Assembly (NCBI GenBank): GCA_016302935.1
Contig: JAEDMO010000001.1
Location: 141 to 64,140 of the forward strand
Direction: 5' to 3'
DNA from: Bacilli bacterium
GTDB taxonomy: Bacteria; Bacillota_I; Bacilli_A; RF39; UBA660
DNA length: 64,000 nucleotides
The position numbers and the translations under genes were made by a program. How positions within the stretch are numbered: position 1 is the stretch's first letter; every line of letters begins with the position of its first letter. The notes under the pieces were generated by a model, which saw nothing but the letters and a program-made list of their open reading frames with translations, had not been told where the DNA came from and searched no databases. Positions 1 through 64,000 of this stretch are shown here, in pieces.

Positions 1-186
1 CAACCTTGTTCGGATTTGCAAATAGAAAGTGACATTAATGAGTTTATTAAGAAAATAGATATAAGTAAAGAGAAATTTGATGAAGTTATTAATGATAAGA
101 ATTACCATAGCCATTATGACTTTAAAACAGATAAATCAAAGAACATTATTTTCAATAAAATTAGAAGGGTTTTAGGGAAAAAATAA
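1..186 (+). CDS. 3' end of an upstream CDS (C-terminal fragment, product unknown)
   Basis: The open frame runs from the window edge to TAA at 184-186 and sits directly upstream of the epimerase gene. It could belong to a polysaccharide-biosynthesis operon, but that is a guess. Confidence 0.3.
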   Translation, partial: QPCSDLQIESDINEFIKKIDISKEKFDEVINDKNYHSHYDFKTDKSKNIIFNKIRRVLGKK

Positions 187-188
187 TT

Positions 189-1274
189 ATGAAAAAAATT
201 ATAACTATAGTTGGGGCTAGGCCACAATTTATTAAAGCTGCAATGGTTTCTAGAGAGATAAGAAAAAAATTTAAGGAGATTATTGTTCATACAGGGCAGC
301 ATTATGATAGTAATATGTCTGACATATTTTTTAAGCAGTTAAATATTCCAATGCCAGATTATAATTTGGGTGTTGGTTCTGGTACTCATGCGGTACAAAC
401 TGGTAATATGCTTATTGAAATTGAAAAAATTTTATTAAAAGAAAAACCTGATTATGTTTTGGTGTATGGAGATACTAATTCTACTTTAGCAGGAGCTCTT
501 GCGGCTTCTAAGTTATTAATTCCTGTAATACACGTTGAAGCAGGGTTAAGATCATTTAATATGAATATGCCTGAAGAACAAAATAGGGTTCTTACTGACC
601 ATATTTCTAGTGTGTTATTTTGTCCTACTGATGTTGCAGTTACTAATTTGTTAAAAGAAAACATTAATAATAATGTATTTAATGTTGGAGATGTTATGTG
701 TGATTCAGTTCTTCATTTTTCTAAATTAGCTTGTACTACTATTAATAAAGATAATATTGATTTAACTCCAATATATGATAAAAAGAATATAGATAAATGG
801 TATTTAACTACTATTCATAGAGCAGAAAATACACATGATGAGAAGAATATAAGTAATATTCTTAAGGTATTAAATAATTTGGATAGTATGGTTATCTTCC
901 CAGTGCATCCTAGAATTAGAAATATCATCGATGATTTATATAAAGCTAATCATTATGATAATATTTATTTTGTTGAACCAGTTGATTATTTAACTATGTT
1001 ATATTTAACTAAGAATGCGATTAAGGTTGTTACAGATTCTGGTGGATTACAAAAAGAATGTTATATATTAGATGTACCTTGTATAACTGTTAGAGATCAA
1101 ACTGAGTGGGTAGAAACACTTATAGATGGTTATAATGTTTTATCTACTCCTATGTATGATGATTTATATGGTAAGATTATTAATGCTAAAATAGTACATA
1201 ATGAAAAGGTAAATTACTATGGAGATGGTAATGCTTCAGAAAAGATATGTAATATTTTAAAGAAACTTGATTAA
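189..1274 (+). CDS. wecB: UDP-N-acetylglucosamine 2-epimerase (non-hydrolysing)
   Basis: 361 aa. N-terminus MKKIITIVGARPQFIKAAMV and the HTGQHYD motif are classic for the WecB/MnaA epimerase family. Full-length ORF. Confidence 0.9.
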   Translation: MKKIITIVGARPQFIKAAMVSREIRKKFKEIIVHTGQHYDSNMSDIFFKQLNIPMPDYNLGVGSGTHAVQTGNMLIEIEKILLKEKPDYVLVYGDTNSTLAGALAASKLLIPVIHVEAGLRSFNMNMPEEQNRVLTDHISSVLFCPTDVAVTNLLKENINNNVFNVGDVMCDSVLHFSKLACTTINKDNIDLTPIYDKKNIDKWYLTTIHRAENTHDEKNISNILKVLNNLDSMVIFPVHPRIRNIIDDLYKANHYDNIYFVEPVDYLTMLYLTKNAIKVVTDSGGLQKECYILDVPCITVRDQTEWVETLIDGYNVLSTPMYDDLYGKIINAKIVHNEKVNYYGDGNASEKICNILKKLD

Positions 1275-1281
1275 TAAAAAT

Positions 1282-1331
1282 AAAACTCATTTAAATTACT
1301 TTGATTTGAAAGTATTTAAATTGAGTTTTTT
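1282..1331. terminator. Bidirectional intrinsic terminator between convergent genes
   Basis: Imperfect inverted repeat aaaactcatttaaat ... atttaaattgagtttt followed by a T-run, with an A-run on the other side. Lies between wecB (+) and the glycosidase gene (-). Confidence 0.45.
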
Positions 1332-1348
1332 ATTATTTAAATTTGATT

Positions 1349-2362
1349 CTATTTTAATATCCATGCATTAGGTAGGTTACGTCCTCCTTCGCCTTCTTGT
1401 GTTGAAGGGGTGCTTATGTATTTACCTTCTGCATACATGACTGAAGAGTTACCTCCATCTAGATTACATGCGTTGTATGCACCATATCTTAATAGGAGGT
1501 TTGCCATTTGTTTTGCACTCATTCCAAGTATTCCTTTTCCATATTGTCTTCCGTCTGATACTAGTAATAGTACTATGCCATCTTGTCTTTGAGCTATCGC
1601 AGTTCTTTGAGCTTTACCTAGGCCTCCATCACCTTTGAATTGAGCCATTTTGCCATTGATAATTAAGAATGGGCCAAATTCTACGGCATCTACTAAGTTA
1701 TATTTGTTAATAGCGTCTTCTGGTTCATCTGTTGTTAATATCAATATGTGGTCTTTGTTGAATCCTACTATACCTCCGTTGCCTCCTCCGATTGCTTCAT
1801 TGTCATAAATTATTTTGCCATCCATAATTACGGCGCCGGTTGGAATTTTTGTTCTGTTTCTACCAAATAAGTAGCCACTGGCATTCATCGCGATTTTAGC
1901 ATCATAATATTCTGCTATTTCATCTATTTTTTGTTTACCTTTATTAGTTGATGCTACTAGTTCTACTCTTGATGGGTCATATATTACTGCTAAAAAAGCT
2001 TTATAACCATCTTCTTCTATTGTTATTATTTTGTATAAATCGTTGTCCTTATCTTTTTTTAATATTTGTTCTTCATAAATGGATGAATATGTGGTTTGTT
2101 CTTTTATCTCTCCTATTTTTATAGCAGAGGTATCTATTTTGTTAGTTAACCCTATTACTTCGTTATTTTTAAGAACATCATTTATCATTGAATCTGTATA
2201 AAATGTTCTTGCAATATATTTGTGGCTCATCGTTGACATTGCATTAGTTACAAGGAAATCTTTGATAAAAGTAAATGGACCATAGAAAAGGAATAAGCAT
2301 ATTATTGCAAGTGAATCTAATATTATGAATGTTATTACCCATTTTTTTGTTTTCTTTTTCAT
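1349..2362 (-). CDS. Phosphodiester glycosidase family protein (NAGPA-like), N-terminal membrane anchor
   Basis: 337 aa. N-terminal TM helix. C-terminal region reads AQRTAIAQRQDGIVLLLVSDGRQ ... NLDGGNSS, typical of the phosphodiester glycosidase (DUF2233/NAGPA) domain. Confidence 0.55.
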   Translation of the reverse strand: MKKKTKKWVITFIILDSLAIICLFLFYGPFTFIKDFLVTNAMSTMSHKYIARTFYTDSMINDVLKNNEVIGLTNKIDTSAIKIGEIKEQTTYSSIYEEQILKKDKDNDLYKIITIEEDGYKAFLAVIYDPSRVELVASTNKGKQKIDEIAEYYDAKIAMNASGYLFGRNRTKIPTGAVIMDGKIIYDNEAIGGGNGGIVGFNKDHILILTTDEPEDAINKYNLVDAVEFGPFLIINGKMAQFKGDGGLGKAQRTAIAQRQDGIVLLLVSDGRQYGKGILGMSAKQMANLLLRYGAYNACNLDGGNSSVMYAEGKYISTPSTQEGEGGRNLPNAWILK

Positions 2363-2369
2363 TTTATCA

Positions 2370-3773
2370 CTACCTTCCTATTATGTAAGGACTATCTATA
2401 GTTCCTTCGCCGGATAATGCTATTAAACTGCCATCTAAGTATATTACGGGACGTAGCTTTGATTTTTGATCTATTTTAGAAGTATATAAATTATATTCGC
2501 TATTTATTGTGTATAAGATATTATCCATATGGTCAGTAATGGCTAGCATAGTTAATACATCACTGTATGTATTTAGGTATAAATCTCCAACTTGTGGAAG
2601 TCCTACATATGTATCTATACTATCTTTATATACTAATCTATAGTCATATTCGTCAGTTTCATATTTTCCAGTATAAAATGGACCTTTTACTAAATATTCT
2701 TTGTTTTCTAATGTTTCATAATAATCATTATTTAAGAAGTATCCTATATTATAGTTTTTGGTTGGATTGTAGGTATTGTTTTTAGTTGAAAATATTTTTT
2801 CTATTGCTTTTTCTTCTTCTAGTATGTTACCTTCCAAGGCTACTTTAACTGAAGAAGCTGTTTTTGAAATAATACGCCAAGTTCTGCCACTATACTCAAG
2901 GTATTCACCTACACCAACATTTATTAGTTTATAGTCATCGTATTCATCTATATAGTATGGTTTTTGTATAGTACCATCACCACTATTTAAAATTAGGTCT
3001 CCTTTTATGGTAATTACTGGTCTTATTCCATAGTGATGTTTGTTATATTCAGAGGTAGTATTTATCCCACCTTTATCAAATACATAATATAATTCATTAT
3101 TTTGGTTAAAATCCATTAGCCAGAAATATGTGTTGTTGTTTAAAAAACCTTCATTGGCACCTGAATTTAGATAATCTTTTAAGTTTAATAAAGTTATTTG
3201 ATAATCTGATTTTGTAGCCTCACAGGTTACATTTTCTGTACTGGTAACTGTATCTTCACAATATTGTGTGTTTACTAAAATATCAGTATTATTTAGAGTT
3301 TTATAAAATAGTGAATATTCATCTATGTTATTTAAATAGTTATATAAATATGAATTTTGATATTCAATATCTTCACCATAAGGCATAAGTGTTTGTATTT
3401 CTTCACTAATTAGTACTATATTTTTATCTTTAGTTGTTTTTATAATACGCCATAATCTTCCAGAATAATATACAAAATTATTTTCTACCTGTCCCTTAAA
3501 ATAATATGTATTATCTTCATTTTTTATAAGACCATTTTCTTTTTGAATGAGAATGTCATCTTCTGGTAGGTATGTTAGTAGATGGTTATAAATTGAAATT
3601 GGCTCTGATATTTCGGTATCATCTACTATATTTGCTTCTAATCTATAATAATGTATAAATCTATAACCATATATAATAAAAAGAGAAGCAAGGGATACGA
3701 TGCTTATGGCTATAAATATTTTGTCTTTTCTAATTACTCTTCTCATAATTCTCCTTTTAAGCTCCAAAATCAT
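2370..3773 (-). CDS. Membrane-anchored protein of unknown function with internally duplicated extracellular domain
   Basis: 467 aa. N-terminal TM. Two ~210-aa repeats that each begin Y..GR.WRII and end RPVI..G.L...SG(D/E)GTI..PY.I. Overlaps the DUF4956 gene by 17 nt, so probably co-transcribed with it. Confidence 0.5.
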   Translation of the reverse strand: MILELKRRIMRRVIRKDKIFIAISIVSLASLFIIYGYRFIHYYRLEANIVDDTEISEPISIYNHLLTYLPEDDILIQKENGLIKNEDNTYYFKGQVENNFVYYSGRLWRIIKTTKDKNIVLISEEIQTLMPYGEDIEYQNSYLYNYLNNIDEYSLFYKTLNNTDILVNTQYCEDTVTSTENVTCEATKSDYQITLLNLKDYLNSGANEGFLNNNTYFWLMDFNQNNELYYVFDKGGINTTSEYNKHHYGIRPVITIKGDLILNSGDGTIQKPYYIDEYDDYKLINVGVGEYLEYSGRTWRIISKTASSVKVALEGNILEEEKAIEKIFSTKNNTYNPTKNYNIGYFLNNDYYETLENKEYLVKGPFYTGKYETDEYDYRLVYKDSIDTYVGLPQVGDLYLNTYSDVLTMLAITDHMDNILYTINSEYNLYTSKIDQKSKLRPVIYLDGSLIALSGEGTIDSPYIIGR

Positions 3774-4428
3774 TTTGATAACTTATAACACTTGCACTTA
3801 TTATGCCTTCTACATTTTTAAATTTGTCTAATATTTCGGTATGGTTATCTTTTAATTCTACTTCAAAGGTTGTTTCTATAATATCTTTGGTAACAGATTT
3901 ACTTTTTAGTTTGTGTTTTGGCAATTTATTAATGTATTTCATTACTTGTTCATCCATATTTAATTCATATTTTACAACAAATAAATACTTGCTATTTTTC
4001 TTAAATCCTAGGGAATAACTAACAAAGTATAGTAAGCCTAATGCTACTGATGATATTATGGCGATTAGGTAAAGACCTGCTCCAGACATAATACCAATTG
4101 TAATAGCCCAAAACATAAAGGCTGTATCTACTGGTTCTTTAACGGCTGTTCTAAAACGAACGATGGATAATGCTCCGACCATCCCTAATGATAAAGCTAA
4201 GTTGGAATTAATTGTTCTGATAATCAACGATGTAACCATACCAAGTAGCATTAAACATAATGCAAATGATTTGGAATAAACTACTCCGTTATATGTTTTT
4301 TTATAAACATATATGATAAATAAACCGATGATAAAGGCCGTTATTAATGATAAGGCCATATCCGTTATACTTACTGTGCCCGTAAATTCATTTAAGACAC
4401 TTTTTTTTATTAAATCTACAAATCCCAT
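3757..4428 (-). CDS. DUF4956 domain membrane protein
   Basis: 223 aa, multi-TM. Sequence character and adjacency to VTC-domain and CotH genes match the conserved DUF4956-VTC-CotH triad. Confidence 0.6.
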   Translation of the reverse strand: MGFVDLIKKSVLNEFTGTVSITDMALSLITAFIIGLFIIYVYKKTYNGVVYSKSFALCLMLLGMVTSLIIRTINSNLALSLGMVGALSIVRFRTAVKEPVDTAFMFWAITIGIMSGAGLYLIAIISSVALGLLYFVSYSLGFKKNSKYLFVVKYELNMDEQVMKYINKLPKHKLKSKSVTKDIIETTFEVELKDNHTEILDKFKNVEGIISASVISYQNDFGA

Positions 4429-4440
4429 TTCTATACTCCT

Positions 4441-5121
4441 TTATTTTAAATTTCTGCAGGTAGCAAATTTTGAATATGCTTCCCTATTTAATGATACTGT
4501 TGATAATATAATAGCTATCATCTCAGGTAATATTTCATTATATTTTACTTCTAAAACTAGATAATCGTCATCTATGACACTAGCATAATTAACACTTTTG
4601 TCAAAAAGATCATAATTATACACTCCAGATTTTATTTCGCTATCAAAAGTTATTCTAACTTCTGAAACTGGATATGTATAGGCTAATCTTTTATAATCAA
4701 CTATTACTGAAGGGGCTAGTTTTTTAGTCTTCATATCGATTATAAATTTTTTTAAGATATCGTTTTTGGATATATCTATATCATCAATATTACCATTTAT
4801 TATTTTACTACAAATCTCTTTGGTTATCAATACTGATTCTTTACTAGTCATGTTATTATGTTTGTATTTGCATTCTAATCTGATGAAATTGTCATCTTGA
4901 TTATAGATTCTAATTCTATATTTTTTTCGATATTCTACTCCATCTAATTTTTCGTAGTAAGCGGTATTTTGTGGATCGTCAAAGTAGAGCGATCTTATTT
5001 GATATGTATTATCTTCATTATATGAATTTTTATCTATATCCATGATAGTTTTTAATTTTTGTTTTAATATTTCACCAGTGTTTTTGCTGATCATATATTT
5101 TATCTCGTGTCTATATTTCAT
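4441..5121 (-). CDS. VTC domain (polyphosphate polymerase domain-like) protein
   Basis: 226 aa. MKYRHEIKY ... YRKKYRIRIYN ... LECKYKH resembles the VTC/CYTH-like domain. Overlaps the CotH gene stop/start by 4 nt. Confidence 0.65.
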   Translation of the reverse strand: MKYRHEIKYMISKNTGEILKQKLKTIMDIDKNSYNEDNTYQIRSLYFDDPQNTAYYEKLDGVEYRKKYRIRIYNQDDNFIRLECKYKHNNMTSKESVLITKEICSKIINGNIDDIDISKNDILKKFIIDMKTKKLAPSVIVDYKRLAYTYPVSEVRITFDSEIKSGVYNYDLFDKSVNYASVIDDDYLVLEVKYNEILPEMIAIILSTVSLNREAYSKFATCRNLK

Positions 5122-7994
5122 AATAAATCACCAAAATACTTTTTCATTTCAGATTCACTTAATCCAAAGAAAGATTTTGTTTGATTTAACATTATTGGTG
5201 TTCTTTTTTTGATATAGTTCCTTAATCTGTTTACATTGTCTTCCCAATTTTCCATAGTTATATTCCATCTTTCACAATTTCTAGGCATTTCTTTTTTATA
5301 TATTTGATATAATTCTTCTAATTTTTTGCTTAGTTTTTCATAAGTCCATATGTTGTTTAGGTTGTAGGATAATCTTTCTACATATCTTTTTTTGAATTCA
5401 TTATTTTTCATTAAATTTCTTAATACTGTGGTAGGTATTTGAAGTCTACTCATTGGGGTTGCACTAGTTGAAAATATATAGTAATTTTTAGTTACATTAA
5501 ACATCGCCCAATCTAAGTCGTAGAAGATAGCTCGCATTTTTCCATCATTAATATCCGGATGAGAATAAAATCTAGCATTTACTATATCGTTATTGGTGGT
5601 GTATGTTTCGGCAATCCAAAAATCTATTATGCTATCTATATCTATTTTTGTTTTTATGTATTCGTAATTTTTTTGATCTGCCATATTATGGTTACTTAGA
5701 TAGTTAACTATTTCTTTATACCAAGTGGTGCTTCCACATGTGACATTATTATCTATCCTTGTGATGTTTACTTTATCTTCAGATACATTATAGTGGTTTG
5801 CTATAAATTCTGATTCTATTTTTTCTCTAATATTATATATTCCCCAGTATGTTCCATTAATATATAGTATGATTGTTTTATACGCTTGAACTTCTACTGT
5901 TTCTAGTTCTTCTAATGTTGAGGTCATAAAAATATCAGCGAAAGCTGCATATTCATAATCTGTTGATGCACTTCTTAAAACCAAGGTATCAAATGAAGAA
6001 AAGTCTCTGTTATTAAAAACTTGGTAATTTAATTTACTAGCACCATATTCGCTTCTAAACTTTAATTGAAAGCTTTTTTTGGGTAATCCTCTAGTAGTGC
6101 CTCCGAATAGTTTTATTCCACATGGAATGCTGAATGAACTATTTTCTTCAAATAGTTCCGCGTATGCTGTTCTTTCTACTTCCCCACTATAGGTATTACT
6201 TTGAATTCTATTAAAATCTGATTGTTTTAATGATAAAGATAAAACTGGCAGAGTATGATTTTCATTTATTATGTATGATGAGGTAACTACCTCGCTCGGT
6301 AATTTATTATCTTCATAGCTTACTACTTTTAAAACACTAGTCTTGTTTAAAAAAATGGGACTGTTATATTTTTTAGATGATCTATTTGGAATGCTTCCAT
6401 CTAACGTATAATATATTGTCCCATTACCTTTTATTTCTATGCTAATATTTTGTACATCATTATATATTCCAGGAGCTACATTAATAATTGGTGTGTATGC
6501 TATTTGGTTTGTCCCGTTTTTGTTTTGGCTTTTTGGGGTGGGATTGCTGAAATAATATATTCCCGATTTTGTTCCTCTTCCCATACTGTAGCCAAGAGGA
6601 ACATTAGCAATGAAAATAGAATCTATTATTTTGTTATCTTTGGTTAAGTAAAGGCTTTCTATTTCAGATAATTTAAAATTTGTATGTTTGTACGTATTAT
6701 TGGATAAGTTGGTATCCCCAGAAGCCATTACTACATAGTACCCTCCAGGTTTTAGTGAAACATCTGGAAGATTATACATCGTTTTTAGATTATCGTTTGT
6801 GGTTAGATAGTAATCTTTTAGATTGATTGTTTTTTGTGTGTTATTTTTTAATTCTATCCAGTCGTAGTAATTACCTCCATTTTGAGGTAGGTACTCATTA
6901 TTTTGGTTCATAACTTCACTAATAATTAAATCGTTAGGATTGGTTAGATTTTTTTCATTAAAATTTTTTATACCACTGTTATTATTAGGGTAGCCGGGAG
7001 TTATATTATTGCTTATGTAATACTCTTCATTTTCATATATTAAGGCCATACCATTGGCTACTTGGTCATATTCTACTATATCTACTATTTTGTTGCCATT
7101 ACTTAATACTACTTCTCCAGTTTTTTCGGTTAATTTAAATCCAGTATAATTGTTTGAAACGCTACTTGTTGCAGTATAAAAAACATATACTTCTCCACTT
7201 TTTAGTGATATATCTGGTAATTTATAAGTAAATGGATGCTTAGTTGAATTTGATAGACTGTAAGTTTTTAGGTTAACTGTATTTTTGGATATATTAATTA
7301 TTTCGATATATCCTTCTAATTTACCGTTTTCATTTATGAAATTTCCTTTATTTCTTGGTAATATTTCATTTATTTTTATTTTATTTTCTTCGCTTTTTAG
7401 GCTATTTATATAATTTTCATAGCCTTGTTTTGTGTTAGGAAAACCTGGGGTTGGTAAATCTGATGTATATAGATTGCCGTTTAGATCCCTAGCGATTGTT
7501 TCGTTTTTATCAAGAGGCGTTACGGTAATGGCATCTATTACTTTACCATTAGCTTTGGTTAATACAAGCGTTTCTCCACCTTTTGAACTTAATCTAAAGT
7601 TAGCGTATAATCCTTCTTTTTTTTCACCGCATAGATTTATTATCAAATATTCTTTGGCTTTTATAATTGTTTCTGGAAATACCCATTTTATTTTACTTTT
7701 ATCGTCAGATAATCCATAATTTTTTAAGTTAATGTCATAATTATTCCCATTATAAAGTTCAACCCAATCATATTGGTTGCCATCTACATCGGCATATGTT
7801 CCTTTATTAGAAGACATGATTTCATTAATTATTAATTTGTTAATCTTTGATTCGCCATCGGGTTCATTTTCTTTAATCGTCAATTTTTTATTTGTATCAG
7901 TATCAATTGCTATTCCCACTATTATACCTAACACCACAACAGATAGGCATATTATGATAAAATGTAGGTTGTTTTTTAAAAATTTTGTATTCAT
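5118..7994 (-). CDS. CotH kinase family protein with three lamin-tail domains and a chitobiase/hexosaminidase-C-like domain
   Basis: 958 aa. N-terminal TM. Three repeats of the INE(I/V)M...YDW(V/I)EL(Y/K)N type (lamin-tail domain). A GIYNDVQNISIEIKGNGTIYYTLDGSIP segment (CHB_HEX_C-like). C-terminal half reads as a CotH domain. Confidence 0.75.
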   Translation of the reverse strand: MNTKFLKNNLHFIIICLSVVVLGIIVGIAIDTDTNKKLTIKENEPDGESKINKLIINEIMSSNKGTYADVDGNQYDWVELYNGNNYDINLKNYGLSDDKSKIKWVFPETIIKAKEYLIINLCGEKKEGLYANFRLSSKGGETLVLTKANGKVIDAITVTPLDKNETIARDLNGNLYTSDLPTPGFPNTKQGYENYINSLKSEENKIKINEILPRNKGNFINENGKLEGYIEIINISKNTVNLKTYSLSNSTKHPFTYKLPDISLKSGEVYVFYTATSSVSNNYTGFKLTEKTGEVVLSNGNKIVDIVEYDQVANGMALIYENEEYYISNNITPGYPNNNSGIKNFNEKNLTNPNDLIISEVMNQNNEYLPQNGGNYYDWIELKNNTQKTINLKDYYLTTNDNLKTMYNLPDVSLKPGGYYVVMASGDTNLSNNTYKHTNFKLSEIESLYLTKDNKIIDSIFIANVPLGYSMGRGTKSGIYYFSNPTPKSQNKNGTNQIAYTPIINVAPGIYNDVQNISIEIKGNGTIYYTLDGSIPNRSSKKYNSPIFLNKTSVLKVVSYEDNKLPSEVVTSSYIINENHTLPVLSLSLKQSDFNRIQSNTYSGEVERTAYAELFEENSSFSIPCGIKLFGGTTRGLPKKSFQLKFRSEYGASKLNYQVFNNRDFSSFDTLVLRSASTDYEYAAFADIFMTSTLEELETVEVQAYKTIILYINGTYWGIYNIREKIESEFIANHYNVSEDKVNITRIDNNVTCGSTTWYKEIVNYLSNHNMADQKNYEYIKTKIDIDSIIDFWIAETYTTNNDIVNARFYSHPDINDGKMRAIFYDLDWAMFNVTKNYYIFSTSATPMSRLQIPTTVLRNLMKNNEFKKRYVERLSYNLNNIWTYEKLSKKLEELYQIYKKEMPRNCERWNITMENWEDNVNRLRNYIKKRTPIMLNQTKSFFGLSESEMKKYFGDLL

Positions 7995-8067
7995 ATAATT
8001 CCTCCTTACATTCTATTCTTACTTTATAATATTATCACAATGTGACATTTTTTTCAAGGTGAATAGA

Positions 8068-8090
8068 AAAAAAGTCCTAAATTTTAGGAT
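8068..8090 (-). terminator. Intrinsic terminator after the 74-aa gene
   Basis: tcctaaa/tttagga hairpin overlapping the stop codon, followed on the - strand by a T-run (an A-run on the + strand). Confidence 0.45.
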
Positions 8091-8308
8091 TTATAGATGA
8101 CTTTCTTTTTATTTTCTTCTTGTAGTCTAGCAAGATAATCTTTTTTTACTGTTATTGCAGAATGTATTAGTTTGTGGTCTTTATCATATTCTAAAATACT
8201 ACTTCTTACTGACTCTTCTTCTGTTTCAACTTCGTTATCATTTTCATCATAGTAAAATATGCAAGTGTATTCCCCGCCATTGGGAGTAGGTCCTTTAATT
8301 TCTTTCAT
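8084..8308 (-). CDS. Small acidic hypothetical protein (candidate immunity/partner of the upstream large protein)
   Basis: 74 aa. Starts 38 bp downstream of the 842-aa gene and is followed by a terminator. No recognisable family. Confidence 0.4.
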   Translation of the reverse strand: MKEIKGPTPNGGEYTCIFYYDENDNEVETEEESVRSSILEYDKDHKLIHSAITVKKDYLARLQEENKKKVIYKS

Positions 8309-8346
8309 GTTATCTTTTATTCCTTTCTTTTATTCAATTTTGCTAA

Positions 8347-10875
8347 TTATTTTTTTGAAAAATTAGGTTGGACTACTTCACTTAAAAATATATCATGAAT
8401 AATTTTTGCTCTGTTTGGATATTTTTGGTTAAATTTTTCAAATCCATTACGTTCTATATAAGCTAGAGAATCAGCGTAATCTTCAATTAATAATCCACGT
8501 TTTTGAAAATGATCTTGCCCGTAACTATAGTTGCTTCCTTCTTTATGTGGTATCCAAGAATTGTCTGCATTTACAGCCTCCGGCCAATATTGACTACTTG
8601 ATATCCAATGTTGAGGGTCTGCGAGGTGACCCATTTCGTGTAACACTGATCCGTAATGAAATTTGTTATTAACTACCTCATTTGCATTATATAATACGAT
8701 GGTTTTCTCCTTTTGATAAGATGCTGCATATACATTGATTCTTTGCTCAAGCTTGCCAGTAATAACGACATTAATCAATCCTGTTTTATTGTATATTGCT
8801 GGGTATTTATTTTTTAAATATTCAAACACCGCCATTTGTTCTTTTAAAAATGTGTAATCAGCATCAACCATTGATTCGTCAATATAATACATAACACCAT
8901 GCCCATACTTATCAATATCAGAACTTTCATAATATGTGTAGTATTTATTTGTACTGGATGGATTTTCTATTTTAAACGTTGTTTCGTTTATAGTTACTTC
9001 ATTTATATTTGCTGCATTAAATCTTGATTCTACCATTAAATAAGTTAATGCTTTGTTGATATCTTCTGGCTCAACAGTTATGATAGTTTTATTGCCATAG
9101 TAATCACTATATTCAAATTCTACTGTTTTTTTGTTGTTAATGCAATTCTGAAAGAATTCAAGATATGATGGATTTTGACTAATTAATCTTTTTATTCTTT
9201 CTACATTAAACGACATACTATCTGAAGTTTTTGTTTCTTCTATATTATCATAGGTGCCGTACGGAAATGCAATAGTCTTGGCCTCACAATATTCTTCAAT
9301 AACTTTGTTAACTTCCATTTTGATAATTTTATCTTTTACTTTAATATATACTTCTTGGGCTCCTGTTAAAACTGCTGACCATAAGAAACCAATTATAAAG
9401 GCTTTCCCTGCTTCGTCATTTAATTTATCCATATCTATAGGTTCCCCTAATATGAACGCTGATGCACCGGCATTCATATATGTCTGCAAGGATTCTCCAA
9501 CTCCTGCTTTTAACATTTTACTTAATGTATGTGCACTATCGCTATTTAAATATGGAATATTTCCCAATAATCTTGTCACAGCATAATATGAAGCACCAAT
9601 AGCCAGTCCATAAACACTCGACTCTACTAGTCCATGTCCATTGATTAATGCTTGGTTTTTAGCGTTTCCTGCAGCACTTGCACCGCCTAATACTTGTGCA
9701 ACCGTAGCTCCTGCTGCTGGGGTTGCTACAGCACTCACCAATATAGATGCCGCAATTGTCGGCGTCATTCCTCCTATGGTGTTGCCTACATTATATCCCC
9801 CTTTTACCCAATTAGTATCTTTTATTGCTTCTAGTATATACATTTGAGCATATTGGTTTTGAGATATTATACCTTCTGTAGCAAACACATTAACTATTCC
9901 ATCAGCAAAATTATCTATGCCATCAATTACCCCCTTACCCGTACCTGTTAGTGTGGAAAGAGCATTTTCATTTATTTTTCCATCTGAATCTGTTATTAAT
10001 GAAAGAAAATTGTCTGCTTCTATTTTCCCAGCATTTCTGTTTAATCTATCTTGTATGTCTCTTATATAATTATCTGCTGCAAATGGGTTTTTGGTTTCAC
10101 ATAAATAGCAATACATATTTTTTTCTGATTCAGTCAGCGTTCCGCTTGGATATTTTCTTTCTAAATCAAAGGTATAGTGACTATCAAAATATGCAATTTT
10201 TTTATCATTTTCTCTTTTCTTTACCCATTCTTGAAATTCTTTGGTTTCCATAATTTCTAAATATGGTAGTTCCTTTTTTTGTTGAATTGCTAAATATCTT
10301 TGCATTTTTAATTCATTGCTTGATATATATAATTCATCCTTTTTTTTCAAATATTCTTCATATGTCATTCCTACAATCTCTTCATATTGAGCTTCAAAAT
10401 TTTTTTTATAACCTGCTTCTACTGCTTTGATTGTCTCATTTACCTCTGCTTCCCATTTAGTTTCATCAAATTCATAGTTTTCATCAAAACACTTATTTGG
10501 ATCTAATCGGGCAATTCTTTCGTATAAATATTCTTCTGGTGTCATATAGTAAGGATTTAAAGGTTCCGTTCTTACAAGGCCGTATTCTTCTCCATGTTTT
10601 AAAAAATTTTGATGTTTTTCTATTAAATCTTTATATTCATTATCAATTTGAGATATCGTTTTATCTAGCGTTTCTATATATTCATCTGCAAATAACATTT
10701 CATTTGCAACTGTATTTGAATTATTATTATAACTTTCATAATCTACTTCTATATTGTATTCATCTGGAATTGCTATGTCTTTAATTTTTGTTACATTTTG
10801 ACTGTTTATATTACTAGATGAGTCTTTTTTTAGATTAAATTTAGATGTATCTACATTAAAATTAAATTGAGACAT
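8347..10875 (-). CDS. Large protein with Gly/Ala-rich (glycine-zipper-like) hydrophobic core and C-terminal HExxH metallopeptidase-like motif; candidate secreted effector/toxin
   Basis: 842 aa. No signal peptide. Central ~150-aa Gly/Ala-rich stretch (GGMTPTIAASILVSAVATPAAGATVAQVLGGASAAG ... GLAIGASYYA ... IIGFLWSAVLTGA). C-terminal VLHEMGHLADPQHW motif. Own promoter-like element upstream. Confidence 0.5.
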   Translation of the reverse strand: MSQFNFNVDTSKFNLKKDSSSNINSQNVTKIKDIAIPDEYNIEVDYESYNNNSNTVANEMLFADEYIETLDKTISQIDNEYKDLIEKHQNFLKHGEEYGLVRTEPLNPYYMTPEEYLYERIARLDPNKCFDENYEFDETKWEAEVNETIKAVEAGYKKNFEAQYEEIVGMTYEEYLKKKDELYISSNELKMQRYLAIQQKKELPYLEIMETKEFQEWVKKRENDKKIAYFDSHYTFDLERKYPSGTLTESEKNMYCYLCETKNPFAADNYIRDIQDRLNRNAGKIEADNFLSLITDSDGKINENALSTLTGTGKGVIDGIDNFADGIVNVFATEGIISQNQYAQMYILEAIKDTNWVKGGYNVGNTIGGMTPTIAASILVSAVATPAAGATVAQVLGGASAAGNAKNQALINGHGLVESSVYGLAIGASYYAVTRLLGNIPYLNSDSAHTLSKMLKAGVGESLQTYMNAGASAFILGEPIDMDKLNDEAGKAFIIGFLWSAVLTGAQEVYIKVKDKIIKMEVNKVIEEYCEAKTIAFPYGTYDNIEETKTSDSMSFNVERIKRLISQNPSYLEFFQNCINNKKTVEFEYSDYYGNKTIITVEPEDINKALTYLMVESRFNAANINEVTINETTFKIENPSSTNKYYTYYESSDIDKYGHGVMYYIDESMVDADYTFLKEQMAVFEYLKNKYPAIYNKTGLINVVITGKLEQRINVYAASYQKEKTIVLYNANEVVNNKFHYGSVLHEMGHLADPQHWISSSQYWPEAVNADNSWIPHKEGSNYSYGQDHFQKRGLLIEDYADSLAYIERNGFEKFNQKYPNRAKIIHDIFLSEVVQPNFSKK

Positions 10876-10947
10876 GTTAATTTACACCTTCTTTCTTAAT
10901 TTGTTGTTAATCTTGAAAATTGTTAGTATTTTAAGGCTTTCCGACTT

Positions 10948-10976
10948 ATTTTATAAGTTCATTCTAAAACTTGCAA
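10948..10976 (-). promoter_or_regulatory. Sigma-A-like promoter for the 842-aa gene
   Basis: On the - strand: TTGCAA, 17-nt spacer, TAAAAT. Lies about 70 nt upstream of the ATG at 10875. Confidence 0.4.
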
Positions 10977-11586
10977 TTTAATATTGAAGTCTGCTGAAAA
11001 ATTCTTTTCTATATTTATTATGGTATTATAGATTTTTTTGCTGTAGAAATAATGTTGACTATAATCAATAGCACTCTTTTGTTCAATAATTATCGTAATT
11101 TGATGATAGTTCTGTATTTAATGTATAATCTAATTTTTTTTAATATTATATTCATCCACTACTATTAATTTTTCATTAACATTTTGTTTTTCTTTGTTTA
11201 ACTAATACCTCATTATTAATAGAAATGATACCAAGCATATATTATAACGCTTCTTCGAAAAGGCGATATTATTATATTCATTAAACCTTGTTTTAAATAA
11301 CTATTCCTATTTTCAAATTGCTGTCTTAACTGGGTATAAAAAATTGCAAATTATTAGATTTTCTAATCAGCTAAAAGAAAAGGATATTGATTCTATAATA
11401 GTTCGCGGTTTAACTAATAGACCTTCTAATAATTCACTTTCCACCAAAGAATTTGAATTTATTAAGAACTTTAAGAATAAATATCCAGTTATTAGTATAT
11501 CACAATTTCAAGATATTTATCATGAAGATGTTATTTGAAATCCAAAAATGAAAAATAATTTTTTAATTGTGCTTTTATTTTATATA

Positions 11587-13455
11587 TTATCTTTTAACTA
11601 GTGTTTTAACAATAGCATGGTTTATAGTACCACTGATAGTTTTTGTAGGTTCACCATACTTTTTGTCATACTTGACTATCCACTGTAGTAAGTCATCAAA
11701 TTTTTTATATTCTTCTTTTTGTTTTTGTCTTGTACTAGATGAATAGCCTCTAGTGGAACTTGAGCCTATTTCTAAGGTAACTATTTTTATATTTTTATTT
11801 ACTGGATTATAATATTCTTTATGTTTATCAATATCATTATATATTAATAATGGGTCTCCATTATAAGTTAAACGGCCATAAAAGTCACTGAAGATAAATC
11901 CTGATGCTACTTCTGTTGCATAATCTGATAGGCTTCCTTCTCCGCCTCCTCTTAATTCTTTTTCTTCGTTTATTTTGCTATATCCTATGTGTTTTCTAAT
12001 GGCATCTCTAAAATGAGCGGATTTACTGGTTTTGTTTTTCTCATCATATAATTTACCACCATATACTCCTTTTCCTGATTGGTGATAATCTATTAGGTAT
12101 GAAGCAGTAGGAATATATTTATTTAAAACTGCCATTACGGCTTGGGTTTCAGATTCACTTCCTAAATATGGCCCACAGTAGTGTGAATATGAAGGTTTTT
12201 CTTCATATCTTGAGTGGCTGTTGCCAAATTTATATTGCATCGCATTAGAGGTAGGAAAATTTCTTCCTATATCAACATAGTTGGCGTTGGCTTTTAGACT
12301 ATATTTTCCGTTTATTACCATTTCACGTCCATCTGGATTAACACAAGGAATTGCTACAAATTTATAATCGGTTAATATTTTTTTAGCATTTTCTTCTGTT
12401 TCTGCTTTTCTTACTAGGTCGCTTAATCCTTTTAATATATATGATGGTCCGGCGGTTTCTCTAGCGTGAACTCCTCCTGTTAAAATTATTGTTTTACTGC
12501 CAGTACCTACTTCTAGTAGATATATTTTTCTTCCTTGTTCACTATAGCCTGCGATATATGTTTTGACCATACTATGTCTGGTTAGATTTTCAACAAAGTT
12601 ATCAATATCTTTGTATGAATAATACTTGCTTATATCATAGTCAATATCTTCGTAAGTTCCACTTGATACTACTTCTTTAAATGTTTTATTTTTTGTACTT
12701 TGATATTCATTTGTAGGCATTCCCTTGGCTAAAAATTCACCTTCAGTCGTTTGTTCATTCATTTTTTCAATCGATTCAGCAGCGTAGGTTATATTTGATT
12801 CGTTGTTTAGAATTTGACTTATGGCATTTTTATACATTGAACTAACATTTTCTACTGTAATTGGTATGACATTCCAATTATATTTTAATTCATTATCTTC
12901 TATTTCAATAAATGGTAAGTTATTAATTTTGACTTTCGTAGCAGTTGTTTCACTCGATATCCCATTGTTTATTGCTTTTGTTTTGTTTTGAATATCAGTT
13001 AACCCTTCTATTTGCTGAGCTATATTAGCTCCTATTTGAATAATTATTGAATCCATGCTACAACCAGTTCCTGTAGCATTACTTTGAGCTTTTGATAATA
13101 TATCCAATGTTTCTTTTATTTTATTTATAGATTTTTGGCAATCATCACTGTTATATATTAAATACTTATTTTTATATGGTATATCATTTTGCTCTAAAAT
13201 TGTATCTAATTTGATAAAATAATTATTATTAATTTCTGTACAACTAAGTATAGTATCTTCTAAAGCGTTTACTTTTTTACGATCATTAGTAATATATTCT
13301 ATGAATGTTTTTATATTATCATCATTCCAATAACTTTCTACTTTTTCAGCGTTTATATATATCTGTTCTTGACCTTCTATGTATGAATTAATCTTACTTT
13401 TTAGGTTTTTATTTTCTTCTATTGAAGATTGTATATTTATACGAAAAGATATCAT
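11587..13455 (-). CDS. Candidate T7SS effector: N-terminal helical (LXG-like) region fused to an M14 zinc carboxypeptidase (gamma-D-Glu-DAP peptidase-like) domain
   Basis: 622 aa. No signal peptide. Residues ~300-600 carry the complete M14 site: GGVHARETAG (HxxE), CVNPDG, IDYHQSG (second His) and TLEIG (catalytic Glu). The start overlaps the upstream 100-aa gene by 4 nt (ATGA). Confidence 0.65.
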   Translation of the reverse strand: MISFRINIQSSIEENKNLKSKINSYIEGQEQIYINAEKVESYWNDDNIKTFIEYITNDRKKVNALEDTILSCTEINNNYFIKLDTILEQNDIPYKNKYLIYNSDDCQKSINKIKETLDILSKAQSNATGTGCSMDSIIIQIGANIAQQIEGLTDIQNKTKAINNGISSETTATKVKINNLPFIEIEDNELKYNWNVIPITVENVSSMYKNAISQILNNESNITYAAESIEKMNEQTTEGEFLAKGMPTNEYQSTKNKTFKEVVSSGTYEDIDYDISKYYSYKDIDNFVENLTRHSMVKTYIAGYSEQGRKIYLLEVGTGSKTIILTGGVHARETAGPSYILKGLSDLVRKAETEENAKKILTDYKFVAIPCVNPDGREMVINGKYSLKANANYVDIGRNFPTSNAMQYKFGNSHSRYEEKPSYSHYCGPYLGSESETQAVMAVLNKYIPTASYLIDYHQSGKGVYGGKLYDEKNKTSKSAHFRDAIRKHIGYSKINEEKELRGGGEGSLSDYATEVASGFIFSDFYGRLTYNGDPLLIYNDIDKHKEYYNPVNKNIKIVTLEIGSSSTRGYSSSTRQKQKEEYKKFDDLLQWIVKYDKKYGEPTKTISGTINHAIVKTLVKR

Positions 13456-13754
13456 AATATGCCTCCTGTACTGATAGAGTTATTGCTTTTTTCTAGTTCA
13501 GATAATTCGGTTAATCTAGCTATTTCTTGCTCTATTTGGGGCATAGCATTGCTAATGGCATTAATATCTGCTTCTATATTTTGTTTGATATTAGTTAGTT
13601 CTTTGTTCTTATATAACTCTCCGTTAATATTTAAGCCTATTTCATTTAATTTTTTTATGCTTTCAATATTACTTGCACATACTTGTAAACAACTCTGAAC
13701 TATTTGTAATTTGTCTATTAATTGTTTTAATTTGTTTATTTCTTCTTCCATCAA
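13452..13754 (-). CDS. Small helical protein, candidate effector-targeting/adaptor (Lap/DUF3958-like) factor
   Basis: 100 aa, predicted all-helical. Translationally coupled to the M14-domain gene. This position is typical of small partner proteins of LXG toxins. Confidence 0.45.
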   Translation of the reverse strand: MMEEEINKLKQLIDKLQIVQSCLQVCASNIESIKKLNEIGLNINGELYKNKELTNIKQNIEADINAISNAMPQIEQEIARLTELSELEKSNNSISTGGIL

Positions 13755-13802
13755 AAATCCTCCTGTTTTTAAACAAACGCTAATATTTTATTAGCATTTA
13801 TT

Positions 13803-13834
13803 TAAAAACAACAATATGTTATTGTTGTTTTTTT
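13803..13834 (-). terminator. Intrinsic terminator downstream of the 236-aa WXG-like gene
   Basis: aacaacaata/tattgttgtt hairpin flanked by A- and T-runs, immediately after the stop at 13836. Confidence 0.5.
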
Positions 13835-13835
13835 C

Positions 13836-14546
13836 TTAATGGTTACTTACACCGCTTCCTATATTTGTAGCAGCTTGTCCCATTTCACCTGATGCTGTAG
13901 TATCCGCTTCACTATAACCAGTATCTGTGTGTTGATCTACATATTCCATTAAGTCATCGATATCCGTATTTAACCTTTTTATTGTTTCTCCTACAGCTTC
14001 AATAAATTGATCAATACTTGCTGTTTGATTTCCAAAGAAAGCTTGGCAAGATTCATATTCACTGTATATGTTTTTAATGCCTGTTTCAATTTCAGTTTTA
14101 TATTCTGTTAAAGCTGTTTCTATTAATGCTCCACCGCCGGTTACAATCCCCAATTTTTCTCCAGCAAATTTATTTTCATTTAATTTAACAACACTCTTCA
14201 TATCAATCAAATTAATGGCGGGAGCAGTAAAATCATAATTTACGGTTGCTACTGAGGTATCGATTCTATTATTATTTTGAAATTCTTGCCATGCATTTGC
14301 TAAATTCACAATCGTTTGAATCATGTTAGTAACTAATCCTGTGGTCTTGTCATATAATGTGTTTATACGATCTGCGATTGTTTTTTCATATGCTTGTTCG
14401 TCGACCCCTTTCCAATTATTTTGCATTACTTTTGGAATGTTAGGCCACCCATGTGAAATTGTTTCTCCTACTTTTTCATAGCTGTTAGCTATATCTTGCA
14501 TTAGTTCTTGAATTTTCTCTGGTTGATAACCGATAAATCCATTCAT
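13836..14546 (-). CDS. WXG100-like domain protein with C-terminal extension (candidate T7SS substrate or LXG-associated adaptor)
   Basis: 236 aa. MQNNWKGVDEQAYEK carries a W-x-G motif at about residue 45 inside a helical N-terminal ~100 aa. Lies 15 bp downstream of the esxA-like gene. Confidence 0.5.
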   Translation of the reverse strand: MNGFIGYQPEKIQELMQDIANSYEKVGETISHGWPNIPKVMQNNWKGVDEQAYEKTIADRINTLYDKTTGLVTNMIQTIVNLANAWQEFQNNNRIDTSVATVNYDFTAPAINLIDMKSVVKLNENKFAGEKLGIVTGGGALIETALTEYKTEIETGIKNIYSEYESCQAFFGNQTASIDQFIEAVGETIKRLNTDIDDLMEYVDQHTDTGYSEADTTASGEMGQAATNIGSGVSNH

Positions 14547-14561
14547 TTTTTTCCTCCTTTT

Positions 14562-14873
14562 CTAAAATTGGTTTGAGTTTGCAGAATCTAAATTGGCTTT
14601 TACTGTATCATCTTGTTCTTTATAACTCTTCACAACTTCTTCAATAGTAATATAGTAGTTAATATTATTATTATCAATCATCTTGGTATATTTGAATTCA
14701 TTAGAAATTTTATTTGTTATGAATGACAAATCATTACCCTCATAACAACTCTCTAATACTTTGATTTGCTTATTTAATTCCATTTCTAAATCTTCTACTA
14801 ATATCTGTTGTCCTTCTATTTTTGTTTGGATTTCTTCCATACCTTCGTAATTTATTCCTCGAATACTTATCAC
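14562..14873 (-). CDS. WXG100 family (EsxA-like) protein, YxG variant
   Basis: 103 aa. A central ESCYEGNDLSF (Y-E-G) stands in for the W-x-G turn. Length and helical character are right, and it directly follows yukD/essC. It has its own consensus promoter. Confidence 0.55.
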   Translation of the reverse strand: MISIRGINYEGMEEIQTKIEGQQILVEDLEMELNKQIKVLESCYEGNDLSFITNKISNEFKYTKMIDNNNINYYITIEEVVKSYKEQDDTVKANLDSANSNQF

Positions 14874-14903
14874 CCTTTCTGCATACTCATTACCTTTATT
14901 GTA

Positions 14904-14932
14904 ATTTTATTACATTCATATTAATAAGTCAA
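14904..14932 (-). promoter_or_regulatory. Consensus sigma-A promoter for the esxA-like gene
   Basis: On the - strand: TTGACT, 17 nt, TAAAAT, about 30 nt upstream of the ATG at 14873. Confidence 0.5.
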
Positions 14933-14957
14933 GAAAATTGTGTATAATTTACATCAA

Positions 14958-15212
14958 TTAAATGAGAATTATCCTACTTCCATTAACTATTTCGGTATCT
15001 CTAATGATAACATCTGATTGATAGGTTTTCCCACTTGAAGTATCGATGATAATGTGGGTATTAATTGGATCAAATGATATATCTTGTAATTCGCTTATAG
15101 ATTTTGATAATAGAATAGTTAATTGACCTATTCTAATGTTAATAGGAATATATATATTATATTCTTCTTGTATTGTTGGCACATATACCTTTACTAATAT
15201 TTTATTCTTCAT
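14958..15212 (-). CDS. esaB: YukD/EsaB ubiquitin-like T7SS protein
   Basis: 84 aa. Sequence pattern resembles the YukD ubiquitin-fold family. Overlaps the essC stop by 11 nt. Confidence 0.65.
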   Translation of the reverse strand: MKNKILVKVYVPTIQEEYNIYIPINIRIGQLTILLSKSISELQDISFDPINTHIIIDTSSGKTYQSDVIIRDTEIVNGSRIILI

Positions 15213-18200
15213 CAGTATTTTCCTCCTCTTCGGTCACTAATTTTATTAATGTACCACTAGCATTTTTAATTATCCATGCATAATTGCTATCTATTTGTTC
15301 TTTATACTTCTTACTTACATCATTGATTTTAATATTAATTTGGTCAATAATACCATTACCTATCCATATTCCATTAGCATTATTAATTATTTCGTTATAC
15401 CAACTTTCAAAAGCAACTTTCTTTATTTTAAAACTTGAATCTATGTATATTATAGTTACATTTTTAATTAGCTTGATTTTGTTGATAAATTTGTTAAAGT
15501 CGTTTGTATTAATATTTAATTTAAACTTTTCTAGGCCGATTATCATTATTACTACTTCATATTGAGTGTTAACTATTTTTTGTTCGATAAAATTATCTAT
15601 ATTTTTTATGGTTTCATCAAAGTTTGTGGTGTAATAATTGTTGAAGTTGTTTTTAATACTATTTAAGGCTTCTTCAGCATCTAATGCTATGCTGATGGTA
15701 TTACCCGTTTTTTTAAACATATTAGTAATGTTTTTTGCTATACCGAGGCAATCTTCTATTTGATTAGATGCTATTAATGTTCCTTTATCTTTCTTGAAAT
15801 TATATGTATATATATTTAATTCTTCTTTATCAATGCCTAATGGTATGTTTTTGATAGTTATATTGTCACTGGTTACCATATTAGGAGTTATCTTTTCTGG
15901 CAATACTGGTATTTTAATGGCTTTATATGTGTTTGCTTCTGATAATTTTTTAGATAATGTAGTTATGAATTCTACTAATTTATTTTCTTCAGTTATTTTA
16001 GCTGTTTGGAACTCATATGCTAGATCTTTTTTAAATATACCTCGTCCAACAAAATCGCTAGGATAAACATTACCTATTTTGCCTAAAATGTTGATATAAT
16101 CATTTTTATCATTCATATCTAGTGCATAAACATTACCAAAATTTCTTGTTAAGCGGCTAAACATACCAGTAGTACTATTAGCGGTGATGACCATTAAAAT
16201 GCCATATCTTTTACCATCTCTGGATATTTTGGTTATTAATTCCTCATATTGACTATACGATTCTTTTAAAGCATCATAATTATTAATTACTACGACGTAT
16301 ATTGGCAATTTATTACCACTGTTTTGACAATATGTTTCATAATCTCCATTATAATCTACAAATAATTTTTTTCTTGATTGAATTTCATCTTCTATCATTG
16401 ATAACATTTTATTTATTTTTTCATTTTCGTTTGAAAAGCAAATGTCTCCTACATGAGGTAGTTTAGAGAATATTCTTAACGATTCCGAACCAAAGTCAAA
16501 TATATAGAAATTGATTTCTTCCGTTTTATATGAAGTACATGTTGAATATATTAATGCTTTTATAAACATTTCTCTGCCAACACCGGATAACCCATATACT
16601 AAAGTATTACCTTCAGTATCTAAATTTATCGCTACTAAATCTTGTCTTTGATTTGATGGGTCATCATATTCTCCTATAATAGCAGTTATTTTGTTTGTAG
16701 GTGTGAATTTATATTTTTTTATTAATTCATCAATATAGATATCTTTTGGGATATTATCTAGCCATAATCTTCTAGCAAATGTATTTTCTCTTGTAGCAAT
16801 GTTAGTTATATATTTGAGTATATTGGATAGTTCATCTCCTTGCGAGATTACCCTTTGTTTGCTGTTGTCCGCAATGTCTACTTGTTTGATGATATCTCCT
16901 GTATTATCAACAAACATTATTGAACGATCTATCTCTTGAGTAACCACATCCTTGGGTATGTATGGGCTTCCGCTGTAACCTGATTGACCCAAAACAAGCA
17001 TTTCGTTGTAACCAACCTGAAGATAGAAGCGACCAACGTTAGTTAATTCGGCTGCATTAGGACATTTTATCATTTCATTGCTGTCTGCTTTGTCTTGAAC
17101 TTTTAAACATACCCTAAATTTACTGTTACTCCAAATTTGATCATTAACTACACCACTTGGCTTTTGGGTTGCCAAAATCAAGTGCACTCCTAATGATCTA
17201 CCGATGCGGGCAGTACTAATTAAATTGTCCATAAATTCTGGCTGTTGCGATTTTAATTCTGCGAATTCATCACATATTATAAACAAATGAGGGATAGGAC
17301 TTTTTATTTTGTTTTCACGGTATAATTTTTGATATTTATATATATCCATGGTACTTTCACCTAATTCATCCCTTGCTTCATTAAAACTTTGTTGTCTTCT
17401 TTTTAATTCGCTATCGATACTAACTAGTGTACGATTTAATTCCGTTTTATCTAGATTAGTTATTGTTCCTGATAAATGAGGTAATTTTATATTATTTTTT
17501 TTGTTTTCAAAAGCCCCCGCTAAACCTCCTCCTTTATAATCAATTAAAATAAAAGATACTTCATTAGGACTATAATTGACTGCCATTGATAAGATATATG
17601 TGATAATAAACTCTGATTTGCCACTGCCAGTAGTACCAGCAATTAATCCATGTGGTCCATGCATTTTTTCATGCAAATCTAAATAAATAATATCATTAGT
17701 ATCATTCACGCCAATAGGTGCCCTTAAATACTTGGTAGGATTGTTAATCCGCCATCTGTTCATAGCATTTAGTTGCTCTATTTTACCTATTTTATACATA
17801 TCTAAAAAACTTAGAAAACTAGGTAAATTTCTTTTATCTAACTCAAACGCTATAGGGATGTTAGCCAGTATTTGAGCGCATTCTTGCATATCAAAATTGT
17901 TTCTTATTTCGTCTTGAAATGATTGCTGATAACTATTATTAATACTTGTTGATAAAACAGTTGATGAAGAACTTCCAATATTTATAAACGTTTCGCATTC
18001 GCTTGGCATTTTTCCAAGTCTACTTTCTTTAACAATAAAACTAAATCCATAATTGTTTTTTTCGGCTAATATTTTTTCTGTAATTCCTAATTTACGAATA
18101 TTCAGATAATCATCTGTTAAGATTAAATAATATGGTAAATAAGTATTAGATTCTTCGCCATCTTCGTTTTCTACATTGTCAGAAGAAGATTGGTTTTGTT

Positions 18201-19773
18201 CTATTCTTTTTGCTAATCTTGCTTCAAGATATGAACCTATTTTTTTATATTCTTCATCGTTAGTGGCAAAAAATCTCAATTCCTTATCATTACTAAAACA
18301 ATGGGGTAACATTTTTATATATTCCCAATTATTTTCGTTTGCTTCGTTTGTTAAGACTACTAATTTTAAATCATCATAACTATGATAGGTAATTAATTGT
18401 AATAATATATTATTTATAAATGGTGTTATTTTGTCTTGTATTCCCATAATCGCTGTTACTTTTTTGTTGTAAAACGAAAAGCCAATAGGGACGCGATATA
18501 ATGTCTTATATTCGTTTATCATATCTTCCGCTGTTTTCTTTAGGGGATCTTCTTCTATAATAAATTCATCTTCACTAAAATTAATATTAGCATCCAAAGG
18601 AATATCTCCAATACCTATATTTACTGTTAGAAAGTCTTGTTGAGATATTTTTCTTTCCCATAAAGTACGTTTTCTATTTTTAATAATGTCATAGCATTCT
18701 TCTAAGGATAATAAATTTTCTTTTAGTATTTGGCGTTGATTAATTGTTTCTAAGTCTAATAGACGTTTCTTTTCCTTCAGATATACATTATATTTTTCTA
18801 CTCTTCCTTTTTCTTTCTTTTTCAATTGCTTTCTACGGTAACGTTTAGTTAAATTAGGCCACAATAATATGCTTAATAGCATTGCAAAGGCAATGGTTAT
18901 GCTACTCCATGAATTTGCTAAAGTCGCTGTTTTGTTTATTAATTTAGTAATGACATTAGCAAGGCTAACAATTGATATTGCTCCCATAGTTAACATTGGA
19001 CCCGCTACTAATATAAACGGTACTTCTTCTTCCTTGAACGGAGATGGAGGAGGTGCTATAGTTAATTCATATGTTTTAATAAATCTTCTTAATCTTGGTG
19101 TTTTAAAAAAATAATCTTCTTCGTCATAATAGTCTTCTTCATTTACTTCCGTATCATTTTGATTAATGATTGGTATGTCCACCGGAGATATTGCTGACAT
19201 GTTTAATCTTATTTGATTATTAGGATTATTTATAATTAGCATTTTATTGATAATGGTGAGGCTTAGCCCCATTATAAAAATAGTATCTCCATTTTTTATA
19301 GGAGTTATTTTTTTATTTACTCGGTCATTGTTTAAATATACTACGGAGTTATCACTTATTGTTAATATCAAACCATTGTTTTTATATGATAACGATGCAT
19401 AATTGGGACTGATATAGCTATTGTTATAAATTATGTTGGCTTCGCTGTTATTCCCTATAACTATGTCTGCATTATCATTTATTTGATATAGTTTCATGGT
19501 AGTATCATAGCTACTTAAAGTATATATTAAATAGTTATTTTTATTATTTGCAAAAGTATAAAATTGTTCATTTTCTAACTTCTTACTTTCTATATATTTT
19601 TGTCCCTCTATTATTTTATTTTCCTTGTTGCTCAATAAATACCAAGCATTATCGAGAGCTTCAATATTTATTAGTTTGTTATTATTTGAATCGACAATCC
19701 AAAAACTTCCTTCTATTTTACTGGGCAAATCAGTATATTTTAATTTATCTGCATACAAGGTTACTATTTTCAT
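15202..19773 (-). CDS. essC: Type VII secretion system FtsK/SpoIIIE-family ATPase EssC
   Basis: 1523 aa. N-terminal FHA-like region, then two TM helices. D1 carries Walker A GTTGSGKSE and Walker B IICDEFAEL; D2 and D3 have degenerate P-loops (GLSGVGRE). Confidence 0.9.
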   Translation of the reverse strand: MKIVTLYADKLKYTDLPSKIEGSFWIVDSNNNKLINIEALDNAWYLLSNKENKIIEGQKYIESKKLENEQFYTFANNKNNYLIYTLSSYDTTMKLYQINDNADIVIGNNSEANIIYNNSYISPNYASLSYKNNGLILTISDNSVVYLNNDRVNKKITPIKNGDTIFIMGLSLTIINKMLIINNPNNQIRLNMSAISPVDIPIINQNDTEVNEEDYYDEEDYFFKTPRLRRFIKTYELTIAPPPSPFKEEEVPFILVAGPMLTMGAISIVSLANVITKLINKTATLANSWSSITIAFAMLLSILLWPNLTKRYRRKQLKKKEKGRVEKYNVYLKEKKRLLDLETINQRQILKENLLSLEECYDIIKNRKRTLWERKISQQDFLTVNIGIGDIPLDANINFSEDEFIIEEDPLKKTAEDMINEYKTLYRVPIGFSFYNKKVTAIMGIQDKITPFINNILLQLITYHSYDDLKLVVLTNEANENNWEYIKMLPHCFSNDKELRFFATNDEEYKKIGSYLEARLAKRIEQNQSSSDNVENEDGEESNTYLPYYLILTDDYLNIRKLGITEKILAEKNNYGFSFIVKESRLGKMPSECETFINIGSSSSTVLSTSINNSYQQSFQDEIRNNFDMQECAQILANIPIAFELDKRNLPSFLSFLDMYKIGKIEQLNAMNRWRINNPTKYLRAPIGVNDTNDIIYLDLHEKMHGPHGLIAGTTGSGKSEFIITYILSMAVNYSPNEVSFILIDYKGGGLAGAFENKKNNIKLPHLSGTITNLDKTELNRTLVSIDSELKRRQQSFNEARDELGESTMDIYKYQKLYRENKIKSPIPHLFIICDEFAELKSQQPEFMDNLISTARIGRSLGVHLILATQKPSGVVNDQIWSNSKFRVCLKVQDKADSNEMIKCPNAAELTNVGRFYLQVGYNEMLVLGQSGYSGSPYIPKDVVTQEIDRSIMFVDNTGDIIKQVDIADNSKQRVISQGDELSNILKYITNIATRENTFARRLWLDNIPKDIYIDELIKKYKFTPTNKITAIIGEYDDPSNQRQDLVAINLDTEGNTLVYGLSGVGREMFIKALIYSTCTSYKTEEINFYIFDFGSESLRIFSKLPHVGDICFSNENEKINKMLSMIEDEIQSRKKLFVDYNGDYETYCQNSGNKLPIYVVVINNYDALKESYSQYEELITKISRDGKRYGILMVITANSTTGMFSRLTRNFGNVYALDMNDKNDYINILGKIGNVYPSDFVGRGIFKKDLAYEFQTAKITEENKLVEFITTLSKKLSEANTYKAIKIPVLPEKITPNMVTSDNITIKNIPLGIDKEELNIYTYNFKKDKGTLIASNQIEDCLGIAKNITNMFKKTGNTISIALDAEEALNSIKNNFNNYYTTNFDETIKNIDNFIEQKIVNTQYEVVIMIIGLEKFKLNINTNDFNKFINKIKLIKNVTIIYIDSSFKIKKVAFESWYNEIINNANGIWIGNGIIDQINIKINDVSKKYKEQIDSNYAWIIKNASGTLIKLVTEEEENTDEE

Positions 19774-19800
19774 ATTGTCATCACCTCTATCTTAATAATA

Positions 19801-19829
19801 ATTTTACCATAATAATTTTAAGTTTTCAA
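19801..19829 (-). promoter_or_regulatory. Sigma-A-like promoter for essC
   Basis: On the - strand: TTGAAA, 17 nt, TAAAAT, then a GAGGTGA RBS ahead of the ATG at 19773. Confidence 0.45.
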
Positions 19830-19844
19830 CGGGATATTAATTTT

Positions 19845-19870
19845 AAAAAAAAAAACCTAAAATTTTAGGT
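19845..19870 (-). terminator. Intrinsic terminator after rpsR
   Basis: cctaaaa/ttttagg hairpin followed by T10 on the - strand, between the rpsR stop and the essC promoter. Confidence 0.55.
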
Positions 19871-19871
19871 C

Positions 19872-20090
19872 TTATTTAACATATGGTATTAAGGCCATAA
19901 ATCTAGCTCTTTTTACTTCCATAGCTACATGTCTTTGATGTTTTGCACAGGTACCAGTTACTCTTCTTGGTAGTATTTTACCAGTATCTAAATTAATATA
20001 TTTACTTATTATTGCAACATCTTTATAGTTTACTGTTTTTCCAGCACACATATGACATATTTTTTTTCTTTTTTTATGAAACTCTGCCAT
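19872..20090 (-). CDS. rpsR: 30S ribosomal protein S18
   Basis: 72 aa. The KILPRRVTG ... KRARFMALIPY motif is conserved in S18. Confidence 0.95.
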   Translation of the reverse strand: MAEFHKKRKKICHMCAGKTVNYKDVAIISKYINLDTGKILPRRVTGTCAKHQRHVAMEVKRARFMALIPYVK

Positions 20091-20102
20091 AAATCCTCCT
20101 TT

Positions 20103-20597
20103 TTAAAAAGGTAAATCGTCATCACTTAAATCGATTGATTGCCCAAAACTTTCAAATGGGTCTTTGCTTACATCAACAGTTTCGTTTTGCTTTGATGGTT
20201 CATCTATAGGTGCATAAGTATTTGGAGTATCTACCATATTATCAAATGGATTGCTACTATTATTTACATTAGTATTTGATCCTTTTGATTCTAGAAATTG
20301 AACACTTAAAGCGACTACTTCAGTGACGTATACTTTTTTACCTTCATTATTATCATAATTTCTTGTTTGAATTCTTCCTTCGACAGCTACTAAACGACCT
20401 TTTGTTAGGTATTTAGCAACATTTTCGGCTTGTTTATCCCAGATAACAACGTTAATAAAGTCTGCTTCTCTTTCACCATTTTGATTAGTAAATGTTCTAT
20501 TTACTGCAACAGTGATTTGAGTTACGGCTCTATTTGATCCTGTATATCTTAATTCTGGATCTTTAGTTAATCTTCCTATTAATATTACTTTATTCAT
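20103..20597 (-). CDS. ssb: Single-stranded DNA-binding protein
   Basis: 164 aa. OB-fold N-terminus MNKVILIGRLTKDPELRYT and the acidic C-terminal tail DDDLPF. Confidence 0.9.
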   Translation of the reverse strand: MNKVILIGRLTKDPELRYTGSNRAVTQITVAVNRTFTNQNGEREADFINVVIWDKQAENVAKYLTKGRLVAVEGRIQTRNYDNNEGKKVYVTEVVALSVQFLESKGSNTNVNNSSNPFDNMVDTPNTYAPIDEPSKQNETVDVSKDPFESFGQSIDLSDDDLPF

Positions 20598-20605
20598 ACT
20601 ATCTC

Positions 20606-20896
20606 CTATTTATCTAGATTAATTATTAGATGACGAATAACATTTTCATTAATTCTAGCAATACGATCAAATTCTTTGATTGCTTTATCATTTTCTGCTT
20701 CAATGTTATATAGATAATAATAACCTGATTTGTATTTCTTTATTTCATAGGCTAATTCTTTTTGTCCTAGTTCTTTTGATAAAGTGATAGTAGCTTTATT
20801 GTTAGTAAATATTTTTTCTAAATCACTTACTGTTTTTTTTAATACTTCACTTTCTAAATTAGGTTGAACTATAAACATAATTTCATATTTTTTCAC
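20606..20896 (-). CDS. rpsF: 30S ribosomal protein S6
   Basis: 96 aa. MKKYEIMFIVQPNLE is a typical S6 N-terminus. The rpsF-ssb-rpsR order is the conserved operon. Confidence 0.9.
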   Translation of the reverse strand: MKKYEIMFIVQPNLESEVLKKTVSDLEKIFTNNKATITLSKELGQKELAYEIKKYKSGYYYLYNIEAENDKAIKEFDRIARINENVIRHLIINLDK

Positions 20897-21064
20897 AGTT
20901 TTACACCTCCTTTTGGTCTTATCGGCTCATTTTTGAGCAAGGAGCTTTGCGCTCGGTAATATTATAACAAACTGTTTTCAAGAAGTAAATGATTTTTTTA
21001 ATTATTTTGTTATATGTTATGTTTTTTTTATTATTTTATGCCTTTAGCTATAATTTTATGGTGT

Positions 21065-22171
21065 TTACTTGCTTACATTAAATCTAAAATAACATATGTC
21101 ACCATCTTGCATTAGGTAATCCTTTCCTTCTAGACGGACTTTCCCTGCTTCTTTTACGGCTTTTTCTGTTTTATATTGGACTAAGTCACTATAACTCATT
21201 ATTTCTGCTTTAATAAAGCCTTTTTCAAAATCTGAATGAATAATTCCTGCACATTCTTTGGCATTCATTCCTTTTTTAAAAGTCCAAGCACGGCATTCGT
21301 CACTACCTGCAGTAAAGTATGTGGCTAGTCCTAATAGTGAATAGGTTTTTTTTACCAATTGATCGAGTCCGCTTTCGGCAATACCTAATTCGTTTAAAAA
21401 TATTTCTTTTTCGTCGTCTGGTAATTCTGATAATTCGCTTTCTATTTTAGCGCATACCATTATGGCTTCGCTTTTTTCATTTTTAGCATATTCCATTACT
21501 TGGTCAACATAGGAGTTCCCTTTGTTATTTATGTCTATTTCTTTAACGTTGGCAACATAGATTATTGGTTTTTCCGTAATTAAATTAAATGATGATATTA
21601 TTTTTTTTTCTTCTTCATCTATTAACAATTTTCTAACAGGAATGTTTTGTTCTAATGATTCTTTTATTTTATTTAGAAGATTTAATTCTCTCAATTCTTC
21701 TTTATTATTGGTCATTTTGGCTTTTTTGCCTATTTTATTTATTCTGTTTTGAATTATTTCTAGGTCGGATAGTATTAATTCTACGTTAATTACTTCAATA
21801 TCTTTTATTGGGTCTACCTTACCATCTACGTGAATAATATTTTCATCATCAAAGCAACGAACTACTTCAACTATGGCATCTACTTGTCTTATGTGTGATA
21901 GAAATTTATTGCCTAATCCTTCTCCTTCTGAAGCTCCTTTAACAAGACCTGCAATATCTGTAAATTCAAATGATGTAGGTATAGTTCTTTCTGGTGAATA
22001 TATATTTTCTAAGGTTTGTAATCTAATGTCTGGTACGATTACTACACCAACGTTAGGATCAATTGTAGCAAAAGGATAGTTAGCTGCTAAAATATTTTTT
22101 TTGGTTATAGCATTAAATAGTGTCGATTTACCAACGTTTGGTAGTCCAACGATACCGGCTGTTAAACTCAT
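21065..22171 (-). CDS. ychF: Ribosome-binding ATPase YchF
   Basis: 368 aa. [19 protein letters not shown]-loop and a C-terminal TGS domain. Confidence 0.9.
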
Positions 22172-22257
22172 ATTTTCATCTTCTTTCTTGTTTATTATAA
22201 AAAACCTTCGTTATGGAATATTATTCACACACATTTTAAGAAGGTTTATTTTTTTAT

Positions 22258-23790
22258 TTATAGCATTGGGCTTACACCAGGACCTATTGGTAGGCCGATG
22301 ATATAAAATCCTAGGATTATTACTAACCAAAGAATGGCAAAGGCGATAGTGTAAGGTGCCATTAGACTCATCGCATCGGTTAGAGTAATTGTTTGTTCTT
22401 TTTTTTGGTTATATATTTGTAAGAATCCAATTAATAATACGAAATAGCTAAATAGGGGAGTTATTCCTTTTACTGATGAATCGGCCGCTCTAAAGACTGC
22501 TGTAGCAAATTCTGGTGTCATAGAACTGGTCATAAACATCGGTACTATTACTGGGGCTAATATTGCCCATTTAGTTGATGCTACTGGTACAAAAATTGTA
22601 CAGATTGCTATTATAATAAAGCTTATGATGATCAGTAGCAGGCCAGTTAGTTCTAGGTTGCCGATGGCTTCTGCAAGTGATGCTGTTATGAATATACCGA
22701 TGTTGCTTTTTTTAAATATTGATATTAATTGAGCTGCAAAGAATATTAGTACTAGGATAGAGGATATATCAGTTAAATAGTATCCCATTGCATCAACAAA
22801 ATCTTTATTATTTTTGATCGTTTTTACTCTTAATCCATATATTAGACCAGCAATCATTAGATAAGTGCTTATTATAAAGACAATTCCTTGGCTAAAGTAA
22901 GAATTAGCTCCAAATAATTGATCTACGTAAGATGTATCTTTTAGATATAGGAATAATCCAGAGAAGGGTAGACCCGGGATAATGCAATAGATTGTTATTA
23001 GCAAAAGGATTAAGAGAGTAAGTAATGATAGGGTTAGTCCTTTTCTTTCTTTTGGTGCTATTTCTTCTTCTAAAGTTTCTTCATAGTTATATTTTCCTAG
23101 TTTTGGAATGATATATTTTTCAGTTATTATCATACCGACATAAGATAGAAGAATAGTACTTATAATAGTTAGAAATATATTACCGCTGATACTAACTTTA
23201 TAAGTAGCATCTAATATTAATGCAGAACTGGATGTATAGGTATTTAATATACTATCTAATCCATTTACTACAATGTTAGCACCATATCCAAATGTTATTC
23301 CGGCGAATGCTGCACATATACCAGCAGATGGGTGTCTTTTTAGGCTCATAAAGAGAATGGCACTTAGAGGTATTAAGATAACATAAGCCATTTCATAAAA
23401 CATCGATAGAATAATACCGGTAAATATTACCATAAAGGTTATAAATTTTCTTGATACTCCTTTTTTAATCAATTTAAATAGGGTAGTTAAAAAGCCTGAT
23501 TTATAGGCAACACCAACTCCTAGAAGGCCTACGATTAGTGTTCCTAATGGAGCAAAATTGATGAAGTTTGATATCATATTGCTAACCATATATTGAATAC
23601 CTGTTCTATTAAATATGGAATCTATTTGAACTAGTTCAGCTTCCATTTTACCGGTAATAGGGTTAACATTATAATAGGTAGTTTGTAGTCCTAAGGCATC
23701 TCCAATGCCACTTATAACTACCACTATGGCAATAATTACCAGGATCATTAATACAGGATGTAAATTTATTTTTTTTCTTCCTTTTCTCAT
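22258..23790 (-). CDS. AbgT family transporter (p-aminobenzoyl-glutamate transporter-like)
   Basis: 510 aa, multi-TM. The N-terminal region resembles the AbgT/MtrF family. Confidence 0.6.
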   Translation of the reverse strand: MRKGRKKINLHPVLMILVIIAIVVVISGIGDALGLQTTYYNVNPITGKMEAELVQIDSIFNRTGIQYMVSNMISNFINFAPLGTLIVGLLGVGVAYKSGFLTTLFKLIKKGVSRKFITFMVIFTGIILSMFYEMAYVILIPLSAILFMSLKRHPSAGICAAFAGITFGYGANIVVNGLDSILNTYTSSSALILDATYKVSISGNIFLTIISTILLSYVGMIITEKYIIPKLGKYNYEETLEEEIAPKERKGLTLSLLTLLILLLITIYCIIPGLPFSGLFLYLKDTSYVDQLFGANSYFSQGIVFIISTYLMIAGLIYGLRVKTIKNNKDFVDAMGYYLTDISSILVLIFFAAQLISIFKKSNIGIFITASLAEAIGNLELTGLLLIIISFIIIAICTIFVPVASTKWAILAPVIVPMFMTSSMTPEFATAVFRAADSSVKGITPLFSYFVLLIGFLQIYNQKKEQTITLTDAMSLMAPYTIAFAILWLVIILGFYIIGLPIGPGVSPML

Positions 23791-23987
23791 ATACTAACCA
23801 CCTTTTTTAGTTTTTTATTAAATTCTATTCTTGGTAACATAATACATCTACCACAGGATGTACATTTGATTTTAATATCGACGCCAATTCTGACTATTTC
23901 CCATTCGTTACTACCACATGGGTGAGGCTTTTTCATTGTAACAATACTGCCTAGTTTATATTCTTTATTCAAGTTAGTCTCCTCCAA
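23787..23987 (-). CDS. DUF951 family small zinc-ribbon protein
   Basis: 66 aa. KKPHPCG ... C..CGR pattern. DUF951 genes commonly sit near ychF in Firmicutes. Confidence 0.55.
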   Translation of the reverse strand: MEETNLNKEYKLGSIVTMKKPHPCGSNEWEIVRIGVDIKIKCTSCGRCIMLPRIEFNKKLKKVVSI

Positions 23988-24083
23988 ACATCAAAACTTA
24001 TATTTATTTGATTATATCACGAATAAAAAATTATGTAAATTATAGAAATTTAATTTTATCTTTTTAGTTGTGATATAATATCT

Positions 24084-24983
24084 TTGGTGATTTTTATGGG
24101 CGATAAGTGCAGTTTATGTCCTAGGGGATGTTTAATAGATAGAAATAATAGGGTAGGTTATTGTAATGTTAATTCTCAACTTAAAATTGCTAGGGCATCT
24201 TTGCATATGTGGGAAGAGCCTTGTATATCTGGTGAAAAGGGCAGTGGTACTATTTTTTTTAGTGGATGTAATTTGAGGTGTGTGTATTGTCAGAATTATA
24301 ATATTTCTCATAATGGTTTTGGTAAAGAAATATCGGTTTCTAGATTAGTGGAGATATTCTTTGAACTTAGAGATAGGGGAGCTAATAATATTAATTTAGT
24401 GACACCTAGTCATTTTGTTCCTTTAATTAAAGAGGCTATAATTATGGCTAAAGAGAAGGGATTTGATCTTCCGTTTGTATATAATTCTTCAGGATACGAT
24501 AGTATCAGTACTTTAAAAATGTTGGATGGTCTTATAGATGTATATTTACCTGATTTTAAGTATTTTGATAATGATTTAGCTATTATGTATTCTAAATGTC
24601 CTAATTATGTAGAAGTTGTCATGGAAGCAATAGAAGAGATGTATAGGCAAGTTGGACGCTTTGTTTTTGATGAGAATAATATGATTAAGAAGGGCGTTAT
24701 TGTTAGAAATTTAGTTTTACCCAATTATGTGGAAAACAGCAAGAATATTATTAAGTACTTATATGATACTTATGCAGATAATATCTATATTAGTATTATG
24801 AATCAATATACCCCTTGTGGTAAGTTAGAAGGGTATCCTGAAATTAATAGAAAACTTGCCTCTTATGAATATGAAGAGGTAGTTGAATATGCTGTTAGTC
24901 TTGGAGTATGCAATGCTTATATTCAAGAAGATGGTACTTGTGATGAAAGTTTTATTCCTTCATTTGATTTAAGTGGGGTATAG
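24084..24983 (+). CDS. Radical SAM protein (PflX/COG1313-like)
   Basis: 299 aa. N-terminal CSLCPRGC followed by the GCNLRCVYCQN radical-SAM CxxxCxxC cluster. Confidence 0.7.
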   Translation: MVIFMGDKCSLCPRGCLIDRNNRVGYCNVNSQLKIARASLHMWEEPCISGEKGSGTIFFSGCNLRCVYCQNYNISHNGFGKEISVSRLVEIFFELRDRGANNINLVTPSHFVPLIKEAIIMAKEKGFDLPFVYNSSGYDSISTLKMLDGLIDVYLPDFKYFDNDLAIMYSKCPNYVEVVMEAIEEMYRQVGRFVFDENNMIKKGVIVRNLVLPNYVENSKNIIKYLYDTYADNIYISIMNQYTPCGKLEGYPEINRKLASYEYEEVVEYAVSLGVCNAYIQEDGTCDESFIPSFDLSGV

Positions 24984-25020
24984 AAAAAAATTGTTAAACA
25001 TTTGTCTAACAATTTTTATT

Positions 25021-26010
25021 TTATCTATCTATTAAATACAGATTATCTAAAAGAATGCCTGTACCTTCAGCTACACAGGTAAGAGGACTTTCCGCTATGA
25101 AAACTGGCACTTTTAATTCCTGGCTTAGGAGATTGCTGAATCCATCTACCATCGCTCCACCACCGGTTAGAACAATTCCTTTGTCTATAATATCAGCGGA
25201 TAGTTCCGGTGGAGTTTGTTCTAGTATTCCTTTGGCACAATGAATAATAGTATAAACGCTTTCTCTTAGAGCTTCTTCTACCTCATCAGAATTTAAGGTT
25301 ATAGTGTGTGGTAGGCCCGTTACTAAGTCTCTACCTCTTACTTCCATTTTTTCTTTTCTTGAGCCTGGGAAAACAGTTCCTATTGTTTTTTTAATATCTT
25401 CAGCTGTTCTTTCACCAATTAATAGTTTATATTTATCCTTAATATATTTAACAATGTCTAAATCAAAGGCATTACCTGCTATTCTAATAGATGAGGAATT
25501 TACAATACCCCCTAAGGACAATATGGCAATATCTGTTGTTCCACCACCTATATCAATAACCATGTTACCGCTTGGTTTTGATATATCCATACCTGCTCCG
25601 ATGGCCGCTACTTTAGGTTCTTCTTCTAAGAACACTTTTTTAGCTCCAGTTCTTTCGGCAGCTTCTTTAATGGCATTTTTTTCTACTTGAGTGATATTTG
25701 ATGGACAACAGATAAGTATCCTTGGCCTTGAAAATAGATTTTTACCGTTTACTTTTTTTATAAAATGGTTAAGCATTACTTCTGTTGTTTCAAAGTCAGC
25801 GATAACTCCATCTTTCATAGGTTTTATAGCTTTTACTTTACCGGGTGTTCTTCCCAACATTTCGTGGGCTTCTTTCCCAACTGCTAAGGCTTTTTTTGTC
25901 TCTGAATCAATGGCTACAACACTTGGTTCATTTAAAACGATGCCTTGTCCTTTTATATATATTAAAACATTGGCAGTTCCTAAATCGATTCCAATATCTT
26001 TGTTGAACAT
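25021..26010 (-). CDS. mreB: Rod shape-determining protein MreB/Mbl family
   Basis: 329 aa. IGIDLGTANVLIY actin-fold N-terminus. Sits next to spoIIID, as mbl does in Bacillus. Confidence 0.9.
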   Translation of the reverse strand: MFNKDIGIDLGTANVLIYIKGQGIVLNEPSVVAIDSETKKALAVGKEAHEMLGRTPGKVKAIKPMKDGVIADFETTEVMLNHFIKKVNGKNLFSRPRILICCPSNITQVEKNAIKEAAERTGAKKVFLEEEPKVAAIGAGMDISKPSGNMVIDIGGGTTDIAILSLGGIVNSSSIRIAGNAFDLDIVKYIKDKYKLLIGERTAEDIKKTIGTVFPGSRKEKMEVRGRDLVTGLPHTITLNSDEVEEALRESVYTIIHCAKGILEQTPPELSADIIDKGIVLTGGGAMVDGFSNLLSQELKVPVFIAESPLTCVAEGTGILLDNLYLIDR

Positions 26011-26063
26011 AATATCACCTTCCTAGTAATTATTTTACCATGTTTTACCTTTTTTTTAAAGCT

Positions 26064-26321
26064 TTATTCGTTTTTTTTCAAAAGAAACTTATTACGTGTC
26101 GACTCGCCACCTTTAATGTGTCTAGTATCGATATGCTGTTTTAAAATCTCTTTAATTTGATTGCATAAATTTGCGTCTATTTCTAGTAATCTATTAGATA
26201 AATCTTTGTGAACGGTACTTTTACTAACACCAAATACTTTGGCAATTTCTCTAATGGTTTTTTTAGTTTTTAGAATGTATTCACTTTCTTTAAGTGTTCT
26301 GTTTATAATATTTTTATTCAT
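26064..26321 (-). CDS. spoIIID: Stage III sporulation transcriptional regulator SpoIIID
   Basis: 85 aa. IAKVFGVSKSTVHKDL helix-turn-helix closely matches SpoIIID. Confidence 0.8.
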   Translation of the reverse strand: MNKNIINRTLKESEYILKTKKTIREIAKVFGVSKSTVHKDLSNRLLEIDANLCNQIKEILKQHIDTRHIKGGESTRNKFLLKKNE

Positions 26322-26389
26322 AAGATTCCCCTTTATTTTAATATATGGGAAATCAATATAGTTTATGAAAGAAAAAAGGCAAGTTAAGC

Positions 26390-27028
26390 CTATAGTTCTT
26401 GTAATTTCTTGCCAAAATAATTTTCGGGGTTTACAACCATACCTTTATAATATAGTTCAAAGTGAAGATGTTCTTTTAGTTGTTTATTGATGTTATTTAC
26501 TCCACTTTTACCAATTATTTGGCCTTGTAAGACAGTATCATCGATCTTGACAGTAATATCTGATAAGCTTTGGTATACACTGATAATTTCATTATTGTGT
26601 CTTATTTCAACAATATTGCCTAAGATATTATCTTCTTTAACGTTGATTACAGTGCCGTCCAATACTGCTACTACGTCAAATGTTCCTTCTTTACGATAGT
26701 CGACGCCGGAATTTTGCATGTATGTATTTTCGTAATAAATAATGGCATTTTCTTGGTTAGTTACATCGCTTTGATAATCATAATAATTTTTAGCAATGCT
26801 AATATCTGTATCTAAGTATGGTCTTATTATAGTTGTTTCATTACCTATTACAGGTATGCTATAACTTTCTTCTAAAATTTCTTTATCTACATATTTTAAA
26901 TTTGGTTCTGGATCTTGAAAAACGACATTACTAACTATTAATTGAATAAAGTATATACTTAATCCAAACGCTACTACAGATAATACATAAATTGTTGGTA
27001 TAGCTATTTTTTTTAGTTTTTGTTGCAT
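26390..27028 (-). CDS. M23/LytM-domain protein, SpoIIQ-like (first catalytic His appears substituted)
   Basis: 212 aa. N-terminal TM. C-terminal HLHFELYYKG ... VNP of the M23 fold is present, but the upstream HxxxD position reads NSGVD. The spoIIQ-spoIIID-mbl order matches B. subtilis. Confidence 0.5.
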   Translation of the reverse strand: MQQKLKKIAIPTIYVLSVVAFGLSIYFIQLIVSNVVFQDPEPNLKYVDKEILEESYSIPVIGNETTIIRPYLDTDISIAKNYYDYQSDVTNQENAIIYYENTYMQNSGVDYRKEGTFDVVAVLDGTVINVKEDNILGNIVEIRHNNEIISVYQSLSDITVKIDDTVLQGQIIGKSGVNNINKQLKEHLHFELYYKGMVVNPENYFGKKLQEL

Positions 27029-27087
27029 ATAATTTTCACCTCTATTTTAAGTTTTTCCTAATTAGAAAATTATATACATATATTTTT

Positions 27088-28005
27088 TTAAATTTTTTTA
27101 ATTTGGGTATTTTGATAATAATGAGTTAGTATTTCTTTATAGTTATAGCCTTTTTTAGCCATTCCTAAGGCACCATACTGGCTCATTCCAACGCCATGTC
27201 CATAACCAATAGTAGTTATTATTACATTGGTGTTTTCTTGTTCTATGGTAAAGTCTGTAGATCTAATTTTTAATTTGTTATATATTTCACGTCCGGTAAA
27301 TTCTTGATTGTTAATTTTTATTTTTAGGATACGATTAGTAGCACTTCTATCTATGTTTTCTATTTTTATTTTTTCTTGATAGGGTAGGTTTAGTCGTTCA
27401 TAAAATTCTTGAAGTGACATTTCTTTAGTGGTTTTAAAAGCGGTAGTTACTTCTTTATCCCAAGGTGATGATACACTTTTTAAATAAGAAACAGCAAAGT
27501 TAAATACCAATTCACTATTTTCGGTATAACCATTGCTAGTTGAAAAAAATAGGGCATCGGCGATTTGTCCATCACATTCTAAATATTCGTTAAATGTTTC
27601 ATTTACAGCTGTTTTTAATTTATTAATATTTTTTATGTAATTATCTCCCCAAGCTTTTTTTAAGTGTTCATTATCTAGGTATACTTGATTTGTTACACTA
27701 TCTACAACATCATAGTCTTTATCTTTATTATAATCTAATCTTTTTAAGACATAGCTTCTTGATGCAACTGCTTGGGCTTTTAGAGCTTCTAATTCAAATG
27801 ATATGGGCATTTCTCCTGCTAAAACACCTAATACATATTCATTTAGTTCAATTTCATCTATTTTATCTTTTTGTAATCTTTTGACTCTTACTTTGATGTT
27901 TTCATCGGTTTTAAGTTCTATTTCTTTAATGTTTTTTGAATATAGATTTAATATAAAATATGGTATTATGATAATAAAAAAAGTAAATATTATAATTTTT
28001 TTCAT
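27088..28005 (-). CDS. spoIID: SpoIID/LytB family protein (stage II sporulation protein D-like)
   Basis: 305 aa. C-terminal GYGHGVGMSQYGALGMAKKG is the SpoIID/LytB signature. Confidence 0.8.
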   Translation of the reverse strand: MKKIIIFTFFIIIIPYFILNLYSKNIKEIELKTDENIKVRVKRLQKDKIDEIELNEYVLGVLAGEMPISFELEALKAQAVASRSYVLKRLDYNKDKDYDVVDSVTNQVYLDNEHLKKAWGDNYIKNINKLKTAVNETFNEYLECDGQIADALFFSTSNGYTENSELVFNFAVSYLKSVSSPWDKEVTTAFKTTKEMSLQEFYERLNLPYQEKIKIENIDRSATNRILKIKINNQEFTGREIYNKLKIRSTDFTIEQENTNVIITTIGYGHGVGMSQYGALGMAKKGYNYKEILTHYYQNTQIKKI

Positions 28006-28013
28006 AGTTCCTC

Positions 28014-28205
28014 CTAAAATTTGGTTACTACTATAAAATCTACTATAAAATTTACTACTAAATAACTTAATGAAAATATTATGGCTACATATATTATTCT
28101 AGCTTGAACTGGTCTATTTTTTTTGAATATTGCATTAATGTTGATACTATCTAGACTCCATACGATTAATGGAAAGACAATTAAGTAGCAAGCAAGTTTA
28201 ATCAT
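28014..28205 (-). CDS. Small membrane protein, hypothetical
   Basis: 63 aa, two predicted TM helices. Overlaps the rpiB start by 8 nt. Confidence 0.3.
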   Translation of the reverse strand: MIKLACYLIVFPLIVWSLDSININAIFKKNRPVQARIIYVAIIFSLSYLVVNFIVDFIVVTKF

Positions 28206-28638
28206 TTTCGTACTCTTTAATTTTTTGAATTCTTTCTATATGTCTTTTATCATTACTAAAATTTGTATTTATAAATTTGTCTACTATGTCCTTAGCTATA
28301 TCGCTGCTTATTTTAGCAGATAAAGCTAAGGCGTTTGCATCGTTATGACTTCTTGCTAGAATAGCTTCTTCTTCGTTAGATGCTTTAGCACACCTGATAC
28401 CTTTAACTTTATTTAAGGCTATATCCATTCCAATACCAGTTCCACAGATAGCTATACCTAAGTCTATGTCTTTTGTTTGAAGACTCTTTCCTAATTTAAA
28501 AGCGTAATCTGGGTAGTCGACACTATCGTCGCTATCTGTTCCATAATCTATTATATTATATCCTTTGTTTTCTAAATAATTTGTCAGGGTTTGTTTTAAA
28601 ACCAAACCTCTATGGTCATTAGTTATTCCTATTTTCAT
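28198..28638 (-). CDS. rpiB: Ribose-5-phosphate isomerase B
   Basis: 146 aa. MKIGITNDHRG ... and the GTGIGMDIALNK motifs are typical of RpiB/LacAB. Confidence 0.85.
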   Translation of the reverse strand: MKIGITNDHRGLVLKQTLTNYLENKGYNIIDYGTDSDDSVDYPDYAFKLGKSLQTKDIDLGIAICGTGIGMDIALNKVKGIRCAKASNEEEAILARSHNDANALALSAKISSDIAKDIVDKFINTNFSNDKRHIERIQKIKEYEND

Positions 28639-28642
28639 AATA

Positions 28643-29404
28643 TCATCCTTTCAATAGTTTTTCTAAATATGCTTTTACTCCGTTTTCATTGTTGGTTAAT
28701 GTTATTTCATCACTTATTTCTTTTAGTTTCAAAATGGCGTTACCCATAGCAACTTTGTAGCCTACTTTTTGAAATAAACTTATATCGTTGATAGAATCAC
28801 CTAAAGCTATAGTTTTATTTTTTTCATATTTTAATAACTTATAAAGATATTCTGCCGATGATCCTTTGGATGCTTTTTTATTAATAATATCTATATAGTA
28901 AAATGTAGGCTTGTTTTTATTATCTATTAAATATCTTGAATAATTACTAATATGGATATTTTCTTGTTTCTTTAATATATCAATTAATTTTAATATTGTC
29001 TTTTTATTTTTATCTTTTATAGTTATTTTGGATATTTTTGGTAATTCTTCACTATTTTTGTTTATATTATAATAACTTTTTTCACTGTTGGTAGCAGTGT
29101 AAGTGCTTTTACCAATTTTAGATAATATTAGCTTTAAATCTTCTTCGCTTATAAAGATTTCTTTGATGATTTTTTCTTCTTTTAAGTTATAAATTACAGC
29201 TCCATCACTGGCAATAAGGTAGTCTTTGATGTTCAAAGATTTAATAACGGGTTTTAAGTACATAAGGTCTCTTCCAGATGTAATAATGATCCTATTATTT
29301 TTATCTATTGTTTTTTTTAAGATTTCTTTTGTTTGGATACTAATTTGGCGACTGGAATTGCGCAGTGTACCATCTAAGTCAATGAAAATTAAATAATTAG
29401 ACAT
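28643..29404 (-). CDS. Cof-type HAD-IIB family hydrolase
   Basis: 253 aa. FIDLDGTL motif I and GDSINDISL motif IV. Confidence 0.75.
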   Translation of the reverse strand: MSNYLIFIDLDGTLRNSSRQISIQTKEILKKTIDKNNRIIITSGRDLMYLKPVIKSLNIKDYLIASDGAVIYNLKEEKIIKEIFISEEDLKLILSKIGKSTYTATNSEKSYYNINKNSEELPKISKITIKDKNKKTILKLIDILKKQENIHISNYSRYLIDNKNKPTFYYIDIINKKASKGSSAEYLYKLLKYEKNKTIALGDSINDISLFQKVGYKVAMGNAILKLKEISDEITLTNNENGVKAYLEKLLKG

Positions 29405-29459
29405 ATATTCTCCTTATAATTTGATTATATCATATTGTAATAAAATATTATTCTTTTTG

Positions 29460-30011
29460 CTATTTTTGATGATGATTTGACATTTTTAATACTTTGGGAT
29501 AATGCGTTTCTATTGTTTTGTCTAAATCAAATAAGCTGTTGATAACTGGATATTCACTTTCTTTTAGTTTGGGATCAAAATGGATAGGAAGTCCTCCTTT
29601 GTTTTTCCAATATTTTAAATTTCCTTTGTAATCATCTACTAATATAGCGTTAGTAGGGTTTACATAATGGCTTTTACATATTTCTTTGGGAACAGCGATT
29701 ACTTTTATTTGATTTGATACTTCTTTTATTATTTTTAATTTGTCCTCGGCTTCTTTTATGGAATTGACGTGAGTTAAAATTTTGGTTATGTATCTTTTAT
29801 CTTTAATTAGTTCTTGGAGTGCTGTTAAGGAGTTATTGATTTCTTTGGCGTTTTTAATCATATTATAAAAGTCAATTTGTCTAATTAATTTAGTAATTAG
29901 ATCTTGTTGTTCTGCTGCTAAGCCTGCTTGTAATATTAATGCGTCAATTATTTCATTAGTGTTATATATTACTCCATCAAAATCTATATATCTATATATG
30001 GCGTTGTTCAT
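29460..30011 (-). CDS. Hypothetical protein, HAD-like (putative nucleotidase-like)
   Basis: 183 aa. IDFDGVI resembles HAD motif I and ILVDD motif III. Weak call. Confidence 0.35.
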   Translation of the reverse strand: MNNAIYRYIDFDGVIYNTNEIIDALILQAGLAAEQQDLITKLIRQIDFYNMIKNAKEINNSLTALQELIKDKRYITKILTHVNSIKEAEDKLKIIKEVSNQIKVIAVPKEICKSHYVNPTNAILVDDYKGNLKYWKNKGGLPIHFDPKLKESEYPVINSLFDLDKTIETHYPKVLKMSNHHQK

Positions 30012-30117
30012 CTTTCACCAACTTTCTTTGTAATTTAATTATAACATGTATAAATTTATGTTCAGACTTTACTTGACATTATTTTTAAAAAAAATAAGAA
30101 TAAATTTTAACTTATTC

Positions 30118-30318
30118 TTACTTTAAACCATATTTTTTATTAAATTTTTCAACATTTCCTTTTTTAGATGCCATCATTTGTTTTCCTGTATAGAATGGAT
30201 GACATTTTGAACATACTTCAACATGGATAGGATCTTTGGTTGATTCTGTTTGAAATGTTTCTCCACAAGCACAAGTTACTGTGGCTAATACAGTTTTTGG
30301 ATGTATTCCTTTTTTCAT
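30118..30318 (-). CDS. rpmE: 50S ribosomal protein L31
   Basis: [10 protein letters not shown] ... CxC ... [12 protein letters not shown]. The track ORF extends 7 codons upstream (MAEGGKI), but that extension contains the GGAGG RBS for the internal ATG, so I trimmed the start. Confidence 0.9.
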
Positions 30319-30380
30319 TATTTTTCCTCCTTCTGCCATAACTAATTTAGTTATAGTAACACAAATCGCTTATTATTATA

Positions 30381-31073
30381 TCAGTAATTTTTAACTTTTT
30401 CAACTATTATTTTATAAATTTGATAATATCCTTCATTATTAGGGATAAAATTGGTATTATTTATAAAATATTTAGGATTATTACTTAGTTTTTCTGCGAT
30501 ATCGATATATTCAAATCCATTTAATTCGGTAACTTTTTTTAACTTAATATTGGCATAAGCAAAAATATCTTGATTCTCATTTGTTATATCATAATAATTT
30601 AATACGAGAACTTTACGATGATTTAATTTGTTAATTTTGCTAAACAGAACTTTTAAATCTTCAGTCATTTCGTTTATATAACTATATACATTATCGTTAT
30701 TTAACATTATTTTTGAATATAGTTCATTCATTCCTATAGAAATTGTAATGATATCTGCTTTGAAAATTAGTTGATTAATTGTTATTTTTTTATCGTTTAT
30801 TTTAGTTTCTTTGTTTTCGTTTAGAAGATTAATTAAATCTATAATTCGATAATCTTTGTCTGTGAAGTCTTTGTTATATCCTTCTAATTTTTTTTGTTTT
30901 TTTAAGTAATCTTTTAAATAATCACTATATCCGTATCCAATTTTATTATACGGGGTATTTCCTTTTGATATTGCGTCTCCTAGCGATAAATAATATATTT
31001 TGTTATCCGCAGTTTTTATGTGAATTAGATAACATGATAAAAAAAGAATTAAAATAAATATTACTTTTTTCAT
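30381..31073 (-). CDS. SGNH/GDSL-like secreted or lipoprotein (possibly non-catalytic)
   Basis: 230 aa. Signal peptide with LSC. Block I reads LSLGDAISKG, with Ala where the GDS Ser normally sits. I could not find a clear C-terminal DxxH. Confidence 0.35.
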   Translation of the reverse strand: MKKVIFILILFLSCYLIHIKTADNKIYYLSLGDAISKGNTPYNKIGYGYSDYLKDYLKKQKKLEGYNKDFTDKDYRIIDLINLLNENKETKINDKKITINQLIFKADIITISIGMNELYSKIMLNNDNVYSYINEMTEDLKVLFSKINKLNHRKVLVLNYYDITNENQDIFAYANIKLKKVTELNGFEYIDIAEKLSNNPKYFINNTNFIPNNEGYYQIYKIIVEKVKNY

Positions 31074-31098
31074 AGGTCACTTCCTATTTTAAGTATAT

Positions 31099-32349
31099 TT
31101 ATATTAATTCTATTTTAGCACCTACTTGCGATAACTTGGTAATGATGTTTTCGTATCCTCTTATTATGTGTTCGATATTACTTATCGTAGTTGTTCCTTC
31201 AGCGATTAGTCCTAGGACTACTAGGGAAGCTCCTCCTCTTAAATCGGTGGCACTTACTTGTTTGCCTTTTAGAGGGGTGGGACCTGAGATAATTGCATTT
31301 TTGTTACCAATCACTTCTATTTTAGCTCCCATTTTGTTAGTGTCTTTGATATTTTGAAATCTGTTTTCATAAATTGTTTCTTCTATTCTACTTATACCAT
31401 TACATTGAGTTAGTAAGGGAACAATTATTTGTTGTAGGTCTGTTGGATAACCGGGGTAAACTTGTGTCTTTATTTTTAGTGGTTTATATTTATCACTTCT
31501 GTTTACAATGATGTAATCTTCTTTTATCTGAAGTTTAGCACCACATTCTTTTAATTTAGAAATTAGTGATTCTAGATGACTGGGAATAATTTTATTTATT
31601 TTTAGATTTTCTCCTAAAAGTGCTCCTATAATTAAGTAGGTGCCCGCTTCTATTCTATCGGGAATTACTTCTGTAAAGCATTTGTGTAAGTATTTTACTC
31701 CTTCTATTTTGATAATACTAGTTCCTGCTCCTTTAATTTTAGCTCCCATACTGTTTAAAAATGTAGCAACATTAACAATTTCTGGTTCTTTAGCGGCGTT
31801 TTCTATCGTTGTGTTTCCTTCTGCTTTTACCGCTGCTAGAAGGGTATTAATTGTTGCTCCAACGCTTGGAATATCTAAGTAAACATAGCCCCCAGTTAGT
31901 TTATCAGCGGTTATTTTGTATTTATTTCCATCTTCTTCTACTTTGGCTCCTAAAGCCGTATATCCTTTTAGAGTTTGATCTATCGGTCTTGCTCCAATTG
32001 AGCATCCACCTGGAAAATACATCGATACTTCTTTGTATTTACCGAGTAGGGCAGACATAAAATAATATGATGCTCTTAGTTTTTTAGAAATAATTTCTGG
32101 TATTTCTTTATTTTCTAGAGTGCTGGTATCAATTTTTATGGTGTCATTATTTTTTTCTATTTTAGCATTTAAATATGTTAGTATTTCTTCTAGAGCTTCA
32201 ACGTCAGATATTTGAGGAACATTACTGATAGTGCATTCTTCATCGCAAAGAATGGCTGCAGGTATCAGTGCTACTGCACTATTTTTAGCTCCACTTATAT
32301 CAATAGTTCCGCTTAGAATGTGTTTTCCTTCTATTTTTATTTTAGGCAT
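31099..32349 (-). CDS. murA: UDP-N-acetylglucosamine 1-carboxyvinyltransferase
   Basis: 416 aa. EPSP-synthase fold with the catalytic-Cys loop FPGGCSIGARPID. Confidence 0.9.
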   Translation of the reverse strand: MPKIKIEGKHILSGTIDISGAKNSAVALIPAAILCDEECTISNVPQISDVEALEEILTYLNAKIEKNNDTIKIDTSTLENKEIPEIISKKLRASYYFMSALLGKYKEVSMYFPGGCSIGARPIDQTLKGYTALGAKVEEDGNKYKITADKLTGGYVYLDIPSVGATINTLLAAVKAEGNTTIENAAKEPEIVNVATFLNSMGAKIKGAGTSIIKIEGVKYLHKCFTEVIPDRIEAGTYLIIGALLGENLKINKIIPSHLESLISKLKECGAKLQIKEDYIIVNRSDKYKPLKIKTQVYPGYPTDLQQIIVPLLTQCNGISRIEETIYENRFQNIKDTNKMGAKIEVIGNKNAIISGPTPLKGKQVSATDLRGGASLVVLGLIAEGTTTISNIEHIIRGYENIITKLSQVGAKIELI

Positions 32350-32366
32350 AAAAACCTCCTACCTTA

Positions 32367-33209
32367 TTATATGTTAGTGAACAAATTTGTCTTTTCTTTT
32401 ACGACTTTTTTTAAATTTTTTTCACCGGATGATATTATTTTTCTTGGGTCATATACATTAGGATTATTTTTAATATAATCTCTTACACCCTCATTCCAGG
32501 CTTGTTGCAATTCGGTATTTACATTTATTTTGGCAGTTCCGCATTGGATAGCTTTTTTTATCATAGTATCTGGTATGCCTGATCCCCCGTGCAATACAAG
32601 AGGAATGTTTATACTATTGCTTATTTTTTTCATAGTGTCAAAGTCTAAGTTTGGTTCTTTTTGATATGGTCCATGAACACTTCCTAGGGCAGGAGCCACA
32701 CTGTCAATATGAGTTTCGTTTACAAACTTGATAACATCTTCTAATTTAGCATTGGTGTTACTTGCACTAATGTTATCCTCTTTCCCACCAATTAAGCCTA
32801 TCTCACCTTCTACAGTAACGTTTCTTGGATAGGCATATTCTACTACCTTTTGGGTAAGGTTTATATTTTCTTCTAGGGGTAGGTGAGATCCATCGATCAT
32901 TACAGAAGTAAATCCTGCGTTAATGCAATCTTGGCAAACCGATAAGCTACTACCGTGGTCTAGATGTAAGGCTACATTTATAGTAATGTTTAATTCTTCA
33001 ATTAAACTTGTTACTATGTTGCTTACTACTTTAGGACCACCCATATATTTAATAGCTCCTTCGCTTACTCCTAGAATTACAGGTGTTTTTAATTGCTCAC
33101 ATTCTTCTAATATGTATTTTGTCCATTCTAAGTTATTAATATTAAATTGTGCGATGGCATACTTGTTTTCATATGCATTTTCTAGCATTATTTTAGTATT
33201 TGATATCAT
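32367..33209 (-). CDS. fba: Fructose-bisphosphate aldolase, class II
   Basis: 280 aa. ALHLDHGSS and LHGGSG motifs. Confidence 0.9.
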   Translation of the reverse strand: MISNTKIMLENAYENKYAIAQFNINNLEWTKYILEECEQLKTPVILGVSEGAIKYMGGPKVVSNIVTSLIEELNITINVALHLDHGSSLSVCQDCINAGFTSVMIDGSHLPLEENINLTQKVVEYAYPRNVTVEGEIGLIGGKEDNISASNTNAKLEDVIKFVNETHIDSVAPALGSVHGPYQKEPNLDFDTMKKISNSINIPLVLHGGSGIPDTMIKKAIQCGTAKINVNTELQQAWNEGVRDYIKNNPNVYDPRKIISSGEKNLKKVVKEKTNLFTNI

Positions 33210-33283
33210 ATTTAATCACCTATTTTTATGATAAATGATAAAAAAAAAGATGTCAACTTTTATGACACCTATTTACATTAATA

Positions 33284-33820
33284 TTATTTTATGAAATAGT
33301 ATATTGATAGTATTAGTAATATTATGCCTCCTATTAGGGTTGAGTATTTACCGAAATGGATATTTAACTGATTACCAAAATTAAGACCAAGGTAAGTAAA
33401 TGTCATACTGGTGAGGGCGAATATTAATGCTGATTGAATATAATTAGTGTTAATGACATGGAGTCCAATACCTGTGGAAAAACTATCAATGCTAACACTA
33501 AAGCCAAATAATAATAGTCCTTGTAAGTTTAATGGTTTGAGTTCCTCATTATCTTTAAATGTCGATACAATCATTTGGATTGATATAATTAAGAAAATAA
33601 TACTTACTAAGATATTTAGGTTTATGATTATATATTTTTCAATAATAGTACCAAAATATAGTCCGATTAAGGGCATTATAAAATGATAAGTACCTACAAT
33701 TAACGATAGAAGTATTTTGTTTTTCTTAGTAATACCTTTGGTTCCATATATAATCGATAGGGAAAAGGTATCCATACTTAAGCTAATTCCAATAATCAGA
33801 GTGGTTAATATTGTATCCAT
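33284..33820 (-). CDS. mntP: Manganese efflux pump MntP family (DUF204)
   Basis: 178 aa, 6 TM. Repeated SMDTFS / SIDSFSTG motifs. Confidence 0.65.
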   Translation of the reverse strand: MDTILTTLIIGISLSMDTFSLSIIYGTKGITKKNKILLSLIVGTYHFIMPLIGLYFGTIIEKYIIINLNILVSIIFLIISIQMIVSTFKDNEELKPLNLQGLLLFGFSVSIDSFSTGIGLHVINTNYIQSALIFALTSMTFTYLGLNFGNQLNIHFGKYSTLIGGIILLILSIYYFIK

Positions 33821-33869
33821 ATTTGTTCTCCTAAATAATATTACTAAAATTAAGGAGAATATATTACTG

Positions 33870-34394
33870 TTATTTTTTAAATATTTTATCTAGTAGTTCT
33901 AATACTTTGAATTTGTATTCAACTTCTGTATTTTCTTCTGCTTCTAAAAGACAAAGTGGGGGAAATAATACACACCACCAATTATCGCCTTGGCCACTTC
34001 CAATAGTTATGACTAAGGATTCATAATCTCCTTGTTCGTAGGTTACACCTTTATATACTTTTTTAGGAAAATAGTTAAGTCCAAAATTGATATTAATCTC
34101 TTTGGTATAATTTTTTTTAATAAATAGTTTTTCTATTTTTTCTCGATATTTATTTATGTTACTCTTGATGATATTGCGAGATGTTTCTATTTCGGTTATG
34201 TCGTTTAGATTATCTTTTATTTCTTCTTCCATTATTTTTTTTACTTCATTTTTTATGTATTGATCATAGACACTGTTAGAATCGGCGATAATCCTTAATC
34301 TTATGGCACTTTTGGGAATAATGATATTTTCTTTGTTATTGGTTATTTGATAGATTATAAAGATACTTAATACAATAATTATGGTTTTTTTCAT
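33870..34394 (-). CDS. spoIIR: Stage II sporulation protein R
   Basis: 174 aa. Signal/TM. IRLRIIADSNS and C-terminal GDNWWCVLFPPLC match SpoIIR. Confidence 0.7.
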   Translation of the reverse strand: MKKTIIIVLSIFIIYQITNNKENIIIPKSAIRLRIIADSNSVYDQYIKNEVKKIMEEEIKDNLNDITEIETSRNIIKSNINKYREKIEKLFIKKNYTKEININFGLNYFPKKVYKGVTYEQGDYESLVITIGSGQGDNWWCVLFPPLCLLEAEENTEVEYKFKVLELLDKIFKK

Positions 34395-34451
34395 ATAAAA
34401 AAATCACCCTTTCATTTAATTTATGGGTAATTTTTTTTAAATTTATACAAT

Positions 34452-34853
34452 TTATATTTTTCTAATATTATTTATAATCATATTTATTGTTAATATAAAA
34501 ATAATTATTTTATAATTTTTACTTATACTGTTAATAGATTTTTCAAAATAATTGTTTTGGGTGAATATATCTATTAAATATAGGATAGTTAATAAAAACA
34601 ATATTATTAATAGTGGAATTGCTAAAATGTTATATTTTAGTGACGAGATAAAATTTAATTTTAATATTTCTTTGAAGGCTCTGGTAAGTCCACAAGCGGG
34701 ACAAGATATTTTAAAGATTTTTTTAAATAAGCATGGGCAGTTAATTAATTTGGTGAAAAGAAAAAGAAGTATTATAATTCCTATTACTATTGGAATAAAA
34801 TACTTTTTAAATTTACTTATTTTAGTCTTTGAGTGGGATGTTGTTAGCATCAA
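34452..34853 (-). CDS. DUF2752 domain membrane protein
   Basis: 133 aa. CPCLFKKIFKISCPACGLTRAF matches the DUF2752 signature. Confidence 0.55.
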   Translation of the reverse strand: MMLTTSHSKTKISKFKKYFIPIVIGIIILLFLFTKLINCPCLFKKIFKISCPACGLTRAFKEILKLNFISSLKYNILAIPLLIILFLLTILYLIDIFTQNNYFEKSINSISKNYKIIIFILTINMIINNIRKI

Positions 34854-35160
34854 CGTTAATATTGCCCGCTAAAATCATTATACCTTCTACTAATCCCCAA
34901 ATACCTACTATGGGACTTAAAATTCCACAACTTAGTATACTAATTAATAGTTGAGTTGTAGCTTTTCCATTATATCCTAGGTAAAAGTTATGCACTCCTA
35001 AGGCTCCTAGAAATATTCCTAGTAAACCTGCTACTAGTTTGGATTTAGCGTTTGGATTAGTGTTTGCTGTTTTTTGGTTTTGTACATATTTACCACAGTT
35101 TAAACAAACGTCTTGGTCATCGTTTAATTTAGCCCCACAGTTTTGACAGAATTTTGCCAT
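34822..35160 (-). CDS. Zinc-ribbon plus TM2 domain protein
   Basis: 112 aa. CQNCG...CLNCG zinc ribbon, then GIFLGALGVHNFYLGY of the TM2 domain. Confidence 0.55.
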   Translation of the reverse strand: MAKFCQNCGAKLNDDQDVCLNCGKYVQNQKTANTNPNAKSKLVAGLLGIFLGALGVHNFYLGYNGKATTQLLISILSCGILSPIVGIWGLVEGIMILAGNINVDANNIPLKD

Positions 35161-35210
35161 ACTACCACTCCTTTTCTTTTTTTATTATATCATACATTTT
35201 TGTTTTTTTG

Positions 35211-35972
35211 CTAATTATTTATAATGAAGATAAATCGATCTTTTCCGCTATAATCTTTTTCTATAATTATTTTAGGGTTATCTAAATATTTGATTGCTAA
35301 TTCTTCAATTTTTTTTGCTTGGGTATGTCCTATTTCAAATGCTATTAGATAGTTGTTAGGAAGGTTATTCATAAGATTTTTTATTATTTTATGGTAATAA
35401 TATATTCCATTTTCTTTTGCATAAAGGGCGATATGAGGCTCGTTATTTTTGACAATATCCATGATTTCTTCGCCATAGTCGATATAAGGTGGATTACTTA
35501 TGATAACATCGTATTTTTTGCTTAGTGGATTTTCCATATTTCCTTCTATAAAATTTATGCTTACTTTATTTTGATGAGCATTTTTCTTGGCAAGTTCTAT
35601 TGCTTCTTTACTTATATCTAAGGCATCAACTTCTAATGACGTTAATATTTTTTTTAGAGCAATAGCAATACAACCTGAGCCAGTTCCCAAATCTATAATG
35701 TTTAATTTTTTATTTTTGAAATGTTGATTAATATATTTAATGGTCTTTTCTACTAATAATTCGGTTTCAAAACGTGGTATTAGAACATTTTCGTTAACAT
35801 TAATAATGTTACCATAAAAGTCAACATTGCCAATAATGTACTGGATGGGTTTTCCTTCTTGTAATTGTTTTATTCCTTGTTGATATGTTTCTTTGCTGTA
35901 TAGATTATTATTTTTTAAGTATTTAAGATAGTAATTTGCTATGTTGGGGTCTACTTTATTATTATAGTTCAT
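35211..35972 (-). CDS. prmC: Release factor glutamine methyltransferase PrmC (HemK)
   Basis: 253 aa. DLGTGSGCIA and the IISNPPY motif. Sits downstream of prfA. Confidence 0.85.
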   Translation of the reverse strand: MNYNNKVDPNIANYYLKYLKNNNLYSKETYQQGIKQLQEGKPIQYIIGNVDFYGNIINVNENVLIPRFETELLVEKTIKYINQHFKNKKLNIIDLGTGSGCIAIALKKILTSLEVDALDISKEAIELAKKNAHQNKVSINFIEGNMENPLSKKYDVIISNPPYIDYGEEIMDIVKNNEPHIALYAKENGIYYYHKIIKNLMNNLPNNYLIAFEIGHTQAKKIEELAIKYLDNPKIIIEKDYSGKDRFIFIINN

Positions 35973-37026
35973 TGGTTTTTTCTAATTCCATTTTTTGATT
36001 GGCTGTTATTAATTCTTCAATTATGACACCAAGTTCACCATCCATTATGCGATCTAAATTCATTGAAGTAAAACCAATACGATGGTCGGTAACACGATTT
36101 TGGGGATAATTATAGGTTCTAATTTTTTCAGAACGATCACCTGTACCTATTTTTATTCTTCTTTCGGCATGTTCTTTTTCTTCTTGTTCTCTTAATTTTA
36201 AATCATATAATCTGGTTTTTAATATTTTCATTGCTTTTTCTTTGTTTTTAATTTGACTTCTTTCAGTTTGTGAATATACGATTATTCCGGTTGGAATGTG
36301 GGTTAGTCTAACGGCTGAATCGGTTGTGTTTACTCCTTGGCCACCACAGCCAGAACTTCTAGTTATATCAACTCTAATTTCTGATTCGTCTAATTCAAAA
36401 TCAAATTCTTCTGCTTCTGGCATTACTAAAACTGTAGCGGTTGATGTATGTACTCTTCCACCTGATTCGGTAGCTGGAACTCTTTGAACACGATGGGAAC
36501 CACTTTCATATTTTAATTTTGAATATGCTCCTGTTCCTTTAATCATAAACTCTATTTGAGCATACCCTCCCGAATTTCCTTCAACACTATTTAATATATC
36601 TATTTTCCACCCAAAATTACTAATGTATTTTTGATACATATCGAATAAATCTCCAGCAAAGATATTAGCTTCATCTCCACCTGCAGCTCCTCTTATTTCA
36701 ACAATTACGTTTTTATCATCATTAGGATCTTGTGGTAATAGAAGTATTTCTAATTTATCTGTTAAACTTTGTTTTTGTTCTTCTAAAGTAATTAATTCTT
36801 CCTTAGCAAACTCTCCTAATTCTTTATCTTTTATCATTTCTTTAGCTTCTTCTATATCATTTAATACTTTTTTATATTCATTATAGGTATCCACAACATT
36901 TTTTAATTTAACTTGCTCTTTGGATAATTCCGCTAATTTTTTTATGTCACTGCTAATGGTAGGAGAAGATAATTCTTCTGTTATCATATTATATTTTTTT
37001 AGAATTAGTTCTAATCGATTTATCAT
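35962..37026 (-). CDS. prfA: Peptide chain release factor 1
   Basis: 354 aa. GGQGVNTTDSAVRLTHIPTG (GGQ motif) and the PxT region. Confidence 0.95.
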   Translation of the reverse strand: MINRLELILKKYNMITEELSSPTISSDIKKLAELSKEQVKLKNVVDTYNEYKKVLNDIEEAKEMIKDKELGEFAKEELITLEEQKQSLTDKLEILLLPQDPNDDKNVIVEIRGAAGGDEANIFAGDLFDMYQKYISNFGWKIDILNSVEGNSGGYAQIEFMIKGTGAYSKLKYESGSHRVQRVPATESGGRVHTSTATVLVMPEAEEFDFELDESEIRVDITRSSGCGGQGVNTTDSAVRLTHIPTGIIVYSQTERSQIKNKEKAMKILKTRLYDLKLREQEEKEHAERRIKIGTGDRSEKIRTYNYPQNRVTDHRIGFTSMNLDRIMDGELGVIIEELITANQKMELEKTNEL

Positions 37027-37111
37027 AATATCAGTCCTTTTCTTTAATAAATTATATTATATATCTTGTTTTCTGTAAAGATAATTTGGTTTTAAAAAAA
37101 GAAAACTATAT

Positions 37112-37555
37112 TTAGTCTTCTAATTCTTCTTCGGCAACTATTGATAAATCAGATAGTTCGTCTTCTTCAAAATCATCATCGGTTATATCATCATAATTTT
37201 CTTCTTCGTCGATATTATCTTCCATTTCTTCCATTTCTATGTCTTCTTCTTTAGTATTTACTTCTATTTCTTCGTCTTCATAGATATCGTCAATATCTAT
37301 TTTTACTTTGTGATTAATTTTTAAATCCCAATTTCCATCTGCTAAGAGAATAAATTCTTTGGCAGTGGTTAGGCTTTCAAAGAAGTCTGGCATTTTTTCT
37401 TTGTATGTTTCTTCATCTAATTCAAGTAATTGACATACTACTTTAAATAAAGAAGCGGTATTTAAAGTTGTTTTATTTTCTTTCAAATAAAGTTCTGCTA
37501 TTTTTGTATAAGATAATTGTTCTATTTCTTCTTTTGTCATTTGGCTTAATTTCAT
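37112..37555 (-). CDS. rpoE: RNA polymerase delta subunit (RpoE) family
   Basis: 147 aa. N-terminal HARE-HTH-like domain, then a highly acidic D/E-rich C-terminal tail. Confidence 0.6.
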   Translation of the reverse strand: MKLSQMTKEEIEQLSYTKIAELYLKENKTTLNTASLFKVVCQLLELDEETYKEKMPDFFESLTTAKEFILLADGNWDLKINHKVKIDIDDIYEDEEIEVNTKEEDIEMEEMEDNIDEEENYDDITDDDFEEDELSDLSIVAEEELED

Positions 37556-37562
37556 TTTGCAC

Positions 37563-39185
37563 CTACATTTCCTCTCTTGGTATTATACCTATTAAATCTA
37601 AACTTGTGTTTAAGACTATTTTTATTGCTTTTATTAAAGCAAGTTTTTCCTCTGTTTCCTCAACGTTATCGGTAATTATTTTTTCTTTTGCATAGTATGA
37701 ATGGAATAGTGTTGCAAGTTCATATACATAATTAGCGATTAAGTGGGGTAGTCTTTTGACACCGGCGTTGATTACGGTATCTTTAAATTCATATAATTTA
37801 TTCAAAATATTATATGTATTTTCATTATTTAAATATGTGTATTTATCTAATTTGTTTATTTGATATTTTTTGGCATGTTTTAAAACTTGTGAAATTCTAG
37901 CGTTGGCATATTCAATATAGTATATTGGGTTGTCATTATTTTCTTTTGTTGCAATATCTAAATTGAAATCCATTTGTGTATCTAAAGCTTTGGATACAAA
38001 GAAGTATCTAGTAGCATTGATACCTACTTCTTCAATTAAATCGTTTAGAGTGACAGTTTTACCGGTCCTTTTACTTAGTTTTAATTCTTCGTTATCTTTT
38101 ATAAGTCTAACCATTTGAAGTATTTTTATGTCTAAAATGCTACTGTCATAACCTAAAATATCGATTCCAGCGTGAATTCTTTTAATATATCCATGGTGAT
38201 CTGCTCCTAATACATCAATCAATAGATTGTATCCTCTTTCTAGTTTATCACTATGATAGGCGATATCTGGAAGTAGGTATGTATATGTTCCATCGCTTTT
38301 AATTAGAACACGGTCTTTTTCATCACCAAAATCAGTTGTTTTAAGCCATAATGCATTTTCTGCAATATAGCATTTACCACTATTTTTTAATTTGTTTATG
38401 GTTATATCTACTAATCCTTTATCATATATGCTTTGTTCACTTGACCAAACATCAAAATTAACACGGTAGGTATCGAGATCTTGTTTTATTTTCTTTAAAA
38501 GAATTTCTAGGCCATATTTTTTGAAAAATGCAACATCTTCATTTTGTTTTTGCTCACCATATTGTTCATAGATTTTATTGGCAATATCAATTATTTCTTG
38601 TCCGTGGTATCCATCTTCAGGTAATTTAGCTTTAATATTACAGATATTTAGATATCGTACTTTAATAGATATACCTAAATTATTCATCTGATTACCGGCA
38701 TCATTAATATAATATTCACGAGTGACATCGTAGTTAAGAAAGCTTAGTATTCTCGATAATGAATCCCCATAGGTAGCTCCTCTAGCGTGGCCAACGTGTA
38801 ATGTTCCGGTTGGATTAGCACTTACATATTCTATATTTATTTTGGTATTATTACCAATATTTGTTTTACCATAATTGTTTTTTTCTTCTAAAATGGTATT
38901 GATGTTTTTAAAAAGATAATCTTTATTTAGATTAAAATTAATAAACCCAGGAGGCATGATAGTTATAGTTTCTATTAATTCATCGTTTAGCAAATTTTTT
39001 AATTTTTCAGCAATGTTCATGGGATTATCTTTTAATTTTTTTGAAAGCACCATGGCAATATTTGTAGCATAGTCTCCATGAGTTTTGTTTTTGGGAATCT
39101 CTACTATGATATCTATATCTTCGTCAACACCAAGATTTGTAATTGCTTTTTTTAATAAATCTTTTAAATTATCTTTAATATTCAT
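37563..39185 (-). CDS. argS: Arginine--tRNA ligase
   Basis: 540 aa. Class I HIGH motif (GTLHVGHARG) and a C-terminal DALR anticodon-binding region. Confidence 0.9.
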   Translation of the reverse strand: MNIKDNLKDLLKKAITNLGVDEDIDIIVEIPKNKTHGDYATNIAMVLSKKLKDNPMNIAEKLKNLLNDELIETITIMPPGFINFNLNKDYLFKNINTILEEKNNYGKTNIGNNTKINIEYVSANPTGTLHVGHARGATYGDSLSRILSFLNYDVTREYYINDAGNQMNNLGISIKVRYLNICNIKAKLPEDGYHGQEIIDIANKIYEQYGEQKQNEDVAFFKKYGLEILLKKIKQDLDTYRVNFDVWSSEQSIYDKGLVDITINKLKNSGKCYIAENALWLKTTDFGDEKDRVLIKSDGTYTYLLPDIAYHSDKLERGYNLLIDVLGADHHGYIKRIHAGIDILGYDSSILDIKILQMVRLIKDNEELKLSKRTGKTVTLNDLIEEVGINATRYFFVSKALDTQMDFNLDIATKENNDNPIYYIEYANARISQVLKHAKKYQINKLDKYTYLNNENTYNILNKLYEFKDTVINAGVKRLPHLIANYVYELATLFHSYYAKEKIITDNVEETEEKLALIKAIKIVLNTSLDLIGIIPREEM

Positions 39186-39189
39186 TACA

Positions 39190-39549
39190 TTACCTCATTT
39201 CTATTATAAATTCATAGTCATTATCACTTTCTATTACTTTATAATTAATAATTATTCTGTCTTCTTCTATTTTTATGCTTTTTGTATTTATATTTATCTC
39301 AATATCTAAATCGTTTTCTTTTAAGTGATAGTTAGTGGGAATGGTTTTTCCCTCAGTAAAATTAATTATATGAATAAATTCTTCATTTTCTCTTTTAAAA
39401 ATGATATTATTTTGATTTATTTTTAGTTGTTCTTTGGCATTTTTTGTTATGTAAGATATTTTGTTTTTGTTAACAATAGCTGTCGTTTCAGAAGTTGTTT
39501 TGTTTTTTTCTTTTAAATCGTTAATCGTCGTAATAATTTTTTTTCTCAA
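39190..39549 (-). CDS. DUF1934 (YwiB-like) protein
   Basis: 119 aa. Immediately upstream of argS, the ywiB position in B. subtilis. Beta-rich. Confidence 0.45.
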   Translation of the reverse strand: MRKKIITTINDLKEKNKTTSETTAIVNKNKISYITKNAKEQLKINQNNIIFKRENEEFIHIINFTEGKTIPTNYHLKENDLDIEININTKSIKIEEDRIIINYKVIESDNDYEFIIEMR

Positions 39550-39706
39550 ATTTAATCACCTAATTATTTAATTATATTTATTAAAAAATTGATAAATATA
39601 AATTCGCTATACATTATATCATAACTATATAAAAAATTAAACTTATATTTTAATTTTTTTTACAAATAATATTACTGAGTAAAAAATCATTTTTTTATAA
39701 GGATTT

Positions 39707-41686
39707 GTGGGTGATATTGTGCGTAAAGTAAAATTTTTGTTAAAGGGTTGTTTTTGTTTGATAATTTTGTTTATTATTTTTAACTTAGGAATGTTTTTAT
39801 ATTGTTATATTACTCCTAAGATAGATATATATAAATCACAATCTTATTATTTATATGATAGCGATAGTAATTTGGTTTTTAATAATAATGATGATTGGGT
39901 TGCTCTTTCTAAAATTTCTCCTTATTTGGTAGAAGCTACTATTAATACTGAGGATAAGAGATTTTTTAAACATTTTGGAATTGATTATATAAGGGTGGCA
40001 AAAGCAGTTTTAGTTAATTTAAAATCTTTTTCTATGAAAGAAGGAGCTTCTACAATTACTCAGCAATATGCGAGAAATTTATTTTTAAATTTTGATAAGA
40101 CGTGGTCTAGAAAAATGGAAGAGGCTTTATTAGCTTTTGAGATTGAAACACATTATTCTAAGGAACAAATATTAGAAGGGTATTTAAATACTATTGATTA
40201 TGGTGGGGTATATGGAATTGAAAATGCTTCTTATTATTATTTTGGAAAGAGTAGTGAATTTCTTAATCTAGCAGAGTCTGCTTTGCTTTGTGGTATTCCT
40301 AAATCTCCTTATTATTATTCTCCTTTGGTAAATTTTGATAGGGCTAAGGAAAGGCAGGAGCTCATTTTAAAAATGATGCTTAATAATGAAGTAATAACTA
40401 AGGAAGAATATGAAGAAGCGATTAATTATGAGTTGGTATTTGAAAAAGCTGATGATAAGAAAAGTCTTGCTGGCCTTATGTATTTTAAAGATGCGGTGAT
40501 TAATGAACTTTATAATATTAGTGGTATTCCAAAATCAGTAATTGATACTGGCGGTCTTAAGGTTTATACAACTTTGGATATTGAGGGGCAAACACAACTT
40601 GAGACGGCGATTAGTAATAATATGAAGGAAAATACTGATTTTCAGGTAGCAGGAATTTTAATGCAACCTGATAATGGGGCGGTTTTGGCTTTAGTTGGTG
40701 GGGTTAATTACAATGAGAGTCAATTTAATAGGGCGATAAATGCTAAAAGGCAGGTTGGTTCTACGATGAAACCATTTCTTTATTATGCTGCTTTGGAAAA
40801 TGGTTTTACTGCTTCTTCTTCTTTTATTAGTGAGAAGACTATTTTTACTTTTTCTGGTGATAAGACATATGCACCTAAAAATTATAATGATAGGTATCCT
40901 AATAAACCTATTTCTATGGCGGCGGCGATTGCATATTCCGATAATATTTATGCTGTTAAGACACATTTGTTTTTGGGAGAAGAAGTCTTGGTGGATATGG
41001 CAAAAAGAGTGGGTATTTCTAGTAATTTATCTGCTATTCCTAGTTTAGCTTTGGGAAGTGAAGAAATCAGCCTTATCGATATGGTTAGGGGTTATGCTAC
41101 TTTTGCAAATGAAGGATATAAAATTAAACCTCATTTTATTACAAAGGTTACCGATAGTAAAGGTGTTGTTCTTTATGAATTTAATGAGGTTAAAGAAAGC
41201 GTTTTAAATAAGAGTATTACTTTTATTTTAAATAATTTATTAACTTCTACTTATGATACTGGTTTTATTGATTATAATAGTCCTACTTTAGTTAATTTAT
41301 TGCCAGAGATGACACACAAATATGCGGTTAAAACCGGTTCTAGTGGTAGTGATTATTGGATAATTGGGTATAATAAAAATGCGGTTTTAGGAGTGTGGAG
41401 TGGGTATGATGATAATAGAGAAGTTAATTTTGACGTTTATAATGAACACAAAAATATTTGGATTCAAACTATGGAGGGATATCTTGTAGATAAGGATAGA
41501 AAAACAGAATGGTATAATATTCCAAGCAATGTTGTTGGAGTTTTAGTTAATCCAATTACCGGTGAAGTGGCTAATGAAAATTCTAAAAATAGTCGGATAT
41601 TTTACTATATAAAGGGAACCGAACCTTATTATGATATGGCAGATTTGGATTTAGTATTTAAAGAAGATAATAAGAAAAAGGAATAA
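39707..41686 (+). CDS. Class A penicillin-binding protein (transglycosylase/transpeptidase)
   Basis: 659 aa. N-terminal TM, GT51 motif EDKRFFKHFGIDY, and a transpeptidase module with STMKPF (SxxK). Confidence 0.85.
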   Translation: MGDIVRKVKFLLKGCFCLIILFIIFNLGMFLYCYITPKIDIYKSQSYYLYDSDSNLVFNNNDDWVALSKISPYLVEATINTEDKRFFKHFGIDYIRVAKAVLVNLKSFSMKEGASTITQQYARNLFLNFDKTWSRKMEEALLAFEIETHYSKEQILEGYLNTIDYGGVYGIENASYYYFGKSSEFLNLAESALLCGIPKSPYYYSPLVNFDRAKERQELILKMMLNNEVITKEEYEEAINYELVFEKADDKKSLAGLMYFKDAVINELYNISGIPKSVIDTGGLKVYTTLDIEGQTQLETAISNNMKENTDFQVAGILMQPDNGAVLALVGGVNYNESQFNRAINAKRQVGSTMKPFLYYAALENGFTASSSFISEKTIFTFSGDKTYAPKNYNDRYPNKPISMAAAIAYSDNIYAVKTHLFLGEEVLVDMAKRVGISSNLSAIPSLALGSEEISLIDMVRGYATFANEGYKIKPHFITKVTDSKGVVLYEFNEVKESVLNKSITFILNNLLTSTYDTGFIDYNSPTLVNLLPEMTHKYAVKTGSSGSDYWIIGYNKNAVLGVWSGYDDNREVNFDVYNEHKNIWIQTMEGYLVDKDRKTEWYNIPSNVVGVLVNPITGEVANENSKNSRIFYYIKGTEPYYDMADLDLVFKEDNKKKE

Positions 41687-41845
41687 AAAATTTCTTTTGG
41701 TTGGGTTATAATGATTATGGTTTTTAGTACTGTTTAGAATAGTTATAATTAGAAATATTTTGACTATAAGGAACGCGATAGCATTAAACTTGAAAAAATA
41801 TTATTACTATAAATTATGATAAAGTATTGCAAGATTATATAATAA

Positions 41846-41871
41846 AAAACTATCAGAAAAATGATAGTTTT
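41846..41871. terminator. Bidirectional intrinsic terminator between the PBP gene and the HerA-like gene
   Basis: aaaactatca / tgatagtttt stem with a gaaaaa loop, flanked by A- and T-runs. Confidence 0.55.
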
Positions 41872-41873
41872 TG

Positions 41874-43637
41874 TTATTTATTTAATTTATACATCCATTT
41901 TTCGTAGATGTTTGCACTGGCACTGCTTGGTTTTGGTGATGGCAGTTCCATTTTGACAATCATCGGCAGTTTCATCATTTTGCCAAAGGCTATACATGTT
42001 CCTGATTGAAGTGATTTTTGTTTTTCAATAATATCCGAGCTTATATTAGGAACCATTTTTTCAATGTAATCTAGGTCGGTAGGATGATTTATTTTGAATA
42101 TTAAGAAGTTAGAACATTGTGATAATACATTTTCTGATAGTTCTGTTGGTCTTTGGGTTATTAAATCAATAATAACGCCATATTTTCTACCTTCTTTGGC
42201 TATTCTTTCAAAGATATTATATCCCAGTGTTTGAATATCAAAGTCTTTTTGAACATATCTATGGGCTTCTTCTAACATGATATGGATAGGGAATGATCCT
42301 CTTTCTTGAAGACTTCTAGCAAATTTAAATATTAGTCTTGAATATATTTTTACTAGTGCTTTGGCCATTCTATCATCAATATCTTCTAAAACGAAGTTAA
42401 TTATTTGGCATCTTTTGTTTTCTTTTGTTATTATTAATTCATTGAAATATTGATTTAGAGTAATAAATCTATCATAGGCGAAGAATTTTTTATATGAGCT
42501 ATTGCATATTGTATGTAGTTTTACTTTTAGTGCTATTGCTTCGGCATAATATTTTTCGTTTAGTAATAATCCTTCTGAGATTAGAGTGAAGTTTAGAGCT
42601 TCTTCTAGGTTATCTAGTGTATAGAATACTGGTTCATATTCTTCATTCCACTTAGTATCTGGTTCTAAAAATCCTTCTATGTATTGAGTTACTAATAATC
42701 TTTCTACGAAATCTCCTTTAGAATCGATGTCAAAGCATTTTCTTAATTTTCTAGTATATCCTACTCCTTGAATTTCTACATCAAGATTTAGTTCTTTTGT
42801 TTTACAGGTAGTTAAGATGTTAAATATTTGGTCTCTTATTCTAGCTGATGTTTGATTGGTGTATAAAACCGATATTATAGCACTAGAGATTAGATGGTTT
42901 TTGTAGCGATGAGAATATTCATCATCCTTAGCAAAAGCACTTACATAAATAAGCATTTTATCGATAATATTAATTTGTGAATAATCGGTCACATCTAAGA
43001 GATTGGCAAAATCATCAGTTGTAAGATGCCATAGGGGTATTTTGATTAGTGGTGTTTTACTTTGATTAGTATTACTTGTAAACATTTTATAGTTAAAATT
43101 AGGGTTATATTCACTAATTTTAGAAAAAGCGTTGTCGTATTCGTTTGTTGAATTGAAAATAAATATATTAGAGTAAAAGGGAATAATATTTTTTTTGGTA
43201 AAGAGATTTTGAACAAGTCTAGAAACTCCAAATGTTTTGCCGGAACCTGTGTTACCAAATATTGCTGTGTGATTGGAAAACATATCGTTTATATCGATAT
43301 ATATTGGAGCGTTTTTATATAGTGGCGATAGGCCTAAAATCATATTGTTATCAGTTTCTGTACCAATTAGTAGTTTTAGTTCTTCGTCGTTAATTATTCT
43401 TATTTGGGAATTCAAAGATGGTTTTCTAATAATTCCACTTAAAAATTTATTGTTTATAAATTCACCTAAGAAATTTATTTTTACTTGATTTTGGTCAACT
43501 TCACTTATTTCTCCTAATATTTTTTTATCATTATCTTCAAATATTACATAATAATTTAAGATATCTTCACTGAACACATTGTTATCTATAATTACTAGAG
43601 CATTATTTTTATTGATACTTAAAATTTGTTTAAACAT
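41874..43637 (-). CDS. HerA/FtsK-like (DUF87-type) ATPase
   Basis: 587 aa. N-terminal HAS-barrel-like region, Walker A GNTGSGKT, Walker B-like HIMLEEAHRY and an ITQRP motif. Confidence 0.55.
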   Translation of the reverse strand: MFKQILSINKNNALVIIDNNVFSEDILNYYVIFEDNDKKILGEISEVDQNQVKINFLGEFINNKFLSGIIRKPSLNSQIRIINDEELKLLIGTETDNNMILGLSPLYKNAPIYIDINDMFSNHTAIFGNTGSGKTFGVSRLVQNLFTKKNIIPFYSNIFIFNSTNEYDNAFSKISEYNPNFNYKMFTSNTNQSKTPLIKIPLWHLTTDDFANLLDVTDYSQINIIDKMLIYVSAFAKDDEYSHRYKNHLISSAIISVLYTNQTSARIRDQIFNILTTCKTKELNLDVEIQGVGYTRKLRKCFDIDSKGDFVERLLVTQYIEGFLEPDTKWNEEYEPVFYTLDNLEEALNFTLISEGLLLNEKYYAEAIALKVKLHTICNSSYKKFFAYDRFITLNQYFNELIITKENKRCQIINFVLEDIDDRMAKALVKIYSRLIFKFARSLQERGSFPIHIMLEEAHRYVQKDFDIQTLGYNIFERIAKEGRKYGVIIDLITQRPTELSENVLSQCSNFLIFKINHPTDLDYIEKMVPNISSDIIEKQKSLQSGTCIAFGKMMKLPMIVKMELPSPKPSSASANIYEKWMYKLNK

Positions 43638-43651
43638 TTTTTCACCTCTTT

Positions 43652-44347
43652 TTATATTTTTTCAAATTTTACAGTTTCTCCAAGTCCTATCGCTTGACTT
43701 ATAGGAAGAGAAAAGCAAATTCCTTTTCCTTTAGTGTTTAGTCCTGTTGATTCTGTTATGGCCGCCATAACTTTATTTTTTAGTTTGTTTTCAATAACAA
43801 TTAGAGTTATATCTTTTTCCGGCTCTATTGAGAACCCTAAAAATCTAACAGCATCTTTATTTCCAAGTCCACTTCCTTTTATTAAGGTACCACCGGTTGC
43901 ACCATTTTTTTTAGCTACATTCATTACTGTTTCACTATAACCTTCTTCGGTAATGGTGATTATTAGATGATATGTATTTTGTCTAGCCATTTTTTTGTCC
44001 TCCTCAAATACATTGGTTTTTGTATATACATCAGCAAGATATTTTACTGAGCTACTGATTGGAATTGTGAAACTAATCCCGGTTCCAACTTCTTGCAATG
44101 ATAAGTTTTTCTTTAGTTGATATAATAGTTCTATTTCTAACTTATTTGGGATTATTGATAAATAAATCTGTTTTTTTACTTCATTTAGTCCAAAATAATC
44201 TAATAAACTGCTTGAGGCTGATCCGTATCCTGGAATTATATAATTGAAGTATAAATTATATTTTTTTATAATTTTGGTTATATCTTTTTGTTTGGTTTTG
44301 TCTGCTATAATAATTAGTAGTTTAATGTTATCTGGCATTTTTAACAC
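43652..44347 (-). CDS. Tandem PII-like (GlnB-fold) signal-transduction protein
   Basis: 231 aa as two ~110-aa halves. The second half carries GATGGTLIKGSGLG ... GKGICFSLPI, like PII proteins. Overlaps the upstream membrane-protein gene by 20 nt. Confidence 0.5.
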   Translation of the reverse strand: MLKMPDNIKLLIIIADKTKQKDITKIIKKYNLYFNYIIPGYGSASSSLLDYFGLNEVKKQIYLSIIPNKLEIELLYQLKKNLSLQEVGTGISFTIPISSSVKYLADVYTKTNVFEEDKKMARQNTYHLIITITEEGYSETVMNVAKKNGATGGTLIKGSGLGNKDAVRFLGFSIEPEKDITLIVIENKLKNKVMAAITESTGLNTKGKGICFSLPISQAIGLGETVKFEKI

Positions 44348-45830
44348 CCCATTTGTAATTAATTATTGTCTCATCAATAGTAAGTGTTGAAATACTTCTT
44401 TGTTTTTTTATTTTATATATTAGTCCTAATAATTGGATTGTTAAAATTGGAGATAAGGATACTAAGGCAACCATTCCAAAGGCATCACTAATGATATTAC
44501 CACCTAAAGCAGTTGTAGCTCCTATTGCAAGAGGCAGTAAGAAACTGGCGGTCATAGTTCCTGATGAGGCTCCTCCAGAATCAAAAGCAATAGAAGTAAA
44601 TACATTTGGAATAAAAAACGATAAAATAATCGAGATGAAGTAACCTGGAATAATAAACCAGAGAATTGATATACCGGTTGTTACTCTAGTTAGCGATAAT
44701 AAAACTGCAAGGGAAACTCCAACTGAAAGACAGAGCATAATTATTTTTTTAGGAATGCTTCCACCGGTAATACTCTCTATTTGATCTGTTAATACTTTTA
44801 CGGATGGCTCTGCTTGTACAATATAGAAACCTAATATGGCGCTTATAGGTAATAAAAGATAACTGTATTCAGATAACACTAAGGAATTTCCTATTAGATA
44901 GGCAATTTTTAGAAAGCCAATATTTGCTCCTACTAAAAATAATGTTAATCCTATTAAAATAACAAAAAGTCCTAAAGATAATTTTTTTAATTCTTTTTTA
45001 TTATATTTTTTAGTGATTATTTGATATATTATCAATACGGCAATGATAGGAATTATAGAGATTAATATATCAGAACCATAATTTAGAAATGCACCTTTAA
45101 ATAAAGATATTAAATTAGTACTTTCATTAATTTTGAAAATATAGTTACTTTTAAGTTCATAGAAAAGTCCCATTATTAATACTGTAATTATCGGTCCGAT
45201 TGAGCATATTCCTATCATTCCAAAACTGTCTTCATTGGCCTTTAAATCGTTACGAGTAGATATTAATCCTAACCCAAAGGATATAATAAGCGGAACACTA
45301 ATGGAACCAGTTGTAGCTCCCGCGGCATCAAAGGAAATAGCAATAAACTCTTTGGGAACAAAAAATAATAATATTAAAATAATACTATAGAATATTATTA
45401 GAATAGTATTAAATTTATATTTACGAAAAATACGATATGCTGATATCATTAGAAAAATACCTACACCGATACTGACTGTAATTATGAAAATTAAGTTAGG
45501 AATATTAGATAGCTGTCCTGATAAGATAATTAAATCTGGTTCTACAATAGTTACGGCAAAACCTAGAAGGAAACTGATTATTAAAATTATAGTCATTTTT
45601 TTACTTTTGAATACACTTTGACCAATTTCTTTTCCTAGAGGAATTAAGGATATATTAACTCCAAAGGAAAACATTGTCATTCCTATTATAATAAGGATAG
45701 AACTAATTAAAAACGACATTAAGTCTGGAAAGGATAATTTTAAAAATAAATTTAAAAAGAAAACAATAAAAATAATGGGATAGATTGTATCGAATGATTC
45801 TTTTAAGGCACCATATATTTTCTTTGCCAT
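44328..45830 (-). CDS. Tandem DUF1538-like membrane protein (partner of PII-like protein)
   Basis: 500 aa. Two homologous ~250-aa multi-TM halves, each with a D(A/S)(A/G)GA(T/S)(T/S)G(S/T) motif. Confidence 0.45.
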   Translation of the reverse strand: MAKKIYGALKESFDTIYPIIFIVFFLNLFLKLSFPDLMSFLISSILIIIGMTMFSFGVNISLIPLGKEIGQSVFKSKKMTIILIISFLLGFAVTIVEPDLIILSGQLSNIPNLIFIITVSIGVGIFLMISAYRIFRKYKFNTILIIFYSIILILLFFVPKEFIAISFDAAGATTGSISVPLIISFGLGLISTRNDLKANEDSFGMIGICSIGPIITVLIMGLFYELKSNYIFKINESTNLISLFKGAFLNYGSDILISIIPIIAVLIIYQIITKKYNKKELKKLSLGLFVILIGLTLFLVGANIGFLKIAYLIGNSLVLSEYSYLLLPISAILGFYIVQAEPSVKVLTDQIESITGGSIPKKIIMLCLSVGVSLAVLLSLTRVTTGISILWFIIPGYFISIILSFFIPNVFTSIAFDSGGASSGTMTASFLLPLAIGATTALGGNIISDAFGMVALVSLSPILTIQLLGLIYKIKKQRSISTLTIDETIINYKWGVKNAR

Positions 45831-45912
45831 ATTATCACCTTCCTATTATTATGTTTAGTATATCAAAAAAATTTAAAAAAATAAATAAAAAGAAGGAAAA
45901 AAACAAAAAAGA

Positions 45913-45941
45913 ATTGACAATGATTAAATTAACTTATATAA
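45913..45941 (+). promoter_or_regulatory. Consensus sigma-A promoter for rpmH
   Basis: TTGACA, 17 nt, TATAAT, about 40 nt upstream of the rpmH ATG. GGAGGTG RBS. Confidence 0.6.
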
Positions 45942-45981
45942 TATAGAAGAATTTTATTTGGGTTATATTGGAGGTGGAATT

Positions 45982-46104
45982 ATGAAGAGAACTTTTCAAC
46001 CTAATAATAGAAATAAAAAGAAAAAGCACGGTTTTTTTGCTCGTATAAAAGGTAGTGTACTTAATAAAAGAAGAGCTAAAGGTCGTAAAAAATTATGTGC
46101 ATAA
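45982..46104 (+). CDS. rpmH: 50S ribosomal protein L34
   Basis: 40 aa: [40 protein letters not shown]. Too short for the ORF track; I found it by eye. Confidence 0.9.
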
Positions 46105-46127
46105 TACCACGATTACGTGGTTTTTTG
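46105..46127 (+). terminator. Terminator/attenuator hairpin between rpmH and rnpA
   Basis: ccacg-atta-cgtgg hairpin followed by TTTTTTGTT. Confidence 0.45.
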
Positions 46128-46160
46128 TTATTTTGATAAAAGAAAGTATCGGTGATTTAA

Positions 46161-46484
46161 TTGAAAAAAAGGGATATTATTAAAAAAAATCAAGAATTTC
46201 AACATATTATTAATAATGGTAAGTTTGTTAAAAATAGATTTTTTTCGGTATATTTTGTTAATGCTGATAAATGTATGTATGGAATATCCGTTCCTAAAAA
46301 GACGGGTAATGCAGTTTTAAGAAATAAAATTAAGAGGCAAATTAAAAATATTATAGATCATAATAAAAAATATATTCAAAATAATAGACATTATGTTATA
46401 ATAATTAAGAGGAGTGTTTTAGATTTAAGTTATAAACAAAGTGAAGCTAATTTGTTGGATTTGTTTATGAAAATTAGTTATTAG
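46161..46484 (+). CDS. rnpA: Ribonuclease P protein component
   Basis: 107 aa. TTG start with a GGTGA RBS. Basic; the FSVYF ... RNKIKRQI pattern is typical of RnpA. Confidence 0.85.
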   Translation: MKKRDIIKKNQEFQHIINNGKFVKNRFFSVYFVNADKCMYGISVPKKTGNAVLRNKIKRQIKNIIDHNKKYIQNNRHYVIIIKRSVLDLSYKQSEANLLDLFMKISY

Positions 46485-46495
46485 AAGGAGATATT

Positions 46496-47425
46496 ATGAA
46501 AAAGAAAATTTTAATTTGTTTGATTTTGATATCTTTCATGTTAAGTGGGTGTACAAAACAACTAAAAGATAATGATGGAAAGGTAGTTCAAAATGAACTT
46601 ACCGGACAAACTCTTACTAAAAATATTTTGTGTAAGCCTACTAATGAAGATGTTATTAATCTTTATGAAAAATATAACGTTGATTTAAACAAGCTACCTA
46701 GTTGTGAAACTATGTCAGTTACAGATGGTGGCTACGAAGGTTTGTGGACTAGTATATTTGTAAAACCTTTAGCTTGGCTTATTATTCAGATTGGTAATTT
46801 GGTAAATAATTATGGACTTGCTGTTATTATTGCTACACTTCTTATTAGATTAGTGGTAATGCCTATTACTAAAAAAACGGCTGTTCAATCTGAAAATATG
46901 AAGCTGGCTAAAAAAGATTTGGACAGATTGGAAAAGAAATATGCGAATAGAACTTCACAAGAAGATCAAATGCAGAAAGCTCAAGAAATGATGATTATTT
47001 ATAAGAAATTTAATATTAATCCAATGTCTGGTTGTTTACTTGCGTTTATTCAATTACCTTTGTTTTTTGCTTTCTTAGAAGCAATTAATAGAGTACCTGC
47101 TATTTTTGAAAATAAATTTTTATCTCTTCAAATGGGTACTAGCGCTTGGATTGGTATAAGTAATGGTAATTATCTATATATTATTTTAATTGTTTTGATA
47201 ATTGGTACAACTTATTTCTCATTTAAAAATACAATGAATGATCAATCTGGACCAGCGGCAAAACAAATGAAAACAACATTATATATTATGTTAGGATTTA
47301 TTGCCTTTGCTTCATTTACTTTATCAGCGGCTATTGGTGTTTATTGGATAACTTCTAGTTTATTTACAATTGTTCAAAATCAATTAGTAAAAAGAAGGAA
47401 GGGGCGTAATAGTGATGTTATATAG
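46496..47425 (+). CDS. yidC: Membrane protein insertase YidC/Oxa1 family (lipoprotein form)
   Basis: 309 aa. Lipobox LSGC. Conserved 60-kDa inner-membrane insertase core. Confidence 0.9.
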   Translation: MKKKILICLILISFMLSGCTKQLKDNDGKVVQNELTGQTLTKNILCKPTNEDVINLYEKYNVDLNKLPSCETMSVTDGGYEGLWTSIFVKPLAWLIIQIGNLVNNYGLAVIIATLLIRLVVMPITKKTAVQSENMKLAKKDLDRLEKKYANRTSQEDQMQKAQEMMIIYKKFNINPMSGCLLAFIQLPLFFAFLEAINRVPAIFENKFLSLQMGTSAWIGISNGNYLYIILIVLIIGTTYFSFKNTMNDQSGPAAKQMKTTLYIMLGFIAFASFTLSAAIGVYWITSSLFTIVQNQLVKRRKGRNSDVI

Positions 47426-48023
47426 TTATGAAGCACAAAACAAGGAAGAGGCTATTAACAAGGCTTTAAATGATTTAAATACTACAAGAGAGAATTTACT
47501 TATTCAATCTATTGAAGAAATAAAAGGAATCGTTAAAAAAAAGGTAACTATTAAGGTTTTAAAATTTGATGAAGTAGTTAAATTTATCAAAGATACTTTA
47601 TACGATATTGCTAAGTATATTGGTATTGATATTAATTTAGAAGTTAGAAAAAGAGAAGATCAGATTACGATTAAAATGTTTTCAGATAATAACAATATTT
47701 TAATTGGTAAAGGTGGTCGCACTCTGATGGCTTTACAGACATATATTAAACAACTTCTTTATAACACTACTCAAGAAAAGATATCATTTGTTTTAGATGT
47801 AGAAAATTATAAAGAAAAAAGAATTAAAGGAATTGAATATTTAGCAAAGAAAATTGCAAAAGAAGTGGCTAATACTAAAGTAGATGTTACCTTGGATAGT
47901 ATGAATTCATACGAAAGAAGAATTGTTCATGAAGCTTTATCTAAGGATAGGTATGTATATACTGAAAGTATTGGAGAAGAACCTAATAGATGTGTAGTTA
48001 TTAAGTATAAAGAAACAAAATAG
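47412..48023 (+). CDS. jag: Jag/KhpB RNA-binding protein (KH + R3H)
   Basis: 203 aa. Jag N-terminal, KH and R3H (ERRIVHEAL) regions. Follows yidC. Confidence 0.8.
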   Translation: MMLYSYEAQNKEEAINKALNDLNTTRENLLIQSIEEIKGIVKKKVTIKVLKFDEVVKFIKDTLYDIAKYIGIDINLEVRKREDQITIKMFSDNNNILIGKGGRTLMALQTYIKQLLYNTTQEKISFVLDVENYKEKRIKGIEYLAKKIAKEVANTKVDVTLDSMNSYERRIVHEALSKDRYVYTESIGEEPNRCVVIKYKETK

Positions 48024-48099
48024 TTTCTTTTTTTATTGTAATTTTGTTATATAAGTAATATAATAAAGTTATAGTAGTATGTGATAGTTAGGAGAGTTT

Positions 48100-49419
48100 A
48101 TGAAGCAAAGATTATTGGAATTAATTGGTGAATATATCAATAATGAAAAGGAAAAAGAAAATTTTATAAAAGATATCGATGAATTAATTGGTGTTTGGGA
48201 TGAAAATTTACTTGATATTTTACAGAATAAACACAAAAATTTATTTGAGAGAATACTTAATAAAATAATACCTGATTTTTCTACTAATCAATCTTATCTT
48301 AATTCTATAGAAATATTTAAATCTTACCAACAATTTGGTGATATTGATATTAATCATAATTATTTGGTAGAAGTTAATAAATTTTTACTTTATTTAAAAA
48401 ATCTTGTTTTAGAAAAAAGAAAAAATCTTAAGATAAATGATACTACTGAACTTAATAAATTATATGATCAATTACAAAATGATGTGGAAGTAATAGATTA
48501 CGAATTATTATATAAATTTTTAAAGCAAATTGATTTGACAAAAGAAGAATATGAAAATATTAGTAATTATTTAAAAGAAAGACAAAGTCGTTTTAATAAA
48601 GAAGTTTTGTTATCACAAACTTTAAATAGTTCTCAATTGGAAGAAAATTTTGCTGTACTTTTAGATATTACTAGACAAATATTTATTTCTGAGATAGATA
48701 AATTGCCTAGTATTGATGATAAATTAAAAAAGATTGATGAATTACTTGCAAACGATATTTATGGAAACGTTGTAGATAAAACCAATGCTATTGAAATATT
48801 AAAAGCTATTATTAAAGATGAAATATTAGAAGAAGAAGCTTTGGTAAATGAACTTGATGATAATGAAAAAAAAGAAGTTTTGGATAATGTGAATTTGTTA
48901 TATAAATTAATTGTATATTTGAATGGCAAAGAAAAAGAATTTGACGAAAATGAAGAAATTCGCGATACATACTTTGACTATGAAAATCATAAAAATAAAA
49001 TTGTATATTTATCCAATAATATTTTAAAAGATATTGAAAGTATTGACGATTTTAAAACTTTAAAGGATTTATATGGTTTATTAATAGGTATTAAAGAGGG
49101 AAGAATTCCAGTTAAATCACATATGCAAAAAATGCAGATACCTAATCGTAAAATAAAAAAGATAAGACCTAATTCAAATAATTCACAAGCTAGAATTAAT
49201 TGTGAAATACTTGGAAATAACACATTTGGTATTGTCCTTATTAATGCTAAAAAAGATACAACAACAGATAAGTCTACTATAACTTCTATTAATGAAAGAT
49301 TAAAAATGTATAATCCGGATACAGTATTAGATTCTTTAGATATGGAAAAGCAAAAAGAATATGATAGAGAAGTATACGATTTAATTATGGGTAAGTTAAA
49401 TAAAAAAATGGCAAAGTAA
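48100..49419 (+). CDS. Hypothetical helical, acidic protein (no recognisable domain)
   Basis: 439 aa. Inserted between jag and mnmE. Long full-length ORF, but I recognise no motif. Confidence 0.4.
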   Translation: MKQRLLELIGEYINNEKEKENFIKDIDELIGVWDENLLDILQNKHKNLFERILNKIIPDFSTNQSYLNSIEIFKSYQQFGDIDINHNYLVEVNKFLLYLKNLVLEKRKNLKINDTTELNKLYDQLQNDVEVIDYELLYKFLKQIDLTKEEYENISNYLKERQSRFNKEVLLSQTLNSSQLEENFAVLLDITRQIFISEIDKLPSIDDKLKKIDELLANDIYGNVVDKTNAIEILKAIIKDEILEEEALVNELDDNEKKEVLDNVNLLYKLIVYLNGKEKEFDENEEIRDTYFDYENHKNKIVYLSNNILKDIESIDDFKTLKDLYGLLIGIKEGRIPVKSHMQKMQIPNRKIKKIRPNSNNSQARINCEILGNNTFGIVLINAKKDTTTDKSTITSINERLKMYNPDTVLDSLDMEKQKEYDREVYDLIMGKLNKKMAK

Positions 49420-49486
49420 TAATGCCTTTTTTTCTTGTACTTTAATTAAACTAGTGTTATAATCTTAAGAAAAAGGAGTTTTTTTT

Positions 49487-50836
49487 ATGAATGATACAAT
49501 TGTTGGAATATCAACTGCATTAGGAGTTGGTGCTATTTCTATAATAAGAGTTAGTGGTAGTGAAGCAATTAATATTGTCAATATGGTTTTTAAAGAAAAA
49601 AATTTAAATAACGTCGATACTCATACTATTCATTACGGACATATTTTTGATGGTGATGATGTTATAGATGAAGTTTTAGTTAGTGTGATGAAAAAACCAA
49701 AGTCTTATACAACGGAAGACGTAGTAGAAATTAATTGTCATGGTGGGATTGCTACTACTAATAAAATTCTAGAGTTATTAATAAAGAAAGGGTGTCGTTT
49801 GGCTGAACCTGGTGAATTTACTAAAAGAGCTTTTTTAAATGGTAGAATTGATTTAATTGAAGCTGATGGAATTATGAATTTAATTGAAGCTAAAAGTGAA
49901 ACTGCTAGGAAGATGGCAATTAATCAATTAAATGGGAATGTTTCTTTAATGATTAAAGATTTAAGAGATGATTTAGTCCAAGTTATTTCTAATATTGAAG
50001 TAAACATCGATTATCCTGAATATGACGATATTGAGGTAATAACCAATGAAAAAATATTACCTATTTTAAAACAAGTAAAAGACAAAATTATTAAAATTAT
50101 TAAATTAAGCGAAGATGGCAAATTGATAAAAGAAGGAATTAAAGTATGCTTAGTAGGTAGACCTAATGTCGGCAAAAGTAGTCTTCTTAATACCTTACTT
50201 GGCGAAAATAAGGCTATAGTTACTGATATTGCAGGTACTACTAGGGATATTGTAGAAGGTACTATTCAATTAGATGGTATTATTCTTAATTTAATTGATA
50301 CTGCTGGGATTAGAGATACTAATAATATAGTCGAAAAAATAGGTGTTGAAAAGAGTAAAGAAGCTATTTATAATTGTGATTTGGTAATATTAGTTTTAAA
50401 TAATAACGAGCATCTTACAGATGAAGATAGGCAATTACTTAAAATAATTGAAAATAAAACTAATATCATTGTAATTAATAAAATTGATTTAGATAAAAAA
50501 ATTGAAAGTATTGATTCAGCTAATGTTGTAGAAATAAGTACAAAAGATAATATTGGAATTGATAAATTAAAAAATAAAATTAAGGAATTATTTAATCTTG
50601 AAAAAATTGAGCAAAGTGATATGAACTATTTAACTAGCGCAAGAAGTATTGGGTTATTAAAAAAAGCTTGTGATATTATTTATAATGTAATTGATAAAAT
50701 TAACGATAATATAGAATTAGATTTATTAGAATTAGATATAAAAGAAGCTTGGAATATTCTTGGAGAAATAATTGGGGCTACTTATAAAGAAGAGCTATTG
50801 GATGAAATGTTTAAAAGATTTTGTTTAGGAAAATGA
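49487..50836 (+). CDS. mnmE: tRNA modification GTPase MnmE
   Basis: 449 aa. G-domain GRPNVGKSSL and the C-terminal CLGK tail. Confidence 0.95.
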   Translation: MNDTIVGISTALGVGAISIIRVSGSEAINIVNMVFKEKNLNNVDTHTIHYGHIFDGDDVIDEVLVSVMKKPKSYTTEDVVEINCHGGIATTNKILELLIKKGCRLAEPGEFTKRAFLNGRIDLIEADGIMNLIEAKSETARKMAINQLNGNVSLMIKDLRDDLVQVISNIEVNIDYPEYDDIEVITNEKILPILKQVKDKIIKIIKLSEDGKLIKEGIKVCLVGRPNVGKSSLLNTLLGENKAIVTDIAGTTRDIVEGTIQLDGIILNLIDTAGIRDTNNIVEKIGVEKSKEAIYNCDLVILVLNNNEHLTDEDRQLLKIIENKTNIIVINKIDLDKKIESIDSANVVEISTKDNIGIDKLKNKIKELFNLEKIEQSDMNYLTSARSIGLLKKACDIIYNVIDKINDNIELDLLELDIKEAWNILGEIIGATYKEELLDEMFKRFCLGK

Positions 50837-50849
50837 GGTGAGTAAATTT

Positions 50850-52673
50850 ATGAAGTATGAGGTTATAGTTGTTGGTGGAGGACATGCTGGTTGTGAAGCT
50901 GCTTTAGCTTGTGCTAGAAAAAATCATAGTACTTTACTTATAACCGGTAGAATAGAAAATATTGCAACAATGCCTTGTAATCCATCTATAGGTGGTTCTG
51001 CTAAAGGAATTGTTGTTAGAGAAATAGATGCTTTAGGCGGGGAAATGGGAAAAAATGCTGATAAATCTTTATTGCAAATGAAAATGCTTAATTCATCTAA
51101 AGGTCCTGCTGTTAGAAGTTTAAGATCACAAACTGACAAAATTACTTATCCACAAGAGATGTTGAAAACTTTAACTAATCAAGATAATTTAACTATATTA
51201 GAAGGAATTGTTGAAGATTTAATTGTAAATGATAATACTGTTTGTGGTGTTATTTTGGAAGATACGAGAAGGATAACTAGTGACGTTGTAATTTTGACAA
51301 CAGGCACTTATTTAAAAGCAGATATTTTAATTGGTTCAGAAAGAAGAAGAGAAGGTCCTCATGGAGAAAAGCCTTCTAATCACTTAAGTGATAATTTAAA
51401 AAAATATGGTTTTGATATATTAAGGCTTAAAACAGGTACTCCACCTAGAATAGATAAAAATAGTATTGACTTTAGTAAGACAAAAATAGAGTATGGAGAT
51501 AATCTGGCTTATACATTTAGTTTTGATAATGAACCACTTTATGATGTTACAAAACAAATACCTTGTCATTTAATATATACAAACGAAAAAACACATAAAA
51601 TTATATTTGATAATTTAGATAAATCAAGTATGTATGGTGGATATATAAAGGATGCTGTGGGTCCTAGATATTGTCCTTCTATTGAAGATAAATTAGTTAA
51701 ATTTAAAGATAAAGAAAGACATCAATTATTTTTAGAACCAGAAAGTATTTATTATGATGATATATATATACAAGGGTTTTCTACTAGTATGCCTAGAGAT
51801 GTGCAAGAAGAAATGGTTCACAGTTTACCTGGATTAGAGAAAGCTAAAATATTAAAATATGCTTATGCTATTGAATATGATGCAATATATCCTACACAAT
51901 TAAATCAATCTTTAGAAACTAAAATTATTAATAATTTGTTTACTGCTGGTCAGATTAATGGTACATCTGGTTATGAAGAAGCGGCTTGTCAAGGATTAAT
52001 AGCGGGGATAAATGCTTCATTAAAACTGGAAGGAAAAAATCCATTAATATTAAAAAGGAACGAAGCTTATATTGGTGTTTTAATCGATGATCTAGTAACA
52101 AAAGGTACTGAAGAACCATATCGTTTATTAACTTCAAGGGCAGAATACAGGTTGCTTTTAAGAAACGATAATGCCGATCTAAGACTAAGGGAATATGGTT
52201 ATAATGTTGGACTTATAAATCAAGAAAAATATAATAGATTAATTGACAAAAAAAATAAAATAAATGAACTAATAACTTATTTTAAAGAAACGAAAATAAA
52301 AATTGATGGTAAAAGCGATTATATTTATAATATTTTAAAAAGACCTGAAATTAATATTGATTTTTTAAATGAAAAATATGACTTAAATTTAAAATATTCT
52401 AAAGAAGTTATGGAACAAGTAGAAATACAAATTAAGTATGAAGGTTATATCGATAAAACAGAAAAAGAAGCCAAAAAAATGTTAAAATTTGAAGAAAAAC
52501 AAATACCTTATGACATTGATTATGACAAAATTTCTAATTTAGCTACTGAAGCAAGACAAAAATTAAATAAAATTAGACCTACTTCAATTGGGATGGCAAG
52601 TCGAATAAGTGGGGTTAATCCTTCGGATATAGCTATTTTATTAGTATATTTAAAGAGGTATTATAATGAGTGA
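50850..52673 (+). CDS. mnmG: tRNA uridine 5-carboxymethylaminomethyl modification enzyme MnmG (GidA)
   Basis: About 607 aa. YEVIVVGGGHAGCEAA FAD-binding motif. I moved the start to the ATG at 50850 (GAGGTG RBS); the track ORF begins 4 codons earlier at a GTG. Confidence 0.95.
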   Translation: MKYEVIVVGGGHAGCEAALACARKNHSTLLITGRIENIATMPCNPSIGGSAKGIVVREIDALGGEMGKNADKSLLQMKMLNSSKGPAVRSLRSQTDKITYPQEMLKTLTNQDNLTILEGIVEDLIVNDNTVCGVILEDTRRITSDVVILTTGTYLKADILIGSERRREGPHGEKPSNHLSDNLKKYGFDILRLKTGTPPRIDKNSIDFSKTKIEYGDNLAYTFSFDNEPLYDVTKQIPCHLIYTNEKTHKIIFDNLDKSSMYGGYIKDAVGPRYCPSIEDKLVKFKDKERHQLFLEPESIYYDDIYIQGFSTSMPRDVQEEMVHSLPGLEKAKILKYAYAIEYDAIYPTQLNQSLETKIINNLFTAGQINGTSGYEEAACQGLIAGINASLKLEGKNPLILKRNEAYIGVLIDDLVTKGTEEPYRLLTSRAEYRLLLRNDNADLRLREYGYNVGLINQEKYNRLIDKKNKINELITYFKETKIKIDGKSDYIYNILKRPEINIDFLNEKYDLNLKYSKEVMEQVEIQIKYEGYIDKTEKEAKKMLKFEEKQIPYDIDYDKISNLATEARQKLNKIRPTSIGMASRISGVNPSDIAILLVYLKRYYNE

Positions 52674-53367
52674 GAAAGTGTTTTTAGATGAATTAGAAAA
52701 AATTGGTATAAAACTAGATACTAAACAAATTAATCAATTTGCAACTTATTTTCAATTACTTATCGAATGGAATGAGAAAATTAATTTAACTTCTATTGTT
52801 GAAAAAGAACAAGTTTATCTTAAACATTTTTATGATTCTTTAACAATTGCTAAAATATGTAATTTAGATAATCAAAAATTATGTGACATTGGGACTGGTG
52901 CTGGTTTTCCTGGGATTCCTTTAAAAATTGTTTTTCCTAACTTGAAGGTAACTTTAGTTGATTCTTTAGGGAAAAGATGTACATTTTTAAATGAAGTAAT
53001 TGAAAAACTTAATCTTGAGGATATAGAAGTAGTAAATGAAAGAGCTGAAGTATTCTCAATTGAAAACGTAGAAAAGTATGATATAGTAACTGCTAGGGCT
53101 GTAGCACCTTTATCACAATTATTAGAAATTGCTATATGTGCAGTAAAAATTAATGGTATCTTTATAGCAATGAAAACTAAAAATAGCGATGAAATTTTAT
53201 ATTTAGACAATTGTTTAAATAAATTATCATTGACACTTAACAAAAAAATTGAATTTCTCTTACCATTTGAATGTAGCAATAGACTTTTAATTTCTTTTAA
53301 AAAAAATGAAAGAACTAATAAAAAATATCCTAGAAAATATAATTTAATTAAAAAAAATCCACTCTAA
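52666..53367 (+). CDS. rsmG: 16S rRNA (guanine527-N7)-methyltransferase RsmG (GidB)
   Basis: 233 aa. DIGTGAGFPGIPL SAM-binding motif. Confidence 0.9.
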   Translation: MSEKVFLDELEKIGIKLDTKQINQFATYFQLLIEWNEKINLTSIVEKEQVYLKHFYDSLTIAKICNLDNQKLCDIGTGAGFPGIPLKIVFPNLKVTLVDSLGKRCTFLNEVIEKLNLEDIEVVNERAEVFSIENVEKYDIVTARAVAPLSQLLEIAICAVKINGIFIAMKTKNSDEILYLDNCLNKLSLTLNKKIEFLLPFECSNRLLISFKKNERTNKKYPRKYNLIKKNPL

Positions 53368-53448
53368 ATTATTTCCCGGGAAATAATTTACTCGGGAAAT
53401 AATTTTATTTCCCGTCTTTTTTGTTTGGGAAATAGAATTATTTCCTAG
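53365..53448. repeat. Cluster of three inverted repeats sharing the half-site GGGAAATAA
   Basis: A 26-bp perfect palindrome taaattatttcccgggaaataattta at 53365-53390; cgggaaataa-tt-ttatttcccg at 53393-53414; ggaaata-gaat-tatttcc at 53428-53445. The last two are each followed by a T-run and so could act as terminators. Confidence 0.6.
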
Positions 53449-53525
53449 TTTTTTGTCATTTTTCTTGTTTTTTTGACAAATATATTGTATTATAATATTG
53501 TATATAATAAAAGAATAAAGAGAGG

Positions 53526-54977
53526 GTGAAAATTATGAATTTAGGAAAAGAAATATCATATATCAAAATTAGTGATATAATCCCTAACAGATTTCAACCA
53601 AGGCTTACTTTTGATGAGAATGAGCTAAATGAATTGGTAGCTTCAATAAAACTGCACGGAATAATTCAGCCTTTGGTTTTAAGACAAATTGGGGATAAGT
53701 ATGAAATAATTGCTGGTGAAAGAAGATATAAAGCAGCAGTTAAAGCTGGATTAACCGAAGTACCTGCTATTATTACTGTTCTGAATGATAAAGAAAGTGC
53801 CGAAATTGCTGTTGTGGAAAATATTCAAAGAAAATCTTTATCGGCGATTGAAGAAGCAAAATCTTATAAAAAATTATTGGATTTAGGACAATTAACTCAA
53901 GATCAGTTAGCTCTTAGAATGGGAAAAAGTCAATCTAATGTAGCAAATAAACTTAGATTACTTAGTTTGGATGGAGAAGTTCAAAATGCTTTACTAGTTA
54001 ATAAAATATCTGAAAGACATGCAAGAAGTTTACTTCAATTAAAAGATTTAAATAAACAAAAAGAAATTTTGAATAGAATTATTAACGAAAGGTTAACAGT
54101 TAAACAAACAGATGATATTATAAAAGATTATTTAAATAATATTAACAATTATAATGAAGAAAAAGAAGAAGAAATTAAAATGATTTCTGAAAAAGAAGTA
54201 ACACCTATTAATAATATAAACAAAGTTAATGATGAACAGGTTAATATAATTAATCACACACCTTCAATTAATCCAAATTTAAGTGATAATAATGTTATTA
54301 ATTTAGATTTATTAAATGGTGATAATATTTCTAATATGGAAATTAATGATAATATTCAAAATGCTTTAAAAAATTTGGATATAGTTGATACTAAATCAGA
54401 TGTATTTAATGATACTGAACCAGTAGTTGAAGATAAAACTCAAGTATTAGATATTAATAAAATTAAAGAAGTGGCTCAAGATATTAATAAACCTAAAGAT
54501 TTACCTAATTTTGATGATTTATTAAAATCTGATTTACCTAAAAATGAAGATAATACTAACAATAAAAATTCGATTTTTAATCTTAATAATAATAAATTTG
54601 TACCAAGTTTTAGTGAATCTACTACAATCGATAGTAGTAATTCACTAAATAATGAGGCGAAAATTGTCGATAATCCTTTATTTAATAATCAATCTAATGA
54701 TGAATTTAATAATATTATTAAACCATTAGAAATATCAACTATTGAACCATCCGATGAGATAAATAATATTCCTTTAGTTCAAAAATTTGATTTACCAAAA
54801 TTAGAGCCGATTAATACAAATCAACAATTTAGGTCAACAAATTCTATTAACCAAGCAGTAAATATACTAAGAGATAGTGTTAAAAAAATTGAGGATTTAA
54901 ATTATGATGTTGATTGTGAAGAATTGGATTTACCTGGAGAATATCAATTTATTATAAAAATTATTCAAAAAGACTGA
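53526..54977 (+). CDS. parB: ParB/Spo0J/Noc-family protein with long low-complexity C-terminal extension
   Basis: 483 aa. N-terminal ~200 aa is ParB-like (IIPNRFQPR ..., GERRYKAA, HTH). The C-terminal ~280 aa is N/D/I/K-rich low complexity. No parA gene is adjacent. Confidence 0.75.
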   Translation: MKIMNLGKEISYIKISDIIPNRFQPRLTFDENELNELVASIKLHGIIQPLVLRQIGDKYEIIAGERRYKAAVKAGLTEVPAIITVLNDKESAEIAVVENIQRKSLSAIEEAKSYKKLLDLGQLTQDQLALRMGKSQSNVANKLRLLSLDGEVQNALLVNKISERHARSLLQLKDLNKQKEILNRIINERLTVKQTDDIIKDYLNNINNYNEEKEEEIKMISEKEVTPINNINKVNDEQVNIINHTPSINPNLSDNNVINLDLLNGDNISNMEINDNIQNALKNLDIVDTKSDVFNDTEPVVEDKTQVLDINKIKEVAQDINKPKDLPNFDDLLKSDLPKNEDNTNNKNSIFNLNNNKFVPSFSESTTIDSSNSLNNEAKIVDNPLFNNQSNDEFNNIIKPLEISTIEPSDEINNIPLVQKFDLPKLEPINTNQQFRSTNSINQAVNILRDSVKKIEDLNYDVDCEELDLPGEYQFIIKIIQKD

Positions 54978-54998
54978 TATTTAAGTCTTTTTTTTTTA
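54967..54998 (+). terminator. Intrinsic terminator after parB
   Basis: aagact-gatattta-agtctt hairpin followed by T9-10. Confidence 0.55.
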
Positions 54999-55019
54999 TA
55001 TTTAATGTATTTAAAATAA

Positions 55020-55181
55020 ATATCCACATGTATATTTTTATTTTTTATTGTTTTCCACAGGCTTTTGTGAATTATTTTTCTTATTTTTATTATAAAATTT
55101 TAATTATCCACAGTTTTCCACAATGGTGTTGATATATTTTTGCACATTGTTTATATATAAAATTAATAAATTTGTGGATAA
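55020..55181. promoter_or_regulatory. oriC DnaA-box cluster upstream of dnaA
   Basis: TTATCCACA at 55104-55112 and its reverse complement TGTGGATAA at 55173-55181. One-mismatch boxes at 55020-55028 (aTATCCACA), 55051-55059 and 55114-55122 (TTTTCCACA). AT-rich flanks. Confidence 0.8.
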
Positions 55182-55330
55182 AATAGCTAATTATATTAAT
55201 TATTTAAAAAATAATTGTTCATATGTTGTTTAAAAGTTGTGAAAAAGATGTGAAATGTGTAAAATGACCTTTATTTTTAGGGAAAAATAAGTTAAAATGT
55301 TGTTAGAATGAAATGAAGGAGGCTATTATT

Positions 55331-56698
55331 ATGAACAGTGTTAATGTTGATATAATATGGAATAATTTTTTAGATAAAATTAAAGAACAGATTTCTTCTA
55401 TTTCATTTGAGGCTTGGTTTAAAGATACTAAACTATATAAAATCAATGGAAACACTGCAATAATCATTGTTCCCCTTAATTTACATAAAAAGCATTTAAC
55501 AGAAAATTACATTACATTAATTGAAGAAACATTTAATAATTTAACAGGTACTAATTTTAATTTTTCTTTTTTGCTAGAAGATGAGGTGGAAAATGAGGAA
55601 AATGTCGAAGTTAAAAGTGAAAACGGTGGTATTCCTTCATATAACTCAATAGATGCAAATTTAAATCCAAATTATACATTTGATTCTTTTATTAAAGGGG
55701 AAAGTAATAAATTCGCATATACAGCTTCATTATCTGTTGCAGAAAAACCTGGTAAAGCTTATAACCCATTATTTTTATATGGCAAAAGTGGACTTGGAAA
55801 AACACATCTTATGCACGCGATTGGTAACTATATTTTAAATAATTCAAATTTAAAGGTATTATATGTTACTAGTGACGATTTTGTTAACGATTTTATTAGC
55901 GTTATTAGAAATAAAGATAAGGATAATTTTGAATTAATAAATACATTTAAAAGTAAATATAGAAATATTGATGTTTTACTTATAGATGATATTCAATTTT
56001 TAGAAAATGCTACTGCTACTCAACAAGAATTTTTTCATACATTTAACGAGTTATATAATTCTAACAAACAAATTATTATTGCATCTGATAGATCTGTTAA
56101 TGATTTGAAACTACTTGAAGAAAGGTTAAGAACAAGATTTGCTTGGGGACTTACCGCAAATATTTTTCCACCTGATTATGACTTAAGAATGAGTATTATA
56201 AGAAAGAAAATAATGTATAATGAATCTGCAAAAGATGTTCCGGATGAAGTTATTGAATATATTGCTAATAGTTTTGATTCTGATGTTAGACAATTAGAGG
56301 GGGCTATTACTAGAGTTTTTGCCTATGCTTTAATGATGAATAATGGAATTGTAGATTTAAATACTGCAATTGATGCATTGAAAGATCAACTAACTACCAA
56401 ATCGGCCTTTAAAAATGATATTCATAGAATTCAACAGATTGTAAGTGATTATTTTCAAATAAAAATTGAAGATTTAACAGGTAAAAAAAGGACTAAAAAT
56501 ATTGCATTTCCTAGACAAATTGCTATATACCTGTGTAGAAATATGACTAATGAATCATTTCCTAGAATAGGAAGTTATTTTGGTGGAAGAGATCATTCTA
56601 CTATTATGCATTCTTGTGATAAAATTGCCGATAGTTTAAAAAATAATGAGCAGGTTAAAGATATAATAAAAGAACTTAAAAAACTTTTATCCACATAG
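55331..56698 (+). CDS. dnaA: Chromosomal replication initiator protein DnaA
   Basis: AAA+ Walker A GKSGLGKTHL, a sensor-2/Arg-finger region and a C-terminal DNA-binding domain. I placed the start at the ATG at 55331 (AAGGAGG RBS, 8-nt spacing); the track ORF begins 6 codons earlier, inside that RBS. Confidence 0.95.
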   Translation: MNSVNVDIIWNNFLDKIKEQISSISFEAWFKDTKLYKINGNTAIIIVPLNLHKKHLTENYITLIEETFNNLTGTNFNFSFLLEDEVENEENVEVKSENGGIPSYNSIDANLNPNYTFDSFIKGESNKFAYTASLSVAEKPGKAYNPLFLYGKSGLGKTHLMHAIGNYILNNSNLKVLYVTSDDFVNDFISVIRNKDKDNFELINTFKSKYRNIDVLLIDDIQFLENATATQQEFFHTFNELYNSNKQIIIASDRSVNDLKLLEERLRTRFAWGLTANIFPPDYDLRMSIIRKKIMYNESAKDVPDEVIEYIANSFDSDVRQLEGAITRVFAYALMMNNGIVDLNTAIDALKDQLTTKSAFKNDIHRIQQIVSDYFQIKIEDLTGKKRTKNIAFPRQIAIYLCRNMTNESFPRIGSYFGGRDHSTIMHSCDKIADSLKNNEQVKDIIKELKKLLST

Positions 56699-56799
56699 AT
56701 ACTTAATTTTCAATAACTTTATTTACATATTTTCAACATGTAAATTAAAAAAAATGTGCATAAAATAAGAGTAAATTGGAGTTATCCACATTATCCACA
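56687..56799. promoter_or_regulatory. oriC DnaA-box cluster between dnaA and dnaN
   Basis: Perfect TTATCCACA at 56687-56695 (overlapping the dnaA stop), 56782-56790 and 56791-56799. AT-rich region follows. Confidence 0.8.
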
Positions 56800-56843
56800 G
56801 TATAATAATCAATAAAATATTATATAAGAAAGAAGGAATTAAA

Positions 56844-57956
56844 ATGAAATTTATTATTAAAAAAGAAATTTTGATGGAAAACTTAAATAATGTGTCTAAA
56901 GCTATTTCATCTAAAAACTTAATACCAATTTTATCAGGTATAAAATTTGAATTAAATAAAAAAGGATTGTTCTTAAGTGCTAGTGATACCGATATATCTA
57001 TAGAATGTTTCATAGATAAGGAAAATATTGTTAATATATATAGTGAAGGAAGTATTGTTATCGGTGGAAAATATATTGTCGAATTAGTAAGAAAGTTACC
57101 TAGTACTGACATTACTATAGAGGTAATAGATGGTTATAAGATGTTGATAACTACTGAAAATTCATCATTTAATTTAAATGGTATAAATCCTAATGAGTTT
57201 CCTAATTTATATCTTGAAGAAACCAAAGAACCTATTACTTTAAATACAAATTTATTTAAAGAAATTATTAATCAAACATCATTTACTGCTAGTAGTAGTG
57301 AAACGCGTCCAATTTTAACGGGAATTAATTTTAAAATTAATAATAATGTTTTAGAAGTTATTGCAACCGATTCATATCGTTTAGCAAAGAAGAAAATAGA
57401 TGTAGATGTAAATGTTGATAATATAAATGTAGTTATTCCTTGTAGAAATTTATTAGAACTTTCTAAAATAATTACAGATGATAATATTAATTTGGAAATT
57501 CATTTATTTACTAATAAAGTGTTGTTTAAATATAAAAATATTTTATTTCAGTCTAGATTATTATCAGGTACTTATCCTGCTAGTTCAAATATTATTCCTT
57601 TAGATTTTAAAATTAGTGTAGAATGTGAGTTAACTAAATTATTTGGTATGATAGATAGAGCTTCATTATTAACTAGTGATAAAGATAAAAACACGATTAA
57701 ATTAATACTTGAAAATAAAATATTGACAATTTTTTCAAATTCTCCAGAAATTGGAAAGGTTGAAGAAAAAATGAATGTTGATAACGATAATTTTATCGAT
57801 ATTTCATTTAGTTCAAAATATATGTTGGAAGCTTTAAGAAGTTTTAAATCTGATAAAATTTTAATTAATATGATTGATAATAATAGTCCTATTATATTAA
57901 AAGAAGTAGATAATGACTCATTAATTCAATTAATATTACCAATAAAAACATATTAG
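56844..57956 (+). CDS. dnaN: DNA polymerase III beta subunit (sliding clamp)
   Basis: 370 aa. Three-domain clamp. Canonical position after dnaA. Confidence 0.9.
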   Translation: MKFIIKKEILMENLNNVSKAISSKNLIPILSGIKFELNKKGLFLSASDTDISIECFIDKENIVNIYSEGSIVIGGKYIVELVRKLPSTDITIEVIDGYKMLITTENSSFNLNGINPNEFPNLYLEETKEPITLNTNLFKEIINQTSFTASSSETRPILTGINFKINNNVLEVIATDSYRLAKKKIDVDVNVDNINVVIPCRNLLELSKIITDDNINLEIHLFTNKVLFKYKNILFQSRLLSGTYPASSNIIPLDFKISVECELTKLFGMIDRASLLTSDKDKNTIKLILENKILTIFSNSPEIGKVEEKMNVDNDNFIDISFSSKYMLEALRSFKSDKILINMIDNNSPIILKEVDNDSLIQLILPIKTY

Positions 57957-58046
57957 TACGACAAAAATCAACAAAATTTGACAAATATATGTGCTTTAAT
58001 AAACAGCATATATATTTTTTTTAATATATATTGGAAGGAGGTAAAT

Positions 58047-58511
58047 ATGAATAATTCTTATATAATTAATAAAAACACTTTATTAATTAAGTCAACTATT
58101 GATAAAAAAGGTGTAGTAATATTTGATGATAAAAAAACTATCAATTTAGACATTATTTTACACAAATTTATTAATGATTGTTGCAAATATTATGGTAATT
58201 CATATAAAGGAAAATTTGAAAGTAGTAAAATATATTTAAACAAGAATATAAAGTTACCTATTATTATAAGTGAAAATTACGAATTAATTATTTTTCCTAC
58301 TAATTCAATTAGAAATCCTAATTGTATATGGATTGTTTATAATAATATAGATAATATCAAAAAATTGGATAATAAAAATACGATTATTATTTTTAAAAAT
58401 GGTATTGAATTTTGTGTTAATTGTTCTTATAATGTTATAAATAACCAGATTAATAATTGTGCGAGATTAAAGTGTGTTTTAATTGAGAGAAAAAGAGCGC
58501 TTAATGTGTAA
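58047..58511 (+). CDS. ComK-family competence transcription factor-like protein
   Basis: CKYYGNSYKGKFESSKIYLNKNIKLPIIISENYELIIFPTNSIRNPNCIWIVYNNI aligns with B. subtilis ComK CRFFGSSYAGRKAGTYEVTKISHKPPIMVDPSNQIFLFPTLSSTRPQCGWISHVHV. Start placed at the ATG at 58047, 5-6 nt after a GGAAGGAGGT RBS; the track ORF starts 23 codons earlier. Confidence 0.6.
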   Translation: MNNSYIINKNTLLIKSTIDKKGVVIFDDKKTINLDIILHKFINDCCKYYGNSYKGKFESSKIYLNKNIKLPIIISENYELIIFPTNSIRNPNCIWIVYNNIDNIKKLDNKNTIIIFKNGIEFCVNCSYNVINNQINNCARLKCVLIERKRALNV

Positions 58512-58627
58512 AAAATAGTGCTTTTTTCTTTTTTTTTGACGAAAAATATGATATAATTTTAGTAGTTATATAGAGGAGTATTTGTGTATTAAAAAGGTGA
58601 TTATATGAGCTATAAATTAGGTTTTAA

Positions 58628-61661
<3,034 letters not shown>

Positions 61662-61670
61662 GAGGAATTT

Positions 61671-64000
61671 ATGGATAAATTTGAACAAAGAGATATAGTA
61701 AGTGAGGTAAAGAAATCATTTATAGAATATTCAATGAGTGTTATTATATCAAGAGCTTTACCTGATTTAAGAGATGGTTTAAAACCGGTTCATAGACGTA
61801 TTTTATACACTATGTACGAAGATGGTTTAACACCTGATAAGCCTTTTAGGAAAAGTGCTACTACAGTAGGTGCTGTTTTAGGACGTTACCATCCACATGG
61901 TGATACATCTGTATATGATGCTATGGTTCGTATGGCACAAGTTTTTAGTTATCGCTATGTTTTAGTTGATGGTCATGGAAATTTTGGGTCAATAGATGGT
62001 GATGGAGCAGCAGCTTATCGTTATACTGAGGCAAGGCTTTCAAAAATATCCTTAGAATTATTACGTGATATTAATAAAGATACGGTTGATTTTTTGGATA
62101 ATTTTGATAGTACAAGAAAAGAACCTAAAATTTTGCCTAGTAGATTTCCTAATATATTGGTTAGTGGAACGATGGGAATTGCAGTTGGTATGGCTACTAA
62201 TATTCCTCCTCATAATTTAGGTGAAGTAATCGATGGTTGTGTTGCGTATATCGATAATCCGGATATAACAATTGATGAATTAATGAAATATATAAAAGGT
62301 CCTGATTTTCCTACTGGTGCTACTATTTTGGGAAATAGCGGTATTAAAAAGGCTTATGAAACGGGTCGGGGAACAATAACAATTAGAAGTAAGGTTGATA
62401 TTGTTGAAAACAATGGTAAGAATCAAATAGTAATCACTGAATTACCTTATCAAGTAAATAAATTGGAATTACAAAAGAGAATTGGGGAATTGGTACGTGA
62501 TAAAATTATTGATGGGATTGCTGATTTACATGATGAAAGTAACGTTCAAAATGGCGTAAAAGTAGTAATAACTTTGAAAAAGGATGCTAACGCTAACGTT
62601 GTTTTAAATAATTTGTACAAGCATACTCAATTACAGACAAATTTTGGTATTATTTTTCTAATGATAGATGAAATGGAACCTAAAATACTAAATTTAAAAG
62701 AAATAATTGCTAAGTACATTAATTATCAACAAGTTATAATTGTAAGAAGAACTAAATTTGAGTTAGAAAAATCAGAAAAAAGAGTTCATATATTAGAAGG
62801 TTTAAAAATAGCTCTTGATAATATTGATGATGTTATTAAGATAATTAAATCTTCAAAAAGTGATGAAATTGCAAAAGCACAACTTTCTTCCAAATATGGT
62901 TTGGATGAAGTGCAATCTGACGCTATATTAGAAATGAAATTACGTCGTTTGACTGGATTAGAAAGAGATAAAATAGAAAATGAATTAGCTGAATTACTTA
63001 AATTAATTCAAGAGTTAAAAGAAATTTTGGCTAGTGGTGAACGAATATTGAATATTATTAAAACAGAGTTATTAGAAATTAAAGAAAGATATTCTGACGA
63101 AAGAAGAACATCAATTGATATGACCGCTATCGAATATATAGAAGACGAATCGTTAATACCTGTGGAAAACTGTGTTATAACTTTAACACAAAAAGGTTAT
63201 ATAAAGAGAATGCTTTCATCAGTGTATAAAATTCAAAATCGTGGTGGTGTTGGGATTAAAGGGATGACTACCAATGAAGAAGATTATGTGGAAAACATTA
63301 TTAATGTAGTTTCTCATGATTATGTGTTATTTTTTACAAATTATGGAAAAGTTTATCGTATGAAAGGTTATGAAATACCTGAATATAGTAGGCAATCAAA
63401 AGGATTACCAATTATAAATTTATTAGGACTCGATAAAGGTGAATTTGTACAAGCGCTTTTGAAGATAAGTAATGAAGAAGAATATAAATATTTAGTAGCG
63501 GCTACCAAAAAAGGAATTGTTAAAAGACTAGATATCTCAGATTTTGATAGTATTAGATCTAATGGTAAGAAGTTTATTACTTTAAATGATGACGATGAAA
63601 TAGTATCAGTTAAGAAAACTTTTGGTAATAATGATATTTTAATAGCTTCATCTTCTGGTAAAATGATTAGATTTAATGAAACAGATGTTCGTGTTATGGG
63701 AAGAAGTGCTTTTGGTGTAAAAGGTATAGATTTATCTGACGACTCAATAGTAGTTGGTATGGAAATAGCTGAAGATGATCAAATGGTGTTGGTTGTAACT
63801 GAAAACGGATATGGTAAAAAAACAAATATCAGCGAGTATAGAATTACCAAAAGGGGAGGAAAAGGCGTAAAATCATTAAATATAACTGAGAAAAATGGAA
63901 AAATTATTGCATTTAAAACAGTTATGGATGGGTATGATTTAATGCTTATTACAAACGAAGGTATTGTTATTAGATTAGATGCTGATAAATTACCAAATCT
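61671..64000 (+). CDS. gyrA: DNA gyrase subunit A (5' portion; continues beyond the window)
   Basis: GGAGG RBS, then ATG at 61671. The frame stays open to the window end, so it is absent from the ORF track. Translation begins [32 protein letters not shown], typical of GyrA, and the active-site region appears in the same frame further on. Confidence 0.9.

Follow-up and report, generated by a model that had tools for sequence, protein, structure and literature searches.

A candidate polymorphic toxin–immunity gene pair beside an EssC-centered locus of an uncultured gut bacterium

[quoted passage not shown] The characterized T7SS substrates are almost all LXG or WXG proteins of cultured Bacillota, and we know of no mechanism by which a T7SS toxin domain enters its target cell. 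In the window (the whole stretch of 64,000 nucleotides analyzed here), a gene for an 842-aa protein (8347..10875, minus strand, including the stop codon) is followed by a 74-aa ORF (8084..8308, minus strand) and lies close to a gene for the T7SS ATPase EssC. The initial annotation had described both ORFs, which are present in the ORF list, as a candidate effector/immunity pair. This raises the question of which part of the large protein is the toxin, what the small protein does and how the pair relates to the secretion locus. Judged from sequence, the pair is most likely a polymorphic toxin–immunity cassette.

A conserved helical module with variable C-termini

No match was found for either protein in Pfam, NCBIfam and PHROGs scans, which agrees with the earlier statement that no established family is recognizable. 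PDB sequence searches with the whole 842-aa protein, with a profile of its N-terminal module and with a profile of the small protein returned only noise. A word-indexed search with residues 521-842 was empty and missed even a 96% identical protein (P0001), which looks like a limitation of the search rather than biology.

The 842-aa protein has a two-part architecture. Among its 141 homologues, only one (96% identical) matches over the full length. Homologues align to residues ~1-510/580 only, with alignments ending at ~507-582. Residues ~1-525 form an all-helical module, including a Gly/Ala-rich core, that is common to more than 140 proteins of uncultured low-GC gut “Bacilli” and “Mycoplasmatota”. 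The C-termini of these proteins differ and include an ADP-ribosyltransferase (P0007, ADPrib_exo_Tox at 2.6e-26), a transglutaminase (P0004, below the cut-off with 22 bits vs 23) and several regions without a known domain. The module family thus combines a conserved N-terminal region with exchangeable C-terminal toxin domains, as is typical of polymorphic toxins.

Residues 1-54 (10714..10875, minus strand) are Asn/Ser-rich and predicted to be disordered (pLDDT 24-50). The N-termini of homologues are likewise S/N-rich, some with an “NFN” motif. The protein is devoid of a signal peptide, as annotated initially, because its N-terminus lacks a hydrophobic segment; hydrophobicity first peaks at about residue 372. 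Residues 55-300 (9976..10713, minus strand) are the long-helix part of the module (AF2 model, pLDDT mostly 80-90), with helices at 55-93, 138-168, 172-209 and further ones. Y194, Q198, K201, P204, Y205, D276 and N279 are invariant in the module. Residues 301-525 (9301..9975, minus strand) are the Gly/Ala-rich helical core, delimited by composition, zipper motifs, conserved motifs (NQYAQMYIL and GxSAxGNAKNQAL) and the AF2 model. The modeled helices (305-331, 339-350, 355-383, 386-411, 416-437, 451-476 and 482-505) are followed by a beta-hairpin, and the core extends to the border with the variable region.

This core had been read as a membrane-inserting toxin domain. The compositional bias is real: G+A+S+T amounts to 17-26 per 50 residues in the segment ~300-510 vs 6-12 elsewhere, and this segment contains 12 of the 13 [GAS]xxx[GAS]xxx[GAS] matches. 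The toxin reading was not upheld. The core sits in a conserved scaffold, which is also present in homologues whose C-termini are unrelated. In addition, its helices score as less hydrophobic on a crude insertion scale (+3.8 to +6.5 kcal/mol) than the transmembrane helices of EssC (+1.5 and +2.1). A Gly-zipper toxin was ruled out for the first of these reasons. Because the core belongs to the conserved module while the C-termini vary, it is, as far as sequence comparison indicates, a delivery scaffold rather than a toxin. The glycine-zipper depolarizing T7SS toxins (TelE, EsxX, TspA and LXG-T2 of S. suis) are similar in being T7SS-associated and in having small-xxx-small helices. In these, however, the glycine zipper is the variable C-terminal toxin (PMC10434224, PMC12744356), while the Gly/Ala-rich helices of the 842-aa protein belong to the conserved scaffold (300-510), a separate predicted enzymatic toxin follows, and the 74-aa partner is soluble. 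EsxX is neutralized by two distinct families of immunity proteins, in different compartments (PMC10434224, PMC12744356).

The module resembles phage MuF and polyvalent proteins in predicted structure. Foldseek, run against predicted structures of viral proteins, aligned it with a MuF C-terminal-domain protein over 536 columns (21% identity, E 4.8e-8). A phage “Nuclease” (5e-5) also matched, as did PolyVal ADP-ribosyltransferases (1e-3 to 8e-3). The likeness concerns the non-MuF parts, and the matched entries are metagenome-derived contigs. Unlike these proteins, the 842-aa protein has neither a MuF domain (PF04233) nor a phage context, and no sequence relatives were found in IMG/VR, INPHARED phages or PLSDB plasmids. 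One may speculate that the ~525-aa module is a self-contained delivery device common to minimal T7SSs and phage-ejected polyvalent proteins, the bundle of which would insert in the target membrane and carry the enzyme across. The module would be shared by descent or exchange, and the T7SS would consist only of EssC with ubiquitin-like and WXG-like small genes in uncultured gut Bacilli/Mycoplasmatota. This is rather unlikely. If true, T7SS toxin entry would be linked to phage protein ejection, and the module would mark a new class of T7SS substrates outside the LXG family and perhaps even a new T7SS subtype.

The C-terminal zincin domain and its 74-aa partner

Residues ~600-842 (8350..9078, minus strand) are a candidate toxin domain of the zincin type (ALF/M34-like), as indicated by alignments, HMMER and Foldseek. 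The HEMGH motif (residues 746-750; 8626..8640, minus strand) occurs only once in the protein, as had been noted. It would provide two zinc ligands (H746, H750) and the catalytic base (E747), which are invariant in 14 of 14 aligned copies. A third zinc ligand is predicted in the helix with E798-D799-Y-A801-D802-S803 (8467..8484, minus strand). Its E, D and A are invariant and position 802 is D or E, resulting in the motif E-D-x-A-(D/E)-S. With both motifs conserved in the 14 copies, the assignment of the C-terminus as a conserved zincin was corroborated. HExxH with a downstream acidic ligand in an E-x-x-A-(E/D) helix is the motif combination of M34 peptidases. Tox-ALFMetallopeptidase/M34 proteins (PPEP-1, PPEP-3) similarly carry HExxH and, ~50 residues further on, an E-x-F/Y-A-(E/D)-S helix, and the E798 motif is in register with E-F-F-A-E-S of the Pro-Pro endopeptidase PPEP-1 in a profile alignment (E about 0.5).

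An exhaustive HMMER search of 1.84 billion representatives returned nine matches, covering only residues ~723-830. All nine are to the HExxH segment of other multidomain proteins, where it lies at the very C-terminal end. A housekeeping metalloprotease was ruled out on account of this rarity and of the invariably terminal position on conflict-type proteins. Lethal factor and PPEP are the only coherent fold matches of the domain: the top 26 Foldseek matches in the PDB are all to one or the other (best E 0.011, probability 0.97-0.99), the C-terminal model being poor (mean pLDDT 57). The query itself has no match to Pfam peptidase families, and its relatives match below threshold (ATLF, PF07737, 0.017 in two of 11 relatives; M91, 0.0025). 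The profile match to M34 structures is likewise not significant (PDB, E about 0.5). In contrast to M34 proper, the domain is below every Pfam threshold and has a ~60-residue insertion, modeled without confidence. Every single match to M34 is non-significant, but the matches, weak as they are, agree with each other and point to anthrax lethal factor and Pro-Pro endopeptidase (M34) as the nearest relatives; NleD (M91) is possibly another. The Tox-MPTase-like assignment proposed earlier was abandoned, as such matches are confined to single relatives (MPTase2 0.034, MPTase5 0.12), with none for the query.

The use of a lethal-factor-like metallopeptidase as the terminal toxin domain of polymorphic toxins has been described (Zhang et al. 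2012, PMC3482391). There, the domain is listed for PVC and T2SS delivery, together with Imm-SuFu. Here, in contrast, it resides on T7SS-linked, MuF and GPD scaffolds, and the partner (55-100 aa) is unrelated.

The 74-aa protein is acidic (pI 5.14; D+E 16 vs K+R 12), as described initially, and is a candidate immunity protein or protease inhibitor. Its core motif is PTPNGGEY-x4-YYDEN. A homologue is encoded no more than 90 nt after the HExxH domain in the window species and in L006/7, L014, L017 and L029. It is fused to this domain in L021 and L023, and it also accompanies the domain on Phage_Mu_F (L070) and Phage_GPD (L049) scaffolds. Among eight zincin loci that were picked without reference to the small protein, the partner is adjacent or fused in seven. 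The exception is a version with a Sec signal (P0133/L015). Zincin and small protein are thus co-inherited across scaffolds that are unrelated to each other, namely the T7SS module, phage MuF, a GPD/VgrG-like hub, Gly-rich proteins and stand-alone genes. This bears out the earlier view of the 74-aa ORF as the cognate partner of the HExxH domain. The small downstream gene co-varies with the toxin domain and not with the N-terminus, as is the case in polymorphic toxins. Extra partner copies are membrane-anchored in L046, L049 and L055, and orphan copies exist elsewhere; both are compatible with the behavior of immunity genes. Two observations count against the reading as protease toxin and immunity protein. 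When further partner loci were collected by searching the partner motif as a DNA pattern, 25 of 38 instances had no toxin alongside. The in-frame fusions in L021 and L023 are odd for an inhibitor, unless they are cleaved or reflect an assembly error.

Instead of being the toxin, the zincin might be an autoproteolytic (processing or releasing) peptidase regulated by the small protein, the effector being located elsewhere, e.g., in the hydrophobic module acting on membranes. Self-processing has been proposed for zincins of phage and plasmid polyvalent proteins (PMC5512222) and of PVC toxins (PMC3482391). The structural likeness of the N-terminal module to phage polyvalent proteins and the 120-180 residues that follow the HExxH domain in L017, L021, L023 and L029 fit this idea. 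In two of these four loci, however, the fused partner domain accounts for part of the extra residues, and the zincin of the query is the last domain, so that nothing would be released downstream of it. If the hydrophobic module were the toxin, the module should vary and not the C-termini, which is the opposite of what is observed. A dedicated small partner that accompanies the zincin on four scaffolds is more in keeping with a dangerous cargo than with a maturation enzyme. We consider autoproteolysis unlikely.

The protease might also be directed at the host, cleaving a eukaryotic signaling protein, with the 74-aa protein acting as a chaperone for secretion or as an inhibitor before export, and not as immunity against incoming toxin. 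Lethal factor (M34) and NleD (M91), the nearest recognizable relatives by weak matches, act on host kinases, and the organism is gut-associated. The same cassette is, however, found on phage MuF proteins and on baseplate-hub proteins, and both of these bring their cargo into bacterial cells. Outward-facing membrane-anchored partner copies at some loci, and orphans in many genomes and phages, are as expected for defense against an incoming toxin. In addition, a neighboring toxin candidate has a peptidoglycan-type M14 peptidase domain (see below). A host-directed effector is improbable.

The essC locus and its linkage to the module

The presence of a T7SS gene next to the pair was confirmed. EssC (15202..19773, minus strand), the presumed exporter, scores 1001 bits against TIGR03928 (cut-off 778) and has FtsK_SpoIIIE and FHA domains. 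Four ORFs follow (84, 103, 236 and 100 aa; 13452..15212, minus strand). The 84-aa ORF overlaps the essC stop codon and has no Pfam match at E <= 1; it may be YukD/EsaB-like, by position and size only. The 236-aa gene has a weak WXG100 match (8e-5, below the cut-off). Next comes a 622-aa toxin candidate (11587..13455, minus strand) with a helical N-terminus and a C-terminal Peptidase_M14 domain (PF00246 at 2e-27). Its C-terminus is also variable, since only the N-terminal ~200 residues are kept in L017, a locus which is otherwise fully syntenic with the window, including the small genes after essC.

The initial annotation had suggested a check for co-occurrence with essC. Among 13 independent loci in which the sequence reaches about 7 kb or farther upstream, eight have an EssC homologue whose end is 2.3-3.3 kb upstream of the module gene. 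Linkage to an EssC ATPase and to WXG100-type small genes, as expected of a T7SS substrate, is thus found, the WXG100 match being weak. The idea that the pair is serviced by the adjacent T7SS stands insofar as the module family is essC-linked, but the cassette is not T7SS-specific, being present also on phage MuF and GPD/VgrG-like proteins. By sequence, it is probably exported by the adjacent minimal T7SS.

The 842-aa protein might alternatively be a polyvalent protein of phage or mobile-element origin. It would then be packaged or injected along with DNA instead of being exported by the T7SS, and would be near essC by chance. The viral structure matches described above, and homologues with ADP-ribosyltransferase and transglutaminase domains typical of polyvalent proteins, agree with this. 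The EssC linkage in eight of 13 loci argues against chance proximity, as do the housekeeping flanks (ssb, ychF, abgT, mreB, spoIID), in which no phage or conjugation genes were seen, and the empty PHROGs, IMG/VR, INPHARED and PLSDB searches. Such an origin is highly improbable. A phage tail or tape-measure protein, an identity that the initial annotation had named as speaking against its proposal, was ruled out by the lack of a PHROGs match, by BFVD tape-measure entries with E >= 0.7 and probability <= 0.16 and by the flanking genes.

EssB, EsaA and EssA were not recognized near essC in the window, L003, L017 and others, so that the locus is only a putative T7SS. Least probable of the readings considered is that module proteins are membrane components of a minimal T7SS replacing EssB/EsaA, with accessory C-terminal domains: this would fit these gaps, the several weakly hydrophobic helices and the constant position of the module gene as the large gene downstream of essC. 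The hydrophobicity, however, is below that of real transmembrane helices. A genome can have as many as six or seven copies, mostly apart from essC and in some cases pseudogenized (L026), and their toxin-type C-termini and partners are interchangeable, which is the behavior of effectors and not of machinery.

In gene order, the pair resembles the LXG toxins of T7SSb (TelA-C, EsaD-type, YeeF/YxiD), the genes of which come after small WXG100-like genes downstream of essC. In both, a conserved helical N-terminus precedes a C-terminal toxin that can be exchanged, a small cognate gene lies directly behind the toxin gene, and a genome has multiple paralogues. Tandem module paralogues also occur, with a small ORF after each. 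In contrast to LXG toxins, the conserved region is far longer (~525 aa) and contains a Gly/Ala-rich bundle, and the locus is devoid of recognizable EssB, EsaA and EssA. An LXG signature (PF04740) is absent from the query at E <= 0.01 and from 17 module members at E <= 1, the WXG100 and PT-TG models do not match the N-terminal module of these 17, and a Foldseek PDB search revealed no likeness to solved LXG complexes (best E 0.39). None of the T7SS subtypes b-j (PMC11217815) obviously matches the locus. The S8-PTS system (PMC9424270) is unrelated.

Predicted mode of action and expression of the pair

We assign a probability of about two in three to the reading as a whole: a polymorphic toxin of a minimal EssC-centered T7SS, with an M34-like protease as cargo and the 74-aa protein as immunity protein. 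In this uncultured low-GC gut bacterium, the all-helical trafficking module (residues ~1-525) would direct the 842-aa protein to EssC for export. We speculate that its marginally hydrophobic Gly/Ala-rich bundle may aid the cargo in engaging or crossing the target membrane. The exchangeable cargo (residues ~600-842) would be a gluzincin-type metallopeptidase of the lethal-factor/Pro-Pro-endopeptidase (M34-like) fold, with zinc bound by H746, H750 and an acidic residue of the E798-D-Y-A-D802-S helix and with E747 as catalytic base. It would cleave one or more proteins of a competitor bacterium. The cytosolic 74-aa immunity protein would bind and block the protease in the producer.

The pair is most likely a variation on well-known toxin–immunity systems, consisting of a conserved helical delivery module, a lethal-factor-like zinc protease and a small protective protein. 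If confirmed, it would add a large, unnamed non-LXG trafficking module that is confined to abundant uncultured low-GC gut lineages, and the weakly hydrophobic helical bundle of this module would be a testable candidate for an entry device. It would also add a rare lethal-factor-like protease toxin and a new 55-100-aa partner family, mobile between T7SS, phage MuF and baseplate-hub scaffolds, with cytosolic and membrane-anchored partner copies together at some loci, as well as an EssC locus without recognizable EssB, EsaA and EssA. If not confirmed, an ordinary predicted toxin–immunity pair would remain. Close parallels exist in the MuF polymorphic toxins of phages and in polyvalent proteins (Jamet et al. 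2017; Iyer et al. 2017): 20% of MuF toxins contain metallopeptidases, and different families have toxin–immunity modules in common (PMC5576092). The HExxH–small-protein cassette forms the end of the Phage_Mu_F protein of L070.

The terminator that had been annotated after the 74-aa ORF exists as a hairpin with U-tract (about 8066..8089, minus strand) that overlaps the stop codon of this ORF, but it is weak: the stem has 6 bp, the 61-nt stretch folds at -7.9 kcal/mol (z = -1.9), and a terminator scan did not list it. The promoter-like hexamers assigned to the 842-aa gene (TTGCAA-17-TAAAAT, 10948..10976, minus strand) are present and match the consensus at nine of 12 positions. They are putative and by themselves not evidence for a promoter, because such sites are no more common in this AT-rich stretch than in shuffles (29 found vs 23.9 +/- 5.1 expected). 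With a gap of 711 bp upstream, a separate promoter for the 842-aa gene is nevertheless plausible.

The gene pair and the N-terminal module

The window (27.7% GC) codes for an 842-aa protein (8347..10875, minus strand) and a 74-aa partner (8084..8308, minus strand). [quoted passage not shown] What appears to be new is an unnamed, non-LXG trafficking module and a small partner family; the cargo is best described as a rare lethal-factor-like zincin.

The finding of the initial annotation is real. Both ORFs are found as claimed, the N-terminus of the 842-aa protein lacks a hydrophobic segment, as expected if there is no signal peptide, and the HEMGH motif occurs once (residues 746-750). The proposed segment rich in small residues corresponds to residues ~300-510, where Gly/Ala/Ser/Thr make up 17-26 of every 50 residues, compared to 6-12 in the rest of the protein. 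It also contains all but one of the 13 small-xxx-small-xxx-small motifs. The partner is indeed acidic (pI 5.14). Neither protein has a family match in Pfam, NCBIfam or PHROGs, in line with the statement that no established family was recognized, and the presence of EssC, the T7SS ATPase, next to the pair is confirmed (15202..19773; TIGR03928, 1001 bits). Two signals are less firm. The hexamers of the proposed promoter (TTGCAA-17-TAAAAT) are present at 10976..10948, matching at 9 of 12 positions, but such sites are no more common than in shuffled sequence. The terminator after the 74-aa ORF, a hairpin with a U-tract, overlaps its stop codon but is weak. Downstream of the pair (1349..7994, minus strand) is a conserved operon with no evident link to toxins; it codes for a CotH/lamin-tail-domain protein (958 aa), VTC, DUF4956, a 467-aa protein without family match, and NAGPA.

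A search of 5.8 billion proteins yielded 141 relatives of the 842-aa protein, only one of which is full-length (96% identical). For the others (597 to 1461 aa), the alignment covers residues ~1-510/580, after which they diverge; their C-termini include one ADP-ribosyltransferase and one below-cut-off transglutaminase match, while most are unnamed. Conservation is strong from about residue 160 to 512, and the invariant residues include Y194, Q198, K201, P204, Y205, D276, N279, Q341, Y342, Q344, S400, G403 and K406. The Gly/Ala-rich core had been considered a membrane-inserting toxin domain. It lies, however, within this conserved region and is thus part of a scaffold common to relatives with diverging C-termini.

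The AlphaFold2 model of residues 1-525 (17-sequence alignment; pLDDT 74.6, pTM 0.69) is all-helical. A disordered N-terminus is followed by long helices across residues 55-209; in the Gly/Ala-rich region there are five helices, 22-29 residues in length. Each of the first three has only one or two charged residues. By a crude Hessa-type scale, the best of these helical segments score +3.8 to +6.5 kcal/mol, compared to +1.5 and +2.1 for the EssC transmembrane (TM) helices, and are thus marginally hydrophobic. Such values would suit a bundle that is soluble and can be exported, and that might insert under certain conditions. None of the module-family members examined has an LXG, WXG100 or PT-TG signature. 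By hhalign, the core (residues 360-501) matches the hydrophobic region of other HExxH toxins that have different N-termini (probability 88%, E 2.8e-6), so that it may be a more widespread pre-toxin element. The full module is present in the related protein P0122 (7.7e-34). Two giant module-family ORFs of about 2,700-2,850 aa (L027, 8956..17524; L031, 8929..17077) adjoin essC. Their matches to the module profile are scattered across ~2,000 residues, suggesting that they were duplicated internally or contain many inserted domains.

The HExxH domain and its partner

An exhaustive HMMER search with residues 521-842 (1.84 billion representatives) returned only nine proteins (E 2e-9 to 9e-4). The matches cover residues ~723-830 only and invariably lie at the extreme C-terminus, the proteins being different in other respects. 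One homologue of the N-terminal module (P0009) carries the same domain. A word-indexed protein search with residues 521-842 returned nothing, although the 96%-identical full-length protein (P0001) is in the same database; negative results from this type of search call for caution when the query is short or unusual. H746, E747, H750, D771, Y783, E798, D799, A801, N821 and R822 do not vary across alignments of 11 and 14 domain copies, in which position 802 is Asp or Glu throughout. This pattern matches a gluzincin layout.

The best matches of the domain profile in the PDB are all Pro-Pro endopeptidase (Zmp1/PPEP-1); they are non-significant (E about 0.5), with the PPEP-1 alignment in register at HExxH and at E-F-F-A-E-S. 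Sub-threshold Pfam matches among the relatives are to ATLF, Peptidase_M91 and Tox-MPTase2/5. AlphaFold2 modelled residues 521-842 poorly overall (pLDDT 57) and left an insertion of about 120 model residues unmodelled; with this model, every one of the 26 best Foldseek matches in the PDB is to anthrax lethal factor or PPEP-3 (E 0.011-0.34, TM about 0.22-0.32, probability up to 0.99). These lines are individually weak, but they agree and together point to an M34/lethal-factor-like zincin. Such a zincin is already among the reported polymorphic-toxin cargoes (PMC3482391), there with PVC and T2SS delivery and with Imm-SuFu.

The partner has no named family and no PDB relative. The assembly collection contains its exact sequence in 525 blocks, and the context is identical throughout; the organism is thus common. 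A stand-alone 275-aa HExxH protein (P0128, about 31% identical in the domain) is encoded in a housekeeping context and is followed by a 60-aa ORF starting MEKKMGPTPNGGDYALTYYYDENGLEV, clearly homologous to MKEIKGPTPNGGEYTCIFYYDENDNEV. A third partner homologue follows a Gly-rich 289-aa HExxH protein (P0132) that adjoins HNH endonucleases. A search for the partner motif as a DNA pattern yielded 31 metagenome and 5 viral-contig loci, and all fetched loci were subjected to HMM scans. According to the latter, 12 independent toxin loci encode the partner in the same orientation as the toxin, at most 90 nt downstream; in three more, it abuts the 3' end of the toxin gene convergently. In two module toxins (L021, 8806..11914; L023, 0..2130), the partner domain is fused in-frame to the C-terminus (…TPARSTVVYLDERGNEVSKEEGVRVHITEFDENDKIINE…). 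The fusion may be genuine, or it may be an artefact of assembly or a frameshift; the same sequence family occurs as a separate 72-aa ORF in L029. With these copies counted as fused, the partner is lacking only from the version with a Sec signal (P0133), which has no partner homologue as neighbour. Seven of the eight toxin loci found without reference to the partner contain it. The zincin and its partner are thus co-inherited as a cassette, which is found on scaffolds such as a Phage_Mu_F protein (6e-17) and a hub of the Phage_GPD/VgrG-like type. This agrees with reports that MuF toxins often have metallopeptidases and have toxin-immunity modules in common with other families (PMC5576092).

The partner is soluble and is missing beside the Sec-exported version, which suggests that the protease is dangerous in the cytoplasm of the producer. 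It may also act from outside, as suggested by partner copies predicted to face outward. Three toxin loci (L046, 2109..2667; L049, 7474..8080; L055, 2351..2996) encode such a copy, in which a TM segment at the N-terminus is combined with a long Pro/Glu-rich linker. In L049 and L055, it is preceded by a cytosolic copy of 57-58 aa; in L046, the copy reported by the scans is itself the TM-anchored one. This arrangement recalls the compartment-specific immunity reported for EsxX. Of 38 partner motif instances, 25 have no adjacent toxin. Phage-like surroundings or contig ends are frequent among these, which may be orphan copies. Many partner homologues in L035-L063 (e.g. MEKRDNPTPSGGDYSIAYYYDDDGPCEK…; among them L036 ~7060, L039 ~4410, L062 ~6907) likewise lack an adjacent HExxH gene and are often located by phage-like genes; some have an N-terminal extension of ~45 aa. 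Such homologues may be orphan immunity genes, or their function may be broader.

A serious alternative is that the zincin is a processing peptidase, a use proposed for zincins in polyvalent and PVC proteins. Four relatives have residues after the HExxH domain, but these extensions are partly the fused partner, and the domain of the 842-aa protein is terminal. It is also possible that the effector is directed at the host, as suggested by its nearest enzyme relatives; this fits poorly with the phage-borne copies, the outward-facing partner copies and the orphan partners.

Linkage to type VII secretion

The T7SS locus (14958..19773, minus strand) is chromosomal and appears minimal, with housekeeping genes in its flanks (ssb, ychF, abgT, mreB, spoIID). 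It codes for EssC with an FHA domain, an 84-aa protein and weakly WXG100-like small proteins. The 84-aa ORF overlaps the essC stop codon; it is YukD-like by position alone and has no Pfam match. Directly upstream of essC are housekeeping genes (ssb in the window, tuf in L003). EssB, EsaA and EssA are not recognizable at the essC locus of the window, L003 or L017, and there is no obvious fit to the described subtypes T7SSb-j (PMC11217815).

Co-occurrence of the module gene with essC was checked in those independent loci for which the upstream sequence extends to about 7 kb or more. In 8 of 13, the gene for an EssC homologue (40-64% identical) precedes the module gene, ending at a distance of 2.3-3.3 kb, with small ORFs in between. 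The gene order in L017 is that of the window: essC, genes for 103, 236 and 100 aa, a toxin that has only its N-terminus in common with the 622-aa protein of the window, and a module toxin. Among one-genome-per-species contigs, the module is restricted to MAGs labelled uncultured 'Bacilli' or 'Mycoplasmatota' and a few labelled 'Muribaculaceae'. The latter contigs (L018, L019, L032, L034) have 24-29% GC, like those of the former groups, and are probably mis-binned. One MAG has six or seven module genes, with just one cluster beside essC; tandem paralogues are each followed by a small ORF, and one copy is pseudogenised. By these features, module genes behave like effectors. A structural T7SS component is contradicted by the copy number and polymorphism.

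A Foldseek comparison of the module with viral predicted structures, which derive from metagenome-derived contigs, yielded matches to PolyVal ADP-ribosyltransferases, to a phage 'Nuclease' (5e-5) and to a MuF C-terminal-domain protein; the last aligns over 536 columns at 21% identity (E 4.8e-8, TMq 0.40). The BFVD accessions A0A8S5QAJ7, A0A8S5MUY6 and A0A8S5MP18 are among the entries concerned. No sequence relatives were found in IMG/VR, INPHARED, PLSDB or the MuF toxins compared. The models allow the speculation that a phage-related membrane-entry module may be used within a minimal T7SS. That the 842-aa protein itself belongs to a phage or mobile element is contradicted by its genomic context and essC linkage.

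For the T7SS-linked toxin, we propose that the protein is made in the cytoplasm, where the partner would hold the protease inactive. The EssC machinery would recognize the helical module, possibly together with the upstream small helical proteins, and export the protein. The Gly/Ala-rich bundle may help it to engage a membrane or to enter, and the zincin would cleave its target in a competitor devoid of the partner.

Neighbouring toxin and variation within the species

The 622-aa neighbour (11587..13455, minus strand) has a helical N-terminus and a Peptidase_M14 (MpaA-like) C-terminus, and is for this reason probably a second T7SS toxin, aimed at peptidoglycan. It shares only the N-terminus with the L017 toxin (first ~200 residues). 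No sizeable same-strand ORF that might serve as its immunity gene exists in the 711-bp gap (10876..11586); the sole ORF noted there is convergent (64 aa; 11344..11538, plus strand). In some strains (L009, L011, L013), the neighbour is a 601-aa version and the gap contains a 59-aa ORF.

The 842-aa protein (8347..10875) shows mosaic variation within the species (L008-L013, P0001). In some strains, about 17 substitutions cluster in residues 82-166, and L010 has 13 substitutions in the toxin domain with an identical partner. This suggests recombination between alleles. A contig of the same species (L005) contains a chimeric 160-aa ORF (61..543), 60 nt from the contig end, in which an unrelated N-terminus of 49 residues precedes the final ~110 residues of the toxin domain; the intact 74-aa gene follows. 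The ORF is either what is left of a toxin gene that was rearranged or displaced, or the product of an assembly break.

Follow-up and report, generated by a model that had tools for sequence, protein, structure and literature searches.

A Sec-type M14 carboxypeptidase joined to a helical N-terminal domain at a T7SS-linked locus of a Bacilli bacterium

The window, a stretch of 64,000 nucleotides from the Bacilli bacterium assembly GCA_016302935.1, holds a gene of 622 codons which combines a zinc carboxypeptidase of the M14 family with a helical N-terminal domain and lies beside genes of a T7SS. This raises the question of how such an enzyme came to be encoded there and by which route, if any, it leaves the cell. 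A first-pass annotation had read the protein mainly as an interbacterial toxin of the LXG/Lap type that cleaves the peptidoglycan of neighbouring cells. The reading favoured here, at slightly better than an even chance, is that of a chimeric substrate of a lineage-specific T7SS in which a housekeeping exoenzyme has been re-routed.

Gene order at the T7SS locus

The three minus-strand ORFs described downstream of the esxA-like gene were verified (Table 1), and they stand directly after the genes for EssC, a YukD-like protein and an EsxA-like protein. The link to a T7SS is also sound. The EssC protein carries FHA and FtsK/SpoIIIE domains and has 62–64% identity to EssC of uncultured Bacilli/Mycoplasmatota MAGs. 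The genes on the upstream side of essC are rpsR-ssb-rpsF-ychF. Five of the six full-length assemblies of the same species have an intact essC, a nonsense codon being found in one strain (L088). Together with its partner genes, essC is 99.2–99.9% conserved and intact in most strains. Homologues of the 84-aa protein (23–52% identity) occur beside the essC match in most of 80 related loci, and immediately after essC in every locus with listed ORFs; its position and size suggest that it is YukD-like. The 103-aa protein has syntenic homologues at 30–38% identity, and its family was aligned.

Table 1. Features of the T7SS-linked locus, in window positions
Feature	Position	Strand	Evidence or signature
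74-aa conserved small protein, last gene of the module	8084..8308	-	aligns with relatives
842-aa protein, Gly/Ala-rich hydrophobic centre	8347..10875	-	C-terminal HEMGH motif; no Pfam match
AT-rich non-coding spacer, 669 bp, between the fusion gene and the 842-aa gene	10876..11544	.	ORF scan
Captured 1254-bp segment: mature part of a Sec-type M14 carboxypeptidase (aa 220–622) and 42 bp of 3′ flank	11545..12797	-	blastn, Pfam
622-aa fusion gene	11587..13455	-	verified ORF
N-domain of the 622-aa protein (aa 1–219), two helical hairpins	12798..13455	-	W43, D45, L-K-Y-N-W
99-aa helical partner protein (100 aa from TTG, ORF 13452..13754)	13452..13751	-	ORF, AGGAGG
Two tandem AT-rich hairpins, U tract after each, terminator- or attenuator-like	13769..13831	-	MFE -25.1 kcal/mol
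236-aa tandem WXG-like protein	13836..14546	-	W45-K-G47, F170-F-G172, C-terminal Y211-S-E-A-D215 (YxxxD/E)
103-aa helical protein in EsxA position	14562..14873	-	Y-E-G instead of W-x-G; no Pfam family
84-aa protein in YukD/EsaB position, overlaps the end of essC	14958..15212	-	no Pfam match
EssC-type T7SS ATPase, 1523 aa	15202..19773	-	Pfam FtsK_SpoIIIE 2.4e-43, FHA 3.4e-5

The gene order after essC is repeated in six relatives (L003, L004, L007, L021, L043 and L105), all of which have a gene of 79–86 aa at the position of the 99-aa gene. In every relative with known context, the 236-aa, ~99-aa and ~200-aa N-domain proteins follow essC in a fixed order. By this synteny the three genes form a fixed operon core and are no variable LXG/Lap toxin cassette.

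Homologues of EssA, EssB and EsaA were not found in Pfam scans of the 13 ORFs from 189 to 19773, and with this gap the apparatus is only putatively active. On this evidence the locus would fall outside the canonical T7SSb, in which the three genes adjoin essC. The T7SSc-j described by Garrett, Higginson and Palmer in 2024 (PMC11217815) consist of a minimal TsxC with FHA, TsxB (YukD-like) and TsxA, with no EssA, EssB or EsaA, and small WXG100-like partners beside the substrates are typical of such variant loci. The present locus resembles them in its minimal conserved set and its extra WXG100-like partners. Their markers (kinase, PPM phosphatase, TsxI, TsxJ, TsfV, EspG-like) were not found among the same 13 ORFs.

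The N-terminal domain and its candidate partners

The W-x-G motif reported for the 236-aa protein is genuine, with W45-K-G47 kept in six of six family members. F170-F-G172 and the C-terminal YxxxD/E motif are likewise conserved (6/6 homologues), and the role of motifs of the YxxxD/E type has been described (PMC9600955). The match of the protein to WXG100 (Pfam PF06013; E 8.1e-5, 23.3 bits) lies under the cut-off of 27.3 bits; sub-threshold WXG100 matches were obtained for three of the six members of this family and three of the ten N-domain members. An AF2 model of low confidence (pLDDT 51) folds the protein into two helix-turn-helix hairpins, the second of which corresponds to F-x-G. The terminator claimed after this gene was located as two AT-rich hairpins with U tracts, which a GC-demanding terminator scan missed (z -7.3; 0 of 200 shuffles fold equally well).

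The middle gene exists as described, except that its length was put at 100 aa: the ATG at 13751, preceded at 7 nt by an AGGAGG, is the more likely start and gives 99 aa. In the reported ATGA, the stop of this gene and the start of the 622-aa gene overlap, and a further AGGAGG is found 7 nt ahead of the latter start. The 99-aa family, for which an alignment was built, has just weak sub-threshold YwqH-like matches (E 0.002–0.35). In Pfam, neither the 236-aa nor the 99-aa family matched DUF3130, DUF3958 or TIGR04197, and both window proteins were without such a match in NCBIfam.

The 622-aa protein has a hydrophilic N-terminus, in agreement with the earlier statement that it has no signal peptide. 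The helical N-terminus of ~290 aa ascribed to it was not recovered. The model instead has a two-hairpin domain of ~180 aa (aa 1–178), a disordered stretch and one helix (204–217), and from aa 220 on the protein corresponds to the mature part encoded by another gene. The N-domain has an invariant W43 and D45 in a W-N-D turn and L-K-Y-N-W at 190–194. Its best Foldseek matches were TelA-LXG (8gmh, top) and PPE41, at E-values that are not significant. There was no LXG (PF04740) match for the 622-aa protein at E<=1, LXG was absent from the 20 families listed for ten N-domain members at that threshold, and the window proteins gave no PE or PPE match by profile or sequence.

Only 10 clusters of the N-domain family occur among 1.84 billion representatives, which makes it rare. 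Its nine other full-length members all end in a low-complexity tail of 100–330 residues rich in Ser/Thr/Asn/Asp, with no enzyme domain, and the family is therefore not polymorphic-toxin-like. An M14 domain is joined to the N-domain in the window species only.

These results bear on the proposed LXG-toxin/Lap-adaptor layout. The LXG effectors TelA, TelC and TelD of Streptococcus intermedius, with Lap1 (DUF3130) and Lap2 (DUF3958), have an N-terminal domain of ~200 aa that is helical, as it is in the model here, and that precedes a functional C-terminal region. They further share with this locus a pair of small helical genes immediately upstream, of which one has an export-arm-like motif (FxxxD in Lap1, YxxxD/E here), and a position adjoining essC (PMC9600955; 8gmh). 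To this extent, the T7SS linkage and the two-hairpin model uphold the comparison. However, the turn motif is W-N-D rather than L-x-G, the larger partner is a tandem-WXG protein of 236 aa, the usual C-terminus of the family is a low-complexity tail rather than a toxin, there is no immunity gene, and the module is a fixed core. Membership of LXG, DUF3130 or DUF3958 and the variable cassette thus fall away.

Origin and class of the M14 segment

When the N-terminal sequence was used as a query, only two proteins were returned (P0001 and P0002), and they proved to be the same M14 protein, in which a hydrophobic signal peptide stands where the fusion has its N-domain. Their genes lie at cotE-TCS-M14-secDF and cotE-M14-secDF-rpsB, respectively, and no T7SS genes are found at either locus. 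By blastn, positions 7928–9180 of L001 correspond to window positions 12797–11545 at 98.0%. Across 13 assemblies the segment is 98.0–98.9% identical to the gene at the cotE-secDF locus, with identical end points in 12 of them (L001 and 11 further), the thirteenth being cut by a contig end. The M14 part of the fusion therefore copies, at ~98–99% identity, the mature portion of an enzyme secreted by Sec, whose gene occupies a housekeeping locus in other assemblies.

The boundaries are precise. At the sharp 5′ edge, homology begins five codons ahead of the predicted signal-peptidase site (...L-N-N-E-S|N-I-T-Y-A-A-E-S... in the window, ...L-N-T-V-P|N-I-T-Y-A-A-E-S... in the Sec copy), and the 3′ edge falls inside the terminator hairpin of the source gene. 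The junction falls so that almost exactly the hydrophobic core of the signal peptide is lost, while the mature enzyme retains its conserved N-terminal subdomain, in which G245 and M246 are conserved in the family.

The M14 assignment itself was correct (Pfam Peptidase_M14, PF00246, aa 289–483, E 2e-27, 97 bits against a cut-off of 21.6). The view that every catalytic element is intact holds for the zinc ligands H330, E333 and H458 and for the LEIG glutamate E562, which are conserved in the family, but is slightly overstated, as Lys388 stands at the position of CPA Arg127 throughout the clade. The supposed affinity to γ-D-glutamyl-diamino-acid peptidases fared worse: the NCBIfam MpaA model (NF007897) gave 35.5 bits against a cut-off of 157, over aa 366–459 only. 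A profile of the clade matched carboxypeptidases B/B2/O at E 1e-24 to 1e-22 and carboxypeptidase T at 7e-20, each across most of the catalytic domain, whereas MpaA (5hxd) was matched at just 6e-11 over 80 residues. It is thus carboxypeptidases B, O and T, and not MpaA, that this profile matches best. An N-terminal signal, lipoprotein or anchor sequence is present in nearly all 67 of the M14 relatives, and they have no annotated domain besides M14, except for a few extra C39-like or Flg_new domains; LysM, SH3b and PG-binding domains occur in none. Like the secreted M14A-type carboxypeptidase T of Thermoactinomyces vulgaris (1obr), the enzyme has the M14 fold, HxxE...H ligands and a catalytic Glu, and its relatives, judging by their Sec signals, would be extracellular. 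It differs in the Lys at the Arg127 position and in a segment of ~70 residues at the N-terminus that is the clade's own. Because the clade profile lies nearest to CPB, CPO and CPT and its members are nearly all Sec-signalled, peptidoglycan specificity and a toxin role are unsupported.

A toxin directed against the walls of neighbours is consequently the least probable of the readings considered. The T7SS linkage, the helical N-domain with two small helical genes upstream, the intact zinc ligands and catalytic glutamate, the weak partial match to MpaA and the presence of polymorphic-toxin-like genes in such loci would all suit it. Against this stand the missing LXG, DUF3130 and DUF3958 membership, the family's toxin-free tails, relatives that bear no LysM, SH3b or PG-binding domain, the clade profile, and a payload almost identical to a housekeeping Sec enzyme with no immunity gene beside it. 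That no immunity gene follows was observed correctly, as no minus-strand ORF of more than 26 aa was found in the 711 bp of 10876–11586. If the producer already releases the same enzyme via Sec, it can do without an immunity protein, which makes a toxin role unlikely; the missing gene is better explained by an enzyme harmless to a cell that already secretes it.

The first-pass annotation had also offered an EssH-like role, in which the M14 domain, by trimming wall peptides where secretion takes place, would help the apparatus or its substrates through the thick wall. Assembly of the Staphylococcus aureus T7SSb across the wall needs a dedicated hydrolase: EssH, a CHAP amidase/peptidase exported by a Sec signal peptide and required for EsaA assembly (PMC13059805). 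Both hydrolases are genetically tied to a T7SS locus, an enzyme borne on a conserved substrate would concentrate at the machine, and unusual accessory functions are conceivable where EsaA, EssA and EssB are missing. Such a role is nevertheless very unlikely. Pfam finds M14 only in a protein with no signal peptide, which is fused to a substrate domain at a locus with no EsaA, so the architecture is not that of EssH. Moreover, no relative in the clade has a hydrolase in this position, so the system works without one, peptidoglycan action by this M14 clade is unsupported, and Sec already delivers the same enzyme to the wall.

The fusion recurs. Its 5′ junction is spanned in at least seven other assemblies (L085–L090 and L103), two of which (L085 and L103) also span the 3′ junction, and the fusion members P0087 and P0089 are likewise 622 aa long. 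The contigs L086–L090 end 73–595 bp into the repeat. Variable sites are common to fusion and Sec copies in a mosaic, and an E602* nonsense allele is found in two fusion copies (L085 and L103) and two Sec copies (P0091 and P0092). The contig ends inside the repeat, together with the common polymorphisms, suggest that both M14 copies reside in one genome. The fusion ORF is full-length in the window, P0087 and P0089, with an early end at the shared E602* allele only. The pN/pS of the window copy against five Sec copies is 0.06–0.15; this purifying selection could act on the Sec copy and reach the fusion by gene conversion, and is no proof that the fusion is useful.

This last point introduces a further reading, by which the rearrangement is neutral or decaying: the normal tail was destroyed, the M14 segment is a passenger, and a harmless fusion that is not exported or has no role is kept in repair by gene conversion from the Sec copy. 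The spacer behind the fusion gene, 99.7% conserved in L085 and partly covered by L103, has a single ORF, of 64 aa on the opposite strand, no Rfam family and no similarity outside the same species. The equivalent spacer in L021 measures 35 bp, and the 669 bp left here suggest an untidy event. In addition, exchange with the Sec copy could account for the low pN/pS without selection on the fusion, E602* is present in fusion and Sec copies alike, one strain has the essC nonsense codon, and an in-frame junction arises by accident in one case out of three. Conversely, the ORF, ribosome-binding site and translational coupling are intact in every assembly covering them, the signal-peptide core was removed almost exactly while the mature N-terminal subdomain was kept, and essC and the partner genes are highly conserved and mostly intact. 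A neutral origin is accordingly rather unlikely, though less so than either wall-directed role.

A possible change of export route

In the favoured explanation, a re-routed exoenzyme, the ancestral substrate would have been an N-domain with a low-complexity tail, encoded in the fixed operon of essC, yukD-like, esxA-like, ~240-aa and ~80–100-aa genes. A single recombination would then have swapped this tail for 1254 bp copied from the organism's own gene for a Sec-secreted M14 zinc carboxypeptidase. As the copy is in frame and starts five codons before the predicted cleavage site, the Sec signal would have been exchanged for a T7SS-type targeting domain. The N-domain may pair with the translationally coupled 99-aa protein and with the 236-aa protein, whose YxxxD/E motif is export-arm-like, and the helical pre-secretion complex may then be recognised by EssC, as are the Lap1/Lap2-LXG and PE-PPE complexes. 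The folded carboxypeptidase would be carried out of the cell with the complex. We infer this pairing, the export via the T7SS and any benefit of the fusion.

The arrangement has a counterpart in mycobacteria, where LipY unites a lipase with a PE or PPE domain and PE_PGRS and PPE-MPTR are further PE/PPE proteins. Here as there, a helical domain, which in PE/PPE proteins targets the T7SS, is followed by a low-complexity repetitive tail or, in few members, by an enzyme, and a partner protein carries YxxxD/E. The present case belongs to another phylum and another T7SS type, and has no PE or PPE similarity. It differs further in that the Sec source gene of the enzyme persists at ~98–99% identity in other assemblies, which makes the capture reconstructable to the codon.

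A wider proposal is more tentative and falls somewhat short of an even chance. The N-domain family and its partners (a ~240-aa tandem-WXG protein with YxxxD/E, a helical protein of ~80–100 aa and a small one of ~75 aa) may constitute a substrate system of a PE/PPE-like kind, so far undescribed, that serves a minimal T7SS variant of uncultured gut Bacilli. The N-domain would then be a portable export module, and a Sec exoenzyme would have been re-routed by an exact signal-peptide swap, with the two routes coexisting and the copies still exchanging sequence. If so, the fusion amounts to an experiment of nature on the transfer of a folded, Sec-dependent exoenzyme to a T7SS.

Ideas on how the T7SS acquires cargo, and on the minimal export signal in Firmicutes-type systems, come mostly by inference from fusions that are old and diverged, LXG toxins and LipY among them. 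In this case donor and product are still ~98–99% identical and the breakpoints are known to the codon. They offer a directly testable pair, namely one enzyme that bears a Sec signal in one version and, in the other, a T7SS-type domain of ~200 aa with two candidate partners. The fusion has the look of an export route changed in nature and not of a cell-wall toxin, which corrects the unsupported idea of a peptidoglycan toxin, and a rare, uncharacterised substrate family with repetitive tails is flagged in an abundant uncultured gut lineage.

Beyond the spacer, the 842-aa gene is the polymorphic-toxin-like gene of the locus. Residues 58–507 of its product have 36% identity to a 1072-aa protein of L021, the C-termini of the two being different, and the 2209-aa protein in the same position in L043 has an ADP-ribosyltransferase toxin domain (PF03496, 5.8e-28). 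The 74-aa protein aligns with proteins of 70–88 aa from L003, L043, L021 and L105, which are linked to one another by tblastn.

Make-up of the 622-aa protein

When the first 279 residues of the 622-aa protein are used as a query, the sole matches are P0001 (447 aa) and P0002 (450 aa); the whole protein finds no match among species-representative genomes. Both are the same M14 protein, in which a classical hydrophobic signal peptide replaces approximately 219 residues of the window protein. The P0001 gene lies between a two-component system and secDF, adjoining cotE and spoVA. P0002, which belongs to a related species with 78% DNA identity, occupies the same cotE...secDF-rpsB position, and this cotE-secDF M14 locus (the Sec copy) is also present in 12 further assemblies.

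The window and the Sec gene are 98.0-98.9% identical over 1254 bp (12797-11545). The end points of the match are identical in 12 of 13 assemblies, the 13th being cut by its contig end, and the Sec-locus contigs show no match to the window beyond this segment. The 5′ edge is abrupt and lies five codons before the predicted cleavage site (N-I-T-Y-A/A-E). The 3′ edge lies 42 bp past the stop codon, within the terminator hairpin of the source gene. These sharp edges and the identity to the Sec gene indicate that, by its sequence, the 622-aa ORF joins a 219-residue N-terminal part (the N-domain) in frame to the mature portion of the Sec-secreted enzyme.

An assembly chimera is ruled out, because at least seven other assemblies produced by different assemblers span the same junction. 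The P0001 cluster includes the 622-aa members P0087 and P0089. Six other samples yielded contigs with the 236-aa gene (L085-L090); these match the window at 99.2-99.7% identity and all span the 5′ junction, and a search with a junction-specific 24-mer adds one more contig, L103 (99.6% identity). The 3′ junction into the spacer is also spanned by L085 and L103. Five fusion contigs end 73-595 bp within the 1254-bp segment, as expected where an assembler meets a repeat. Two same-species contigs vary within essC: L088 (4022-8593) has a nonsense codon at codon 1415, and in the first 649 bp of L103 the expected essC continuation is replaced by sequence unrelated to the window, which structural variation or contig chimerism could explain.

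From these sequences we infer two M14 copies in one species that exchange sequence. The variable sites of the segment are common to fusion and Sec copies in a mosaic pattern, to which metagenome-assembly chimerism between the two copies could contribute. The segment is about ten times more diverse (98.0-98.9%) than essC in the same assemblies (99.76-99.96%). A nonsense haplotype (G601D, E602*), which deletes the last 21 residues, occurs in the fusion copies L085 (11092-12897) and L103 (codon 602 of the fusion) and in the Sec copies P0091 and P0092. A frameshift was considered for the 601-aa product of L085 and rejected, as the 601-residue truncation in L103 is the same nonsense allele; P0091 ends at the same ...KKYD residues, and the L085 product is of equal length. 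It appears that these C-terminal residues are dispensable and that the two loci exchange sequence. The pN/pS of the window fusion copy against five Sec copies is 0.06-0.15.

The main rival explanation treats the fusion as an accident that the cell tolerates and that gene conversion keeps intact. This would fit both the nonsense allele common to the two copies and the 669-bp orphan spacer behind the fusion gene. The best-supported account is one of tail replacement and re-routing. In a single recombination, a conserved T7SS substrate would have lost its repetitive tail and gained the mature portion of a Sec-dependent carboxypeptidase native to the cell, with almost exact removal of the hydrophobic signal-peptide core. 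The folded exoenzyme would then be re-routed via EssC, and the 99-aa and 236-aa proteins are putative co-secretion partners of the 622-aa protein.

Enzymes fused to helical targeting domains are already known, such as the LXG toxins and LipY. Also known are variant T7SS loci that have just TsxA, TsxB and TsxC together with extra WXG100-like partners (PMC11217815). What is new is a rare and so far uncharacterised family of N-domain proteins whose tails are repetitive, the fixed partner set around it, and a recent, codon-resolved swap of a Sec signal for a T7SS domain in which both the donor and the product survive.

The T7SS operon and its helical proteins

The window is AT-rich (about 28% G+C) and chromosomal, with dnaA, dnaN and gyrB at 55-62 kb. 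With parB included, these genes lie within 53.5-61.7 kb and the GC skew switches sign near 40-46 kb; the T7SS locus is therefore at most about 40 kb from the replication origin. A HerA/DUF87-type ATPase is encoded at 41874-43637. The T7SS genes are placed downstream of ychF-rpsF-ssb-rpsR.

Features of the T7SS module and its downstream genes
Feature	Position	Strand	Remarks
EssC	First in order	-	1523 aa; FHA and FtsK/SpoIIIE
84-aa gene	Second in order	-	Overlaps the end of essC
103-aa gene	Third in order	-	Helical
236-aa gene	13836-14546	-	
100-aa gene	13452-13754	-	
622-aa gene	11587-13455	-	
64-aa ORF	11344-11538	+	Opposite strand, within the spacer
Spacer	10876-11544		669 bp
842-aa protein	8347-10875	-	Gly/Ala-rich hydrophobic centre; C-terminal HEMGH zincin-like motif
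Acidic protein (70-88 aa with its homologues)	8084-8308	-	F-Y-F-D-E...R-E-Y-D-E-x-G-E-L
Homologues of the acidic protein	L003:2927-3139; L043:17636-17851; L021:16184-16420; L105:9611-9862		

The gene details of the first-pass annotation largely hold. The WXG motif reported in the 236-aa protein is present as a W-K-G conserved in all homologues. The terminator placed after this gene corresponds to two AT-rich hairpins with U tracts (-25.1 kcal/mol, z -7.3), found by folding; they are absent from the output of the consensus terminator scan because that scan demands three G-C pairs. The ATGA overlap between the middle gene and the 622-aa gene is present, as is the M14 domain (Pfam, E 2e-27). For the middle gene, the ATG at 13751 is the most likely start; it follows an AGGAGG by 7 nt and gives 99 aa. 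The last codons of this gene contain a second AGGAGG.

A phmmer search with residues 1-219 against 1.84 billion representatives retrieves ten proteins in all, including one 122-aa fragment of the same gene. In the remaining nine, a common N-domain of approximately 200 residues is followed by 100-330 low-complexity residues rich in Ser/Thr/Asn/Asp, and no enzymatic domain was found in these full-length relatives. W43, D45 and Y192 are invariant in the family, with L-K-Y-N-W near the domain end. The tails of P0006-P0014 contain degenerate repeats of approximately 20 residues (N-[IV]-S-[IV]-S-x-x-[DE]-D-Y-S..., e.g., P0008 aa 330-498), with neither an LPXTG motif nor a transmembrane segment.

Where the context is known, the order is constant: essC is followed by genes of 84-91, ~100, ~240 and ~80 aa, then by the gene for the N-domain protein and one of ~75 aa, the last two being sometimes separated by a very large protein. 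This order is seen in the related loci L003, L004, L007, L021, L043 and L105, at identities as low as 26%. The 236-aa and 99-aa genes therefore belong to the fixed set of a lineage-specific T7SS operon and not to a mobile toxin cassette. The M14 segment is absent from all 80 essC-related loci of the genome scan; the M14 cargo is a peculiarity of the window's species.

Seven related loci (L004, L005, L008, L009, L023, L028, L062) come from metagenome bins titled Muribaculaceae, Bacteroides or Bacteroidaceae. Their essC is of the Firmicutes type and 39-62% identical to that of the window, and these contigs are probably mis-binned.

The AF2 model of the N-domain (pLDDT 81.5) has two helical hairpins, with a short strand before each and W-N-D at the first turn. 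Among PDB structures, Foldseek ranks the TelA-LXG/LapA3/LapA4 complex 8gmh (probability 0.97-0.99) and PPE41 highest, at E about 0.1, and the N-domain profile finds only coiled-coil noise among PDB sequences. AF2 modelling of the 236-aa protein from three sequences gave a pLDDT of 51. Two aromatic-x-Gly turns occur in the 236-aa family, and past its last helix a YxxxD/E motif is strictly conserved. This motif resembles the export arm known in T7SSa substrates and the FxxxD motif carried by Lap1 (PMC9600955). By structural and motif likeness, the system would thus work in a layout like that of LXG/Lap or PE/PPE. However, by sequence it belongs to neither group: no member of any of the operon's own protein families reaches the LXG, DUF3130 or DUF3958 models of Pfam and NCBIfam, where sub-threshold WXG100 and YwqH-like matches are the sole signals. 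Paralogy among the N-domain, 236-, 99- and 103-aa families is unsupported (profile-profile probabilities below 3%).

Specificity of the M14 enzyme

Conserved residues include the zinc ligands and the catalytic glutamate; at the Arg127 position the whole clade has Lys. Annotations of the 67 relatives found are limited to M14 or hypothetical. Nearly all have a signal, lipoprotein or anchor sequence at the start, and LysM, SH3b and PG-binding domains occur in none of them. The clade profile matches carboxypeptidases B, B2 and O (1e-24 to 1e-22) and carboxypeptidase T (7e-20) over most of the catalytic domain, and MpaA over 80 residues only (6e-11). The NCBIfam MpaA model scores 35.5 bits on the 622-aa protein against a cut-off of 157. 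Thus, the peptidoglycan specificity proposed at first, of the gamma-D-glutamyl peptidase style, is unsupported by these comparisons, though it may still hold. The readings of the fusion as a wall-cleaving toxin or an EssH-like wall-remodelling factor are both weaker than the re-routing account.

The spacer and the downstream genes

The 711 bp downstream of the 622-aa gene hold no minus-strand ORF longer than 26 aa, in agreement with the reported lack of an immunity gene. On the re-routing account the producer would need none, as it already releases this enzyme. The spacer is AT-rich and without coding potential on the operon strand. Searches with tblastx and blastn for remnants of genes or of the ancestral tail found nothing outside the same species but one marginal match, a 55-bp stretch resembling the tail-coding region of the related locus L021 (E 0.006), possibly left over from the lost tail. 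Rfam has no match in the whole window.

The 842-aa protein (aa 58-507) is 36% identical to a 1072-aa protein of L021 (12948-16166), with unlike C-termini. The position-equivalent 2209-aa protein of L043 (17934-24560) carries an ADP-ribosyltransferase exotoxin domain (PF03496, 5.8e-28). The large downstream protein is more likely than the M14 fusion to be the polymorphic-toxin-like gene of these loci. The acidic protein ends the module in every relative, whatever the adjoining large protein carries, and therefore behaves as a conserved accessory and not as a cognate immunity protein. Directly 3′ of the module, the minus strand at 3757-7994 encodes a CotH kinase-like protein of 958 aa that carries lamin-tail domains, together with one VTC-domain and one DUF4956 protein, a group that looks like a spore-coat or polyphosphate-related cluster.

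Follow-up and report, generated by a model that had tools for sequence, protein, structure and literature searches.

A reduced type VII secretion gene cluster downstream of rpsR in a Bacilli genome

The window analysed here, a 64-kb stretch of DNA, carries a reduced type VII secretion system (T7SS) gene cluster on its minus strand, 3' of the rpsR terminator. The genes occur in the order essC, a YukD-like gene, p103, p236, p100 and p622, with p842 and then a 74-aa ORF further downstream. We read the cluster as an intact T7SS module that is maintained by selection and has a reduced, previously unclassified arrangement that is not T7SSb, a reading to which we give a probability of roughly two in three. 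The host is an uncultured low-GC member of the Bacillota, probably of gut origin. The DNA inspected comprised the 64 kb of this genome and up to 24 kb of each relative.

Gene content and extent of the module

The essC gene (15202..19773, minus strand) encodes a TsxC-type membrane ATPase of 1523 aa. Profile searches match it to NCBIfam TIGR03928 at 1001 bits (cutoff 778) over residues 221-1513 and to Pfam FtsK_SpoIIIE, and a Pfam FHA match of 24.6 bits covers residues 104-165. Two transmembrane (TM) helices (~252-277 and 289-308) are followed by a stalk/DUF region that leads to the first ATPase domain, D1, which has a canonical P-loop (GTTGSGKS at 713) and has kept its Walker A and B motifs. 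In D2 the P-loop has degenerated (GLSGVGRE at 1061), and none was recognisable in D3. Bacillus subtilis YukB (9QKS) aligns with EssC at 406 bits, beginning at residue 291, and EccC5 does so at 147 bits. A sequence-only reading had described this protein as an EssC with these domains and a single canonical P-loop, and the profile searches bear it out. The cluster does in fact contain the multi-domain membrane ATPase of the FtsK/SpoIIIE-type EccC/EssC family by which a T7SS is recognised. An FtsK-like ATPase devoted to DNA translocation or conjugation, as opposed to protein secretion, would likewise match FtsK_SpoIIIE, and EssC does give weak Pfam matches to the TraG-D_C and HerA domains. This explanation carries almost no weight in view of the full-length match to the EssC equivalog and to the stalk, DUF and D1 of YukB, the invariable linkage of essC to YukD-like and WXG100-type genes, and a window free of transfer genes such as those for a relaxase or an integrase.

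The 5' end of the YukD-like gene (14958..15212, minus strand) overlaps the 3' end of essC. On its own the 84-aa product has no Pfam, NCBIfam or PDB match. It is linked by phmmer (1e-23 to 1e-11) to a family found directly downstream (+1) of essC in 65 related loci, and Pfam YukD (PF08817) recognises 15 of the 31 members sampled from it, with a best E of 3e-7. The family profile also weakly matches ubiquitin-like domains in the PDB. By family-level transitivity we therefore assign the protein to the YukD/EsaB/TsxB family, in agreement with the earlier proposal, and through its family the cluster has the near-universal ubiquitin-like protein of T7SSs.

Two WXG100-type genes follow. The first, p103 (14562..14873, minus strand), encodes a 103-aa TsxA-like protein that does not match WXG100 HMMs by itself, and its start codon is uncertain (GTG 14873, ATT 14864 or ATG 14840, with gene callers using M12). 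It aligns with WXG100-positive, TseA-like neighbours, with Y-E-G occupying the W-x-G column. AlphaFold2 predicts a two-helix hairpin (pLDDT 81.6; helices 9-43 and 50-100, turn 44-49) with Y-E-G at the turn. The best Foldseek matches are nearly all EsxA/ESAT-6 structures, among them 2vrz (TM 0.71/0.85) and 3gvm (TM 0.78/0.83), with E-values that are weak (0.06-0.5), as one would expect of so simple a fold. The alignment and the predicted fold together identify p103 as a WXG100-fold protein, as had been suggested from its Y-x-G turn.

The second gene, p236 (13836..14546, minus strand), encodes an N-terminal WXG100-like hairpin with a ~140-aa C-terminal helical extension. Its motif W45-x-G47-x-D49-E50 is conserved, with W45 and D49 invariant in the family, and hhalign places it in register with the WXG100 alignment (probability 70.5%, E 3.9e-5). 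The PF06013 score is 23.3 bits, under the 27.3 cutoff, and the AlphaFold2 model is of low confidence (pLDDT 54). By sequence, the true, conserved W-x-G motif of the cluster belongs to p236. At 50% identity the family falls into 197 clusters, almost all of ~240 aa and mostly full-length; at E <= 1e-10 there are matches in at least 145 such clusters. The compact clade has p236 as its signature protein. A WXG100 hairpin protein thus lies beside the ATPase, as expected of a T7SS, with p103 and p236 each scoring below the Pfam gathering score.

The essC, 84-aa and 103-aa ORFs lie on the minus strand just where the sequence-only reading had placed them, and the compact core that it drew from the three is supported. 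Its end point at 14562 is too short, as p236, p100 and the p622 family are conserved and also belong to the module. Every module ORF is intact. Intergenic gaps within the module are no longer than 85 bp, leaving no room for a hidden gene, and no ORF inside it contains TM segments other than the helices of EssC itself. The module had also been called an insertion. We searched for flanking repeats and for a compositional shift and found neither, so this description was not retained.

The rpsR intrinsic terminator (19845..19873, minus strand) follows the rpsR stop as a 9-bp stem that closes a 4-nt loop and is followed by a U11 run (RNA fold -7.5 kcal/mol, z = -1.8), confirming the terminator named earlier. 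With fewer than three G-C pairs in its stem, it escaped a consensus scan. In the intergenic stretch that separates this terminator from the essC ribosome-binding site (GAGGTGA) is a promoter-like site (19801..19829, minus strand) with TTGAAA, a 17-nt spacer, TAAAAT and an extended TG before the -10 (10/12 matches). A second such site (14904..14932, minus strand; TTGACT, 17-nt spacer, TAAAAT; 10/12 matches) falls within the 85-bp gap between the YukD-like gene and p103. Both sites are present as proposed, but hexamers resembling the consensus are hardly more frequent in this AT-rich DNA than in shuffles (62 vs 50.7 +/- 7.7), so that only their position makes the two promoters plausible.

Relationship to described T7SS subtypes

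A universal TsxA/B/C trio and a classification extending to T7SSc-j have been described (PMC11217815). We built an NJ tree of 77 related EssCs, midpoint-rooted, with no outgroup, support values or reference T7SSb or T7SSc-j sequences, in which the window EssC falls within a partner-less clade sister to a T7SSe-type clade. All loci with STK, PP2C, FHA or TseI genes are in the T7SSe clade. The compact clade consists of uncultured gut MAGs labelled as Bacilli and Tenericutes. The NCBIfam model TIGR03928, although named 'EssCb', gives similar scores (1001-1082 bits) to EssCs of the T7SSe, intermediate and compact types, and its score does not identify the subtype.

Models for EssB/YukC (PF10140 and NCBIfam), EsaA and EssA were run on 40 window proteins, and none matched. 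The remaining window genes were judged to be housekeeping from their translations, with precomputed Pfam calls in agreement for 14. The window contains no EsaA/YueB-like polytopic protein, its largest membrane-associated ORFs being an LTD-CotH protein and p842, neither with more than one TM-like stretch. It also contains no EssA/YueC, the small TM proteins there being MntP, DUF2752 and TM2. The statement that these 64 kb lack all three components accordingly stands. Nor were EssB or EsaA recognisable in 80 related loci at +/-10 kb, as judged from representatives of recurrent families together with ORF size and TM pattern rather than from every ORF.

The cluster does share features with the T7SSb of S. 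aureus (Ess) and B. subtilis (Yuk), including an EssC with two TM helices, three ATPase domains and an FHA without phosphothreonine-binding residues, a separate YukD/EsaB-like protein, WXG100 proteins, and helical N-domains on polymorphic substrates that have small partner proteins. A canonical T7SSb with EssB, EsaA and EssA encoded elsewhere in the genome would account for an EssC above the 'EssCb' cutoff. It would also account for the FHA, as a degenerate FHA is typical of T7SSb EssC and binds the EssB pseudokinase without phosphorylation; decay of the FHA alone is thus no proof that a partner is absent. We nevertheless regard this as very unlikely. The 'EssCb' model scores T7SSe-type proteins equally, the window EssC clusters beside T7SSe, and the 80 related loci contain no recognisable EssB or EsaA. 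The EssC FHA region, moreover, could not be aligned with the FHA of YukB, which is the EssB-binding surface, and described T7SSb systems cluster the EssB, EsaA and EssA genes with essC (PMC12637312). The substrate N-domain, unlike those of T7SSb, has no Pfam LXG match. On the grounds of the T7SSe-related clade, the uninformative model and the absence of recognisable EssB and EsaA across the 80 loci, the T7SSb assignment was rejected, and with it the earlier 'type VIIb' label. Because EssC is sister to T7SSe and the related loci are without recognisable EssB and EsaA, absence of EssB, EsaA and EssA is to be expected.

T7SSe comprises TseA, A2, B, C, D, F, H, I, J and K (Garrett, Higginson & Palmer 2024, Microlife uqae013) and, with 33-39% identity, is the nearest sampled EssC clade. 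Both it and the present module belong to Bacillota and have an N-terminal FHA on the ATPase, and the order essC, tsxB-like gene, p103, p236 parallels tseC, tseB, tseA, tseA2. A TseB counterpart and a non-identical WXG100 pair thus lie directly downstream of the ATPase gene, as in T7SSe, with p236 atypically long for a second WXG protein because of its extension. The membrane Ser/Thr kinase TseD and the PPM phosphatase TseF are present in T7SSe-clade loci, yet neither the window nor any locus of the compact clade encodes them. The same searches gave no homologue of the large Ig-domain envelope lipoprotein TseI, of TseJ (DUF6382-FHA), or of the small single-TM proteins TseH and TseK. The D2 P-loop, canonical in T7SSe-type EssCs, reads 'RE' in the compact clade. 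The FHA signature GR..SxxH..SxNG is complete in 17/31 EssCs from partner-bearing loci, with SxxH in all discordant ones, and in only 4 of 47 from partner-less loci. Those four look like T7SSe, as three keep TseI and the tree pairs L020 with L066. The group to which the window EssC belongs has lost all three of these phosphothreonine-binding elements; the FHA itself persists, and the window protein reads GN, SPNY and SDNS in their place. The real reduction is loss of the T7SSe-specific partners, namely the Ser/Thr kinase, PP2C, DUF6382-FHA, vWA-FHA and Ig-domain lipoprotein.

Tier-B relatives carry a 566-aa lipoprotein.

It could be argued that the system is of T7SSe type and not truly reduced, with its partners (kinase, phosphatase, FHA adaptor, Ig lipoprotein) or functional analogues of them encoded at unlinked loci. 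T7SSe is indeed the nearest described relative, a small fraction of each genome was inspected, and the Tier-B lipoprotein makes extra envelope components possible in the clade. We judge this unlikely, since such partners are tightly linked in the T7SSe clade and occur within 10 kb of no locus of the partner-less clade, the phosphothreonine pocket that is presumed to dock kinase-dependent partners is gone from the compact group, and the gene content of the module is constant across at least five contexts.

The 'relatively simple' T7SSg (TsgA1, A2, B, C, L; Garrett et al. 2024) resembles the module in having few parts, two WXG100-type proteins, a ubiquitin-like protein and an ATPase. However, TsgC lacks the FHA that EssC has here, and neither a DUF5050 beta-propeller (TsgL) nor adjacent Tad pilus genes were present among the window proteins scanned, which sets the module apart from T7SSg.

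Candidate substrates and conservation

The small helical 100-aa protein encoded by p100 (13452..13754, minus strand) has no family match in Pfam or NCBIfam. Its gene overlaps the start of p622, and its position is conserved in the related loci L018, L040, L001, L004, L087 and L088. It is a candidate Lap-like targeting partner of p622. The p622 gene (11587..13455, minus strand) encodes a candidate substrate with a helical, conserved N-domain of ~200 aa, which bears W-N-D at 43-45 and DNxLK[YF]xW at 187-194 and is common to orthologues with different C-termini. Profile comparison of this N-domain with WXG100 by hhalign gives a probability of 88.8% (E 2.5e-6). The C-terminus matches PF00246 Peptidase_M14 at 97 bits (residues 289-483) and, in the PDB, carboxypeptidase B (2e-8) and MpaA (1e-5). 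Its HxxE zinc-binding motif is intact, with HARE aligning with HAREW of carboxypeptidase B, and the M14 fold and HxxE together place p622 in the M14 family.

T7SSb LXG toxins with their Lap1/Lap2 complexes (TelA-LXG-LapA3-LapA4, PDB 8GMH) show the same layout, with one or more small helical genes just upstream of a substrate whose helical N-domain, profile-similar to WXG100 hairpins, precedes a variable enzymatic C-domain. In contrast to those systems, no Pfam LXG, DUF3130 or DUF3958 match was obtained here, and W-N-D stands in place of L-x-G. LXG (PF04740) matched none of five p622-family N-domains at E <= 1, and the p622 N-domain had no LXG match in the PDB. No immunity gene follows p622, and an M14 carboxypeptidase cargo with no obvious immunity gene would be unusual for LXG/Lap systems.

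A second candidate substrate, the polymorphic HExxH protein p842 (8347..10875, minus strand), has no Pfam or PDB match. Residues ~58-507, which include a Gly/Ala-rich hydrophobic stretch, are conserved with L018, L004, L021 and L041, while the C-terminal ~330 aa are unique and carry HEMGH. The gene is absent from strain L084. Directly downstream, the 74-aa ORF (8084..8308, minus strand) is called as a gene in L081-L083 and has no family match; its position makes it a candidate immunity protein.

The same order of six genes is seen in five or more genomic contexts (the window, L018, L040/L001/L088, L004 and L087) and in partial form in L003. An identical EssC protein occurs in the same neighbourhood in about 200 assembly blocks. 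Between L040 and L001, dN/dS is 0.029 for essC, 0.026 for the tsxB-like gene, 0.22-0.25 for the small helical genes (p100 0.22) and 0.40 for the substrate. The essC and YukD-like genes are under strong purifying selection, with dN/dS ~0.03. These values bear on whether the cluster is what remains of a larger T7SS, non-functional and in decay, as its missing accessory genes and its degenerate FHA, D2 and D3 P-loops might suggest. Such decay is highly improbable given the selection on both the core and the small genes, the intact ORFs, the preserved D1 Walker motifs, the identical EssC in so many assemblies and the mostly full-length p236 clusters. EccC and EssC offer precedents for D2 and D3 sites with a regulatory rather than a catalytic role, with which the degenerate sites seen here are compatible.

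Proposed mechanism and significance

For the selected, reduced module we propose a mechanism by analogy with described systems. As in T7SSa and T7SSb structures, EssC would oligomerise, probably as a hexamer, with the two-TM hairpins and stalk forming a membrane conduit. The YukD-like protein may clamp the FHA, DUF and D1 regions of EssC and so stabilise the assembly; a YukD clamp on these regions and a model with the EssC hexamer as central channel have been described (PMC12637312). The WXG100-type p103 and p236 could serve as co-secreted ATPase activators, and p100, possibly with p103 or p236, may create a composite export signal by bundling with the helical N-domain found in p622 and in related substrates. 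Hydrolysis at D1 would then drive the M14 carboxypeptidase and the HExxH protein out of the cell, and their targets would most likely be cell walls or neighbouring cells. Regulation would be independent of phosphorylation, in contrast to what is proposed for T7SSe.

Taken further, the six genes may be a self-sufficient, naturally minimal T7SS in which an EssC oligomer and one ubiquitin-like protein make up the entire membrane machine and the WXG100-type proteins activate and target. We hold this stronger proposal tentatively, at somewhat less than even odds; that the six-gene module alone suffices for secretion is the least certain step of the whole account. If true, the module would be self-sufficient with no pseudokinase, kinase, or EsaA-like or TseI-like envelope component. 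It would then represent an eleventh subtype of T7SS, one that is common among uncultured gut Bacilli as judged from the at least 145 p236 clusters at 50% identity, and could reveal the minimum parts that a T7SS machine needs.

The EssC module beside rpsR

The three ORFs that the sequence-only reading had joined into a compact type VIIb secretion core are all present on the - strand: essC (15202-19773), a gene for an 84-aa YukD-like protein (14958-15212) and p103, encoding a 103-aa protein (14562-14873). The 1523-aa product is indeed an EssC, matching TIGR03928 (NCBIfam) over residues 221-1513 with 1001 bits against a cutoff of 778, and Pfam FtsK_SpoIIIE and FHA (residues 104-165, 24.6 bits). 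A basic stretch comes after its two transmembrane helices (about 252-277 and 289-308), and the protein has a canonical P-loop in D1 (GTTGSGKS, 713), a degenerate one in D2 (GLSGVGRE, 1061) and none recognisable in D3. Its best match among solved structures is B. subtilis YukB (9QKS, 406 bits), from residue 291 onward only; in that search the FHA region gave no alignment with YukB.

The terminator that had been placed after rpsR is a hairpin with a 9-bp stem and a 4-nt loop, followed by U11 (-7.5 kcal/mol). Both proposed promoter-like sites, one each for essC and p103, can be found in the sequence, yet their support is positional because such sites are scarcely more frequent than chance in this AT-rich DNA (62 versus 50.7 +/- 7.7 in shuffles). 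Rfam returned no RNA family at the gathering threshold anywhere in the window.

Searched singly against family models and the PDB, neither the 84-aa nor the 103-aa protein gave a useful match, and PDB matches of p103 to retinol-binding protein and ferritin were rejected as noise. The family of the 84-aa protein lies directly downstream of essC in 59 related loci. Pfam YukD is matched by 15 of 31 sampled members (best E 3e-7), and the family profile weakly matches ubiquitin-like domains. By sequence, the protein is a divergent member of the TsxB/YukD family (TsxA, TsxB and TsxC being the generic names for WXG100, YukD-like and EssC proteins). p103 aligns with WXG100-positive proteins of about 100 aa from related loci, its Y-E-G occupying the W-x-G column; PF06013 is matched by 20 of the 25 sequences in this alignment, and the alignment profile matches EsxA structures at 1e-12. 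The helical hairpin expected of p103 was recovered by AlphaFold2 (11 sequences, pLDDT 81.6) as helices at residues 9-43 and 50-100 joined by a turn at 44-49. Foldseek with this model returned almost only EsxA/ESAT-6 proteins, with TM-scores up to 0.78/0.85 and weak E-values (0.06-0.5), as expected since the hairpin fold is so simple. The start of the p103 gene is ambiguous (14840-14873), with three candidate codons on the - strand: a GTG at 14873 abutted by the ribosome-binding site, an ATT at 14864 that lies 5 nt after GGGTGA and lines up with the MRGI start of orthologues, and the ATG at 14840 chosen by gene callers, which gives 92 aa.

For the other apparatus genes, 40 window proteins were scanned against Pfam, ten of them also against NCBIfam; the remaining genes were judged housekeeping from their translations, in agreement with precomputed Pfam calls for fourteen. 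On this basis EssB/YukC, EsaA and EssA are absent from the 64-kb window, as had been proposed, which likewise yielded no Ser/Thr kinase, PP2C, vWA, DUF6382 or DUF5050 protein. The gaps within the module are too short for a hidden gene. Direct repeats flanking the module, sought as evidence of insertion, amounted to short, chance-like AT-rich matches.

The replication-origin region lies at 45000-62000 (rnpA, yidC, jag, mnmE, mnmG, rsmG, parB, dnaA, dnaN, recF, gyrB), GC skew changes sign near 45 kb, and the module is about 35 kb from dnaA. Judged from gene content, spoIID, spoIIID, spoIIR and comK indicate a spore-forming, Bacilli-type host. At 41874-43637, 22 kb from essC, a DUF87/HerA-like ATPase with a weak FtsK_SpoIIIE P-loop match adjoins a P-II-like protein and a DUF1538 membrane protein; members of its family occur at most 10 kb from essC in four other loci (L003, L021, L041 and L060).

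Downstream genes and candidate substrates

The sequence-only reading ended the module too early. Genes continue downstream on the same strand with gaps of at most 85 bp, beginning with p236 (13836-14546), whose WXG100 match is below threshold (23.3 bits against a cutoff of 27.3). A word-indexed homologue search gave only two or three relatives for p236, an apparent rarity that proved to be an artefact of sensitivity, as exhaustive searching brought the family to 197 clusters (50% identity), almost all of about 240 aa in length. Its members show no variation at W45 and D49 and are at least 90% conserved at G47 and E50. Profile-profile alignment with hhalign put the motifs into register with those of WXG100 (70.5% probability, E 3.9e-5); an AlphaFold2 model from a 4-sequence alignment was too poor for a fold search (pLDDT 54). 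Iterative HMM searches with the helical proteins also reached the WXG100-like family, possibly through drift on coiled-coil composition, and hhalign with motif register was used instead.

Next on the - strand are p100 (13452-13754), a small helical protein, and p622 (11587-13455), which joins an N-domain of about 200 aa to a C-terminal M14 zinc carboxypeptidase with its HxxE intact; the carboxypeptidase would be expected to cleave gamma-D-Glu-mDAP in peptidoglycan stem peptides as MpaA does. The N-domain is common to orthologues whose C-termini are unrelated. It lacks a Pfam LXG match; compared as profiles, it resembles the WXG100 hairpin (88.8%, E 2.5e-6), its W-N-D occupying the WxG position. 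PDB profile searches with this domain and with the p236 family returned only designed coiled coils.

Further along is p842 (8347-10875, - strand), with a conserved N-terminal stretch of about 500 aa and a unique C-terminus of about 330 aa that carries HEMGH and found no match in the PDB; it is followed by a 74-aa ORF (8084-8308), a candidate immunity gene. Between p842 and the M14 effector gene, the 712-bp stretch at 10876-11586 holds no operon-strand ORF longer than 22 aa, and no candidate immunity gene for the carboxypeptidase was found there. A related strain, L084 (ENA ERZ27280617 k141_793269), matches the window at 99.1% identity over the stretch that runs from 29775 to 11545. Identity ends 42 bp past the p622 stop, after which L084 has Post_transc_reg, secDF and rpsB, whereas the window has the 712-bp gap, p842, the 74-aa ORF and an LTD-CotH/VTC/DUF4956 block. 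Because L084 diverges there, p842, the 74-aa ORF and the CotH block are strain-variable. The cluster at 2370-7994, which adjoins the toxin block and is missing in L084, encodes a 958-aa protein that combines three lamin-tail domains with chitobiase-C/Fn3-associated domains and one CotH kinase domain; it also holds genes for proteins with VTC and DUF4956 domains and for one of 467 aa without a Pfam match.

Related loci and the EssC tree

Taking one genome per species, a scan for EssC relatives yielded 80 loci, in which ORFs were called and neighbourhood proteins clustered; sorting the loci by EssC similarity gave three tiers. The closest EssCs are 62-64% identical and come from MAGs labelled Bacilli or Mycoplasmatota. 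Tier A (EssC identity at least 52%) comprises the window and loci L018, L001, L040 and L004, with L002 and L003 in part; these carry essC, a tsxB-like gene, p103, p236, p100 and a p622-family gene, with variable upstream flanks. Additional lookups placed L087 and L088-L090 here as well, with identical gene order. In tier B (40-45%), from MAGs that carry the labels Bacilli, Tenericutes or Clostridia, essC, sometimes in tandem, is accompanied by a tsxB-like gene, DUF4176 proteins, small helical proteins of other kinds and, in part of the loci, a 566-aa protein. The latter was considered as an EssB-like pseudokinase and rejected, being a lipoprotein with no Pfam match that is absent from the group of the window. 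Tier C (33-39%, mostly Clostridia) contains essC, a tsxB-like gene, two WXG100 proteins, an Ig-like lipoprotein of about 680 aa, DUF6382-FHA, PP2C, Ser/Thr kinase and vWA-FHA proteins, the arrangement that Garrett, Higginson and Palmer 2024 (PMC11217815) described as T7SSe.

All tiers score alike on TIGR03928 (1001-1082 bits), so this model cannot support the 'VIIb' label first given to the locus. A neighbour-joining tree of 77 EssCs, midpoint-rooted and built without reference TsbC to TsjC sequences, outgroup or support values, places every partner-bearing locus in one clade and none in the other, which consists of tiers A and B; tier A is monophyletic inside the latter. In L012, L013, L015, L053 and L003 essC is present twice within about 10 kb, each copy accompanied by a tsxB-like gene of its own, and the paired copies fall into different sub-clades. 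In L088 (GCA_948728675.1, 13079-20263) the gene directly downstream of the compact module encodes an ADP-ribosyltransferase toxin domain (PF03496) within a protein of 2394 aa, which supports a toxin-export role for the clade.

The phosphothreonine-binding signature of the FHA domain (GR..SxxH..SxNG) is kept in T7SSe-type EssCs, while the group of the window has none of its three elements. In a motif search on ungapped sequences the full signature was present in 17 of 31 EssCs with partners at the locus and 4 of 47 without, counts that are descriptive only as the sequences are phylogenetically non-independent. All four partner-less exceptions look T7SSe, their sampled flanks being free of kinase, phosphatase and FHA-adaptor genes. 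T7SSe-type EssCs have a canonical D2 P-loop; in the compact group it reads RE. T7SSb binds EssB through a likewise degenerate FHA, so decay of this domain alone is no proof that partners are absent. They may possibly be unlinked to the module, as the view spans 64 kb here and no more than 24 kb per relative.

That the locus is a decaying remnant is disfavoured by selection and by distribution. In the unsaturated pair L040/L001, dN/dS is 0.029 for essC and 0.026 for the tsxB-like gene, 0.22-0.25 for p103, p236 and p100, and reaches 0.40 in the p622-family gene; an identical EssC protein turns up in about 200 assembly blocks, with the rpsF-ssb-rpsR-essC arrangement at every place listed. Synonymous divergence in the same pair is uneven: dS is 0.72-0.79 for essC and the tsxB-like gene, about double the 0.32-0.34 of p103 and p236, which suggests recombination within the module.

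Proposed mechanism and significance

In T7SSb cryo-EM, YukD touches the FHA domains, DUF and D1 hairpin of YukB, contacts that hold the YukB FHA in place for binding by the pseudokinase YukC, and the central channel is modelled as a YukB hexamer (PMC12637312). By analogy, the membrane machine here would be an EssC oligomer with the 84-aa protein as its clamp. p103 and p236 may act as co-secreted activators of WXG100 type, and the helical N-domains of p622-type substrates could be bundled by p100, perhaps with p103 or p236, in an LXG-Lap-like manner, with export presumably powered by D1 hydrolysis. The joint loss of the phosphothreonine pocket and the kinase/phosphatase genes suggests that operation is phosphorylation-independent.

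We regard the locus as a reduced T7SS of a new form; T7SS diversity and 'simple' subtypes were known before. To our knowledge, every experimentally studied T7SS needs several subtype-specific membrane partners beyond the ATPase. These are EccB, D and E in T7SSa and EssA, EssB and EsaA in T7SSb, and the nature of the actual conduit in Gram-positive systems is still debated. The survey by Garrett et al. took in RefSeq only and lists no subtype of A, B and C components alone, its simplest being T7SSg, which has an ATPase that lacks FHA, a DUF5050 protein and neighbouring Tad pilus genes (PMC11217815). In the literature accessible to us, neither a 'T7SSk' nor a minimal A/B/C-only system was found, nor any later account of such a subtype.

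The locus carries the RefSeq-based c-j classification over to uncultured Bacillota of the gut, among which the system seems to be common, and candidate T7SS cargo gains an M14 carboxypeptidase and an HExxH protein. Loss of the kinase/phosphatase partners together with the FHA pocket supports the proposed phosphorylation control of T7SSe-type systems. If the missing partners prove unlinked, the finding becomes one more arrangement of a known system; it would gain substantially if the module proves self-sufficient. A lineage with only the three near-universal parts (ATPase, ubiquitin-like protein and WXG100) plus substrates would allow a test of a minimal T7SS by reconstitution, and would also offer a small target for structural work.

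Follow-up and report, generated by a model that had tools for sequence, protein, structure and literature searches.

Proteins of the DUF1538 family are known experimentally through UmpAB of Halomonas zhaodongensis, a two-component Na+(Li+,K+)/H+ antiporter formed by a DUF1538 pair, which assembles as a heterodimer and requires both homologous units (PMC5484666). UmpAB is the only DUF1538 pair ever assayed, by complementation in E. coli (PMC5484666), and the transporter function of DUF1538 derives from this one characterised family member. PII-like proteins regulate adjacent transporters, as exemplified by SbtB, the regulator of the bicarbonate transporter SbtA (PMC8352866). Among the HerA-type ATPases, Thermus HepA is described by its authors as occurring in every sequenced Thermus strain and as contributing to both the repair and the transfer of DNA (PMC5448004). 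Here we analyzed a locus encoding members of these three families side by side, which the original prediction had taken as a coupled three-gene operon. Our data indicate that this locus very likely comprises two evolutionary, and probably functional, units, namely a transporter–PII module and an orphan HerA, which were joined by a lineage-specific insertion.

The three genes are located on the minus strand of a 64,000-nucleotide stretch of DNA, referred to as the window, in the tightly packed order that had been predicted. The DUF1538 gene occupies 44328..45830 (500 aa), the PII-like gene 43652..44338 (228 aa from the ATG at 44338, with an open reading frame of 231 aa reaching a GTG at 44347, 43652..44347) and herA 41874..43637 (587 aa). 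The 20-nt overlap of the first two frames that was initially described applies to the GTG start and decreases to 11 nt for the ATG, which is the start used by homologues and gene calls and yields the same 11-nt overlap in related loci (L108–L110). The 14-nt gap between the PII-like gene and herA was reproduced and contains the herA ribosome-binding site AGAGGTG, and a further ribosome-binding site, AGGAAGGTG, precedes the DUF1538 ATG. As predicted, the block is divergent from rpmH (45982..46104, plus strand), separated from the DUF1538 start by 151 nt. This spacer harbors a perfect rpmH promoter (TTGACA-17-TATAAT, 45914–45942, plus strand) together with a promoter-like site upstream of the DUF1538 gene (TTTAAA-18-CATAAT, 45848..45877, minus strand), whose 9/12 matches in a consensus scan constitute weak evidence in an AT-rich genome.

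Two nucleotides past the herA stop codon, we identified a terminator-like hairpin with an 11-bp stem and a U-tract (41837..41872, minus strand), exhibiting a folding energy of −9.8 kcal/mol and a z-score of −5.0 relative to shuffled sequences. The minus-strand scan revealed no other convincing element of this kind in the three-gene block: none was detected between the genes, and its single match inside the block, at 45320–45303 within the DUF1538 gene, was discarded for lacking a T-rich tail. A ribosome-binding site before each gene, the short PII–herA gap and a terminal hairpin only would all allow a single transcript, and the three genes may be co-transcribed, although the PII-like gene may also contain an internal promoter. 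Within the window 17 of the 43 same-strand neighbour pairs are spaced by 20 nt or less, so that tight spacing is weak evidence of coupling. The base composition (28–29% GC for the module versus 27.7% for the window, with all related loci in the range of 22–33%) shows no sign of a recent foreign origin of the module. Each of the three genes occurs only once in the window, and scanning the entire window against Rfam with gathering thresholds gave zero matches, thus no riboswitch or leader hinting at a ligand of the transporter module.

The Pfam assignments proposed for the three proteins were all confirmed. For the membrane protein, DUF1538 (PF07556) matched in two stretches (E = 1.4e-122; 407 bits against a cut-off of 22.6) and the two halves of the protein are 31% identical (E = 6e-28), corroborating its tandem nature, with the 500-residue chain corresponding to a UmpA-like half fused to a UmpB-like half. 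The NCBIfam models for UmpA (NF041627) and UmpB (NF041628) scored 171 and 136 bits against cut-offs of 490 and 500, respectively, not reaching the equivalog level. By analogy to UmpAB, the fused protein is a putative cation/proton transporter, which would exchange a monovalent cation for H+.

The middle protein matched P-II (PF00543) over residues 128–220 (E = 1.6e-7; 32.1 bits against a cut-off of 25). This match comprises the C-terminal half only, the N-terminal half being too diverged for Pfam and tied to PII by sequence via the internal repeat only (halves 27% identical, E = 3e-11). The AlphaFold model (pLDDT 80.7) exhibited a β-α-β-β-α-β arrangement in both halves, confirming the predicted tandem of PII-like ferredoxin folds, one of the points on which the original prediction had proposed that it could be refuted. 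In the monomer model, strands 2 and 3 are joined by a T-loop, with the loop at residues 42–51 modelled at low confidence. Foldseek searches with this model retrieved PotN (7o4x), GlnZ, GlnK, SbtB (6ntb) and CPII with a probability of 1.0 and TM-scores of about 0.75. The C-terminal half retains the Gly-rich pattern G-x-x-G-x-T...G-x-G as well as G-K-G-I-C-F (cf. GDGKIF). The family profile matched the PII chain 9p1x as best PII sequence match (E = 7e-4); as this is a methanogen nitrogenase–PII complex, it was set aside as not relevant. With the PII unit duplicated within one chain, the usual route to a canonical homotrimer is closed, which implies a presumably non-canonical assembly. By analogy to GlnK–AmtB, SbtB–SbtA and PotN–PotABCD, an adenine nucleotide or another small metabolite is the most likely ligand of the protein, which would then attach to the transporter from the cytoplasmic side, tuning or plugging the ion flux.

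Comparison with related loci is in line with the proposal that the PII-like protein belongs with its adjacent membrane protein. In six independent contexts outside the window's clade, encoding tandem PII-like proteins with 44–51% identity, a gene of about 500 aa for a duplicated DUF1538 protein lies upstream in every case, abutting or overlapping. The genes downstream of these six pairs are mutually unrelated and HerA is found at none of them, whereas the DUF1538–PII adjacency was invariant in every context examined, comprising the six outgroup contexts and the window's clade. Judging from the sequences, the duplicated DUF1538 protein and the tandem PII are thus a conserved, widespread, translationally coupled two-gene module. 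Our literature searches, which covered DUF1538, UmpAB and also PII proteins in tandem or fused form, gave no description of this pairing. If it operates as proposed, the pair would extend the paradigm of a PII protein plugging its neighbouring transporter to a new transporter family and also to a non-trimeric PII architecture.

It is plausible, albeit not our favoured reading, that the module is real but transports another solute than a Na+/H+-type antiporter would, with the tandem PII sensing either that solute or a second messenger, for example c-di-AMP. The UmpA and UmpB scores at about one third of their cut-offs and the single assayed DUF1538 pair are consistent with this possibility, as are the chemically diverse transporters served by PII-like regulators, including the structural neighbours PotN, SbtB and GlnK/GlnZ. 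Likewise, cell-envelope genes (LtaS, amidases, LysM proteins) frequently lie downstream of the pair in other genomes. Positive evidence for a different substrate is, however, absent, and the window yielded no RNA element hinting at a ligand.

The 587-residue protein encoded by herA matched HerA/DUF87 (PF01935; E = 3.8e-20) and comprises the Walker A motif GNTGSGKT (128–135), the Walker B motif LEEAH (455–459) and the arginine-finger motif TQRP (494–497). Within these, GSGKT (G131-S-G-K134), EEAH (E456-E457-x-H459) and TQRP (Q495-R496-P497) are invariant across the homologues, and the AlphaFold model (pLDDT 85.9) shows an N-terminal HAS-type β-barrel with strands over residues 2–81, in full agreement with the predicted domain composition. 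Sequence matches in the PDB were the chains 9c1m, 8xau, 8wiv and 4d2i, and Foldseek aligned the model over its full length to HerA chains only, with query TM-scores in the range of 0.56–0.75 and 8yhx as the best match (0.75). The NCBIfam equivalogs for HerA in repair scored 93–127 bits against cut-offs of 800–970 and were not reached. Among 1.84 billion cluster representatives, about 15 full-length representatives share at least 33% identity, outlining an apparently small and lineage-restricted subfamily.

We surveyed 101 HerA orthologue loci, forming 82 clusters at 90% identity and compared at the level of individual loci. A DUF1538–PII pair is located upstream of herA in only three of these clusters (L001; L005/L108–110; L106), all of which are the closest relatives of the window with HerA identities of 83–85%. 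The conservation of the three-gene order hence did not extend beyond close relatives (at least 83% identity). In 14 clusters (HerA identity 66–74%), herA is followed by a spacer of 240–470 nt and then dnaA-dnaN-comK-recF-gyrB, its upstream neighbour being rpmH or LtaS; at one such locus (L016), herA is equipped with an extended −10 element and a ribosome-binding site of its own, and DnaA boxes fill the herA–dnaA spacer. In 22–23 further clusters (43–52%) the order is ftsY-ylxM-herA-ffh with gaps of 2–25 nt. The 79 of 82 HerA clusters devoid of the pair, together with the lack of HerA at all six outgroup pair loci, leave the claimed coupling of the ATPase to the pair unsupported; the lack of linkage in relatives is among the observations that the original prediction had named as refuting it. 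We obtained no evidence for a new three-part system, the juxtaposition appearing limited to one narrow group of gut Bacilli.

Measured against one and the same set of genomes, identities amount to 67–73% for HerA, similar to 65–77% for DnaA and 66–69% for DnaN. Within the three-gene clade HerA is the most conserved protein (83–85%), followed by the PII-like protein (69%) and the DUF1538 protein (60–63%). This profile indicates that HerA is under housekeeping-level constraint, conserved like DnaA in this lineage. While herA is flanked in the window by the PII-like gene and a PBP gene, it lies elsewhere next to dnaA, rpmH, ylxM, ffh or sepF. The Pfam-annotated neighbours include DnaA, DnaN, ComK, RecF, FtsY, YlxM, Ffh, RecX, SepF, DivIVA and FtsK, furthermore ThiF, GH31, M16 peptidases and a YqeH-like GTPase; NurA, Sir2 and DUF4297 were not found among the annotated neighbours in the window and the related loci. 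These neighbourhoods (dnaA/oriC, smc-ftsY-ffh, ftsK, sepF-divIVA) suggest a link to chromosome or division biology. Across Firmicutes, however, no syntenic blocks are more stable than these. HerA would accordingly represent an orphan ring ATPase, a vertically inherited core gene of a low-GC gut Bacilli lineage independent of the DUF1538–PII pair, and its most likely role is that of a nucleic-acid translocase serving the maintenance or repair of the chromosome. We tentatively consider it possible that the subfamily is a lineage-specific core motor for chromosome maintenance, ancestrally parked at oriC.

The arrangement in the nearest outgroups, with herA between rpmH (or ltaS) and a DnaA-box cluster followed by dnaA, suggests how the present locus may have arisen. 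In the clade of the window, a DUF1538–PII unit would have been inserted into the rpmH–herA spacer, replacing the promoter region of herA. The order observed in the window, rpmH-rnpA-yidC-jag-X-mnmE-mnmG-rsmG-parB-[DnaA boxes]-dnaA, points to a subsequent inversion of the segment [herA | rpmH...parB], which would have parted herA from dnaA and left it about 9 kb from the DnaA-box origin. The two units would thus share a transcript solely because of this lineage-specific insertion. The DnaA-box clusters are located at 55020–55181 and 56687–56799, flanking dnaA (55313..56698), hence the origin lies 9–11 kb from the three-gene block and not immediately next to it as stated initially. GC and AT skew both flip with gene orientation around 40–46 kb, away from the DnaA boxes at 55–57 kb; as the skew tracks gene orientation, it was not used for placing the origin.

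A genuine three-component system in this clade, with HerA recruited to a PII-regulated DUF1538 transporter, is very unlikely. In such a system the ATPase could, for example, receive information on energy or ion status from the PII protein, or it could itself drive or assemble the membrane complex. The co-oriented genes with their 11–20-nt overlap, 14-nt gap and single terminal hairpin are in line with it, as is the PII–herA gap of 14–18 nt across the clade, too short for a promoter or terminator. Moreover, at least four species-level lineages (the window, L001, L005/L108 and L106) have preserved this arrangement, and the linkage was kept while the DUF1538 protein diverged to 60–63% identity, so that there may be selection for co-expression in this clade. 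Against these points stand the distribution of HerA and of the pair described above and the frequency of tight packing in the window. In addition, the HerA of this clade has neither gained nor lost domains and matches its dnaA-linked orthologues at all of their invariant residues, and the same adjacency logic would predict its coupling to the SRP genes (22 clusters) and to dnaA (14). A functional capture of the orphan HerA by the DUF1538/tandem-PII module in this gut Bacilli clade is likewise improbable, its small probability stemming from the persistence of the linkage through considerable divergence and from the apparent loss of a separate herA promoter. The oriC-parked maintenance motor is the likelier and less radical reading. 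If true, such a capture would connect a HerA motor with both a membrane transporter and a PII-type sensor, and nowhere has this combination been described.

That herA encodes the ATPase of an antiphage defence system of the Sir2–HerA or DUF4297–HerA type, with its neighbours as an unconventional effector, is highly improbable: although its best structure and sequence matches are antiphage HerAs (8yhx, 8xau, 9c1m, 8wiv) and the PADLOC HerA model PDLC04102 matched at 3e-94, identity to the solved antiphage HerAs is about 20%, the NCBIfam antiphage-HerA equivalogs scored 141–144 bits against cut-offs of 800–850, neither the window nor any of the 101 neighbour-annotated loci has a Sir2, DUF4297 or nuclease partner beside herA, and its stable housekeeping synteny and DnaA-like conservation contrast with patchy, fast-evolving defence genes. 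The defence reading was rejected, as the PADLOC scan matched generic HerA models only and no partner proteins.

Returning to the two-unit reading, since comparative genomics splits the locus into two unrelated units, a three-part system matters little, and the significance lies in the units themselves. Besides the transporter–PII pair, this is a HerA motor devoid of a nuclease or effector partner, situated at oriC/dnaA or in an SRP operon of uncultured low-GC gut Bacilli. Such a partnerless HerA, conserved at the level of DnaA, hints at a housekeeping role of HerA in Firmicutes-type bacteria.

In comparison with UmpAB, the membrane protein belongs to the same Pfam family and also comprises two DUF1538 units, but it carries them in one 500-aa chain and has a putative PII partner, whereas the UmpAB paper mentions none, its cloned fragment stopping at umpB. 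The PII-like gene resembles GlnK–AmtB, SbtB–SbtA and PotN–PotABCD in being a PII-fold gene directly downstream of, and translationally coupled to, a transporter gene with conserved adjacency, and differs from these in the duplication of the PII unit within a single chain and in its DUF1538 partner. HerA shares with the known HerAs (HerA–NurA, Sir2–HerA, DUF4297–HerA and Thermus HepA) the full-length fold with the N-terminal β-barrel, the RecA-like core with Walker A and B motifs, the arginine of TQRP and the helical insertion, at an identity of about 20%. Unlike in HerA–NurA, Sir2–HerA and DUF4297–HerA, the respective partner gene is not adjacent, and herA is a single gene in housekeeping synteny (dnaA/oriC, ftsY-ylxM-ffh, sepF-divIVA). 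Among the described HerAs, Thermus HepA looks to be the nearest in lifestyle.

The three genes lie on the minus strand of the window and encode a fused double-DUF1538 membrane protein (gene 1, 44328..45830, 500 aa), a tandem PII-like protein (gene 2, 43652..44347, 231 aa counted from a GTG) and a HerA-family ATPase (gene 3, herA, 41874..43637, 587 aa). The predicted 20-nt overlap between genes 1 and 2 and the 14-nt gap ahead of gene 3 are exact if gene 2 begins at this GTG; its homologues comprise 228 aa, and the gene calls of relatives begin at the ATG equivalent to position 44338, reducing the overlap to 11 nt. Each of the genes is preceded by a purine-rich ribosome-binding site (RBS). The 151 nt separating the block from the divergent rpmH (45982..46104) contain a promoter-like site for the block, and rpmH has its own perfect promoter, TTGACA-17-TATAAT. 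Of the terminator-like elements on the minus strand, only one is convincing: an 11-bp hairpin at 41845-41872 with a U-tract, starting 2 nt past the gene 3 stop (−9.8 kcal/mol, z = −5.0). By these sequence signals, genes 1–3 resemble a single transcription unit.

The PII-like fold proposed for the middle protein was borne out at several levels. The AlphaFold model (38 homologues, pLDDT 80.7) displays a β-α-β-β-α-β arrangement twice, with a low-confidence loop (residues 42–51) at the expected T-loop position. Homology between the halves is evident (27% identity, E=3e-11), and the carboxy-terminal half alone matches Pfam P-II (32.1 bits, cut-off 25). Foldseek searches with single units retrieved PotN, GlnZ, GlnK, SbtB and CPII (probability 1.0, TM ~0.75), and the family profile also matched PII chains at the sequence level. 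As model, structure search and profile all give PII, a different fold for this protein can be discarded.

Gene 3 belongs to the HerA-family ATPases, with matches to Pfam DUF87 and to the sequences of solved HerA chains; its model (pLDDT 85.9) shows an amino-terminal β-barrel with strands in residues 2–81, full-length Foldseek matches were exclusively HerA proteins (best 8yhx, TMq 0.75, 20% identity), and the GSGKT, EEAH and TQRP motifs are invariant across homologues. Within the clade carrying all three genes, HerA retains its domains unchanged along with every invariant residue, and it is the most conserved protein of the region (83% vs 69% for PII and 60% for DUF1538); in the wider lineage its conservation equals that of DnaA and DnaN. 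Only ~15 full-length sequences among 1.84 billion cluster representatives reach at least 33% identity, so that the orthologous subfamily is compact and lineage-restricted. Many orthologues of the clade linked to signal recognition particle (SRP) genes carry long low-complexity Pro/Gln/Asn-rich carboxy-terminal tails of 100–340 extra residues (L008 7001-9073; L006 2083-4128; L011 7001-9790; L048/L049). The tails of L008 and L006 end in a common acidic motif, ...SLNIDE[IV]IN[GA]S[ED]EE, reminiscent of a partner-docking peptide; HerA of the window has no such tail.

To survey the three-gene arrangement, HerA orthologues were assembled from three sources: genomes sampled at one per species (15 loci), metagenome contigs screened with a profile (80 loci), and exact look-ups. 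Together they comprise 101 loci in 82 clusters at 90% identity. DUF1538 and PII genes precede herA in only three of these clusters (L001; L005/L108-110; L106), whose HerA proteins are 83–85% identical to the window's. In the next relatives (14 clusters, 66–74% identity), herA stands alone with its own promoter-like −10 element and RBS; dnaA-dnaN-comK-recF-gyrB follows after a 240–470-nt spacer in which DnaA boxes abound, and divergent rpmH-rnpA-yidC-jag or an LtaS-type gene lies upstream (L002-L004, L007, L014, L016, L017, L026-L036; in L016, herA 7001-8767, DnaA boxes 8780-9070, dnaA 9120-10472). To our knowledge, a HerA motor at oriC has not been described in a Bacilli lineage. A further 22–23 clusters (43–52% identity) place the gene within the SRP cluster as ftsY-ylxM-herA-ffh with gaps of 2–25 nt (among them L061 4596-9079; L041, L042, L052, L070, L073, L075); one locus, L061, also has an unannotated 1,137-aa ORF of SMC-like size upstream. 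The remaining lineages show herA-sepF-divIVA (L012 3310-4193; L087, L096, L103, L105), ftsK-herA with a 12-nt gap (L013 694-4743) or assorted housekeeping neighbours, the sepF-divIVA and ftsK contexts representing further chromosome and cell-division neighbourhoods.

In the reverse direction, six homologues of the tandem PII protein (44–51% identity) were found in six different genomic contexts, each with a ~500-aa double-DUF1538 gene overlapping or abutting upstream. Downstream of the pair lie unrelated genes (among them those for an unknown protein, LtaS and a response regulator), and HerA in none of the six contexts. In loci outside the window's clade, envelope genes are often found there, namely LtaS-type sulfatase, Amidase_3/LysM and NAGPA-domain proteins (L021 6710-8662; L023/L024 downstream genes; L022, L111), perhaps a hint that the transporter is tied to wall or teichoic-acid physiology.

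The three-gene arrangement originally noted holds within the window's clade, but it is absent from more distant relatives, where both surveys agree that the ATPase is unlinked: 79 of the 82 HerA clusters lack the pair. A true three-way DUF1538–PII–HerA coupling, for which tight spacing is the sole evidence, is accordingly very improbable. Such spacing is unremarkable in the window, since 17/43 same-strand neighbour pairs lie at most 20 nt apart, recF-gyrB and argS plus the adjacent gene being plainly unrelated examples; by equal logic HerA would couple to SRP genes (22 clusters) or dnaA (14). A three-part system is therefore not supported, and we consider it likely that the block represents two separate units side by side, a DUF1538–PII module and an orphan herA. 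A defence or classical HerA–NurA role is disfavoured by the stable housekeeping synteny and by the lack of Sir2, DUF4297 or NurA genes among the annotated neighbours of herA in the window and related loci, despite a strong match to PADLOC HerA models.

Comparison of gene orders suggests how the two units came together. The window reads herA←PII←DUF1538 | rpmH→rnpA→yidC→jag→X→mnmE→mnmG→rsmG→parB-like, then DnaA boxes→dnaA→dnaN→comK→recF→gyrB, and the outgroups ...jag←yidC←rnpA←rpmH | herA→DnaA boxes→dnaA. Two changes on the window clade's branch would account for this difference: the two-gene module entered the spacer between rpmH and herA, and the block from herA and rpmH to parB was inverted, carrying herA away from dnaA. 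After the PII gene, 14–18 nt and an RBS are all that remains ahead of herA in the clade, and co-transcription of the two units, if it occurs, would probably be an accident of insertion. Base composition gave no hint of a foreign origin.

Judged by the DnaA boxes, which flank dnaA at 55.0–56.8 kb, the replication origin lies 9–11 kb from the operon and not, as had been proposed, immediately next to it. GC and AT skew flip at ~40–46 kb, following gene orientation. The rpmH-rnpA-yidC-jag-mnmE-mnmG-rsmG-parB block (45982-56800) is inverted relative to relatives and the usual Firmicutes layout, with rpmH distal and the ParB-like gene abutting the DnaA boxes; if these boxes are the origin, ~9 kb of essential genes run head-on to replication. 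In the ParB-like protein (53526-54977, plus strand, 483 aa), ParB_N and HTH cover residues 9–202 only, leaving ~280 carboxy-terminal residues beyond any assigned domain, and no ParA/Soj gene adjoins it in the window. A conserved ~438-aa ORF between jag and mnmE (48100-49419, plus strand; L016 3351-4664) has no Pfam domain, a relative giving a weak Gp49 match only. The dnaN–recF slot holds a ComK-family gene throughout the lineage, in 17 loci in all (window 57978-58511, plus strand, Pfam 6.9e-33; L002 11832-12290; L016 11838-12305).

Of the two units, HerA would act on its own as a ring ATPase, most probably translocating nucleic acids in a housekeeping capacity, a substrate and role that we infer. 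The DUF1538–PII module combines conserved adjacency and translational coupling with an established fold, and its PII-type sensor would regulate the cognate transporter, with ligand sensing and gating by analogy to GlnK–AmtB, PotN and SbtB–SbtA, the last an example of a PII-type protein regulating its transporter (PMC8352866). Gene 1 matches Pfam DUF1538 in two stretches (1.4e-122), with 31% identity between its halves (E=6e-28), and both UmpA and UmpB of NCBIfam are matched with scores at about one third of the equivalog cut-offs. Together with the precedent of UmpAB, a heterodimer of two DUF1538 proteins conferring Na+(Li+,K+)/H+ antiport on E. coli (PMC5484666), these matches point to a fused UmpA–UmpB-type transporter of unproven substrate, for which cation/proton antiport may be envisaged by analogy. 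We found no literature on the DUF1538–PII pairing, and the remaining novelty is a PII–transporter pair with a single-chain tandem PII and a DUF1538 partner, beside an orphan core HerA. Whereas UmpAB consists of two separate DUF1538 proteins, gene 1 holds both DUF1538 units within one chain.
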